From Mytilus trossulus (lineage: Eukaryota): a stretch of 64,000 bases of DNA. Under the pieces are notes generated by a model. The model saw only the letters and a list, made by a program, of their open reading frames with translations. It was not told the origin of the DNA and searched no databases. The position numbers were made by a program, and so were the translations under genes. The stretch lies in contig NC_086374.1 in the NCBI RefSeq assembly GCF_036588685.1, forward strand, positions 45,880,001-45,944,000, given 5' to 3'. Position 1 is the first letter of the stretch. Each line of letters begins with the position of its first letter. Shown here piece after piece: positions 1-64,000 of this stretch.

Positions 1-532
1 AGTTGAATATTTAAATAAAATTGATTTTTCTTTGTCAGCCATTTTGGATATTACCGGAAGTAAGGATTTTGAATACATATGTTTTATACATTGCATCAAT
101 GAGAAGAACCATAGAAAGGTTCCCGCACAATGTTATGATAGTAGCAATATGTTAAAACACATTTCAATTACCCTCCCTAAAAAATAAGCTTATTTTAAAA
201 CAATGTTCGCCATGTTGGATTTTTCCGGAAGTAGGGGTTTTTAAGACCACTAATCTACATAATTTATCCAAAAGTAGTAAAAAACAAAGATTTGTACCAA
301 ATATTATGATAGTAGGATGATAATAACACCTATTCACATGCTAGCCTTCAATATTTGGCTGATTTAAGTACGATGTCCGCCATTTTGAATTTAACCGGAA
401 GTGAGACATTTTTTTCAAATACCTTCCTATCTGAAATGAAAGAGTAATAGTTGAGTAAGGTCTATGACAAATTTCATGCTTGTAGCAGATTGTGCACAAT
501 TCGTGTGAAATATGCTTGTAGCCGCCGGACTA
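1..532 (+). mobile_element. 3' part of a non-autonomous Helitron/Helentron-like element with ~170-bp internal periodicity
   Basis: GCCAT(T/G)TTG..CCGGAAGT module recurs at ~38-61, ~208-232 and ~378-402 (period 170-171). The element ends in aaatttcatgcttg...gccgccggacta followed by TTT. Family assignment is by resemblance only. Confidence 0.5.
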
Positions 533-1936
533 TTTCAGTTAAAAAAAAAATAATCACTAAGGGAAAAACTCGATGAATAACAATGATATTATAACACCAT
601 ATATCTAAATCATCTAAAAAGTTATGAATAATTTAATGTTTTTGTCTGTTTTCTGCCATCAGTAACACTAACCTATCCAGTCATGTTACCTTTAACTCAT
701 CAATTGAATTAAGAGCTTTTAAAACAGTCGTAGTTTTTATATGTAAATAAACATGCACATTCTAGTGTTCAGATAGACATACAATGTTTAATCATATACA
801 TTTTTGTAATTCTTTTTCCCACTATTTTTGTTTAAATCGCAGTTTACCGTTATAAACACTGTTTATATTGTCTCTCTGACCAACTGAGCATTCATTTCAT
901 ATATTTCATTTTGCATTATCAACTTACAATATGTATTATTAAATTCCAATGAATACCACTTTTCTTTATTTGCAATGCATGCATTAATAAGATTTGTGAT
1001 AAATTAATATCAGAAATACTTTCACATTATAAACAACATGTTTATTAACTCTTTGATCTGTTCTTATTGACGTTTTGACATTTAGTAATTTTGAAATTTC
1101 AAACGGACAACTGAATGATCAGCTCAAATTATCCTATAGAAAACATGTACATAGATAATACGCTTACACGAATTACCTTAAAAGTTTTAAAACTATTTGT
1201 ATCGTTAAACTAAATAGATTGTAACCGACTACTCATTATAGTTTTAGGTCAAAGTATACTGTTTTTAAGAAACTACTTCTTGACCGAATGCTCCCGCACA
1301 AACCTAACACTCAGACGTCACAAGTACCCAACCCAACATATAAATGTACGAGTTCAACAAACAACTAAAAAAGACGTAAGCAGTAAAATAACGTACAATG
1401 TTCCAGCTCGTTTAACAAAACGAAGTCGATACAGATTGATAAAAGTTTTTGTTTTATATTTTGTTATTTGTTGTAGGTTGTTATAAACCATTATATCGAC
1501 ATTTTATTGAAAAGCATGTATGATTTGTTTGTCGTTTTTTCTATTTGCAAAAATTAACCTTTCAATAACAAAAACTTAAAATTATAGGAATCACATATAA
1601 TATATCGTACCTTTAAAGTTAGAACAACCGATACCATTATATAACTATTAAAGCTTTTGTATGTTTTGTTTCCTTAAATAATACTAGTAGATAAATAGCG
1701 GTATCAAAATAAACCGCTTATATTATAAAAAAATAATAGCCACACTATTGGTCACCTCACGGTACTTAACAATGAACAAAACCGACACTACATAGCAAGG
1801 TATATATGGCATCGGCATAACATATGTTAAAAAATTTAGCGGCAAAACATCCGGCCTGATGTATTCACTAAACGAAAATGATTAGCAATATTTTTCAAAC
1901 ATACCAATTCAGTTTCTTTTTTTTTATCTTGAATTT

Positions 1937-4432
1937 TTATGTGAATTTCGGGTTTGACTCTATATCGACTTGCGGTGGTGCCTTAGTGACATCATTATGA
2001 TGGTAATCAACTTCTGGTTTATTGTTGACCTTAGTGCGGGGTCTTTTTACTCGCCTATTTCTTTTTGGCGATGTATCTCTCATTTCGGATGCAGTGTCTC
2101 TAACAAGCTCTTTATTTATACTTTGTGTTCTTAATAATCCCGATTGTGGCATATCCGCAGTACTTAAAATTTCTGTTTGTAACAATCCTTTCATTCTAAT
2201 TTGTTCTTTCATTTTACTTTCCATTGCTTCTCTGTCTTCCTCTGAAGCATATGTAGTTTGTAACGAATGTATTTTGAAAAAGTAACGAACATTAGGTTGC
2301 TTCGTAACTTGGTTCGAGTAGCTGATTTCTTTCTCTGGAAAAAATAATGTTCCTGGAGATTTAAATGTACGTCGTATACAACACATGCAAAAGATGTCTT
2401 CTAGAAACAAGACAACCGAAAGTTGCTGCAGTCGCCATTGTGCGTATCTATTTTCCAGAACCACTGCGCATGTTTGTGACATCATTGCTATAAGTGAATT
2501 TAACAGCAAGACGTAGGTCAGTAATGCAAACACAATGTAAAGTGCTATTGCTAAACCAGGAATTCTTGCTTCATTTAAAACGCCAAAATCATCCAAACCT
2601 AACATAAGCTTAAACATAGTGAGCATAGCACCTCCAAAACTACTGAAGTGTTCATTTACGGCATTATGGTAAGAGGGCGTTTTTTGTTCTGCATCCATTG
2701 ACCCAACAAAAGCGGCATAAATGCCTGCTGTAAATGCAAAAAACATGAACGAAATGAACACTGCAAATCGCAAAAGATCTCCAATAATGACTCTTTTTAT
2801 CATTTCTGTGAAAAAACTAAAAAGCCGAAAAGCGCGTAAGAAAAATACGGAAAACCACCAACCAGCAATTACGGCTAGTATTAAAGCAATATTATCATGT
2901 TTTTCCTTTGCAATTGTCATAAAGAAGTCAACAAATAAACACACAGAAAACACAATTAAAAAGAATATATATTCTAAGTTATGTAAAATATATCGAAACG
3001 CGTTCGGTCGCCTGGCTTTCGCAATCAGTAGCCATATAACTATAAGGCAATATGCTAGACCTCCAAGAAAAAGACTTATCCAGGAAACAACAGAGGCAAA
3101 CGTTCGAGATGATACTGAAACATGATTGCCCACAGTAGTTGTGTTTGGCGTAGTTTCGAGGGCATATAATTCAGACCTAATGACGAGTTCTGCAGTCATT
3201 GATACGGTCATCAACAAATGGATAAAGCCCCACGACAAATAAAAATACTTGAATGTTTGCCACTTTTCAAGAATTATATTCTTAACTGGTATGGTTTCAA
3301 TTATTCTAAAAGCAGATTGGTTCTGAAAGTCGTAATCAAACATCATTTCTAAAATTGATTCCGTTTTTGGATTATCAAACTGGCCACATTTAACATGGTT
3401 GCAATTCGTGTTTGATGCAATTGTTATACGAGGCACGCCAACAACATTTCTGGCAACTTTTTTATGTTTAGAGCCTACATCCGCATTTCTAATAGTGGCT
3501 ACATGTTGGTTAGCAACCGTGTCAATTTCGGTAATGTCGTATAATTTGACGTCAAAAAGGCCGTCGTGGGTGCTAACAAACGAGTAGACGTTTTCTAGGT
3601 TTATTATATATTGGAAAATTTCCACCACTCCAAGTTTAGCGGAAAGTTGTAATGGTGTCAAGCAATCGTTGTTTTCCAAAACCCACATATTCAACTCGTC
3701 TTTCAAGATTATGTCGGTATCCTTACTTTGAAATCGACCATTAATTGAAATATCCTTTTGTTTTATCTTATCTGTGAGATATGTTAACATTTTTATCACG
3801 CTGTCAGATTTGTTTGGATAAATGGCAGCATATTTCACTAGAGAATGGAAAACGGTGTCTCCGGAACTATTTTTTGCACGCATTTTAGGTTTTTTATCCA
3901 ATAAAATTTCCATGATGTTTTCATCTAAAGTCAAAGCTGCTACATGTAAAGGTAACTCTCCCATCATAACCGTATTTGTAAAAATACTGCCAGTTGCCTT
4001 TGTCTTCAGAATAGACTTCATGTGTTTTGAATCTGAAAGCAGTAGTTTAGTTACTTCATAATCACGTTTTGTTATCGCGATATGAAGTGGTGTTTGTCCT
4101 TTGTAATTTTTTGAATCTCCTCTTGAAAAAGTCAGTAATTCGGGACACAGTTTAACTATTTTTCTTATCATTTCCGAATGATCCGAGTATTTAACAGCGA
4201 TATGAAGTAAAGTTTCACTTTCTTCTTCGTCTTCAAAAAAATGCTTAATGTAATTTTTTAAAGGACTATTTTTCACGTCATTTATTCTGTCATCTATCAT
4301 GTCGAGAAGATTATGTACGTTTTCCTTAGACAAATTTGAATTGGTTTTTATTTTAGACGACAAGATATGTAAAAAATCACTAGGTTGTTTTTCAAGCATT
4401 TCGACGAAGTATTGTCGTTCGTCTTCCTCCAT
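1937..4432 (-). CDS. TRPV: TRPV-family (TRPV5/6-like) Ca2+-permeable cation channel, paralog A, 831 aa, single coding exon
   Basis: Ankyrin repeats (ETLLHIAV, YKGQTPLHIAI, MGELPLHVAA, GDTVFHSLV, LTPLQLSAKLG), LYDITEID linker, six hydrophobic segments, pore FSSFGGAMLTMFKLMLGLDD, S6 YVLLLNSLIAMMSQT, TRP box WRLQ. Splice acceptor ttttatcag|G at 4461/4460, and an in-frame TGA 27 nt upstream of the ATG supports this start. Confidence 0.95.
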   Translation of the reverse strand: MEEDERQYFVEMLEKQPSDFLHILSSKIKTNSNLSKENVHNLLDMIDDRINDVKNSPLKNYIKHFFEDEEESETLLHIAVKYSDHSEMIRKIVKLCPELLTFSRGDSKNYKGQTPLHIAITKRDYEVTKLLLSDSKHMKSILKTKATGSIFTNTVMMGELPLHVAALTLDENIMEILLDKKPKMRAKNSSGDTVFHSLVKYAAIYPNKSDSVIKMLTYLTDKIKQKDISINGRFQSKDTDIILKDELNMWVLENNDCLTPLQLSAKLGVVEIFQYIINLENVYSFVSTHDGLFDVKLYDITEIDTVANQHVATIRNADVGSKHKKVARNVVGVPRITIASNTNCNHVKCGQFDNPKTESILEMMFDYDFQNQSAFRIIETIPVKNIILEKWQTFKYFYLSWGFIHLLMTVSMTAELVIRSELYALETTPNTTTVGNHVSVSSRTFASVVSWISLFLGGLAYCLIVIWLLIAKARRPNAFRYILHNLEYIFFLIVFSVCLFVDFFMTIAKEKHDNIALILAVIAGWWFSVFFLRAFRLFSFFTEMIKRVIIGDLLRFAVFISFMFFAFTAGIYAAFVGSMDAEQKTPSYHNAVNEHFSSFGGAMLTMFKLMLGLDDFGVLNEARIPGLAIALYIVFALLTYVLLLNSLIAMMSQTCAVVLENRYAQWRLQQLSVVLFLEDIFCMCCIRRTFKSPGTLFFPEKEISYSNQVTKQPNVRYFFKIHSLQTTYASEEDREAMESKMKEQIRMKGLLQTEILSTADMPQSGLLRTQSINKELVRDTASEMRDTSPKRNRRVKRPRTKVNNKPEVDYHHNDVTKAPPQVDIESNPKFT

Positions 4433-6352
4433 TTTCGTCTTTGATTTGTTCTTCTGTCACCTGATAAAATAATATACAGTCCTATTTAATTTATTTTTTA
4501 AATTATTTCTTAAAGTATGTTTCCTTGTTAATGCAAAATTCTGATTTTTTTATTCAGTCGTGCATTACAGTAGTTTATCAATGTTCATATTTTATAATTC
4601 AATAAAGATAACAGGTCAAGGTTACACGCATATATATAAAGAACTTAACATTAATCAAAACAAATGTTGATTACTACTACTACTACTACTAGACCTTTTC
4701 AACATCTCTCGACACCTACAGTTGAGAACGACTACGACAGGTTAAATGTGAGGGGTCGTCTCAAAAAAAAAATTGAAATCATTATTGATTTAATTGCTTT
4801 CATTGACAGTGATAAACTTTCCTGCAGAGTCCAATTAACATGGAATTTTTTTAGATTTATCGTAAAGAAAATAATAAACTTTAAGTCACATTTCATCTTT
4901 TTAGGCGTTGAACTTTTAGCTAACCTGGTGGAATTTGGAAAATGAAAAAAACAAAGCATGTTTGATTGTAGTTGATATTTAATTAAACAATGTTTTATAT
5001 CTGTTGATAAGGGCGGCACATGTTTCCACAATGTCTGTTAGTTTTGGCCTTGTGTGCCTCCATAATGTACTGAATACTTTGTATATTTTCAATTCACCAA
5101 ATGATTTAGTGTTCCACTTGAATTCTGTATCCACCAATCATGCGATTAAGGTTTTTGCTCTTTCTTTCAAATGTTCTGGCTTACGATTTATATGAGGTGT
5201 TGAAATGGTGTAACTAAAGGATGACGATTTGGATAAACTTTGTCTCTAAGGAGAACACAGTCCTCCGGGAAATGCAGCTGATTATTTCTCCATATTTTGA
5301 TTCAAAACCTCTCTTAAGTATGGTCATATAGATGAGATACAAAAAAATCTTAAGTACGAAAAAAACTCGAAAAAAGTACAAAACTTTGTTCCAGAAATTG
5401 GATATAGAGAAATAAATTTTGACCCGATGAAAACAAAACAAAATATAGCAATGCCATTGCATAAATAAAATTAACGAAATTTGATCACTTTCTTGTAAGA
5501 AACCCAAAGGTCATTTTCAGGAACAGGGAAAGGACACTATGACGAAGGGACAATGTATGTTGTTTTCGGGACATCAAACCCCTGCTTAGCACTGTGCATG
5601 TTGATTTTGCAATGTCAATAACCTCTATAGTATTAACTAACAACTTGAAATATGAATTCCATACGCAGGTACATGTAATACACTGCTTATGATGTTGTAA
5701 CATTAAAACGAGAAGTCAATTATATTTTGTTTTCTAAAATATTTATCATGAAAAATATCAACTCGAACAAAATATCTTTAAGCGGAAAAGTCCGCCGTTG
5801 ATAAAAAAAAAATAGATGTGATAATTTTCTTAGACCTTCAAAATCAATTAGTGATTATCCCTTCAGATTTTGAATATGTACATCAACTAAGGTAACGATC
5901 GATTAAAAATATACCAATTTCGTCATGTTCACAAGGGTGATACGGACGTACGAACAGTCCAGTAATTCTTTTTCATAAATTTTGGAAAATTTCATAAAAG
6001 CTTTTACACCAACAAGTTAATCTTTATCTACATGCGACAAACATTTGGTAAAGGACTCACAAAATCATAAAATTGAAGAGAAAGCGGATCAGGATGCAGG
6101 ATGGTTGCTGTATTTGTTTTAATCAATTCAACATGAAATGTCGTGTAAATACATACGAAATAAGAATATTATATGACAGAGAAATATATTTATTTGTTTA
6201 TTTGGTTCATATATATTCTGAAGCTGTACAGTCAAGACAATATATAACCGCCAATCCAATATGTTACGTATTGATTTTCATGATGGTTTTTGTCTTTGAG
6301 ACGACCCATCTATTTTACCTGTAAACTGTAGATGTCATTAGTCGGTGTCGAG

Positions 6353-6592
6353 NNNNNNNNNNNNNNNNNNNNNNNNNNNNNNNNNNNNNNNNNNNNNNNN
6401 NNNNNNNNNNNNNNNNNNNNNNNNNNNNNNNNNNNNNNNNNNNNNNNNNNNNNNNNNNNNNNNNNNNNNNNNNNNNNNNNNNNNNNNNNNNNNNNNNNNN
6501 NNNNNNNNNNNNNNNNNNNNNNNNNNNNNNNNNNNNNNNNNNNNNNNNNNNNNNNNNNNNNNNNNNNNNNNNNNNNNNNNNNNNNNNNNNNN
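6353..6592. other. Assembly gap (240 N)
   Basis: Run of N. Confidence 1.
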
Positions 6593-6599
6593 GACGCTT

Positions 6600-7600
6600 A
6601 AAAATAGCCTACGCCGGACAGACAAACCCGTTCATGTTGTAGGCATTACAGATACCAAGGTTAAAAGTTATATGGGGAACCTTCAATTGATAACATGAAA
6701 TCATTAATTTAAACATGAGAAAAACAATTAAGACTGTTTTGGAAAATATTGAGCTGCTACTTATTGCAAAGTCCCAGATATTTAACTAAAGAAAATTGAT
6801 AGCTGCTGTTTTAAATATATTTTGGGAAGAAAGAAACGACAAAGTCAAAAGAAACACACATATCGGCGAATACCAAAAAGGGGGACTAAGAATTATTTTG
6901 ATGGTTATTTTACAGTACTGAAAGCCTCGTGGGTCTCCAAATTAACAACAATCGCTCTAATAAAAAAAAACGTAACTACAATTCCCTTCCCTTTCATAAA
7001 TGTGACCTACCGAATTAGACTATTTACCAGATTTTATATCTCATAAGTAATACGACGGGTGCCACATGTGGAGCAGATTGCTTACCCTTCCGGAGCACCT
7101 GAGATCACCCACTAGTTTTGATGGGGTTCGTGTTGTTTATTCTTTAGTTTTCTATGTTGTGTCGTGTGTACTATTGTTTGTCTGTTTGTCTTATTAATTT
7201 TTACCCATGGCGTTGTCAGTTTATTTTCAATTTATGAGTTTGGCTGTCCCTTTGGTATCTTTCGTCCCTCTTTTTTAATCTTACAAAATATTTTTACTAT
7301 TGTGGTAAAATCTTTCTTGTCTTTTTACATGAATTTAGATTACATAACATCACTAAATGAGCTTCGAAAAATACCTGATTTGTATTGACAAGTAATTTCA
7401 AGTTGGGTGAAAACAAGAAGAGGTTTAGCAAAACTTTCTAATCCCTTTTCGAATACCAGCAAACATACTATTTGGAGAAATAAACATATCAAAAAATCGC
7501 TATAAAGCTTGTTCTTTCCGAACTGGGTTAAAATGGATTGGTGTATATAAACGACATATTGGATCATGATGGAAAATTAATCGAAAGTTTTATTTTAGAA
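6600..7600 (+). mobile_element. Degraded L1/Tx1-clade LINE ORF2 fragment (region C-terminal to RT), interrupted by a dispersed repeat at ~6977-7276
   Basis: Frameshifted translation gives TDKPVHVVGI..., WEERNDKVKRNTHIGEYQKGGLR, FDGYFTVLKASWVSKL, then after the insertion IWRNKHIK, SLFFPNWVK, GLVYINDILDHDGKL. These match typical Tx1/L1 ORF2 motifs (KIKR..GGL, LK..W, IW.N..I, G+..I.D+). Confidence 0.75.
6977..7276 (+). repeat. Dispersed ~300-bp repeat family (copies also ~18489-18780 and ~25895-26150 on minus)
   Basis: Shared blocks aatgtgacctaccgaatta, gggtgccacat, ccggagcacctgaga and tttagttttctatgttgtgt..tgtactattgtttgtctgttt occur reverse-complemented at the other two loci. Confidence 0.75.
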
Positions 7601-8009
7601 AAGTTAATTATTAATTCAATCTGCAATGCATATTTTTAGATGTTGCAATATTAAAAAAGAATGGCTGCAGGTTTAAAAATAAACTCCGTTAAAAGTATAG
7701 ATATCTACAATAAAATAAACTATAATACTTAAGTAAAAATATATATGGCCAATCAGTATTTATATTTTGATAAGATACTTAATTACAATGCACACCACAT
7801 ATGTCATTTGTATACCATTTTATATTAAGAATCTAATAGAAAACAAGTTTTTTTCAGATGGAAACTACTTCAGTATTTCATTCCAACAAAACAGTTATTA
7901 TTTAAACGGAAAATATCTGAGAATGATAAGTGCATTTTTCGTAAAACAAAAGAAGAAGATGTGTTCCTGACACGTAGTGTTGTCATTTTAGGAATGTTTT
8001 TTTTTTCAA

Positions 8010-8295
8010 AATTGCCATATAATCGTGACAGGAGGTTTGACTAGCCATAGAACCCACATTTTCTTAAAATGTCCTGCACATATTCAGGAATAAGACAGTT
8101 GTTTTTTAATGATTTGTTTCTATGTCTGGTGCAATGGCTTTTGTTTTTGTTGCACTTCAAGCACTTCTGTTGTTCCGTTGTTTTACTCTTATAGTTGATG
8201 AGTTTCCATCGGTTTTAGCTTGTAACCCGGCTTTGTTTTCTCTCAATCGATTTATAATTTTGAAACAGCGGTGAACAACTGTTGTCTTTATTTAT
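8010..8295 (+). repeat. Dispersed repeat family (related copies ~9255-9460 plus, ~17203-17472 minus)
   Basis: Shared blocks ttgccata..ggaggtttg..tagcca, ctcttatagttgatg, tgtaacccgg..ttgttt..ctcaatcgattta and cagcggt. Confidence 0.65.
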
Positions 8296-10532
8296 TAATC
8301 AGTGAAGCTCGATTGAAAAATAATAAAATTACTATATGAGATGTTAAAACAGCGATCAATATGGAATATGCATGAAACGCCTTTTCCATACTTTCGAGAA
8401 CAAAACGACTCTTGATATAGCGCAAAAAACTATGACTGGCAACTGGAAACTGTTAAGATGTCTTTTTATAGTGTGCAGGCAGCTATATAATAATTAAAAA
8501 TAAAATAAACTTTTAAATAAAGTTTAGTGTACCAGATTTTAACTTAAATTACCTGCAGAGTGTCAGATGTACTCCTTTTTAACTATTTTACCATAAGTAA
8601 ACGTTATACTTTGATTTCCGACTTTATTTTCAACATTGCAAATTCTTTGTCATTCCATTCGAAAACATAATATATACCTTGTTTCCGATTTTAATTTCAA
8701 CATTGTTCTTTGTCATTCTCTATATACCAAGAATATATTCGTTTATTTACCAATGTCAAGATTGTTTTTACGACAAAGTAGGATTACCGATTTAAACATT
8801 TCTTGTAAATTATCATTAGATGTTCAAGTTCAACATTAAAGTCAGATGAAATATCAAATATATCCACAAAAGAGGTTTATATTTTATATACTAGAATATT
8901 AAATTTTTTGCTATAAAAAAATACACTTAGACTTGAAAGAAAATCTTTATTTTTATTGTCTGGCGCAAATTCACAATTTAAATTCCGGTATCTATGATGA
9001 GTTTTATATTTCCTTTATTTTATGCAACTTTCAGAAACGGAATACTGTTGAAGTATAGTTTTCACAGATTCTAAATTGCCGAAAACTTTTACGTGTTTAG
9101 TGCAATTATTTTTTAGAATATAAATTATGTCGTTAATGCGGTATGAGTTATGTGCATTGTTGGAACCGTTGGTAACCTATATACTATGGTTGTTAATTTC
9201 AATGTATATCATAGGGAGTTATCTCATTGTCGGTCATACCCCATCTTTGTGTGTCCTGTACCAGGTCAGGAATGTTGTAGTTTTATCAAACAGTTTGCTA
9301 AGTATGTTGGTGTTTGTTTTAGTATCAGTTAAGGTTTTCTGAAGTTCTATTGTATTCCTCTTATAGTTGATGTGTTTCCCTCGGTGTTGGTTTGTGACCC
9401 TTATATTTGTTTTCGATTAGTCGATTTTTGACTATTGAGCAGCGGTATACTATTTTTCCCCTTATTATTTTATTATTAACAATGACACCTCTCGTTAGAT
9501 AATCGGTAATAAAATAGCGCAAGTGCAAAGGAAAAGAAAACCCGTGATGAAAAAAAGAAAAAAAATAACATCACTCTTTCGTCTCACTTATTATACACGT
9601 TCTTCTTGATACTGTGTTGGCTGTTTAACAAGTTCGTGATAAAAAAAAAGTCCTCATCAAAATCCTTATTTAATTAGCAGCCAAAGTCTTCGAATTAAAT
9701 ATTTTTTGTCGATACGTTTAAATATTCTTAATCAATGTTAATACATTGATATAGATTTGCTTTGTATGCGATTATATTGACACAAAAAAATCGCAGCAAT
9801 TTAAGATTCTACTTTGCCATATTTGATAAAAAAAAAAAAAAAAAAAAAAAAAAACAATCCAGTTTTAATTAAACTGCTAAAACGAATTTTTCATGTTTTC
9901 ACTAGAATTATTTTTTAAATTATACTTAAAAGTAACAGTATACTTAAATGAATTCAAAACTTTTAAAACACGCCGTTATTACAGAAGTGTAAGAAGTCGA
10001 AATACAGATCAATCAATTAAATCACAATGTGTCAATGATATAACGATTTATACTGCACTCGATCGTTCTAATTGTGCAATCAAAATGCGTTCACCAAAGT
10101 CATGTACAGTCAATGACCTGATATCACTTTTCCTCATGAATATCAAAATAGAAATTGCTAACTTATAATTAATTATTCCTACGAGCTATTCAACTTGTTC
10201 ATGTTTTCAATGTATACAATGAATCAAACTTATTCAATTTTAGAAAAAAAAACATATTTCACTTCTTTTTTTTATATTTTTGATTTGCAAACTATAAATC
10301 ATTATGTTTATGCTTTTTGTGATAATTTAGTTCATTCTCAAACAAATTCGTTCCTCATCGATTGCGAGTTTCAACATGTAATGTACATTTCATTGTGTTG
10401 TATATTTCTCCGCCTGCATGATCAGAGGCCTTTTTTTTTATAAAAGGGAAAGTATCCATATATTTAGATCAAATAGCAACATAAACACATTAAACAACCA
10501 TTATAAATGTTTTTTTTTAGATTGCAGTATAA

Positions 10533-10658
10533 AGACAATAATAGTGCATTGACTTGACACATCAACGATATAAGGATTCGGCCCGAGTCTCGCATTTCCC
10601 CGTCATCTACGCCTCATCCTTATCGTTAATATGTCAAGTCAATGCTCTATTATTGTCT
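10533..10658. mobile_element. Short palindromic MITE-like element (~45-bp arms)
   Basis: agacaataatagtgcattgacttgacacatcaacgatataaggat pairs with atccttatcgttaatatgtcaagtcaatgctctattattgtct around a ~38-bp GC-richer spacer. TA-rich flanks. Confidence 0.7.
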
Positions 10659-11828
10659 ATCTATAATATTTCAACAAATATCACTCTAAATGCACTATCA
10701 TGATACTAGAAAAATTAAACAACTCAATTGATAAAACAAAATCCTTTTCCTTGCAGTCAAAACTTTATCAGGATTAGTATTGAAAGTGTAAATCATTTTC
10801 ATTCTCTATCACTGTATAAAGAACATTTTTGACTTGGTTTATGTTGTTTAATTGGTTGTTTTGTTCAACTTTCAACATATTGGGAGAGTTATCAAAACGA
10901 AACACCAAATGACAATACTAGTCAATTAGTATTGGAGTCAAACGCTACTAGCCACGAGTTCAGTTCGAAATCAGACTGGTGATTTATTTTTATTGTTTAA
11001 AAGCATTCATGCAACATAAGTTTAGTGATTCCAGACTTATCTCAGTAGCGTTCACCAAAATTTACAAAAAATATTATAAATCGTCGTTACAAAAAACAAG
11101 ATTGACTGATAATTGGTCATAACTTTACATATACATACATGTAATATTTTTATCTATGGGCTTATAGATTAACAAAAGTATAAATTACTCTTATCACTTA
11201 CATTGAATGCTAGGGCAGACATATTTATTATCTGTTTTATATACATGTAATGTGTGCTATTCCTATTCAACTCTTTTTACTTATCACATTTTTTTATTGT
11301 ATTTCATGTCATAAATGTGACAGTTGTTATTTAAATTTCATATGAACAACATATAAATGTGCAAACATAACATTTATAAATACCAAATATGCATTTCTAT
11401 ATTCTATAATTTAGTGAACTCACAACCCATATAAGCCTATTCTGTTTTGTAATAAGTGAAAAAGACAAACGTCATCAATTATTATATTCTAAAATATTGA
11501 AAAGTCAAAAAGTCTAGAGTTATTTACTCTTGACTATAAATTTGCAAAAACCTTTTGGGAGCAGATACCGCCCATGCCATTTTCGCTTAAATTAACCAAT
11601 AAATGATATATTTATCACAATGATAAATGAAATTGTTAACCTGCCAGTGGAAGCTAGGGAAGTAGAGAAGGACATTAAGTCATAAAATTTCTATATGTTT
11701 TTCCCTCATCAGCTATTTTATGAAGATACTAAAGCTTGAAACATGTGCTTGATGTAGCGCCCCCATATTTATATAGAAAACTCATTGAATATTCCATCTT
11801 TGCTAGCCAAGGGTTATGATCCACCTCC

Positions 11829-11908
11829 GTATCAACTTTACTAAATACTATTTCTAGGCATATCAATAAATACTAAATACTATATATAGCCGATAGCCAA
11901 GCAATACT
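11829..11908 (-). repeat. 80-bp terminal direct repeat of the YR retroelement (outer copy; inner copy 12512-12591)
   Basis: gtatcaactttactaaatac...gatagcc(a/c)agcaatact, 79/80 identical between the copies. Confidence 0.95.
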
Positions 11909-12624
11909 GGTGGACCCCATAGTTTATTAATATAAATAAGATATATATATATACAATATACATGAAGCATAAGTATCAATGCACTATAGATAAACTTTCA
12001 TAAGGAATTCTTTAGAAAAACCAGTAAATTGTGTTCAAAAATATGGGCTCTGTCATCAACGATCCCACCGGCCAGGAAAAGCTAACAAAAACGAGTTACC
12101 TCGGTTCAAACTAAATTTAAACTGCAGTCAAAAGACTACATTTTAAATAAAGTGGAAAATAATGGAACCCAAATGCTCGGAAGACCGTCTCGAGAGGTAC
12201 ACTTGGACTGTATATAACTGACTAAATATACTATATGAAATAATAAATCAAGTTTCTTTATAGTAAAATATAAATCCCTACTAAATACAAATTAGAATAA
12301 CAATTCAATTGAAAATGAAACTTATTTCACTGTTGTCCAGTCTGATTCTTGGCTAGAAGTGACCAACAAGGGAAAATATTCCCGCTAAATATCAGTATCA
12401 CCTGATACATATATGTATATACGTGTACATAAGTACCCGTATCAATAGTATTCACTAGTACCGTTATTACAATAATTTCCCACTATACTATCGAACTGTT
12501 GGAAATTATAAGTATCAACTTTACTAAATACTATTTCTAGGCATATCAATAAATACTAAATACTATATATAGCCGATAGCCCAGCAATACTTAAACCACA
12601 AAGAAAGGGCGGGCAAAGTTCAGT

Positions 12625-13639
12625 TTACAACCCAAGTGTTTGTGAAACTGACATTCTCTTTTCAAATGTATCATCTATGTACCCGTCTTTACTTGTGTCG
12701 GACTTCCACCTCCCGTGTCTCTTAATGCACCTTTCGTTCACATCAAACTGGGCATTAGCGGTAGCACCGCCTGAACGAAGAGAATGTAAACCTAGATTGT
12801 GATTCGGGGCGACAATTCTAATTCTCTTTTGACAATATTCTCTTTAGCTGATGTGTAACTCATCTTCTTATTCTTATGTATCAATTTTTCTATACCCTTA
12901 TATCTAAATAAAGGTATAAAAACAAATAAATCAGATTTCTCATCTAGACTAGCTAACTTAATATATCTATTGTACATTTTGAATGGACAAGCTAAAGTTC
13001 TACCTATTGAAATCAACATTTTATTACCCTGTCGGTATTGATCAGTTTTACTACGTGAAATGTGTATCTCTAAATAATCATCGAAAACTGTGATATCTTT
13101 ACATTTTAAGGAGGTAAGCTCATCGTAACGCAAAAACCCTGAATAACCTATCAAAATCATGGTCAAATCACGAACTATCAATAAATCTTCTGACCTTTCG
13201 TACAATGAACATAAAGCAATAAGAATATTATTGTTAATTGGATCCTTTTTGACAACTGGTCTACCGTTCAAACGTTTTACAGATTCGGTCAGTGATTTAA
13301 CATACGAATTGTTAGTAGGATCGTTGAAGCCATTAAGTTCATGGGCCCATTTGATAGAATATACAGCGGAGTCTATAACAGTGGGAGAACAATGTTTATC
13401 AATAAGATATGTCAAATAAAGCGCGACATGAACTGGGTTAGCAGGTAATTCTGACATGTTGTGCTCATTTATAAAAGTTTTTCATCGTTTGAAACCATAA
13501 AAGTACTTTTTACTGGTATTTTCGGCTTTGGATTCCACAACAAAGCTGGACATCGTGTTGGCTCAATTCCTAAGTTTGTTGTCCGGGGATATACCACTGT
13601 TGTCTATGGCATCCTGGACGTTTTGTTTCAATCTTAAAC
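12625..13639 (-). pseudogene. Tyrosine recombinase (phage-integrase family) of the DIRS-order element, disrupted
   Basis: N-terminal SKAENTSKKYFYGFKR*K. Catalytic set FLRYDE (R), SKTDQ (K), then after a frameshift near 12800 LHSLRSGGAT (HxxR), RHGRWKSD and DGYID (Y), ending SQTLGL* at 12625. Two in-frame stops occur upstream of 13457. Confidence 0.93.
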
Positions 13640-13695
13640 CTGCAAATAATATTGATCACATTAAAATTCTAGTTTGATTGCTAACATATGAAATC

Positions 13696-15560
13696 TCAGA
13701 ACACGTTCACCAAATACGCCATGTTTACCACTACCTTTAACGACTGAGTGCAGGTTTGGTAAAAAAGTTTTCCCTTTATAAATTTGATGAGATAGCTCGA
13801 TGCGAATAGCAACGGCCAAAATGGAGCTGATATCCATTCCGGTATAACAAGCGTGCTGTTGGCCTTATCGTTTTCTATTTTGCGCACGACCATGGAAATG
13901 AGTGTTCCAGTTTTGACTGAATGCGTCAACTGCTTCCGTACCGGGACACCATATTTTAGAATTAAATCGTTCACGCTTTGTATTATAGTGTTTTGCGAAT
14001 CTGTCTATTGTATATGGACCCCATAAGCTATTGGTTTCATCAAATATATCAGAATGAATAGCCCAATCATCGTGATCAGTGTGTCGACTGAGCTTGTCTG
14101 CGTGTGTGTTGTTCTCTCTCGGAACCCATTGTGTAATTATGTTTATATTGCTATCAACACACGTTTGTTTAATGTCAATAGCTATATCTTGTAATTTCTG
14201 TTTCTTACTTCCTACTCTCAATATGTGAGGTACGTTTTGATTGTCTGTATAAATTTTGACGGTTTTGTCACTAAATGTATTATCAAAAGTTTGTACAAAC
14301 CTATTGACGCATTCTAATTCGCGCCATGTGGAACTTTCGTTCCTTTTTCGTTCTGTCCAGTTACCGGAATTTCCTTGCAAAAATGTTTTGCATTCAAATC
14401 TGAGGCTAAATAACCACCAAAGCCTACATCTGAGGCGTCACAAAACATTTCTATATCAACAATATCTAACTGATCGACTTTATTAATGTCGACTCCAGCA
14501 TTATTGAGCTTTTGCAATGAAATAGACCAAAAATGTATTTCATTAATTGCTTTTTTGCAAATCTTGACTGGTGCATCCCAACTTGCTCTACTCATGATAC
14601 AATCATAAAGGTATCTAGTGTTCAATCTAACTAAGTCACCAATGACTATCTGCATAGATATCAACTGACCAACAATACTAGCTAAAAATCTAGATCCAAA
14701 TAATTCTACCCCTTCGTTTGTTTCTTCTATTAAAAATCTAATCTTTTTCTCAGTTTTCATAATTCTATCTTCATTAACAAATATGTTATCTATATTTGTA
14801 TCCCAAGTATACCCTAGCCATTTTAATCTCTGGCTTGGTAACCAAAAACACTTCTCATGTGCAATCAAAAAACCCACATTCTATAGTTTATATTTAACTA
14901 TTTGACTGCTCTCTGTGCATTTCTAAAAATTGCTATCTCCACCCAACCCATCGTCTAGAAACATTATTATCCTTTTGCCTTCAGATCGAAAATGCTTTAA
15001 GTACTTTTGTAAATATGTACCCTGCAGTTGATATACCGAAAGGAAGTACATTGAAAACAAAATATCTCGTATTACCATCAAAATTCCAAGCAAAACCTAA
15101 AAAGTTCTGTGAATATCTGAGATATCCAAATGATGATAAGCAGATCTAATATCGAAACTAATAAATAATCTCCTTTTTGAAAGAGATATCTTGCTATCTT
15201 AGTATCCTCGTACTTGTATCTAAATTTAAACAGATGTGGATTCAAACGCCTTTAATCTAGTACTAATCTTGGTTTATCTTCATTAAATGCTACTGTAAGC
15301 GGATTTATTACAATTGGTTTCGAATAAACCTCAGAAATGCACCTTTTTTGAAGAAGCTTGTGAATTTCTTCAACAACAAATTCTGCATTGTTTAAAGATG
15401 ATCTGTTATTTTTCAAATGCTTAACCTCTAGTTCCATTTTCAATTGTAACTTATACCCGTTTTCAATAACTAGTAGTAATAGCTTTCCATTCATGTAATT
15501 TTGACTTCAGTTTACCTACTGGTGAGACAGGTATATCAACTTCTAGTAAAAAGTTATCAC
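13696..15560 (-). pseudogene. pol of the DIRS-order element: reverse transcriptase, RNase H and DAM-type methyltransferase-like domain, frameshifted
   Basis: RT: INPLTVA..KPRLVLD, FDIRSAYHHLDI, FVFNVLPFGISTAGYIFTK, IMFLDDGLG (~14940-14965), WLGYTWD. RNase H: FCDASDVGFGG, SSTWRELE, IYTDNQ, QWVPRENNTHADKLSR. MT: DDWAI, WGPYTIDRFA, FNSKIWCPGTEAVDAFSQNW, TLVIPEWISAPFWPLL. Confidence 0.92.
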
Positions 15561-15579
15561 CAATGACACTTGGTTTCGA

Positions 15580-16250
15580 TTACGTAATTTCTATCGTATG
15601 TTTATCTTCTACTATGTTTACATTTGCACTGAATGAATTTTCATCTTGACCAATATAACATTTTTTCATATTATAATACAAATTAGTACTTTCAAAATTT
15701 TTAAATATACTTATCTTATCTTTCTTCTCCGGACAATCATTCGCCCAATGGCCCTTGTTGACACAATTGAAACATCTCCCTGTTCTCCAAGTTGGGGTTG
15801 GATCTCTCTCTTTGGTGGAATAGGGCACCTTCCTGACCGTCTTCGTTGACTTTTTCAGCTTGTCTGACTTGCTCCTACGTTCAACTCTATTTTGCACTTT
15901 TATCATTTTCTTTTCATCTTCGGAGTCGTCTGCAATTGGGTTAGTTGTGTACTGCTTCACGACTCTCCAACCCAATTCGGATGAATCAACGAGTTTAATG
16001 ATAAATCTGGTCCGTCTAACTGTGATTTTGCCTCCGTTAACTTCGTCAGGACTTTAACCTCGTGCTTGTACTGGTATTCGTTCCCCTTCCGTTGGAAAGT
16101 ATAATTCTCCGACAAAGTCTCCTCAATCTTGAAAATCTGGGATTGACTGATATCTCGTTGAGACTGCTGGATATTTCCCTGGAATGTGGATAGCCTGTTA
16201 TCTATCAAAGCGGTGATTTGGTTAAGGTTATCTTGTTGTAAGGCAGATAC
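15580..16250 (-). pseudogene. gag-like ORF of the DIRS-order element with CCHC zinc knuckle
   Basis: FQRKGNEYQYKH, DSSELGWRVVKQY..NPIADDSEDEKK, CFNCVNKGHWANDC (CX2CX4HX4C). A frameshift or deletion occurs near 16000. Confidence 0.85.
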
Positions 16251-16676
16251 ACACGGTAATCATTTTCGTTGGTTGCAGTCGAATCTCGCTGCATCCAATC
16301 AACAAAAAAAGCGCCGATAATATGATCACGTGTAAATGTAGAAAGTGTATTACATGTAAGTAAACAGTTGTCACGTGCTTATTGTGCAACAAGTCTTAAC
16401 ATCCATAATAAACATACGACTATATTTAGTGACAATTAGAATGTTTTTAATTATCTGAAAGAAGTTCATGTGTATGTTTCTTGCGCATATGCACGAATGT
16501 CAACGTATATTTTCGTTTCCTGCTTTACCAAGTATGTAGAATTTAGACGCTTCCGTGTTTTTACATATCGAAGAGTTAAAAATTTCTCAATAATAATGTA
16601 TTCGGAACGAGCGTGACTTTAATCTACCGATAGATGGCGCAACATTGTTATCACAAATGTTGGCCATTAGTTTTCT

Positions 16677-16851
16677 CGGTTGAATTGTTTTACATTGTCA
16701 TATATTGGCCTTTTATAGCTGACTATGCGGTATGGGCTTCGCTCATTGTTGAAGGTCGTGCGGTGACCTATAGTTGTTAATGTGTGTGTCATTTTGCTCT
16801 CTTGTGGACAGTTGTCCCATTTGCAATCATACCACATCTTCTTTTTTATAT
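16677..16851 (-). repeat. Abundant ~170-bp dispersed repeat (SINE/Helitron-like; other copies ~50591-50757 plus, ~59217-59392, ~48105-48220 minus, partial ~34690-34775)
   Basis: Reverse complement of gaagatgtggtatgattgccaatgagaca...ttcaacaatgagcaaagcccataccgcatagtcagctataaaag seen at 50591-50757. Confidence 0.85.
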
Positions 16852-19800
16852 TAATCTGCCAAGGATGGAGAGGAGGGAAGTGGATCGTAACCCTTGGCCA
16901 GCGAATATGTGAAGATTCATATATATCTTCATAACTGTTTTCTACATATTTCTAACATTTATCACCACGACATTGAACACTACCTTGCAAACTTTACAAA
17001 TAAAATTTAAAAAAATCATAATACCATAAAGACATTTTTGCTGCACATTATTGGATTTATGTAACAATTTTTTTCAGGTTAACAAATTTTAACTTATGTC
17101 ATATCATATTGTTTCATGCAAATTTGCCCAAAATAAAAGTGATGTACAAAACTTAAATTAATGAAAACGTGATGTAGAAAATTGAGCAGCTAAATAAAAG
17201 CCACATTAGTATACCGCTGTTCTAATAGACTCATAAATCGATTGAGGAAAAAAACAAATCCGGGCTACATCCTAAAACTCAGAGAAACACATCAAATATA
17301 AGAATAGAACTACGACACAACAGAAACACAACACTAAAATGTAACATACACAGAAACGAACTATAATATAACAATGGCAATATTCATGACTTGGGACAGG
17401 ACATTTAAGAAACAAATTATCGGTTAAACCTGGTTTTGTGGCTAGGCAAACCTCCCGCTTTTATGGCAATGTTATTTTTTTTTGTATACGAAGTGATGTT
17501 TGATTTTTATTGTAAAGCTGAACTTGTAACTTAAAAATCAGTTATTGACGTTGGAAGTGTATTTTAACTGCTCTTTTTGTTATTTGTCACTCATATATCA
17601 TGTAGGACGAGACATCGAGCATTAAGCTTTTTCTCTGATTTTAAGACGTACTAAATATGAGTAAAAAGAGATATTTGTTAGTGTGCATATATAAAGGGAA
17701 ATGCAATTCACTTAATATTATAGAGATCTAGAGATCATTAATCGATTTTCAACAACAACCAAATGCCTATACCGTTGTCAAGATTTTAAACTAACATCGT
17801 GTCTTCATAAACTTTCAATAAACCGATGCAATGGAGATACCCGCGTAAAATCTGCCATTTGCATAAAATTCTTTCAAATAAAACTTTGAACAGACAAATC
17901 GCAGACGCTTTTTATGGCCTTCAACAAATGCATCAAAATACGACACGTTTAATTGAATTACCAGTCATTTTTTTTATCAATTGATTAACAAATAGTATAG
18001 AGCCAATGACAATACATGGTCCAATTAAAATGTTTTTCATTACGACATGATATTGATTTTTAAAGGCGAAATATATTCGAGTTAACAAATACTATAAGTA
18101 TCAAATTCTTAGTGATAGGAGACACCACTCAGGTGTCTCGGTCTGAAATGAATTCCGTTGCTAACCCATTCGCACAAAGGTGTTATTTGTGTTAAATACC
18201 TACAACAACAAAAAACGGCAACCATTATTATGGACCAGGTTTTGAATGTTTTTTATTTGTTTTTATAATAAGCATAATGATTGTTTTTCTTGCTAAGAAG
18301 CATTTTGACAACCAAATAGCCAATATAAACCTTAAATGAAAGATGGGTTTTATTTTTTTTATTTTAAGGTAACAAAGAAATATATTTATATCCGGACTAT
18401 TGGAATATTTAATTGTCACTCTTTCCAATTCATTGAGAAAAAACTTGAAAGTTGTCAACGCATACGGTTTTTTTAGTACATTAAAAGTGCATCGAAATAT
18501 ATCAAAGGGAAATTCAAACTCATAAGTCCAAATAAACTGACAACTCAATGACTTAAAACGAAAAGATAAACAGACAAAAAACAGTACACAAAACACAAAA
18601 CATAACACAGAAAACTTAAAACAAAGCTTAACACAAAACTAGGGTTAATCTGATGTGCTCCGGAATAGTTAGCAGATGCTACTTCAGATGTGGCACCCTC
18701 GTGTTGCTTATATAAGTACAAACCATTTGAAAAGTTTAATTCGGTAGGTCACATTTAGGGAAACGAGGAAGGGATTGTTTAAAGCGGAACTCATCTCTTT
18801 TGTCGTAAATTTCTGTTTTCCACCTACAATCATTGTCAATTTCTATAAGTAAATCAAGATATGAGAACAACTTAACTGTTTATGTTGTATCTTTTATCTA
18901 AAGTTCGATGGAATAGATACGACAGTGATACATGTACGAGTGAAAAATCAACCATTCACATAAAATAAGTCAGGTATTAGTCTTTGTAAGAATTTGGCAA
19001 TTAGGCAAAACATGACAGAAAAAAGCCTGCCAGCAGTACCATCTTATTAAAAAGTAAGCCTCATTCAAAGTTACAGCATTTGTTTAACGCGTGTCTGGTA
19101 ATTTCAGAAATCTCTAGATATGTTTTCATTATATTGATAGTAAATGTTAGCTACCTTTAATTAGTGATTTCTAGTACATTTCAACCAAATCATATCTTGA
19201 AATATCAAAACAGGAAAAGCAACATAATGTTATATCCGTGCACCATCAAAATATTGAACTTAAATTTATGAAAACTTTTTCGTTTATTATGTTTTTGGCA
19301 CTGCTTGATTCTTTGGCATATTTTCACTCAGAACCTGAACGATCCAACGAAGTTAATTTTAACATTTTTTTTTTATATATACATGTATATCCCACTGCAT
19401 TTACAACACTGCTCTACCCTTTTCATTCCAATCGTCAATGTGTGCTGCTCATAATGCCAAGCATCTTCACACAAAAAGGATGATTTAAAAAACATCATTT
19501 TTAACTTTGAGAAAATATAATTTTCAATTATTTTCATATGGAATAGTAGTACTATATGGTAGTAAGTTTAATGCTGCATTTCATATTATGAATATAACAT
19601 ACCGTAGCAGAACATTTGAATTTCTTTTGAGTATTTTGGTCATGGATTGTATTTAAAATTAATGGTGCATTTTGCACTGAGCTATTAAATTTTAGGACCG
19701 ATACCAAGAACTTATAGATTTCTGGAAATTTTTTAAAGATCCTTTGTTAGGATAAATCCAATACATTATTTCAAGTTCTTATTCAATATTTACACTAATA

Positions 19801-21139
19801 CGCAAAACTTTAAACGCTATTATAATCAAACAGAACTCGGCCTTGTTTAGTCAGATAACAATCACAAATGTATTTTTGAAAAATTGGTAATAGAATTTGA
19901 GAGATACTAGACAATAATGACAGTTCACAAAACAATTAATATAAGCACATTAGACAGACGTATTATAGCAGACATTTTAAAGGAAGAAAACATTTTGTTC
20001 AAGCTAGATTTTAAAATTCTTAATACGGGAACAAAAAAGATCAAGACAATGAAAAAACAAGCAAATGAAACAAACAAGCAAAGAAACAAAAACAAATTTT
20101 TGTAATGAAAAAAGTGGATAAGACAATTGCAACATTCACACATTAACGTTATAATAAAGATGAACTTGCAAAGATGCAGGAACAAGCAATAGAAAATCAT
20201 ATGATGAATACATCATCAATAATTAGTTTGATTGAGATCTGGAGGTAGTACGATAGTAAGTGCAAGTGGTCGGACTGTCTTTTGCTTATTTATTTATCAT
20301 TGTCATTTTGCTAAGTTTCTTTTGTTACCTATTCTGAGATCTGATTTGGACTGCTTTTTGGTTGAAAATTACTGTGCGTCTTAATGTGTGTTTATTCATT
20401 CTTCATTGGCTAGAGGTATGGCGTTTAGATCACACACAACATGCTTAATCCCGTCGCAATTTTGCACCAGGCCCAATTCCGAATTCTCTGGCCTTATTAG
20501 TTTTGTATTTTTAATGTTAGTTTAATGTAATGATACATATTTTATAGTACTGATAAATAATTAATTCCGGGTCGAATCTGATTTCTTTACAAATTTGTTT
20601 TGTATCTTACTCATTTAACAGAAGCAACAGCTGGGGTTATTGTGTAAAGGATGACATTTAATACATTTAACCGGTAAATATCTAATGCTTTAATTGCCAA
20701 CCTAGTTTCCAAGCCTGACCTTGACGGGTATTACTATCCGAAATTTAACCTTCTTCCAAAAATACAATGCAATAAAACATACGAAAACACTCATCTGATT
20801 CGCTTCTCCGAATAATGAAAAAAATGCAAAATATCAAAACAATTACATGTGTATACAAAGTAGTGGATAATGTCACCCGGATGCTGCACAAATTCATTGA
20901 CAACAAACTGGAAACTGGTAAGGACATACTTGGACTCCAAACCAATACCCCTATATGCTAAGTTTTAGGAAAAAATAGGACGGATTTAAATAGAAAAATT
21001 GTAAAAGCACAAAAAACGATGCATCTTATAATCATTATAAAATTGAGAATGGAAATGGAAATCATTATGAATTTATTAGTTGACAATACGAATACTAAAA
21101 ATCCAGACTGGAATAAGAAAAGCTTTAAGTTTTGTCAAC

Positions 21140-21480
21140 AGGACATTTTTTTTAAATTACCATATAGTTGATTTTCATGTCAACACTGAAGTGCTGACTA
21201 CTAAGCTGGTGATACCCTCGGAGACGAAACGTCCACCAGCATTGGCATCGACCCAGTGGTGTAAAAAGTTATCAAAGGTACCAAGATTATAATTTAAAAC
21301 GTCAGACGCACGTTTTGTCTACAGAAGACTCATCAGTGACGCTCAGATAAAAAATTATAAGCCGAAGAGTTGAAGAGCATTGACGATTAATATTGCATAA
21401 AGTTGTGCCAAATACGGCTAAGGTAATTTATTCCTTGGATAAGAAAATCTTGAGTTTTTCGAAAATTTTAAGTTTTGTAA
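21140..21480 (+). repeat. Dispersed repeat family (related copies ~26470-26710, ~33290-33685, ~63380-63510 minus; ~55230-55350 plus)
   Basis: Shared blocks cactgaagtgctgactact, agactcatcagtgacgctc and gaagttgaagagcattga occur in several places and orientations. Confidence 0.65.
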
Positions 21481-22436
21481 ACCATTGTCGAGACATTAGC
21501 CCATTCATTTACCTTGAATTCTTTTTTTTCCTAGAATCAACGCTGCCTCAATCTGTCGCTGAAATGGACTCACCAAATTATATTCAATTGTTTCCTTTGT
21601 GAGCCTTAAGTTTGAACTGGCTAAAATAATTTATTTCTGGTCACTAATGGAAATATTAAAAAACATACCTTTAATTTTTGTGATTTCTATATGCCTTTGC
21701 TAGTAATCGAACCCTATGTCTTCCTTGAAATCTGTTAAATCTATGTGTGACTGGTATCAACATATCGACGAAACCTCTCAAGTACCAATGGGTTATTATT
21801 TAAATGTCGAAATTATATGCATAAATGAACATGTTATATATTACAATCGTATATATAGTATAAGTTGGTAGCCGCGAAGTTAGCATTGTGAAGATCAATT
21901 ATATCAGTGCAAGGAATGAACTTGTCTGTAAGGTTTGAAGCCGTGTGTTCTCTTAATAAACGTGATTTATCGTTTATTTTTTGGATTATTATTGGCTATT
22001 TCAAGTAGTTGAAACGAAAACATTGCATTCTATTCTCCAATTTTGTTTGATAAATAAAGTATGTCACAATCTGTACCATGTAATCTGTTTTACTACATAG
22101 TTTTACAAAATTTATGTTTATTCGCTCTTCCTGTGCGAAAAATCGTGATGGGCCTAGAATTAGGCATCTTGCTAGAAATTCCGGTAACCTACCTTTTATG
22201 TATACTTTATAAATGCTATTTTATCGTTTTGTTGTCTATTTGACACATACCCCATTACCAATCAATTTTATTAGAAATAAGTTTGAATATATCTTATTTT
22301 GTCAAAACAGAAAATATTTAGTTGCCTGATAATATACGGATCTTTTGCAGAGATTTTGTGTATATTTGTAATTTTTTAACCAATTAATTGTGATCTTAGA
22401 TTTATCAATGCATTGTTGGACAACTATTCTCAAAGT

Positions 22437-22794
22437 AAAATGTGCATGTATTGCAATGATCAACATTTCCCTGCAGATTGTAAAAAGTTCATCGACAGCA
22501 AGTCAAGAATGGAGATTGTAAAGAAGAGAAACCTATGTTTCAATTGTTTGGATAAATTGCTCATTGAGACTTTAATTGCAAAAAAACGCGGCCCCGAGTA
22601 TGTCGAGGACAAATAGAGACTATCACAGTACGCGGGAATCATGTATATATACTTGTACAAAATGTTCTAATACTCGATAGCGCTACTATATGGAACGTGA
22701 GGGTTACTATTTGTTTATGTCATTGTATTGTCAGCATTAAATTAATCATTAGTATAGTCTTTTTCTCACTTCATAACACATCGCATTCTACACA
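22437..22794 (+). mobile_element. Internally deleted BEL/Pao LTR-retrotransposon relic (gag zinc-knuckle fragment joined to 3' LTR-like segment)
   Basis: CMYCNDQHFPADC..F......R...VKKRNLCFNCL is the BEL/Pao gag knuckle pattern. It is followed by RGPEYV running into a TGT...ACA bounded ~194-bp segment (22601-22794) with an ATTAAA. Confidence 0.6.
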
Positions 22795-23873
22795 GTCGGG
22801 ATTCTACTTTGTCAAAATTATCTCCCCATTACGCCAAGTTCATTTTCACAATCGTATGAATGGAAGCTATTGTAGGGATGATGCGCGGCCAATTTTGCTC
22901 TTGAAAACCGATAAATTTATCCACAAAGAATCATAACGATCCTTATATGTGAGTTGTATTTTAAAAGACAAATGTACCTACAAGCTAGCCAGCATCAGTA
23001 ATGGATCTTGTCTGCATTGATTCAACTTAAACTATTGTTTGATCGGTTGTCAGGTGGAATTTTCGAAAATTCATAAACATTTAAAAAAAATCTAATTAAA
23101 TATTTCGTGGAAGAGAAGACTAGTTGTTTGTAGTGGTTAAAGACTATAAACTCTAGTTATCACACACACAAAATTGATTTTTTTCAAAGATAATGCATTT
23201 TCATCATCAAACTTAAAAGACTGTCGTCAAGAACTTTTAATGAAAAAAATGCTATTCGAACACACCTTTTCTGATTTTGTGATTCATTAGAAAGGTACAT
23301 TTGTATTTCACTTGACCCATAGTTCATCTTTTAGTTCTGTGATTTTTTTTTATGTTATAAAGTCAACCTGTAGCTTTGATATATATAAATGATAGATTCT
23401 GAAGCGAAATGATGTATCAAATATTCTTGCTTTGTACGATTTCAAAGACAAAATATTCAACTCAAAATCGCCCTAACATAAAAAGGTGCATTCGACTTTC
23501 TCTTTTCGATACAATTGTTACCCATTTCGGATTTTTTTTTCTTTTGGCTGAATTAATAGATTGATATGTTCTCCATCCGTGGACAAATAAATTAAAATCG
23601 AAGGTTATGCATTTTCTACATTTAATTTGATAGATACCCATGTCGTCGACTTGATATCTAATTATTCTGCTTAACTATGTAATAGATCAATTGAAATATG
23701 CAAATGCCATGGTGTTTCTGAAATAAAACACTTCGTAATTGAGAGAAAATTGTAATTTTAATTGTTTCTATTAACTTTTAAAACTTTTGTTACCATAGTA
23801 AACATTACAGTAAGCATTTAACGCCTCCTCGAACAAAGAGCTTCGATTTTTTTGTTCTATTTTAACAGTTTAA

Positions 23874-24448
23874 GGTTCATCATAACCTTTTGGCTAATAT
23901 GGCCGTATTTACACCCCAAATTTTACTCTGAGTACAGACTAACCTATGCACGTGCAACAGTTTTAAGGGATGGCAGGAACTAGATATATAAATTTTAAAT
24001 GCATTTTATGTTTAAGAAAATTATAAACTTTTCTAGATTTTGACTTCCAGTTTTTTTCGTTCCAGCAGAAGGTGCAAAAATTAACTAAGTAGTGAAAACG
24101 ATTGAGAAGCTCCCCTAATATAATCAATGTTGTGAGTAGTATTGATTTAAATGGACAATGGATGGACAATAGACACCTGTAAACAATAGGTGATTTAAAC
24201 TGTGTAACTGAGTGGACCGTATCAAATGAAAATCGGGTGTTTGTTTGCTATCTTCTGCAGACTGGAAAAAACTGGACATGAAAATCTAGGTAAGTTTTTA
24301 ATTTTCTGAAACGTAGATTTCGTTTAACTTTTATATATCTAGTTCCTGTCATGCCTTAAAACTTTCCTGGAAGTACCAGTTTGTCTGTACTCATAGTAGT
24401 TTTTTAGGAGTAAACACGGCCATATTTTTCAATTCCTTATGATGAACC
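23874..24448. mobile_element. TTAA-flanked TIR element (Kolobok-like MITE), outer
   Basis: TTAA|GGTTCATCATAA ... TTATGATGAACC|TTAA. Inverted similarity continues ~90 bp inward (aatatggccgt, tgagtacagac). Confidence 0.8.
23967..24355. mobile_element. TTAA-flanked TIR element (Kolobok-like MITE), inner/nested
   Basis: TTAA|GGGATGGCAGGAACTAGATATATAAA ... TTTATATATCTAGTTCCTGTCATGCC|TTAA. Confidence 0.7.
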
Positions 24449-24486
24449 TTAATCGGGTTTCCACCTGTACAATTATACGATCACGA

Positions 24487-24756
24487 GACCTATCCCAAGT
24501 CAGGAGCCTCTGGCCTTTGTTAATACTCTTTTATGATTTCTAATGTTAGTTTCTTGTGTATAATTCGGAGTTAAGTATGACGTTCAGTATCACTAAACTT
24601 GTATATACTTTTGTTTAGGGGCCAGCTGAAGGACGCCTCCGGGTGCGCGAGATTCTCGCTGCATTGAAGACCTATTGGTGACCTTCTGCTGTTGTCTGTT
24701 CTATGGTCGGGTTGGTTGTCTTTGACGCATTTCCCATTTTCATTCTTCAATTTATA
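24487..24756 (-). repeat. Dispersed repeat family (related fragments ~37720-37820, ~46221-46295, ~49730-49890, ~20460-20525)
   Basis: ccaagtcaggagcctctggcc..., tttaggggccagctg, gaagacc.attggtg and cccatttt.attct.aattt are shared among the copies. Confidence 0.7.
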
Positions 24757-27700
24757 TTTCAATGACAGATCCATGCGTATTGCGATCACCGGATATTTAC
24801 GAGAATTGTCACGCTGAGTTCACCGCATACGGAAAACAAATCGACAAATTGTTAACTGGAGGCAAGCAATTAAAAAATAGTAAAAAATTTGGACAAATTA
24901 TAGATTTTTTTTCTTGAGAAAAAAGTATATGTACATAAGTTTTATAATAAAAACTAGCCATTCAGTTATAAAAACATATGTATAATCTTTTTTTTTATTT
25001 TGATGTTTCATATGACTTTAAGGTTATAACACAATGCTGACTATTGTACCCCTATTTCGACCATTTTACCTATTATGTGTGTTTGTTTTGATCACACATC
25101 GTGTCAATTGTGAGCGGCTTGCATACCAGTGAGAGGTTGAGCTTGCTTGAAAAACAGGTTTTATCTCCTTATTTCTGAATAAGAAAAAACCTGTACAAAG
25201 TCGTAAATATGACAATTGCTATCTAATCTATAAAAAGGTGTGTTTGAGCTTTTTAAATGGCTATTTCAATAGGGACTCTCCGTTTTAAATTTTCCTAGGG
25301 CTTCTGTATTTTTAGAAAATACCTGTACAAGGTCATGAATATGACTGTTATTAGCCATTCCTTTGTTGTGTTTTGAATTATCCTCCGCGTTCGGTATTTC
25401 TGTTATTTAAATTTTTCTGAACAAAAATGCAGAGCAAAGCACTGTAGAGGCGTATCGGTATGAGATGTGAGACAAGTATCTGGTTTTGAACAGATTGGTG
25501 GCTCAAGCTGAACTCTATACTAAGCACCTTTTCAGGACAAAAGACTTAATTATATTTACGTAAAATTATAACACTTTGACGTTAAATGTAGCTGGTTTTT
25601 TTTATATCTGTCAGAGAATTGACCATCATTAACTTAAACATTCTAAGGGTATTCGAAGTATACTTACTATACGACATTGTATTGTCGTAATGGGGAAAAA
25701 ACATCAACATTAAATTTGTATTCCAAACAATTTTTAATCTACTTAGATGATTTGTTTTGTTCCTAAAGCAGTGGAATTCGTGTCCCATCTTTTTCCTGTA
25801 CTGTGTCCAATGTCATAGACCACTAGACATGTTAGTATCAATAAGGTATTGTAAAATTAGCTCAAAATTAATCTTATATTATAAATAAAAGACTGGTGAA
25901 AGATACCAAAGGGACTTTTAGTCTTAGAAGTCGAAAATAATCTGAAAAACTAATGGCAAAAAAAAGACCAAAAGACAAACAACTGTTAACAAAACACAAC
26001 ACAGAAAACTAAAGACTGCTCTACTAGATTCCCACCAAAAGCCGATGATATCTCAGGTGCTTTTAAAAGAAACTCAGATCCTACTTGGCATCCGTCGTGT
26101 CGCTTATGTAAGTACAACCTTTTGATAAATCGAAGTATGTTAGTCACATTCGACAATGTGGAAAAAATGGGATCGGCGTAAATATGTAGGAAACTGTTTC
26201 ATCAACTTTTAAAAATAACATTTTTACTAAAAAAGGAATAAATGTAAGATTAGAATGATTTGCAGGCGTTAATTGGGTTTAAAGTCATTAATGCAAACAT
26301 CAAGATTGCGTCAGTAAAACCAAACAGAGGAAGTTCTGTTTTGAGATAGCTTTGACCTTATTGATAGAAATAATATGATACGGTTTCAGTGCCAACTCTC
26401 AATCCACAAGAAATCTTTTTTATATTCTTTGAAGCTAACTTTATGTTTGATGGTCTGAAAAGCTCTTATCGTGTATGATTCTTTTCCATATTCTACTGAT
26501 TGGTTGCATCTGATGAAGGTTGTATATAAACCAGCAAAATCTTTTAACCAAAACCTTTCGAAATGTTTGGTTCTCAATGCTCTTTGACTTCGTACTTTAT
26601 TTGGCCTTTTGACTTTTTTAATTCTAGCGTAACTGATGAGTCTTTTTCAGACATATTACATACATGTCTGGTGTAAAAAAAATAACAGTAGTATTTATGA
26701 TGAATTTATTCACATACTGAATAAATTAACCGTCTGTGTGCATATAAATTAAAGTTACGTTATTTCGAAAATATAATGAAGTATTTGCCACTGGCATTAA
26801 TGATTCATTAATACATGTTTCATATGAAATTGGCTTTAATTCAGAACATTCCACTTAAATTGTGTATGTTAATTGTATGTAATATAACAATAAAAGAATT
26901 GTACATAATTTTATCTTCAACTAAAATGGTGAACAATGCAAATATTTGGCACACAATTTTACAAATACAAAAATACTGATATAGTATAAAACAGTTCTCT
27001 AAAAATACTGAATGAATACATTACTTAAAAAATAAACTTAATGCATCTGGCAAATCACAGTCGTACATGTATAGATAGAGAAATAAAATGCACTGTAAAA
27101 CCTCCACTTAATACGTATATATCGTAGAAACCAACATACAATAAAACGTTTTAAAACTCCGCAGTTTGTCTTTTCTAAATAATTTCGAATGACTATTTTG
27201 AAATTTAAATAACTGTTGCTGTTTGATTGGTAGGAAGAAAACAAGTTTCGTTTATGTGCTAAAAAAAATAAACATAGGGTGAGTTTTTAACTATAGAGAG
27301 GAAGCGAAATTTTGATATATAATCTTCGCTTTCAGCAGCAGCAGATTATTTCATTTGAATTTTTATTTTAATTTCCGAACCACTAGACTCTATATTTATT
27401 AATTATCTTAACACTCACCCTTCTCCCGATAGATTAACTGGTCTACTTATAACAACAACCCATAAAAATCATAACTTATACCAAGTCCTATACCAAGCTT
27501 TAAATAATAATGTTCGATAAATATATTCCTTTTCGTACCCTGTTGCAAATATATCACTAAAAGTAAATGATTCATAACATGTTATTCTTTATAAAAACAT
27601 AAAAATGGTTGCAAGCAGCAATGCTGCTACGGATCTACCTACATTTCATCATGATTTACAAAAGTACATATTAAAACAGGAACTATCCTGATCGACTGCT

Positions 27701-29737
27701 GATTCTTTTCCTATCAAATTTATTTTCATCGAAAGGTGTGGCCAATGTTTTTTTTAAAAGGATTTTTTTTTTACAAATAAAAAAAGCTTGATGTATCGGA
27801 ATCAGTATTGTATCTAAACCTTATGCACCTTAAAAGATGTTATGCCTATCAATTTTAGAGAGTTAAGTATAACCATTGTTGAAATAAGAAAACAGAGGAA
27901 ATGTCTATCCATGACACAAAATCAGTAGTACACGTACAATAGATAATACAAAATGCAAAGGAACAGCGCTTTTATTATTGTTCTTCATCACAAAGTCACA
28001 GCGGGGCCTTCAACACTGAGCAAAAAATCTCTCACCTCACTACAAGTTTAAGACGGCTTTGATCGGATTGTTTTTGCAAATAATTGGGGTAGACTTTGTA
28101 GAAATGAACACTATATCCAAACATTTAAAAATAAGACCTTACTGGGAAAAAGTGCATATTTTAAAAATAATAGTTCATACGCATTGGGTTTGTTTTGATT
28201 TGAAATATGGCTGCAATGTTTGCCATTGGACGTGTAAGTGTCTTTCAATCAAATCATTAAAACAGATACATATTATACACTACATGTTTGCTTTTGATCC
28301 ATAGTACATGTGACATTTAAATAACCTTACTGATTATTTAGCTTTATCAACAAAGAAATAAAAAGACCCAAGTCAACCTCAGATTTAATTTATATACTAC
28401 TTGTAAATTGCAAACGGCATTCAGCCAAACTAATCCTTTTAACAAAGCATTCTCAAACTCTAAGTGTGAACAATATCTAGAATTTTACACTTACAACTTT
28501 TCCACGAAAAGGTAGTTTTAAAAGTATTGAGAAAAAACAAAAATGGGTTTATAACAAGTCATAATGAAAACATTTCAAAAAATGTATACTCATGTCAATA
28601 CTGTTCCAGATATAAATTTTAAAAAAACCGAATCCTTGAGATATTCTACAAACGAGCACTGATATGTTAGCACTATAAAGTATAATGTTACATAATGAAA
28701 TGAGACTACAAAACAGTTATCAGATATAACATGTCAATGAACTAAATATTACAAAATATTCTACTAGTTCTATGCACCAATCTATTCATATCTTACTTGG
28801 TTACCATCATGTATAACAAATAAATAGCATCATTAAAAAACAGAAATAACAAAAACAACAATAAAAACAAATTCACATACACTTCAAACAAAAATGTACA
28901 TGATCATAAACAACTAATATCAAATTTAGTGTGTTTTTATATCACAAATTTACCCTAAATTAATGAACAGATTCTAAGTTACTTTTCCTTTTTTAATTTT
29001 TATAGACAAATGCATTGATTCAAGTGAAACTAAACGGACTAGTTGAATAAACTGTATTCAGAAAATACACAAGAAGATAGGCGACAACTGCACTGGCCTT
29101 GTTTAAGACTTCACACAGACACATACATATATATATATAGAGAGAGGTGTGTACATACTGTGGGTAGGGAACATGTAAACAAAATGAAGACTTACAAAAG
29201 GAACAAAAAGAATAGTTTTAAATTCCAAATTCGGAAAAAATTATCAAATGAGCTAATGAATGTCAGATATATATGAAAATAAGCCAGTTTGTAATTGATT
29301 GCTATGTAACAATCTTTTTTATCATTACAACTGTATGCAACCGAGAATTTATGGCAGATGGTTCAAAACAGCTTCTACACTGTTGATTATTGACATATTG
29401 TACGGCACAAAACATATATTATTGTTGAAGGGGTCAGGCATATGTTTTTTTTTTAGGAGGATAAATTTGTCGACTTTATGTCAATACCAACACCTTTTTA
29501 ATACCATACAGGAACAAGAAAAATATTTACAACTCAATGTTGTTTTTATTTATCGTCCCTAATGTTCACTTCCCTTATGAAACATATTATTATTTTATAT
29601 AATTTGAAAGTAAAAGAAAATATGAAAGTAAAGATGAATAGCCGGGCTTTCATATATTTGCCAATTGGCATAAATTTCAAAATATTTGTTAATCTTTAAC
29701 AATGTCTAAAATGTTTCATTCATATCGAACGTATGAT

Positions 29738-32494
29738 TCATTCACTTGCATGAGGATATGGCTCTATATCAACGTGAGGATATCCATTCGGAATAAAAAG
29801 TTCTTTTCTCTCAGGGCAACTGTTAAAATGACCATGAACATGCAATTTATTTTCGACGGGAGTAAGTAATCCATCTGACCGAGTATAATCACTCGCCACT
29901 GAGGCAACAGACGGCGATTTTCTATTTTCCTTTTCATGCATGTTTTCCGAATGGTATCGTCGCCTTCTGCTCTGAGGCGATTTTTCTGACTTGATCAAAT
30001 CTGGTTCAGAACCTAACTTTGCAGCCGACTGTTTTGTTATTATTTCCTCTTCTTCCCTCACTCTACTGAGATGCTTATTTCTTCTGGGTGATTTCTTTCG
30101 TTGTGTACTACTTACATCATCAATGCTTATAGATGGCGTTTCCATTTCCGGTCGGTTCATTCTACGGGTGGTCCGTCTACGAATGGACGGTGCATATCCT
30201 GTTTTCAAAAGATAATTTAATGTTCCTTGATCAGACCGTAACGATCCGTCCATTCGGATTGGCTCTTTTTCTTTCTCTGTCTTTTTCATAGCTTCTCGAT
30301 CTTCCTCTGAGGCATAGTTTGTTTGTAACGAATGTATTTTTAAAAAGTATCGACTGTAAATTTTATTTTGCTTTGAAACTGGGTCAAATCCGCGGATTTC
30401 TTTCTCTGTTCCCGGAGATCCAAATATATGTCGAATGCAAGATAAACAAAAGAGATCTTCTAGGAATAACACGACAGAAAGTTGTTGCAGTCGCCATTGT
30501 GGGTATCTATCTTCAAGAACCACTGCGCATGTCTGTGACATCATGGCTATAAGTGAATTTATTAACAGCACGTAAGTAAGCAACGCAAACACTATGTAAA
30601 GCGCTATTGCTAAACCTGGAATTCTGGCTTGATTTAAAACTCCAAAATCATCCAAACCTAACATTAGTTTAAACATAGTTAACATGGCACCTCCAAAACT
30701 ACTAAAGTGTTCAGTTACAGCTTCCTCATATGCAGGAGTTTGCTGATCTAAACTAACAGCACCGACAAAAACGGCATACATGCCTGCTGTAAATGCAAAC
30801 AACATGAATGAAATAATGACTGAAAATCGCAAAAGATCTCCTATAATGACTCTTCGAATCATTTCTGTGAAAAAACTAAATAGCCGGATAGCACGTAAGA
30901 AAAATACGGAAAACCACCAACCAGCAATTACGGCTAGTATCAAAGCAATATTGTCGTGTGTGCTTTTGGTTCTTGTCATGAAAAAGTCAACAAATAAACT
31001 TACAGAAAACGCAATTAAAAAAAATACGTATCCTAAGTTGTGAAAAATATATCGAAGTGTATTCGGTCTCCTTTTCTTTGCAATCAGCAACAAAAGAACC
31101 ATTAAGCAATAGACACCACCACCAAGAACGACACTCATCCAGGATACAAATTCAGCAAAAGTCCTAGATGCGTCCGGGACAGTAATTTCGAGTGTACTTG
31201 TGTTTGAAGCAGTTTTGAGGGCATATAACTCGGACCTGATGACTATTTCCATAGTTAAAAACACGGTCATTAACACATGCAGAAAGCCCCATATGAAATA
31301 AATGTACCTTAACTTCTGCCATTTTTCAAGAATTATATTCTTTACTGGTATCGTTTCAATTATTCTGAAGGCAGAATGACTCTGGTAGTCGAAATCAAAC
31401 ATCATTTCTAAAATTGACTCAGTTTCTGGATTATCAAACTGACTGCATTTAAAAGGGTTGCAATTCGTTTTTGACTTGATACTTGTACGAGAAACACCGT
31501 CAATATTTCTGGAAACCTTTTTACTTCCGTAGCCTTCGTTTGCGGTAGTAGTTGATGCCACGTGGTGATTAGCAACCGTATCAATTTCGGTGATATCATA
31601 CAATTTTACGTCAAACAGTCCGTCGTGTGTGCTTACAAATGAGTAGACGTTTTCAAGATTAATTATAAATTGAAAAATTTCAACAACTCCTAGTTTAGCG
31701 GATAGTTGCAATGGCGTTAGAAATTCGTCGTTTTTCAAAAACCAGACATATGAATCTTCTTTTAAGAATATGTCGGTATCAATGCCTTGGTATCGACCAT
31801 GACTTGAATTACTCTCTCTCATCCTTTCTATGAGGTATGTAAACATGTGAATAACATTGTCAGTTTTGTTTGGATAAACAGCAGCGTATTTTACCAGAGA
31901 ATGTAAAACAGTGTCCCCACAACTGTTTTCAGAATGCATATTAGCACCATGATCTAACAAGAGATCCACGATGGTTTCGTTAAAAGTTAATGCCGCAACA
32001 CTTAATGGTAGTTCACCCATCATTACCGTATTAGCAAATATTCGGCCAACTGCTGGTGTATTAATCATAGTTAATTTCGTCCGGCTTGAATACTGCTTTC
32101 TCTCCGATTCTAAATTCGACGACGAAAGCAATAATTCTGTTACATTATCATCGCCTCTAGTTATTGCGATATGAAGTGGTGTTTGTCCTTGGTAGTTCTC
32201 GGACGTTTCCCTTGCCAGAGACAGCAAGTCTGGACATAAATCAATTATTCTCTTTATAATATCAAAATCATCTTCGTATTTTACGGCCATATGAAGTAAA
32301 GTCTCACTTTTATCTTCACCTTCGCGGTATTGTTTCATGCAGTGTAAAGGACTACATTTGTTTTCCATTATAGTGAGCAGTTCGCGGACTTTTTCGTTTG
32401 AATTTGCTTTTATTCCGGACGAAAGTTCTTGTAAAAATCTATCAGGATTCGTATCCAGTAGTGTGATGAAATGTCGTCGTGTATTTTTATCCAT
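29738..32494 (-). CDS. TRPV: TRPV-family (TRPV5/6-like) cation channel, paralog B, ~918 aa from MDKNTRRH, single coding exon
   Basis: Same motif set as paralog A (YQGQTPLHIAI, MGELPLSVAA, LYDITEID, MLGLDD pore, YVLLINSLIAMMSQT, WRLQ). The ORF track starts at 32587, but an acceptor tttacag|G at 32536/32535 and alignment with the paralog A start favour the ATG at 32494. Confidence 0.95.
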   Translation of the reverse strand: MDKNTRRHFITLLDTNPDRFLQELSSGIKANSNEKVRELLTIMENKCSPLHCMKQYREGEDKSETLLHMAVKYEDDFDIIKRIIDLCPDLLSLARETSENYQGQTPLHIAITRGDDNVTELLLSSSNLESERKQYSSRTKLTMINTPAVGRIFANTVMMGELPLSVAALTFNETIVDLLLDHGANMHSENSCGDTVLHSLVKYAAVYPNKTDNVIHMFTYLIERMRESNSSHGRYQGIDTDIFLKEDSYVWFLKNDEFLTPLQLSAKLGVVEIFQFIINLENVYSFVSTHDGLFDVKLYDITEIDTVANHHVASTTTANEGYGSKKVSRNIDGVSRTSIKSKTNCNPFKCSQFDNPETESILEMMFDFDYQSHSAFRIIETIPVKNIILEKWQKLRYIYFIWGFLHVLMTVFLTMEIVIRSELYALKTASNTSTLEITVPDASRTFAEFVSWMSVVLGGGVYCLMVLLLLIAKKRRPNTLRYIFHNLGYVFFLIAFSVSLFVDFFMTRTKSTHDNIALILAVIAGWWFSVFFLRAIRLFSFFTEMIRRVIIGDLLRFSVIISFMLFAFTAGMYAVFVGAVSLDQQTPAYEEAVTEHFSSFGGAMLTMFKLMLGLDDFGVLNQARIPGLAIALYIVFALLTYVLLINSLIAMMSQTCAVVLEDRYPQWRLQQLSVVLFLEDLFCLSCIRHIFGSPGTEKEIRGFDPVSKQNKIYSRYFLKIHSLQTNYASEEDREAMKKTEKEKEPIRMDGSLRSDQGTLNYLLKTGYAPSIRRRTTRRMNRPEMETPSISIDDVSSTQRKKSPRRNKHLSRVREEEEIITKQSAAKLGSEPDLIKSEKSPQSRRRRYHSENMHEKENRKSPSVASVASDYTRSDGLLTPVENKLHVHGHFNSCPERKELFIPNGYPHVDIEPYPHASE

Positions 32495-32742
32495 CTTTCT
32501 TCGTGTGCTGAGTGTTTTTTTCTTGTGTTTTTCACCTGTAAATATAAGAAATCTATTTAGCGTCCTCCGTACAAATATTTCTGGCATTTATAATCAAGTT
32601 TTAAATTACATGATTTTTAGTAAAACTAAGTTATGCACAATAACTGTTTAATAAGTAAAGAAAATGTATATTAGTCGAGTAAACATTGGTAAAAGATGAA
32701 GATAAAAATAAAAATAAGAAGTATAATGATAGAAGTAATTAC

Positions 32743-32841
32743 TTGTAGCTCCTATTCTGTTCAACTCGAATATTGTACTTAACGTTGTTACTGATAAATG
32801 AATATTTTGTTTTTATATTGATACTATCAGTACTATATAAC
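32743..32841 (-). other. Candidate non-coding 5'UTR exon of TRPV paralog B
   Basis: Acceptor tcccctttttctcacag|G at 32842/32841 and donor AA|GTAATT at 32743/32742. No ATG seen within it. Confidence 0.4.
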
Positions 32842-35800
32842 CTGTGAGAAAAAGGGGATTTTCATTAATCAGTCAGAGACAATGACTAATTTGGGACGAA
32901 TTTTTCGTTTCTTCAATAGTATAGTATGAATTTCACAAGCATGATCAAATATTGGAATAAAAATTAGAACGAAAGGATATTTAAAATACAAGAATTTTCC
33001 TTTAAGTATTTGAAAGTCCTTTTAAAAATATTTGTTTTAAATGAACTTTGAACTAGCTCCGATATTAGGGTCAATTAATGATTAACATAAACTTGTTTTT
33101 GTGTCCCTAAATCTGAAATGTATTTTCGGTACAGGAATCTTATCCTATTTCATATAAGATGACATATGCAAAAGGTTATGGTTTAATTAATTTTTGCTGT
33201 GTACAATGTAAAAATGCAATCAATTTACAACTTTAATCTGATGTACACGTTAGCAATAACAATTTTGAATTACATCCAGAATCGTATGCGAGCGGAACGT
33301 GCGTCTTACGTAAAAAAAAGTAATCCTGGTATTTCTGATGAGTTTTGTATACAACCACTGTGATGATGCTACAATAATTGTCTGTGAAGATTTCCTCCAC
33401 AAAGGTTTTACCGTTACAGTAGTCAGCACTTCTGTTTTGAAATGAATTGTCATCAACATGGTCATAATTTTTCGAAATGCTAAGAATTTTCTACCAACGG
33501 AAAAGGTTAGATTGGTTGTATTTGGAAATACCTGTTGTAATATTGTACCCTCTATGCTCTTTAACCTTGTACTTTATTTTGGTCTTTTTTACTTTTTTAT
33601 TTGAGGATCACAAATGAGTCTTTTGTTGACAAAATTGGCGTCTTGCATATACCATTTTGATCCTGTTATCTATAACAAGTTTATTGTCCTACAGAAGCAG
33701 TAGTCGGTTATGGTGTGGGAATGGTGAACAAAAAATAGTCAGAAGTGGAAGTAAATGTTATCTTCAGGCAAACAATACTCAACGTTTTAAATGTGTTTAT
33801 GCATTCAAATCAATACAGTGAAAAGGAATATTCCCGATCACTTAATTCCACTTTTTTAAGTCAACCATACTCTAAAGTGCCTATACCTGATGACATAGCT
33901 TCACTTTTTGCAATGAACTATATAATGTCAATGTGATTATTTAATCCCGATGGCATCTTTGTACATAGGTCAAATATACAGTAAAAATGTTGTATACAAA
34001 TGCAAGAGGTCTAAACATAACGTGGCACGTTATACAAGTATTTGGCAAAGTTGGGATGGGTATATGAATAATAGCTAGGTATTTCAAGTTTCTTTACAGA
34101 ATTTCCTATATGTACCACGGTATATTAATCATGAACAGTACTCAAATATTTGGTTTTCTTGAAGTTCACACCATTCAGTATCGTTATTTTTCAGTAGATA
34201 TTGGGGTTTGTTTTATTATAAGTTTGCGCAAAACTTAATATTGTCACCATATTTTTCATATTCTATTAAGTAAATAGACATTGAAGTGAATCACGACTCC
34301 CCAATCGTGGCAAGTCTCCATACCGTATGTTAGTTAAAACTGCTAATCACCTCGAATCTATACAACCTTGGAATAAATCTTACAGATATTGCCAAGAATT
34401 TGTCATCGAAAACAGATTCTTTAAAAAAAAGTATAATGGCAAAGCAATCACAGACGAGTTAGCTGACAAATTTAAATTAGTGGCAAAAACTAAATTACTA
34501 ATCAAAGTACTGCATCCGGCGGATCGTTATGTTTCAGTTAAAGTAGTGTTTAGCCAAATCTGCATTTAAAATCAGTTTTGAAAAACACAACATATATATA
34601 TATATAGTATGTCAACGTATTAGTATACACACAATACTCATAAAAAGAAGGATAAGAAAATCGTCAAACATAATAAAAAAAAATATGACCAAGAGACCAA
34701 ATGACACAAACATTAACGACTACAGGCCGCCACACGACCTTCAACAATGAAAAAGCCCTTGCTGCATAGTCAGCTTCGTTAGGATCTGTAAAACTTACCT
34801 TACCGTGCGTTCAATACTCCGGTCTGGATTTTGTTACGTGGAAATATTCTTATTATTCTTAATAAAGATATGAATCCTTTCAAATAAATAGCAACCACTT
34901 TTAGAGTCCGTCAATACAATTGCATATGCGTAGTTTTTTATATGTGTTTGTTAGCATATCATTATGTTTGGTCGTAATTAATTCTTTAAACTATAATATA
35001 CACACTGTTATATGAATTCATATCTAGATTTTAAATTGTAAAGCTTATAATAAGTCTATAATAATTAATTAATAACTTGTAACCTAAGATTGTTTCATAC
35101 TTAGAATGGTTTGGTGAAGCAGTTAGCACATAGCCTATATTACCTGCCGGTTGAGATTTACTCCTTTTGATAATTTTTCGACTTTCATCAATTTTAACAT
35201 ATCCTTTTTCTCTATTACTTTCGACACTGTTGTATCCCTTTTCGTATTCATCGTCCATTTTTGTAGTTTCTAACGGTATTTATACTAACAAAATACTGTT
35301 CATATCGAAGACCATAATTTTAACTGTTATTGAAAATCACTTTTCCATTGAATGCATTTGAATAGTATAATGTTCATTTAGTTATTGTTTTAAATAGTAT
35401 GCTTTACAAAATAGTATGTTCAGTATACTGAACTTATAATTGATGTACTTTTATTTAATTTATTTCATTATTGCTACATGACTTTACCGTGATAACAAAT
35501 TGTTCCGTTGTAAAGATATAAAAAAAAATGAAATTTTCAGAAAATAATTTTGTTTCTAGCATGAAACATGCATGCGATTCTTTACTAATGTAGGTATTAA
35601 CGTTTGAATGGCATTATATAACGGCCTTACTTATGTTTTTAAAAAGGAAAGACGATTTTAATATCGTAATTACAGCATACCGTCAGAGAATACGTAATTA
35701 TTTAACCAAATACACACAAAAATCCTTTTAAAAAACATTTTCTCTATTCGAAACTTTTACAAATTATATAACAAACTTCCATTGAAGATTTGAAAGAAGT

Positions 35801-37873
35801 GCTGGTCATGTATATATAATCTAAATAAATACTGTTTGTACTATCTTTGTAATGCACAGTGACCCGACCAATGTCACGAATTAACCATAGTATACATTTG
35901 TAAAGATTGATTTTTACGACAAAAAAGATATTTTGGCTTAATAACCTTGGCAAATGTAATATTTGATTTAATCCGCATTTAAAAAAAAAATCAAAATGAG
36001 CTGCAACTATTATGCGAGATCTTTAATTATCATATATTTCCAAACTAAAGTCGGCCTTGTTTAAACAGACAATATATTGCAGAAGAAATGTTTTTAAAGA
36101 TTGTCAATTCAATAAATTACATACGATCTTTGAGATTACAGACAACTCAATTGTTATTCTTGTCAGGTTTATGAATAAGGACAATCAAAGAATTAAAAAA
36201 TATATGTCAGCAATTTTTTTCAAACGTACAACAAAAGAATTTATTAATAATATACAGAATGTTTTTGATAGCCATCGTTTTTCAAAACAATATGTAAACA
36301 TTTTCAGAACCTTTTGCCCGCATCGGTACTGGTTAAAGAATGGAAAAATTGTTTTACTGAAATTTGCTATTTTGACAATGCTTGTTTTGTTATTAAATAA
36401 ACATAACGTATACGGTATAGTTAACTTTAAAAGATCACAGCCTGACAGAATGGGAAACAATTTAAAAAAGGGAAATAAAAACGACTATTTTTTTAACCTA
36501 TAGCATGAAATCAAACAGACCTAGAATAGTCCGCTTACACTAGGTCGCTATCTATTTAAATATATGTTAATATCGGGTTATATGACCGTCAGAAGTCTTC
36601 GGATGTCATCTCAATTGTTAGTTAGATGGCGTCTAGACTAACGTACACACACAGTCCTGATATATATTATATAATCCATGCATATTGTTTATTGTTCATT
36701 GTAGACTTTTTGCAAGTTGGATACCCGTTTTACTAGGTTATAAGGCAAATATGAGAATTTAAGTCAAACCAGTAAATAAGAATTTGACAGCTTGCTAACT
36801 CAGAAAATCCCCTTCTGAATAGTGTTACATGACTTACTATAAAGCTATTAAAGCGCGCACTGCAATGTTTTTAACATAAACCTATGGAAAAATGTAGCAA
36901 ATGAATAAGATAGCAAACTATTTCAAATATATGAAATCACTTTGAAGCAGCTACATATATGGGAAATGTGACAAGTTTTTTTTCCGTCTGTCATGATCAG
37001 AACACGAACAAACTATTAATTGCACAATGTGATTGCAATCCTTAAAGTTATATTTCTATCACCCAACAAACTGATGCTGTGTAGAAGCGATTGCTCAAGT
37101 TACTTATATTGCATCGGTTATTTCAGACTTTAGTGATAATCAAAATATGATGTGTTTAAAGAGTTAATGTTTTTCGATTTTTGATTATCAACGAGTACAA
37201 TATTATATTCAAAATCGATGATCAACCGAACAAAGGCAGCTGTTTGCAATTATCACTTAACCATCGAATGCTGTCAAATACAAGAGTTACGTGATGCGTA
37301 AATAATACTCGATGCAATACATGATTGACAAGCAGAAAAAAATTCTTTCCGTGATACCAAAGATGACATCGTGCATGACATTCGAAAGAAAATGATGGTA
37401 TTCGTCAAAAGAACAAAAGGCAAAGAAGTTGTATAGATCAAGATCCGTAGTAGTTATGTACATTTGCAAAAGAGTAAACATTCAGATGACATTAATATTT
37501 CCAACAGTCACAGTCAATACAACTATACGGTCAATAACCAACACCTTTAATGTGTGATGATGAAAATGATTTAATAGTGAGAAATACCATAAATAGCACA
37601 AAGAGATCATGATACACTTTTATGAAAATACATTTCAAGCATAGAACTAAATGTTTCCATGCAATATTGTCGATAAATCCCATAATATTTACAAAACAAG
37701 ACTTGCTTGATTTTCTTGCTGTGTTGAATACCCATTGGTGGTTTTCGGCAGTTTTTTTATCTTTGGTTGGGTTTTCGTCTCTTACGCATATTTCCTATTT
37801 TCTATTCTCAATTTTATTTTTACATCTAGATGTGAGAAATAAGAAAACCAACACTAAACAGTATATACTGATT

Positions 37874-38570
37874 CTGTGTAAAGTCCCGAATGACACATAG
37901 AACAGGCCATGCTATACTAAAGTAACTGTGTAAAATCCCGAATGACACATAGAACAGGCCATGCTATACTAAAGTAACTGTGTAAAGTCCCAACGCAAAC
38001 ACAGAACAGACCATGCTATACTAAAGTAACTTTGTAAAGTCCCAAAGCAAACACAGAACAGGCCATGCTATACTAAAGTAACTGTGTAAAGTCCCAAAGC
38101 AAACACAGAACAGACCATGCTATACTAAAGTAACTTTGTAAAGTCCCAAAGCAAACACAGAACAGGCCATGCTATACTAAAGTAACTGTGTAAAATCCCA
38201 AAGCAAACACAGAACAGGCCATGCTATACTAAAGTAACTGTGTAAAGTCCCAAAGCAAACACAGAACAGACCATGCTATACTAAAGTAACTTTGTAAAGT
38301 CCCAAAGCAAACACAGAACAGACCATGCTATACTAAAGTAACTTTGTAAAGTCCCAAAGCAAACACAGAACAGACCATGATGTTTCTACATATTAAATCA
38401 CGAAGCAATCACACAACTGACCATGCTGTATCATGAAGCAAACACATGTGGAACAGACCATAATTCTGTATTTGTGTAAAATCGCGAAGGAAATACAGAA
38501 CAGGTCATGCTGATGTGTAAAATTCTTAAACAATCATATTACAGACCATGTTGTATCTGTGTAAGATATC
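37874..38570 (+). repeat. 52-bp tandem repeat (~9.7 near-identical units to ~38379) with a degenerate tail of related shorter units
   Basis: Unit gtaaagtcccaaagcaaacacagaacaggccatgctatactaaagtaactgt. catgctatac recurs at 37908, 37960, 38012 and onward. Confidence 0.95.
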
Positions 38571-38681
38571 GAGGTTCTTAATACTCGTCATCTTCGTACT
38601 TGATTCGACCTCTTAACTTTTTTTAATCGAACGTTACTTGTGAACATTTTGTACATGAAATCTGCAACTGGAATACATTAC

Positions 38682-38827
38682 CATAGGTGGATCCAGGGAC
38701 TGGCCCACCCAATTTTCGTGGGGGAAAATTTGGTATATTATATAGGGAATAACTGAAGCGTGGCTTGAGTGGCCCCTCTTATGTCAGTTAGAGGGTACCG
38801 TTATACAAGTTTCTGGATCCTGCACTG
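38682..38827. mobile_element. Short TIR element with CA..GGATCCAG / CTGGATCC..TG ends (hAT-like MITE relic); related right end at ~48975-49040
   Basis: cataggtggatccagg ... ctggatcctgcactg. TSD not recognisable. Confidence 0.45.
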
Positions 38828-38995
38828 ATAACTATGATTATGGTATATTTTTTTTTTAGATATATCTTAATATTTCGACATATGGCAATCTATGATATAT
38901 ACTACACCTTATGTGTAGCTCACAAGATTAAACAAGCATCATACACATATAACGATGGAAATTCTGTGCGTACTATGAAATTTCTCTAAAATTCA

Positions 38996-39568
38996 GCATG
39001 GTATACTCTGTGTTTGCTTTGAGATTTTACACAGCTACAACAAGCTCTGTTTTGTAACTGCTTCGGGATTTTACAGAGATACAGAAAGGTATGTTCTATG
39101 ACTGCTTCGGGATTTTACACAGCTACAATAAGGTCTGTTCTGTGATTGCTCCGAGATTTTACAGAGATATAGCAGGGTCTGTTCTGTGATTGCTTTGGGA
39201 TTTTACCGAGATACTACATGGTTCATTCTGTGATTGCTTTGGGATTTTACACAGCTACAACAAGGTATTTTCTGTGATTGCTGCGGGGTTTCACATGGAT
39301 ACAACATGGTTCATTTTGTGATTGCTTTGGGATTTTACACAGCTACGTTTACAGCAAGGTCTGTTCTGTGATTGCTGCGGGGTTTCACATAGATACAACA
39401 TGGTTAATTCTGTGATTGCTTTGGGATTTTACACAGCTACAACAAGGTCTGTTCTGAGTGTGATTGCTGCTGGATTTCACATGGATACAGCATGGTCTGT
39501 TCCGTGATAGCTTTGGGATTTCACTCAGATACATCAAGTTCTGTTCTGTGACTGCTTTAGTATTTTAC
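38996..39568 (-). repeat. 44-bp tandem repeat (~13 diverged units), reverse complement related to the 52-bp array
   Basis: Unit ctgtgattgctttgggattttacacagctacaacaaggtctgtt. Unit starts at 39140, 39184, 39228 and 39272. Confidence 0.9.
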
Positions 39569-40563
39569 CCCCTGAAATTCTAAATGTTTTGCCAAAAACA
39601 TCTAACGTGTCATCCTGGGGTATTATAATGATGCATAATCTCAGATGTAGTTTAAACTATATCTTCAAAGACAAATCAACCAAAAACAATCAATTCATTT
39701 GCCTTATAGTTTTTGAATAGTCGTCACAACAAAAATAATTCTACATTTCAAAAGTCAGATTCTTTAATGAGTGTATTGCTTGTTCCTACACAATCCCGTT
39801 GATAGGTTGATTCTTCATCCAAAGTCTGAGTTTTCTACAAGAAAATAGAAAAAGTACAAATAAGTGAAATGATGCGACTTGTTTGAACATATATTGGTCT
39901 CATACATATGAATATTTGTGTTTTTTAAGGTCAAACGCTTGAGGTGTAAAGATGTATAGATTATCACCGCAGATGTAAACTCCGGTACTGGAGATGTACA
40001 AGACTAGCGCTACGGTAGCAGTAATGAGTGAGGTATACCGAACTAACTGATACACGTGCTGAAGATTCCTGTTCATTACCTTACACTATAGCTAGTACAG
40101 GATTGTTTTTGTGTTGTTTTACTACATTTTTACTTTAGGACCTTCACTATTTGTTCTATTCAGTTTTGAGTGTTCGTTAATGGGATTAATCGCAGTTTTC
40201 CTGTTTCCGATGTGGTTTTTTAAAATTATTATGATAAAAAATTCTCGTCATATTCATTGTATCGAATATTGTTTGTCTTGTTGATGGTCTTTGGTCAATA
40301 CGTATTACGATTTCGACACATTTTTCTGGTGCCATATCGACGAACACAGAAGACTGATTTAGTAATGGATGTTTTGTATGATAAGAAACTTTAATTTGTA
40401 ATCGTTTATTTTCAACATCGAAATATAAATTAATTAAGTAACATAATTGGTGCGCATTTCCAAATTTTACATCTTAAGATGAATAAATACGTGTAAGGGG
40501 CTTACCAATCGAAACCTCATATAATATCAACTTAATGAAATGTAATCAATTATTATATATGAA

Positions 40564-41165
40564 AGGAGTAGGTCCAGTAAGACCCCTTTTTGGCCCCAAA
40601 ATATGGCAGTTTTACAAAATTGTTAAAATGTATACTTTTAGTTATTTATTGGACAGTAGAATGCTTCTGCTACATAAATATGGGCCGTTTTTGACAATAC
40701 GATGTACATATATCGAGTACTAGCACCATAACGTTATGCTAAATTACCGAAACCTTCAAAATTCTAGCATTTTGGTTAAATTTTAGACGGTTTCCGTGTA
40801 AAACGAAAGTGGCCGCTTTCGTGTTCATCCAAAATATTTAAATGTAAGTTGTATTTGATGATAATACATAACATATATAAAGGTTGAGGATGAACACGGA
40901 TGCAGCCACTTTCATTTTTGACAAAAAAACATCTTAAAAGTTACATTTTTCAGCATATTTGGTATATTTTTCAGCATATTTGGTATATTTTTCATATTTG
41001 AGCTTGAATCGAAGCGTTTTTAATGACTAAATTAGTTAAAATCTTTCACATAGATGAATTGAATAAAAAAAAATAGGCATTTAAGTAATTAAAAAGTGGT
41101 CAACATCTTTCGTCAGATGAACCTGAAATATGAGGCAAAAATCGGTCCTTACCGGACCTACTCCT
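40564..41165 (+). mobile_element. ~600-bp TIR MITE (possibly Kolobok-like), copy 1
   Basis: TIRs aggagtaggtccagtaag / cttaccggacctactcct. Internal inverted repeat gaaagtggccgc..gtgttcatcc / ggatgaacac..gcagccactttc (~40805-40913). Confidence 0.85.
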
Positions 41166-41779
41166 TTAGAATTAATTATTCATAATTATCTTTACAAATT
41201 TTCAAGAATGGCTTCGATTTAGAAGATTTCTTTTTATAATATACTTACTTCCGTTACAGGGTCACCGTCTGAATCTGAATAGAAGTGAGCTGAATCAAAA
41301 GTAATGTCCGGCGAATGTCTTCCTTTTATCCAAAATATTATAATGCTGAGGACAAACACTGCTATAAAAATACCAACCAGAACGACACTCAATGTGTTGT
41401 TAGCCACGATTACACGAAAATTGTCCAGTTCTGTATCCACTGTCATATTTTTCATAACTTATCAGCTGGACACTCTAAATCAAAATATGATATATTTTAG
41501 TCATCACACAATTCTAATGCTGAGTTATATTATGTTAATGACATTTCGAAATGATAGACAACGTCCCTATGTTAGATCCTTGGTATTTTCATGAGCAGCT
41601 GCGAACATTTAATTTCCTTGACCTTTAGTGTATATTATTGTTTTTTTGTACTTGTATCATTGGTGTCTACCATATATGGTTCAGCTCTTTTCGTTAACTG
41701 ATTTTTATTGTGCTTTCATTTACCTTTTTATTTCAATTTTGAAGAAAAAGAGTGATAATAACTTGTTAATCCTCGACCC

Positions 41780-44700
41780 ATGTTTACGTGTCTTTACAAA
41801 ATCAGAAAACTTTCAAGATGTTCACGTGTCTTTACCAAGTCAGAAACCTCGTCATATGTTCACGTGTCTCTACAAAAGAAACCTCGTCATATATTCACAT
41901 GTCTTTACCAAGTCAGAAACCTCGTCATATATTCACGTGTCTTTACCATGTCAGAAACCTCGTCTAATGTTCCCGTGTCTTTACCAAGTCAGAAACCTCG
42001 TCATATGTTCACGTGTCTTTACCAAGTCAGAAACCTCGTCATATGTTCACATGTCTTTACCAAGTCAGAAACCTCGTCATATGTTCACGTGTCTCTACAA
42101 AAGAAACCTCGTCATATATTCACATGTCTTTACCAAGTCAGAAACCTCGTCATATATTCACGTGTCTTTACCAAGTCAGAAACCTCGTCTAATGTTCCCG
42201 TGTCTTTACCAAGTCAGAAACCTCGTCATATGTTCACGTGTCTTTACCAAGTCAGAAACCTCGTCTAATGTTCACGTGTCTTTACCAAATCAGAAAACTT
42301 TCAAGATGTTCACGTGTCTTTACCAAGTCAGAAACCTCGTCATATATTCACGTGTCTTTACCAAGTCAGAAACCTCGTCATATGTTCACGTGTCTCTACA
42401 AAAGAAACCTCGTCATATGTTCACATGTCTTTACCAAGTCAGAAACCTCGTCATATATTCACGTGTCTTTACCAAGTCAGAAACCTCGTCTAATGTTCCC
42501 GTGTCTTTACCAAGTCAGAAACCTCGTCTAATGTTCACGTGTCTTTACCAAATCAGAAAACTTTCAAGATGTTCACGTTTCTTTACCAAGTCAGAAACCT
42601 CGTCATATGTTCACATGTCTTTACCAAGTCAGAAACTTCGTCATATGTTCACGTGTCTTTACCAAGTCAGAAACCTCGTCATATGTTCACGTGTCTTTAC
42701 CAAGTCAGAAACCTCGTCATATATTCACGTGTCTTTACCAAGTCAGAAACCTCGTCTAATGTTCACGTGTCTTTACCAAGTCAGAAACCTCGTCTAATGT
42801 TCACGTGTCTTTACCAAATCAGAAAACTTTCAAGATGTTCACGTTTCTTTACCAAGTCAGAAACCTCGTCATATGTTCACATGTCTTTACCAAGTCAGAA
42901 ACTTCGTCATATGTTCACGTGTCTTTACCAAGTCAGAAACCTCGTCATATGTTCACGTGTCTTTACCAAGTCAGAAACCTCGTCATATATTCACGTGTCT
43001 TTACCAAGTCAGAAACCTCGTCTAATGTTCACGTGTCTTTACCAAGTCAGAAACCTCGTCATAATTATGTTCACGTGTCTTTACCAAGTCAGAAACCTCG
43101 TCATATGTTCACATGTCTTTACCAAGTCAGGAACCTCGTCATATATTCACGTGTCTTTACCAAGTCAGAAACCTCGTCATATATTCACGTGTCTTTACCA
43201 AGTCAGAAACTTCGTCATATGTTCACGTGTCTTTACCAAGTCAGAAACCTCGTCATATGTTCACGTGTCTTTACCAAGCCAGAAACCTCGTCTAATGTTC
43301 ACGTGTCTTTACCAAGTCAGAAACCTCGTCTAATGTTCACGTGTCTTTACCAAATCAGAAAACTTTCAAGATGTTCACGTTTCTTTACCAAGTCAGAAAC
43401 CTCGTCATATGTTCACATGTCTTTACCAAGTCAGAAACTTCGTCATATGTTCACGTGTCTTTACCAAGTCAGAAACCTCGTCATATGTTCACGTGTCTTT
43501 ACCAAGTCAGAAACCTCGTCATATGTTCACGTGTCTCTACCAAAGAAACCTCGTCATATATTCGCGTGTCTTTACCAAGTCAGAAACCTCGTCTAATGTT
43601 CACGTGTCTTTACCAAGTCAGAAACCTCGTCATAATTATGTTCACGTGTCTTTACCAAGTCAGAAACCTCGTCATATGTTCACATGTCTTTACCAAGTCA
43701 GGAACCTCGTCATATGTTCACGTGTCTTTACCAAGTCAGAAACCTCGTCATATATTCACGTGTCTTTACCAAGTCAGAAACCTCGTCATATGTTCACGTG
43801 TCTTTACCAAGTCAGAAACCTCGTCTAATGTTCTATGTCTTTACCAAGTTAGAAACCTCGTCATATGTTCACGTGTCTTTACCAAGTCAGAAACCTCGTC
43901 ATATGTTCACGTGTCTTTACCAAGCCAGAAACCTCGTCTAATGTTCACGTGTCTTTACCAAGTCAGAAACCTCGTCTAATGTTCACGTGTCTTTACCAAA
44001 TCAGAAAACTTTCAAGATGTTCACGTTTCTTTACCAAGTCAGAAACCTCGTCATATGTTCACATGTCTTTACCAAGTCAGAAACTTCGTCATATGTTCAC
44101 GTGTCTTTACCAAGTCAGAAACCTCGTCATATGTTCACGTGTCTTTACCAAGTCAGAAACCTCGTCATATGTTCACGTGTCTCTACCAAAGAAACCTCGT
44201 CATATATTCGCGTGTCTTTACCAAGTCAGAAACCTCGTCTAATGTTCACGTGTCTTTACCAAGTCAGAAACCTCGTCATAATTATGTTCACGTGTCTTTA
44301 CCAAGTCAGAAACCTCGTCATATGTTCACATGTCTTTACCAAGTCAGGAACCTCGTCATATGTTCACGTGTCTTTACCAAGTCAGAAACCTCGTCATATA
44401 TTCACGTGTCTTTACCAAGTCAGAAACCTCGTCATATGTTCACGTGTCTTTACCAAGTCAGAAACCTCGTCTAATGTTCTATGTCTTTACCAAGTTAGAA
44501 ACCTCGTCATATGTTCACGTGTCTTTACCAAGTCAGAAACCTCGTCATATGTTCACATGTCTTTACCAAGTCAGAAACTTCGTCATATGTTCACGTGTCT
44601 TTACCAAGTCAGAAACCTCGTCATATGTTCACGTGTCTTTACCAAGTCAGAAACCTCGTCTAATGTTCACGTGTCTTTACCAAATCAGAAAACTTTCAAG

Positions 44701-45573
44701 ATGTTCACGTTTCTTTACCAAGTCAGAAACCTCGTCATATGTTCACGTGTCTTTACCAAGTCAGAAACCTCGTCATATGTTCACGTGTCTTTACCAAGTC
44801 AGAAACCTCGTCATATGTTCACATGTCTTTACCAAGTCAGAAACCTCGTCTAATGTTCACGTGTCTTTACCAAATCAGAAAACTTTCAAGATGTTCACGT
44901 GTCTTTACCAAGTCAGAAACCTCGTCATATGTTCACATGTATTTACCAAATCAGATACCTCGTCCCATATTCACCTATCTTTACCAAGTCAGAAACCTCA
45001 CCCATTGTACAAGTTTCTTACCTTAATCAGCAACATCGTCTTATCTTTATGTGTCATTACCAATTTGGAAATTTACCACAAGTTCATGTGCTTTTAAAAT
45101 CAAGGCAGCAACCTTGCCCCATGTTAACGTGTCTTTGCCAAGTCAGAAACATTGCCTCTCGTTCAAGTATCGTTACCAAATCAGAAAATTGCCCCATGGT
45201 CACGTGTCTTTATTAAGTCAGAAACCTCGTCAAGGTTCAAGTATCTTTATCAAGTCGGAGACCTCAACCTATGTTCATGTGTCTTTGCCTAGACAAAAAC
45301 ATCGCCCCATGTTCACGTTTCTTTACAAAATAAGAAAATTTGTCAGATGTTCACCAAGTCAGAAACTTCGTCATATGTTAACATGTCTTTACCAAGTCAG
45401 AAACCTCGACAGATGTTCACGGGTCTTAAGCAGTTTACCAATTCAGAAACCCCGTAATCGTAATAACATGTTCAAATTTCTTAAACAATTCAGAGACCTC
45501 GCCTCATGTTTATGTGTCTTTGCCAAGCCAAAAATGTCGCCTAATGGTCACGTGTCAAAATACCAAGTCAGAC
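41780..45573. repeat. 38-bp satellite array (~85 homogeneous units to ~45000, then a degenerate tail)
   Basis: Unit atgttcacgtgtctttaccaagtcagaaacctcgtcat, with recurring variant monomers. Confidence 0.98.
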
Positions 45574-46348
45574 TGTAGTCTTAAGTTTCATGAACCCCAC
45601 ACATCATTTGGTTATATTTTGTGAAATCACATGATGCTCACTTCAATTGTAGCTATAGGTAATATGATAATATATCACTATGTCATGTACTTTTCATGTT
45701 TAATTTTGTTTCACATGGGTTTTGTTTGCGATAAAAAAAAAAAACAAAAAAAAGAAAAGTCAATGCATCTTTGAACTAAGGATATATTCTTTGAATATGA
45801 ATTCGACAACTAGAAATACAGAAGGTTGAATAAACTCAATAAATTGAACACATAGAGGTTTTACAAAGATTTGGTAAATTTTGCTTAAAAGTTGATTTGA
45901 TATTCTGACTATTAAAGTTATTACCTGTCGCATACATGTACGTCCATCTGCTTGTTGTCAAAAATAAACCGTAAAAAAAATTCTCGAGGCAGATGTTTCA
46001 GCAAACACACGTCTGACAAAACGCAATTTAACACATTTATTTAACAGATTCAAAATTACTGTGTCTTTTAATTCGCACCTCTATATTGAGTGGAGGTTAA
46101 CGCATTAGACAAGTAACATATTCTGATCAAATGCAGAACAACACCTTTTCCATAAACCAGACAATATTTAATTTTAGTTTGGCCGTCAAAGTCGCCATTT
46201 GATATTTTTGCTCTTGAATCAAATTGAGAATGAAAATGGGGAATGTGTCGAAGAGACATATAACAGACAACAGCAGAAGGTCACCAACACATAAGTGAAA
46301 TCATCAAAGATAATAAGTGGTTTTATTTCTCCATTACTCGTCGATGCT

Positions 46349-46538
46349 ACAAACCTCATCAATAATACAAACCAGAGCTTAGTAGTCACAAATATAACCT
46401 CACAAGAGCAGGCCAGCGTTAATAATACAAACCAGAGCTTAATAGTCACAAATATAACCTCACAAGAGCAGACCAGCGTCAATAATACAAACTAGAGCTT
46501 AATGGTCACAAATATAACCTCACAAGCGCAGACCAGCG
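46349..46538. repeat. 60-bp tandem repeat, ~3.2 copies
   Basis: aataatacaaaccagagcttagtagtcacaaatataacctcacaagagcaggccagcgtt repeated at a 60-bp period. Confidence 0.95.
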
Positions 46539-46945
46539 AAATGCCATTTGTAGCGCAATCGCACATACAATTGCCAAGAATTTATGTGTTTGAATACATT
46601 TTCACGAAAACGCAACGTCGAGCAATGAACCGCAAAACTGAGGTCATAATAGATCTAGTTTAATCCTTGTAGAATGGTACACCGGACGATAATTTTGTAT
46701 ATCAAATATGCGTGGCACTTTATCTTTTCTCGAGATACTGACAGTTTAAAGAAAATTAAGATTGGCCAATTATATAGTATCATCGAAAAAGTGACATCAA
46801 GACCAGATAATGTACATCTTACCCTTGAATAATATCGTAGTCACCACAAATAAAAGACAGATGGTCAATTACTTATAGTATTTGAGAAACCGACCTAATC
46901 AATAAAAACACGTAATGTTGATTGTTAAATCCTAAAATTAGGTAG

Positions 46946-47532
46946 AAGAGTAGGTCCGGTAAGGGTCGATTTTGGTCTCAAATTTCAGATTGATCTACCG
47001 AAAGATTTTGGACTCGTTTTAAACACTTAGGTGTCTATTGCAATTGATTCAATTATTTTATGTGAAAAATTTTAACTGATTTGATTGAGTCATTAAAAAC
47101 GCTCTGATTCAATTTTAAATATGGAAAATCTATCAAGTGTGCCAAAAAAACGTCACTTTTCAGATATTTTTTGTCAAAAATGAAAGTGGCCGCATCCGTG
47201 TTCATCCTAACCCTTGATATATGTTATGTATTATCATCAAATACAACTTACATTTCAATTTTATAAATGAACACGAATGCGGCCACTTTCAATTAAGACG
47301 GAAACCGTCTAAAATTTAACTAAAACGCTAAAATTTTGAACATTTCAATAATTTAGCATGACTTAATGATGCTATAACCCCGATATATGTGTATTGTGTT
47401 GTCAAAAACAGTCCATAATTATGTAGCAGAAGCATTCTACTTTCTAGTATATAGCTTAAAGATTACATTTTCACAATTTTGTAAAACTGCTATATTTTGG
47501 GGCCAAAAAGGGGTCTTACTGATCCTACTCCT
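46946..47532 (-). mobile_element. ~590-bp TIR MITE, copy 2, inverted relative to copy 1
   Basis: Begins aagagtaggtccggtaag and ends ggggccaaaaaggggtcttactgatcctactcct, the reverse complement of the copy 1 start. Same internal hairpin (~47183-47290). Confidence 0.85.
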
Positions 47533-48473
47533 TTCGGGCTCGCTGTTTCTAACAGCTATAGGTAAGCACATAGCCACTGTATGTCTCGTATTGTGTGTCT
47601 TTCTGTTATATCATAAAAATGTCAACTACATTGAGTGAATGGAAAATATTTCAAGGATAAGACGACAACAATACAACATCATCTGACCAAAGGACATCTG
47701 TATTTAACGTCCTTACAAACCATGCATTAATATAAAACAACTATCCTTGTACACGAGGAGTGCCAATATGAGAAAGAATTGTTTATAATTCATTAGCCAT
47801 TTGTTATCAGACTTTTAGTTCACTTCATGATAATTCTGTACTTCTTAATGTTGCATTTTATTTTTCGATTGCTAAATTGTTTTTATATTGAGCGTGGTCT
47901 TGTCGATCCTTTTTCTTGAAAACTTTCTTAAATGTATTGTTTTACATCCAATCATCATGTTGACTTTGCTATAGGATATGTATGTACCGACGGTTTGTGC
48001 ATTTTGTATTGTTTAATGGTTAGAAAAGCGGTATCTACAAATCCATTTTGATATGAAGACTTACCAACGATTATAAATCATAAATCTTGTTTCTCTTTTG
48101 GCTTTTGCTAATTGTTGAAAGCCGTACGTTGACTTATAGTTGTTAACCTTCTACGTCATTTGGTCTCTGGTATAGATTTGTCTCATTGGCAATCTCCTAT
48201 TACCTTCTTATTTTCATATAACTCATCAAATAGCAATATAAGAAACTAGCAAATATGAAATGCCAATCCTTTATAGCACCTTACTTCATCCGTGATGCGT
48301 TCGGTTTGTTTTACTTAGGCTTCAGTTCTCGGTTAATTGATTTGACGTACTAAGTTATTCGTCTCTTCTTCATTTTTTTCTTGACCATTGGACGTTCTAT
48401 TCCTTTTCGACTTATGAGTATTACTACCCTTAGCATTGAACCTTAAAAATTGTTTTCAAAAGTTTCAAACCGA

Positions 48474-48632
48474 ATTTATGGAAATCGTGTCTCATTGGAA
48501 ATATGCAAAACAAACTTATATCATTAGAAATCAAAACATATTATTACTACTGACATTTATGGAAATCGTGTTTCATTAGAAATGTGCAAAAACAACTTTA
48601 TATCATTAGAAAGCAGAACATATTACTACTGA
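48474..48632. repeat. Local tandem duplication of ~80 bp
   Basis: atttatggaaatcgtgt.tcatt.gaaat.tgcaaaa...tatatcattagaaa..cata occurs twice. Confidence 0.8.
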
Positions 48633-50590
48633 AATATGTTTCTTCAATTCTCGTTGGCAGCTTTCCACAAAAACAAGGATTTTACATTATTGATAACCTT
48701 ATGAGGTTAATTTAAGAAATAAAATATCGATTATTAGACCTGTTACATGTTGTATTTACTTTGATTAGAATTGCGTATCAATATATTATGTGATTACAGG
48801 TCAAGGGTAAGTCATGAGAAAAACACCTAAGAATATTCACCAACAAAAATCATAATGGAAATTCTAGAGAAAAAGAAATTATAAAAGGATATCATTAGAG
48901 GCAACACAATATCCATGGCTAAAAGCGTTGAAACAACACTTTTTGACGAGCAATGCTTTTGAATGGGGAAATATGGTTGGATCCCCCTATTTTTCCTGGG
49001 TTGGAACCTCCCTTTAAAATATTGCTGGATCCGCAATTGAACCACGCATTTGGAAATAAGGTTTTATATATTCTCTTTGTTCTCTCAAAGCAATTTTAAT
49101 AGCATTCTCTACATCTACTTGAAACTAAACAAAAGTTTAATGAATCATATAAAAATAGTTATAAGCGATCATAAATTTTGCCTTGTTCTCACCTTTTATT
49201 TTTTTTTAAACAAGTAATTAAAGGGAAACTAAACGGAAATTGACACAAAAGTTGATCATAAGTACTATAAGTAACGATGTTGGACCTTGGACCTGATTTA
49301 CATAAATAAAACACGAAGTATAGGTACGAATAAACTAATTTCGCCGCGAAAGTTGCTAAACTCTTTAAAGTCAAGCTACATTCTTACAGCAAGTTAATTG
49401 ATTCTCTGTCTTTCACTATCTAAATAATTTTAATACAAATATGAGAAACGAAAAATAAGTCCGTGAAGCGTAAAATATTGGTCAGAGTGATATACTTTAT
49501 GATAAGCACGTTTACACTATAGAACCGAACGCGTTTACACTATAGAACCGAACGTAATAACCTAATACAGTGATTTCTTATATTTGATTCAGATGCATAG
49601 CCATCAAATTCAAGTAGGCGTAAAATGTAAGGCTTTAGTGACCTACTTTTTTTCGGTCTGACACTTTGCTCCCAAAGGTGCATCCTTACTCAGAGTGTTA
49701 TACTTATAAGTCACTTAAGTCATCTGAGATCCGAACACTAGTATAATTTTGTGTTTAGGGGCAAGCTGTAGCCCGATTCCGACTGCGAGATTTGTTCGCT
49801 ACGTGGAAGACCAATTGGTGGTCTTAACCTGTTTTCAGCTCTATGGTTAGGTTGTAACCTCCTTTACACACTCCCCGTTTCAATTATAAATGCTATGAAA
49901 GCTTATTCGAATCTTCGAAATGACTTCAAACGCTAACTTCCACTAGTCCCGTTGAACTTGGATACGACAAACAAACAAAAACATCAAACAAAATAAAACA
50001 AAAGACTACGATCATGGTTATATGTATGAATGTTTTATGCAGCATAGTTAAGCCAAGCAATTCAAAGACCACGCAGTAAATCTAGCATTACAGAACTGCA
50101 AACCTTTGATATCCAAGATTACCTGCCAATATGTTCGTGCCAGATCGCTTCTCTCCCTTTTCTGTCATTACTGATTATTTATTTTATAGAGACTGTTTCA
50201 ATAAGTTGATAATCTACGAAAATCCAAAACTAAATTGTGTTTAATGTCATTGGTTTAGTACATGTGTCAGACAAATTTACCATATTACTAGAAATGTATG
50301 TGTTTTTTTTTTGTTTTACTAAAAAAAAGACGAAAAATTGAGAAGAAAAAAAACTCCCAGAATATATATCAACAGTCTTAACTTTATAAAACCTCGATAG
50401 TCAGGAAAATCAATAAAGAGGAATATATTTGATATATCGTTACTTAATTGTGAAGGTTAAATATTGAGTAAACAGAATAGAGAATTAAAAATGACAAAAA
50501 CTTAAAATATACGTCCTGATAATGAGCATAAAGAACAAGGAGAAATGGATAGAACCAAGAATAAAGATCTAGAATAACGAATAATATAAG

Positions 50591-50757
50591 AAAGAAGATG
50601 TGGTATGATTGCCAATGAGACAGCTATCCACAAAAGACCAAAATGACACAAACATTAACAATTATAGGTCCCAGTACGGCCTTCAACAATGAGCAAAGCC
50701 CATACCGCATATAGTCAGCTATAAAAGTCCCCGATAAGACAATGTAAAACAATTCAA
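50591..50757 (+). repeat. Abundant ~170-bp dispersed repeat (same family as 16677-16851)
   Basis: Near-collinear match to the reverse complement of 16677-16851 and 59217-59392. Confidence 0.85.
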
Positions 50758-51488
50758 TACTGTGCTAAAATTTAAAAAAAAGAGAGAATAATGGACAACA
50801 CCAATAAAGAAAGGAGATACATAGCCTAAAAAAGATACACAGAAATCAAGACCCACAATCCAGCCCCTCATATCGTGGCCTATTGATCTACGGTATTAGT
50901 TAATTGTTACGGTAGCATGCTCTATTATTAAAATATAATTACATGTAATTAAATTTAATCTATATTTAAGCCTTATTGGATTTATTATAAAAAGGGATTT
51001 TGTAGAATATTTTTGAAGTATGACGATATACTGATCTCATGAAATACCAAACTTATAAATGCTTGCGTTGCATTCTGATTATATATTTAAACGTGGCAAA
51101 AATCGATTTATAATTCAAGGTCACCGATTACGCGGATAGCTTTTAGTCTTCATATATATATATACAGAAAGAAACATATCATGTATATACATATCGCATA
51201 TTAATCTTTCGGTGATATTTGTGCAGTTTTCATTTTGATTGACATGTATTTTAATAATTTCTATTTTAGAACAAAAGAAGTGTGCTCTCCAAACTTATCT
51301 GATTTTTGTTAAATGTCTTTCTTTGCAATGCATATACATGTAATATGTGTACAAAGTTTACACTGTGGTGCATGTAGATTGAACCTTATTGATTCCTGGT
51401 ATAAAGCACACTATGCATAATGATTTTAAGAGTCAGACACTCAGCGTGATTACCAGCTTTATAAAAAAAAAATCAGAATATTTTTTTA

Positions 51489-51769
51489 GGGGACGAACAT
51501 TTGATTTTCTGAAGGCAGCAAGATGATTTTGAAAAACTTGGCCTAGTAAGAATTAAAAATGAAAAAGTAAGCACAAGACAGCATGAAAATGAATATTTTG
51601 CAACATTAAATGCAGGATAGTTGCGGATACAAATGTATACAACGGAAAATGTGCGTTGGTGCTGCATAGACGCAGAAAAATAAGCATGTGCGTGCTTAAC
51701 AACAAGTGACAATAATTGATAAATCCGCTTGCCCACTCCCTCCCCTCCAAATATCATATGGTCGTCCCC
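51489..51769. mobile_element. PIF/Harbinger (Tourist)-like MITE
   Basis: TTA|GGGGACGAACATTTGAT ... ATCATATGGTCGTCCCC|TAA. TIR matches at 15/17 with TWA flanks. Confidence 0.65.
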
Positions 51770-51824
51770 TAAACGCAAATAGTCGAATTTTATGCAGGAT
51801 TGGTTTCTAGATTGTTAATTTGCC

Positions 51825-52171
51825 TAACATCCATAATACTAGTAACAAAAAGTACATACATATTCAGAACAAGAGCACGTTATTTTGATATTCCCATAGA
51901 TTTTGCAACGTGTGCCGATGATAATGAGAGCAAGCATTTAACCATACGCTATTTTCCTAAATCTTTCGTATTGCAGCATATGCTTAACCGTTTGTCAGTA
52001 CGGTATGTATGATTACGCTGCCATGTTTGGAAGTCCCTCATTTCAATTTCAAGGAGCAATCGAAATGCTTGCTCTCATTATCATCGGCACACGTTGCAAA
52101 ATCTATGGGAATATCAAAATAACGTGCTCTTGTTCTGAATATGCATGTATTTTTTGTTATTATGGATGTTA
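51825..52171. repeat. Long inverted repeat: perfect 81-bp arms (51859-51939 / 52063-52143), 123-bp spacer, imperfect outer extension
   Basis: Direct base-by-base comparison. The ORF track shows the same peptide IFRTRARYFDIPIDFATCADDNESKH on both strands. Confidence 0.97.
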
Positions 52172-55100
52172 CAATGGATGAAATGTGTCTGGTTATATAG
52201 AATACGTACCGGTGCATCCCTAAACGCCAAAACAAACGTCTCCTACTCTCGGCATAGGCTTTACTATCGTACGGAACAAATTGAAGTGACCATGTTTCTA
52301 TTATCCTAGTAAACACTAAGGGTCAATGGTGGTTAAAATTTCAACATGTTCAATTCCCGGTATTTGAATAAAGCCTGAGGTCCTGATTGAGTTCGCCGAT
52401 AACAGACACACACACAAATTAGAATATAATTAACTTCAATTATAAAAACGCGAATTTCATATTATTTAGTCTTTTGTAATTCTTTCAGCCCAAAACCAAG
52501 TTATCATGTCTCAACATACCTGTATTAACAAGATTGTATAACAGGCTACTATCTGTTTTAAACACAAACAATGTATCCTGTTAATTGTCAAATAGAAATT
52601 CATAGAAAAAAACTTAAAATCGCCATCTATTAAATCAAATTTTTTGCAAGAAGACCATTACCAATTTAAAAATTATTTACACCACGTTCAACTATATCTT
52701 TTCATCTTTTCTTGGTTACAGCAGCTAAGGAACATTATCAGTAAAAGTATTTTATTTATTTTTTCTCAAAGCTGACCACTTTTCCTAATTATGATATTTT
52801 CATAAGAATTAAGGCAAATGTAAGTAATTTGATATTACTGTAATAAAAATAAAAATTTGTTGCAAGAAGTTTAAACATTATTTTAAAATAATTTATATCA
52901 ATAAAAAGAAGAAACATTAAGGACTATGGTGATCAGGACACCTAAGAAAACAACTGAGAAGAAAACTATTTGAATTACGTTGTGGTTTTTTTTTTATCTT
53001 ACATTGATCTTTTGATGTCGTCCCTAACATCTATATAACGATTGTAACCATGTAGGGTATCTGAATTCACAAATATGCAATATCGACCGGACTGATTCTT
53101 GACAATGGGTTGTATTAAAGTATAAGATCAACTATATCTTGCAACTTTATACTTTAAGGATCGTTTTCACGGTTTATTGATAAAATGCAACTAGATAAAC
53201 TATAGTGTCTTGCCCGTGTGAACACAGGAATATGACGTTAATAAGAGGAGCACAGTTCGTTCCCATATTAACACAAAGTGTCTGCTAATACAAAATAGGT
53301 TGGCAAAAGAAAAAACACATCGTGTCAGTTTAACTGTTCTGATTACAGAGTTTGTTCTTATGTAATATGTACACTATCCGTTATCAAAACATGATAGTTG
53401 TATTTGTTATTTTCATGAAAACAAGTTGGACTAATAAGCTTTTAAGCTAATAATATGGAATGCGTGCATAACATGTAGAAAAGCCAGATATGGCAACTTC
53501 TTCATTCTTAAGTATGGAATAGAGTTTGCATTTCATTTCTCTTTCTCTTTGTGTTTCATTGGTCAACCATTTGGTGAGACTCGAAGCCTAAAGCGAAGCT
53601 ACGTCACTTCTTTAAATGCATATGTAAGCATGATATAACTTAATATAACACCAACTGAAACTTAGTTCACAAATTAATGAAATAAAAAAAACATCAGAAT
53701 ATAACGCAGTTGCCAAATTTTTTAGAACTTTAAAAATATCCGAACAAAACAAAGACGTTACCTTATTGATCAGACTCAAAACAAAAAAGAACCAAAATAT
53801 ATTACATGTAGATTGTCTTTACATTGTTCACACTTTATTTAAAAGGTTTGCATCTGAAAATTATCTCTTGAAATTTTTGGTTTTGCTTTGCCACGTCCCT
53901 TGAAAATGTGTCTTACGAAATACGTTCTAACTTTTCCGAATTTGTAGCTTCTTACCTTTGTTTTAATCAATCTTTAATTGTATCCATTATGAATGCACCA
54001 CTGTCTTCTGTCCCCTGGAATTTGTCGTGTCCCTAAATATAATTTTCGCATTTTGACGTATCTTCTTTGTGTACAAAAATAGATTTAAATGTCTTCATGT
54101 AAACAAAAACAGCTGATCGATCATAAGTATATTTAAATATGAAAAATCCTTTCAAATTTTCCTTCTTATAAGTAATATGCGTTATATACAACAGAAAGTA
54201 TCTGACTAATTCCTTTGTAAGCAATGTCCACTTTATTAGCTGACGGATATAGACAAAGCAATCCGAATCACGTGGATTGGAAGCTTACAAAGATTTACCT
54301 TAAAAACTGACAAACTTTTTCAATAAATTAATCATATGACCTCAAAAGTATAAAATAATTTGGAGAAATTCCAAAATCAGACGCTGATTTTTCTTTGTGT
54401 ACATATTTGGAACGTTATTTTTACTTGGTTAAAACGGAAAACACATGACAGGAACAAAGACGAAATCAATAGGGATTTCTAAATTAGTTTCACAGGTAGC
54501 TATAGATCTGATCTGCATAATTATATCTTTGCATTTACCATTTTGCAGTTCAAATCAATAATAAGTGAATAGCTTATATATGTACATATCTACTTAGTAG
54601 TATGAACTTTGGCCGTGAAAATCAAAGGTTGTTTCATTATCTTACTTCGATTAAAGTGCAAATGTTTCAGTATCACGAGAACTCTAATTAAAGACCTACA
54701 TGCAGAGAAGCGATCGATTACCAATGACCTTAAGCGCCCTACCTTTCGAAGACATACACAGTATTGAGCGATACTTTTTACAAATGCTATCAAGAAATAA
54801 GTTGCTTTTTAAAGAGTGGCAATTTCGTCTATAGTTTTTTTTTTTTTTGCATCACATTGATCATGTGCACGAGAAAATAAACAGAAACAGATTCTGCATG
54901 TCTGAGGAGATTAGAGAAATGTCACTCGAAGGCTTCCTGAAATTTTGTAGTTGCAGCGGGTTCAAAAAGGTAACTTGAACACTGTTGACAAAAAGTATTG
55001 ATTTAAATACCAATTTTGTGCTTTATCATTGCTGAAAAATTTACTTCTTCCGTCCAATATTCTAAAAATCGATTGAGATAAATTGATATAGATTATCAAG

Positions 55101-56879
55101 AATTATATAATCGCTTGTTCCTGGAAATCGATCATTTCTAGAATTCATGCTATTATCAAAGTGGCTTACAAAATAAACTGATCAAAGATATCAGCGACTC
55201 TGTACACAAAAAGTATACTGAACAGGAAAGAGTCTCAGGCTTATAATTGTGTCGCGAGTTTCGTCTACAGAAAACTTAGTGACGTTCGAATAAAAATAAT
55301 GAAATGCCGCCAAATATAGTACGAAGTTGAAGTGAATTGATGAGCAAAAATTTTGCAAGGTTTTGCCAAGCGTAAATTGTAAGCGGCGATCCTTAACGTG
55401 ACTGCAATTATTAGTAATTATTTATAGTAAATGAAGCTTTAGAAAGCGATACATAACAAGGAACAAACTTGGAAATCGGCAACTGGACACAACATATTAT
55501 TTTCCCATATTTTTTTCCGAATCAATAGCAAATGAAAGCAAAATAGGCAGATTCCTGAAACAGAAATGTAAAGCATCGCAAATCTAGGAAATATTTTCGC
55601 ATTTAATCAAGCAAGAAAAACTTAATAAAATATGCAACTTCCCTGTATCAGATTCCCATAAGACTGCATGGTTGATAGTTGATTTTTACGAACTCGTTAG
55701 CTATAAAAGACGATATCAAACATTTATAAATGAAATTGATGAAATGATATGACCATGAAACTTTAAGGTTGGAATGGTGTATAAAAGAGGAACGGGATGG
55801 GTCCTAGATTTCAAATTTATAGGTTGCAGCTTTCTCGTGTAATTCATGATCCTTTTGTCCGTTTGGCAATATTTTACGCATATGCCCTCAATAATTGCGC
55901 TCCCTTCAGTAAGTGCCTGCCAAACTGTTGTAAAAGTTATTTTATAAATCTGACTTATTTTTAGTATTGAACATGTTCTTTTACAGCCATTGTTTCCTGT
56001 CATTAGCCCATAAAGGTCACAGAAGACGTAGCACTATACATATATAAAATAAAAGTGTATCTATATAATTGTAATATTTAAACGGTATACGTGTTTACAA
56101 TTTGATTGATTTTAAATTTTATCTACATGTTTTAAGTTGGTTTGAATTAAAATTGATAGAGCAGAAATATGTCAAACTGTGGAAACGTTATTCGAGTGAG
56201 GTAAACATCAGGTGGAGTCGTTAGGTTCATTCTTTGTAAACTATTAAAAATACTGATATTTATTCAACGTGTTGGGTAGATTTGGGTACCAGAAGATTAT
56301 TTGCGTGTTCAATATTGGCAAAGTTTCATCTTTGTTGAAAAATTAGCTAATATTCACAATATTGGACATGTAATACAAACTTTCTTTGTGACCGTTTCAT
56401 ATAGATAATATACTTATACGAGAGTATTAAAACATTTAATATTTAAATGTAAACAAAAAGAAAGAAAAGATATTTACATGATTCCTTATTACATGTAAGG
56501 TAGAACTTCGTCTCTGGATGTAATGAGTCAGAGAAGGACAGATCATAGTAAACGTATATTCATAGATGCAAAATAAAAGACCTAAATTTCCTGATATATT
56601 TCGCGTTAAAAATATCTATTACTGCTTTTTCACTATACAAACGAAACACGTCGATTGTCACTTTATAGGACATTCTATATTTTTGTTTAAATGTCCTAGA
56701 TTTGAACCTTTAAAACTACGCAAACTGTTATATATATACCAAAACCGTCAGATATTTTCGTTTTAACACCGAAAAGAAGTACAGAACAAACAGCGATAAT
56801 ATACATTGTATGAGTTAAAAATTCTACTGATATACATCTTTATTAATTTCTTTAAGTTATTCTAAGAGTGACGTTTCGC

Positions 56880-57040
56880 CTAGCGAAGTTAGATTCCTAG
56901 CGTAAGACTGAAAATTCCATTATAAAATTGGTAGCAGCTGCCTCTCCCCTAAACATTCGGCATTTCGATCAGATCCAAAATGTGACCGAGATGAGTCCTC
57001 TTGAACAAGAAATTTTACTTCTAGAGCCAACATTATCCGC
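56880..57040 (+). mobile_element. Possible degraded tRNA-derived SINE body
   Basis: tataaaattggtagcagctgcctctcccctaaaca..gcatt resembles the conserved central domain of mollusc SINEs as I recall it. No intact A/B boxes seen. Confidence 0.35.
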
Positions 57041-58196
57041 CGAAAACAAACCGGGTTCGTACTGATATTGCATACACTAAGGACATGTTTTTTGTTTGTT
57101 CTGAAGATGGTTAAAAAATAACATTATTGAAAACCGTTCACTCAAAATTCTACTTGATGTTCAACAATAATTCAAATCCGTCTTTTGTACGTTCAACACT
57201 AGTAACAATGTATTCATCTGTGTGAGAAATTATGAAAATGATAGTTCAAAAATTAGATTCACAAAGCACCGTCACCGCTGTTCCGGAGATGACAGAAAAA
57301 CAATTTGGCTATCTCGCTTCCGTTACAACTTCTTGAAGGATTGAAGAAAATCAATGTTTATTGTTTTACAATCGTCCACTCTTTCTGCAACTGCACTTAA
57401 CTACTAATTATTCATTCCTATCATACTTCGTAGATAATTTGGTGAAAAACAAAAAAATATTTGTGCGCTAGAATAGCAATGACCTACAGTGAACTATATA
57501 TATGTGTTATATCGTCATATTTTGTATTTCCTCATAAATAGTATACCAATTTTAAATGAAGATCGTTCCTGGTGTTTCGTGTACATGTATATCCCTTTAA
57601 CCAAGCTTTAATGTTGACCATTGACCTCAGTAAACCCGCGTCTCCTGATTAACAACATTAAATATTGTCTATATAAGGTTTAATGAGGTTTGCTTTTTCT
57701 GTAATGTGATTATAAGGTAATAAATAACAAACCTGACCTTTCATTGATAGGGTCATTGGCAGTCACACCAAACCTTAAATGGGAGTCGACCTCTTGCTTT
57801 CATCTTGATTCTGACTAGAAAATTTCAAAGTATTTTAATCTTTACTTAAAGTTACAAGATTATGTCAGCTGTTGAAATGTGTGTACTTTTATGTTGAAAC
57901 AACTATAAGAATTAGTTCTGAACTTATGAAAACTCTTAATTAAATGCTTAAAAATGACTTAACGGATTTCAATTTTGAAAGATTTTGAGGAATATTGAGT
58001 ACTAGTATATATAGGACATATATAAGAATTACGACATTCTTAACCAAAATTGAAGTCTGTAAGATACAAACTAATTCATTTTGTTAAAGGATATACGTTG
58101 TATTTAAAAACAAGTACAAGTTGCAATAATTATAATTAAATCTGACTTTCACATCAATAGAAAGGGCTGATTAGCTCATTGATTTCATAGCTATAT

Positions 58197-58231
58197 CAGA
58201 GACATATAATACATTGTATTATATGTCTCTG
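58197..58231. mobile_element. 35-bp perfect palindrome with 7-bp TSD (minimal P-element-like remnant)
   Basis: gctatat|CAGAGACATATAATACA-T-TGTATTATATGTCTCTG|gctatat. Confidence 0.7.
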
Positions 58232-58489
58232 GCTATATATAAAATTATTGATAAGTCTTTGAAGCATATCATTTTTGCTGTGTTTCATCAACTTTCGAAT
58301 GTTGTTCTCCTTGGTAAAACAAGTTCAGAGGAAATTTGTCATAATCCATTCCTCTTTTCTGTTAACATTAGCTTGTATTGCCTGGACAGTTTGTTTGAGA
58401 AAAAAGAGAGCACATGTAGAAAGGTCTCGCAGATCATTGATAGCATGTGAATAGTCCTTAGTAAAAAGCTTAACTTCAAGTATCATATT

Positions 58490-59140
58490 AACTTAACATC
58501 ATCCAAAAAAAATGAGGCCAAGGTCAGATAAATAAAGCAGGCAAAATATATGTACACCTATCAATCATTCCATACACAAAAATAGTTGACCTATTGCTAA
58601 TAGTATCTAAGACAAAAACTAACCGAAGAAAATTTAACATTGAACAATATATGAAATGATGACAGGGTCAGAAGAAACATGCCAGACAGACATGTTCACC
58701 TTACAATCATTCTTTACACAAAATATAGTAGACCTTTTGCTTATAGTATCTGAGGTATGGACTTAAGTAAGAAATATTCACATTGTTCACTTATCCATGA
58801 AATGAGGTCAAGGTCAAATAAAAGCTATCTGACAAGAATGAGGACCTTGCAATGTACACAAATATAAAACATATTCATCCTTTAAAATCCTAATAAGACA
58901 AAAAGTCTGAAAACTAAAAATCTTAGGATATTTTATAAGTAGTCACTGAACCATAAAAATGAAATCAAGGACAATGGACATGTGACAGAAGGAAACTTTT
59001 GAACATAAGGCATCTATATACAAAGTATGGAGGATCCAGACCTTCAGAAATTTTAAGCTTTTTAAAGAAGTAAGTAAACATCCCTGCCACCATCACTGCT
59101 GTAGGATCACTATCTCTATGTGCTTTTGCAACAGAAATCT
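58490..59140 (+). mobile_element. Non-autonomous Helentron-associated-like element with ~145-bp internal tandem units
   Basis: tgaggtcaaggtca-like motif at ~58514, 58660, 58803 and 58960. The catgtacacct.acaatcattc..tacacaaaatatagt.gacct block is repeated. Confidence 0.55.
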
Positions 59141-61062
59141 CATACTCTATAACAAATTGTCATGTCACACAGAAAATGGTATCATACTTTTTTTTATAGA
59201 TTTGACTGTTTTTTTCCGGTTTGAATGATTTTACACTAGAAATTTTTGGGGACCTACATAGCTTGCTCTTCAATGTGAGCCAAGGCTCCATGTTTAAGAC
59301 TGTACTTTGACCTTTAATGGTTTACTTTTCTAAATTTTGACTTGGATGGAGAGGTGTCTCATTGGCACTCATACCACATCTTCTTATATCTATCATATTT
59401 TTTTTCTTCTTCCAGGTTTGTTCTGATGCAGTTGGGCTATTAGTCCCATAATGTACTACAAAGGTCCAGTAATTAAGACTTATCATCTTATGAACAAACT
59501 GACCAAAGAACAAAGAGTAATGTATTCATAATCAATTATGCTATACCATTGAAGAACTAATAATAAGATATTTAAATCTAATGACACTTGTATTTTTTTT
59601 TATTACAGAATTATTAAAATTATGACACATAATTTAAAATAAATGGCAGTGTATCAAGAATCACAACATTTAAAACATTTTAAATAATATAAAAAGAACA
59701 CATACATGAAATGGTCATTTTAATGTATCATAATGCAAACTGGTCAATTTACCATGATTTTTTACATACATTTACTATACATCCATTCACCATTCAATTC
59801 AAATAATTTTTTCATACTATGATTTATGTAACTGTATTCTGATTATTTGTAAACTCCAAATTAATGCTTTGTAATATCAGAAATTACAGAATTAATGGGA
59901 AGGATATGAAAGTAACTCTTTCTGATTCTTTTTTCTACAAACTCATTTTCCAGTCGTTCCTCCAAATTTATTAATGAATATTATAGTCAGCACTAACATT
60001 AGAAAATCATTTGACCTGTTTCTTTTAGGTCAAACTTATAAATAAAACTTATTAAGAACAATTTTATGATACTTCAATTCTTGTATTCATTAAACAGTAA
60101 GAGAAATTTCTCATAGCTTATGCCCTAGTGGAGAATCATACTATTGGGTTTTTTTTCTACTTCTTTTACAAACTAGTTTTGGTTCAACCTTTCAACTATT
60201 TAATAGTCAATATAGTCTATGATATTCAGATTATTAAAAGAACCTTCTTCTCTCTTTACCAGGCTAATATTTCACATACAGGAAACCAGTTTGGGGGTGA
60301 TTGCATTTCACAGCACTTTCCTTAGGACCTTGAACTTTTGAACTCAAAAGATTTTTTCTTACCTTTAAATCCAATTCAATAAATGGGAGATAACTCAAAA
60401 AGAAATTTAAATGCAGAAGTAAACCATTATAGTTATCTCCCATCCTTTAAAAGTTTTTAATGGGTAAAGACATTGGTCAGATTTTCCCATAGTATCAGTA
60501 TCCTGTTCATGATTGAAATGATAAATGAGTTAATTCAATAGACACCTCCAACCTGGCTATGAATATGCAGTGATTTGCAGAGTTAACATCCAATCAAACC
60601 TTGTAGAAGCATACTAAGGATTGAACACTTTTGGCATTGAAGGGAAATAAAACACATTTTTAAAGAAATTTAACTGGATGTGAAACAGAAAATTTGTCGA
60701 ATAAAAATATTTGATAATTTAATTTGGTACATGTTTTTATCAAATTTTTGACCTGTTTTTTTTTGGATAAACAATTAAATCTGAATAAAAGTTCCAAATA
60801 TGAATACATGTACCTTAAAAAAAAAAAGCTATTGTTTTAGCGACCTGATGTTTACCAGTACATAATAGCATTTGTGATGTATTTGCAGATATCATTTCCC
60901 AAAAACTTAACAAAATCTTCTGTAGAAACATACATATCCTTCATGAAAAATACAACAATACAATATGACATTTGACTTAAAAATCATCCATGCTGTTATG
61001 CATTCTGAATAATGTCTTTGTCTGGGTTTTTATTCTTTGGTTTTCCTCTGAAAAACTTGCTG

Positions 61063-61102
61063 TTATTGGGATTTTCTGGATGTCATTTTTCTTTGCCTAC
61101 TT
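61063..61102 (-). CDS. Candidate terminal coding exon of the unidentified minus-strand gene (RSRQRKMTSRKSQ*)
   Basis: Acceptor ttttaatgtag at 61103, phase-2 compatible with the exon at 61552. A candidate AATAAA lies on minus at 59598-59603. Alternatives exist. Confidence 0.35.
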
Positions 61103-61551
61103 CTACATTAAAATATATATATATATAAATAATTTATTTGACATTTTGAAAAATTCCAGCTTATTCAAATATTGTTTGTTGAATCTTAATTTTCCTGCAC
61201 AAACCAATTTTGTAAAACATTCTGTGCTCTTATCGAGTGATGATTATTTCAACCTTTTATTTGATTAGACTGTCCTGAATCTATTTCCGTCATGACACAA
61301 TAACAGTATTCATGCATTTTATTACAAAAGTGTCTATTTTGAAACAAGTTGGCAATCATTTACTGTTTTATTGTCTTTTTATAATTCAAATTTTTGTAAT
61401 GAAGTTGAAAACTATATTTTTTTTTTCATTAGGTAACAAGTTCATATATTGTAAAAAAATAACATCCTTTATAAATCATTCAAGCTATCATTGTAGATTG
61501 AGTTGGATCATAATAATTATTCATCAACATTCTGATTAATTGCACACTTAC

Positions 61552-61641
61552 CTGGCTTCAGTTCTAGATGAAGTATATTCAAACCACATGACATGAGGAA
61601 TTAAAGTAGAATCTCGTAACATAAAAAATTCTCCAACAGGA
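61552..61641 (-). CDS. Internal coding exon (90 nt) of an unidentified protein: (S)[29 protein letters not shown](R)
   Basis: Acceptor cttaattttcag and donor AG|GTAAGT. Open in the phase (2) dictated by the upstream exon. Confidence 0.75.
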
Positions 61642-63610
61642 CTGAAAATTAAGATCAGAATGTGTTATTAAATTCCCCTAACAAATCATTTACCTTCTCA
61701 GGCCATTTTTAGAGCTATATATGGTTAGTCTAAATGATATATAGAGGATGAAGAAGTTTAAATTTAATTTTGACCTTATCATGGTGAAATATCTTGATAG
61801 CAGGAATAATTAGTTGACAGAGGCAGAAAGATTTTTTAATTTTCTGTCAGAAATCGGACCAAAAAAAACCCATCTATGAACATAAGTAAAAATAAATGAT
61901 TATATATTTTTATATATTTGATTCTATTAGAACGATTAACAAGTTTAACCATAAGAATTTTGAATAACAAAACCATTCTTGAATATTCATCTTTTTCTGT
62001 TATAAAGATATGCTTTCTATTGCTAGTTTCAAATATAGAGCTATAATTATATTGATTTTTCTGATTACACTACATGTATTACTTACTGAGCAGCTAAAGT
62101 TGGAAATAAAGGAGTTAAAACAATTTGTACAACACCAAACCATACAGCTCCTAGAAATAACCCCATTAAAGCACCACAAGATACTTGGAAAAATGTATGG
62201 TAGGCTAAATACACCCTGAAAATAAATAAAAAGAAAATGTTAAATTTAAGATTTCAGAATGGAAGACTGAAATATTGTAAATGTACTGCAAATTCATTAT
62301 TATTTGTTGAATACCAAATTCTTGTGGATTTCGTAGGTTCAGATGAATAACAAAACAAACTTTTCAACGAATTAACTAATTTTCAAAAGGCTAGTATGCA
62401 GACTTCGCCAAAAATCACGAAATCAAATATTCATGAACATGTAAGTTTTCCTTAATTAATGAACATTGGTACCAAGGAAAAGTAAATGAATCCACAGAAT
62501 TCTTTTTGTTATACAGGTACAACAATTTATGTTGTTTGCCAAACACTTTGTAGTTTTAATTTTAAGTTTCTAATGTTTCAACTTTCTCATTATAACTTGT
62601 AACCCCTTTTTGTATTTTACCAAGCTACCCATTAGCAATTTTGAACTGCAGTCCATAAATTTATCACCATTCTTAAAATTCAGTCTCAAATATACCTCCT
62701 TCTGGTGAATATTGTTTTTAAAAACCTATTATTTTTATGTCAGCAACCTGACAAAAATGCATAAATTTATGCTTTGTAAAAAGCCAAGTTAATTTTTTTT
62801 TTTTAATTTTGTCAAATGTAATTTAAAATATTGTGTATTGTGAAACCAGCTTTCAGTATAAACTGTGCATACTCCATGTACTCTTTCAATCTGTATGTTT
62901 GTTTTGTTTTTTTGTTAGTTTTCTTTAGTGTGCTTAATTCCTACTCAATTAAATGAGCCCTTTCACAGGTTTACCTAATTTGTTCTCAAGTTGTGCTGAT
63001 GCCCTATTATGTCAGGTATGAGGAGGTCTGAGCCCTCACATAAAAGTATAACCTGCCACATTCATGACATTATTCATGGGTCTGACAAAAGTCATTTACC
63101 TATTTAGTAGTTATTAGTTGTTATTTAAGACTCTATTTGTTTATAAGCACAAATCAGATGGTTGGTTTTGTCATCTGAATTGTCTGAATTGCGTTATTTT
63201 TGCAAAAGCCAGCAACTTTAAATGGTTCAATAACATACAGTATGTTGAAGACTGTATGAAAGTGTTATATACATGTAGTTGCTATAAAGTCCAATGGTCT
63301 CTAGTGGATTGTTGTCTCTTTGGCATGATATCACATCTACATTTACAGCCTTTAACAACGAACAAAATGCATACTTGCTTTTCAACTTCAAATTTTATTT
63401 GGTCTTTTTAACTTTTTAGGATTTGAGCGTCACTGACGAGTCTTTTGAAGACGAAATGTGCATCTGGCGTAAATACAAAATTTAGTCCTGGTATCTATGA
63501 TGAGTTTATTGATTAATGCTAGTTTAAATAGTGTATGCTTTTAGTAAAACTGATCTGAAACTGATCTGATCATTATGCCTTAAATAATATCAGCTCTAAT
63601 TGGAACTTAC

Positions 63611-63703
63611 CTACTATAAAGAACTAAAGAAGATACAAAAAAACAACCTATACTTGTTATATACTTCCATAAATCATCTACCCAGTTACTATTTCTGTAT
63701 ACT
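63611..63703 (-). CDS. Internal coding exon (93 nt) with a probable TM helix: VYRNSNWVDDLWKYITSIGCFFVSSLVLYS
   Basis: Acceptor attctttattacag and donor AG|GTAAGT. Only one open frame, ending in phase 2 and joining the 61641 exon in frame. Confidence 0.75.
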
Positions 63704-63874
63704 CTGTAATAAAGAATGATACAAATTTTAAACACTAACATAGAAATGATAGAAGCTAACCTTTTATAATTGAAGTAGCAATTGTTCAGTGTCGATTAAG
63801 TATCATGTTGATTGTATATATACAAATGAAGATAAAAATATAAATAGTTCTATAAATTTTCACCCATTAAAAAA

Positions 63875-63956
63875 AGATTGTCATTGGTCATCTTAATGAG
63901 ATTGGGCAGTTTCCGCGAAAGTGAGAAAAACAATTGGGGATGACCAATGACAATCT
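63875..63956. repeat. Short hairpin/MITE: 18-bp perfect inverted repeat
   Basis: agattgtcattggtcatc (63875-63892) / gatgaccaatgacaatct (63939-63956). Confidence 0.75.
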
Positions 63957-64000
63957 GTTTATCACTCTTTTGCCTATGATGATGTTGTTGTTTACATTGA

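Follow-up and report, generated by a model that had tools for sequence, protein, structure and literature searches.

The DNA analysed here, termed the window, is a stretch of 64,000 nucleotides from Mytilus trossulus (contig NC_086374.1), and a retroelement on its minus strand raises the question of how a recombinase encoded behind gag and pol comes to be expressed. A sequence-only reading had proposed that pol acts as an intron, with unspliced RNA giving Gag-Pol and spliced RNA giving a direct fusion of Gag to the tyrosine recombinase (YR). This proposal was compared with related genomic copies, assembled contigs, homologous proteins and the literature.

The element and its relatives

The element runs in the order gag with a CCHC knuckle, pol (RT, RNase H, methyltransferase), YR and the repeats B1-A2-B2. 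Its features are as follows, a slash marking the cut in splice motifs.

15715..16250, minus strand: gag remnant, without 5' end and A1, up to the observed donor (from sequence and family copies)
16001..16002, minus strand: point of a 73-nt deletion in gag, where family copies hold a mid-gag phase-1 GT donor candidate, AAG/GTAT
15733..15774, minus strand: Gag CCHC zinc knuckle (Pfam PF00098)
15707..15717, minus strand: observed non-canonical donor AAG/ATAAGTAT, exon end 15715, phase 0 (joint in X1 and X2; conserved in 14 of 14 families)
15709..15710, minus strand: GT of the sequence-only reading, in phase 1 and equal to +5/+6 of the observed donor; no use of it was observed
13640..15714, minus strand: 2075-nt excised stretch with AT...AG ends, including the whole of pol (RT, RNase H and methyltransferase, broken in the window copy)
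13663-13661, minus strand: pol stop, inside the excised stretch
13640..13665, minus strand: T-rich tract and CAG acceptor
13634..13639, minus strand: Val codon and TAA, the Gag end after the observed join
12625..13639, minus strand: tyrosine recombinase frame from the acceptor, with two stops and indels in the window copy
12512..12591, minus strand: split direct repeat B1
12323..12518, minus strand: split direct repeat A2 (family copies have A1 on the 5' side of gag)
11829..11908, minus strand: split direct repeat B2, the element's 3' end

RT and RNase H are recognized in family copy L008 (PF00078, PF17917), and an RNase H remnant persists in the window. The methyltransferase behind RNase H matches PF05869 with E 3e-7 in L008 and E 0.013 in the window. 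Split direct repeats A1..B1-A2-B2, the internal ones behind YR, are present in L001, L003, L009 and others; a Gag zinc finger is present and YR lies on the same strand as gag-pol. By its structure, rather than by an RT tree, the element is classed as a PAT-like YR retrotransposon, and an excerpt of PMC4157794 warns that structure alone can mislead in placing such elements. Ngaro was rejected since it is without a methyltransferase domain, whereas the element has one, and a DIRS1-like identity since it needs inverted terminal repeats and an internal complementary region, whereas the repeats here are direct. The nearest named homologues among the matches listed are from mussels and other bivalves.

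The window copy is dead: it is 5'-truncated, without A1 and the gag start, and carries 13 indels relative to family copy L003. In better family copies gag and pol form one frame, as proposed for the unspliced RNA. A further 100 YR loci were fetched of 150 listed, and the loci with gag and pol in one frame represent 14 families, the window's included.

The junction and its donor

Both splice sites of the sequence-only reading are found on the sequence, the acceptor ...TTTGCAG/GT at 13640/13639 (phase 1 in the YR frame) and the donor A/GTATAT at 15711/15710 (phase 1 in gag), and joining them arithmetically gives the in-frame gag-YR join described. The AT-rich turn after the knuckle is likewise present (GC 0.43 at 15800-16199 vs 0.31 at 15400-15799), and over 12 families the T fraction changes across the donor site from 0.23 to 0.40.

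Contigs from 8 of 22 listed runs were compared, their kind being guessed (seven 'RNA?', one unknown) and none carrying an RNA record. In X1 and X2, representing two studies and two organism codes, one joint was seen, from 13639 to 15715, skipping 2075 nt that begin with AT and end with AG on the sense strand. The X1 record has 137 nt, of which 109 lie on 15715-15823, and the remaining 28 agree with the YR side (27, and one more base at which window and family differ); nothing therefore lies between the gag and YR sides. Thus pol is excised and the predicted acceptor is exact to the base, but the predicted donor was joined in none of the 8 runs and neither of the two pol-less copies of this element type described below. 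The joined site lies 4 nt upstream (15715/15714; 2 of 8 runs), and the proposed join would retain four more bases. The observed join is in phase 0 and reads ...K-D-K-V-stop. Its short side measures only 27 letters. No splice joints were listed in X4, X5, X7, X8, X14 and X19 (6 of 8 runs); one X14 gag contig ending exactly at the donor is a weak hint at most. The joined contigs could also derive from a transcribed pol-less copy instead of splicing; among 10 copies of the window's family in the source genome, none is pol-less.

Pol-less genomic copies do exist in two other one-frame families. L036 is complete with A1, B1, A2 and B2, is 99% identical to L035, and has A1 and A2 identical at 100%; it is joined at AAG/ from a TT start, and L079 likewise from an AT start. 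Both read Gag-Glu-stop. L036 resembles a spliced RNA that was copied back in trans. Across 10 families, searches spanning the acceptor led to five pol-less copies, and L193-L195, considered as further ones, were dropped as plain deletions or decayed.

Behind the knuckle, 73 of 88 one-frame loci, representing all 14 families, carry the donor motif AAG/WTRAGT in phase 0. Its +1 base is A in 56 loci, T in 17 and G in none, so that none of the 73 has the canonical GT at +1/+2; three of the 14 families have T. Among the 15 loci without the motif by the pattern used, two are the pol-less copies and most others have no recognisable knuckle. No background match was found in 45 kb, and codon use predicts the motif at K-I-S or K-L-S in about 0.04 per family. 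The families are related by ancestry, so these counts overstate independence. Among metagenome relatives, 12 distinct of 80 loci have a knuckle and stay free of stops for 44 codons, and 10 of the 12 carry the motif in phase 0. The peptide shadow [KQE]-[ILM]-S occurs in 29/29 homologues with a knuckle.

Donor positions were scored against the U1-type consensus, which the donor matches at 8-9 of 10 other positions, with a mismatch at +1. The T-rich tract, the YAG acceptor and a precise join are present, as for a non-canonical U2-type intron. A U12-type intron was rejected, its 5' consensus being RTATCCTT whereas the donor reads WTAAGTA. Excerpts of PMC6280755 rank non-canonical donors GC > TT > AT and report that TT and AT donors work, with the cut at +1, when U1 pairing is otherwise high. 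According to an excerpt of PMC4176328, human AT-AG and TT-AG sites are rare and some are edited. The sites in FANCC (TT), FBXO9, ETV1 and ACTR10 (AT-AG), as excerpted from these two papers, resemble the present donor in their AAG/TTAAGTA type, high U1 match and +1 cut. They are single host sites, that of ACTR10 recent, whereas the present retroelements have retained AT or TT in 14 families, and relatives from other samples have it too.

Gag and recombinase products

Each join seen in this element type uses AAG/W, and Gag ends one to three residues past it. Read on past the acceptor, the gag frame ends at codon 2 in 8 of 12 families and at codon 4 in the other 4; the background stop rate is 0.17 for codon 2 and 0.30 for codon 4 or less. 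At the protein level, the ending of four oyster RefSeq accessions is A-N-K-D-stop, in place of the A-N-K-I-S found in others; a join at AAG/ predicts such K-D-stop ends. The stop just past the acceptor, together with the oyster ends, suggests that the most likely purpose of the join is the production of free Gag. P0051, an oyster-type Gag from a contig, ends K-V-S-K-K-K-M-G-G and may have G at +1 or another join. From these joins it is considered probable that pol is removed between AAG/WTAAGTA and the AG before the recombinase, most likely by the major spliceosome, and that Gag ends 1-3 residues on.

The fusion product is a different matter. In the observed join Gag is closed by Val and a stop, contrary to the proposed Gag-YR protein, whereas conservation of YR upstream of its usual Met speaks for a fusion of some kind. 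Over the 27 codons past the acceptor the mean BLOSUM score is 0.79 in the YR frame vs -0.51 and -0.64 in the other frames; none of 12 families has stops there, and identity by codon position is 0.42/0.52/0.30, the third position being least conserved. Acceptors for this comparison were picked with the phase fixed, and an unconstrained pick gave the homologous phase-1 site in 10/14. In one family the YR frame has no Met for 63 codons. The YR frame thus appears to be under protein selection from the acceptor on, and an in-frame fusion probably exists. In the window the Met noted earlier (13457) is indeed codon 61 from the acceptor, but the 60 codons before it are not open as had been claimed, since TGA interrupts them at 13565 and 13484, and a Met already occurs at 13553; this stretch is open in 4 of 9 family copies.

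It is quite improbable that the GT at +4 is the working donor and that the spliced RNA encodes a full Gag-YR fusion, as first proposed. In 17/17 lineages this GT is present and in phase with the acceptor, but it is needed anyway as +5/+6 of the upstream U1-type site. It is weak on its own, scoring 9-15 vs 18-20, and ranks 19-98 among 59-192 GT sites (8 families scored). The reading gains from the conserved YR codons, from the family lacking an early Met, and from public gene model P0046, which has the +4 join on a basis that is not given. Use of +5 is reported for weak donors in excerpts of PMC6280755, but not at TT sites, and neither the runs nor the pol-less copies contain the join. A full Gag-YR fusion from contigs was absent among the 30, the 57 and the best 120 of 1916 protein matches listed. 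As a minor product, full Gag-YR from the +4 GT is possible.

A scan for conserved phase-1 GTs revealed another candidate donor, AAG/GTAT, at a Glu-Gly pair after codon 118 of gag. GAA-GGT is found there in 17/19 lineages (L015 represents its family; L016 has GCT), with an expectation of 0.35, and a control glycine is GGT in 6/19. The pair is absent in 11 families in which gag has its own stop (site locatable in 11 of 12), and pearl-oyster gene model P0205 joins at this site, which the window copy has lost through its deletion. On codon conservation, this canonical phase-1 site is a better candidate donor for a YR fusion than the +4 GT. Gag contigs of X1, X2 and X4 cross it unbroken. No in-frame YR join was found in the 8 runs, whose references excluded the mid-gag donor, or in pol-less copies of this type. 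A route from the mid-gag GT to a half-Gag-YR protein is tentatively favoured, on codon patterns, at a little short of an even chance; re-initiation or another route is rather unlikely, and the +4 GT giving full Gag-YR a shade more so.

Other in-frame routes were considered. Against a -1 frameshift at the join stand the lack of a slippery heptamer and, in the window's family, a stop ahead of the join in the YR frame, and this route was rejected. Inspection by eye of the one-frame families showed neither a conserved in-frame AC acceptor nor a conserved second AG acceptor. A GT donor inside pol was rejected as a general route, being confined to one family: in L022 this phase-1 GT lies 337 nt behind the main donor, and four RefSeq models (P0121, P0212, P0213, P0215) use it to join Gag and the start of pol to YR.

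Other origins of the join and known systems

Highly improbable, next, is an explanation of the joins by jumps of reverse transcriptase or by deletions at a shared AG, the motif binding U1 for another purpose or reflecting the K-I-S peptide. The joins of this element type share AG on both sides, and template switching is therefore possible for them; U1 blocks premature termination in the Copia element EVD (excerpt of PMC5580714), and the motif could similarly block early polyadenylation. However, each of the five pol-less copies, like the two contig joins, has its join point at +1 of the motif, and synonymous codons are fixed at the motif. Moreover, the motif is found in another frame where gag has its own stop. 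In 12 such families the donor sits behind that stop, and in 9 of the 12 the join, with donors picked by hand, brings YR into the pol frame. All four families with an AT donor have AC 9 nt before CAG (L063, parent of L190 and L191; L049, L058, L061, L067), and pol-less L190 and L191 have an AT-AC join that puts YR in the pol frame. This join has no shared bases, which, for the motif in itself, favours splicing over template switching.

Pol-less L192 (parent L055; related L051, L069) has a TT-AG join. This join is out of the pol frame but provides the YR frame with two upstream ATGs directly past the gag stop; had the cut fallen one base earlier, at a GT, the pol frame would be kept. L053, L056, L064, L065 and L068 have a canonical-looking G/GTAC donor in phase with the acceptor. 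Donor ends vary among GT, AT and TT inside one related group.

Editing of the +1 A to inosine in pre-mRNA, giving a GT-like donor as at three human AT-AG sites (excerpt of PMC4176328), is the least credible explanation, given the families with T at +1, one of them joined there (L036), the pairing of AT with AC in L190 and L191, and no row for A>G at L008:1534 among 40 of 123 rows listed.

Under the preferred reading, the host major spliceosome would excise pol between AAG/WTAAGTA, a conserved donor beginning with AT or TT, and the AG directly ahead of the recombinase. Unspliced RNA would provide Gag-Pol and the genomic template, and spliced RNA free Gag. The missing +1 G likely weakens the donor and leaves enough full-length RNA, the rare signal likely setting the amount of Gag relative to it, and YR would likely come from a second, in-frame splice into the same acceptor. 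That a wide PAT-like clade makes Gag-Pol, Gag and Gag-recombinase from one transcript, in a ratio tuned by a selected, conserved AT-AG or TT-AG intron, is a serious possibility that stops just below an even expectation.

Excerpts describing PAT-like elements (Pat1-like, echinoderm-form; order DIRS; PMC4157794, PMC3266345, PMC9210276, PMC6681497) agree in the zinc-knuckle Gag, the RT/RNase H/methyltransferase array, the same-strand YR and the repeats A1..B1-A2-B2 behind YR. They mention no intron or splice, whereas here gag-pol is one frame and pol is excised. Closer in expression are the Ty1/Copia elements EVD of Arabidopsis (PMC5580714) and BARE1 of barley (PMC3735527), in which, according to excerpts, optional splicing of one gag-pol frame gives a Gag-only message and excess structural protein. 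Unlike EVD and BARE1, the present element loses the whole of pol (about 2.1 kb), has a donor without GT, and retains the recombinase and terminal repeats in the RNA; such spliced RNA can therefore be retrotransposed (L036). Excerpts of PMC7192593 and PMC8547959 contain no natural splice. In the literature searched, with the 2015 YR review, Repbase and supplements outside the search, no report of a pol splice with AT-AG or TT-AG ends was found.

No account of the expression and balance of Gag, Pol and recombinase in YR retrotransposons was found in the literature searched, and exact, testable junctions are now given. Introns of the AT-AG and TT-AG kinds are known from rare, isolated examples; here a donor without G at +1 is kept across many families. 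Switching among AT-AG, TT-AG, AT-AC and GT-AG in related families forms a natural series for first-base recognition. Aligners restricted to canonical sites would miss or misplace such joins, and gene models would choose the wrong donor. If the reading is true, a mobile element keeps a 'broken' donor as an expression valve.

Other repeats are also present in the window. A short interspersed repeat lies upstream of the element (16664-16856), with further copies near 34700, 48100, 50600 and 59300. Segments 2201-4234 and 30266-32323, 28 kb apart, are related, with 72-85% identity in ungapped pieces. At 37770-38483 and 38918-39592 there are 52-nt and 44-nt tandem arrays, partly reverse complements of each other. 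A long 38-nt tandem array (41700-44500) stands between long inverted repeats (40561-41168 and 46943-47535; 78-88% complementary), possibly a foldback-type element.
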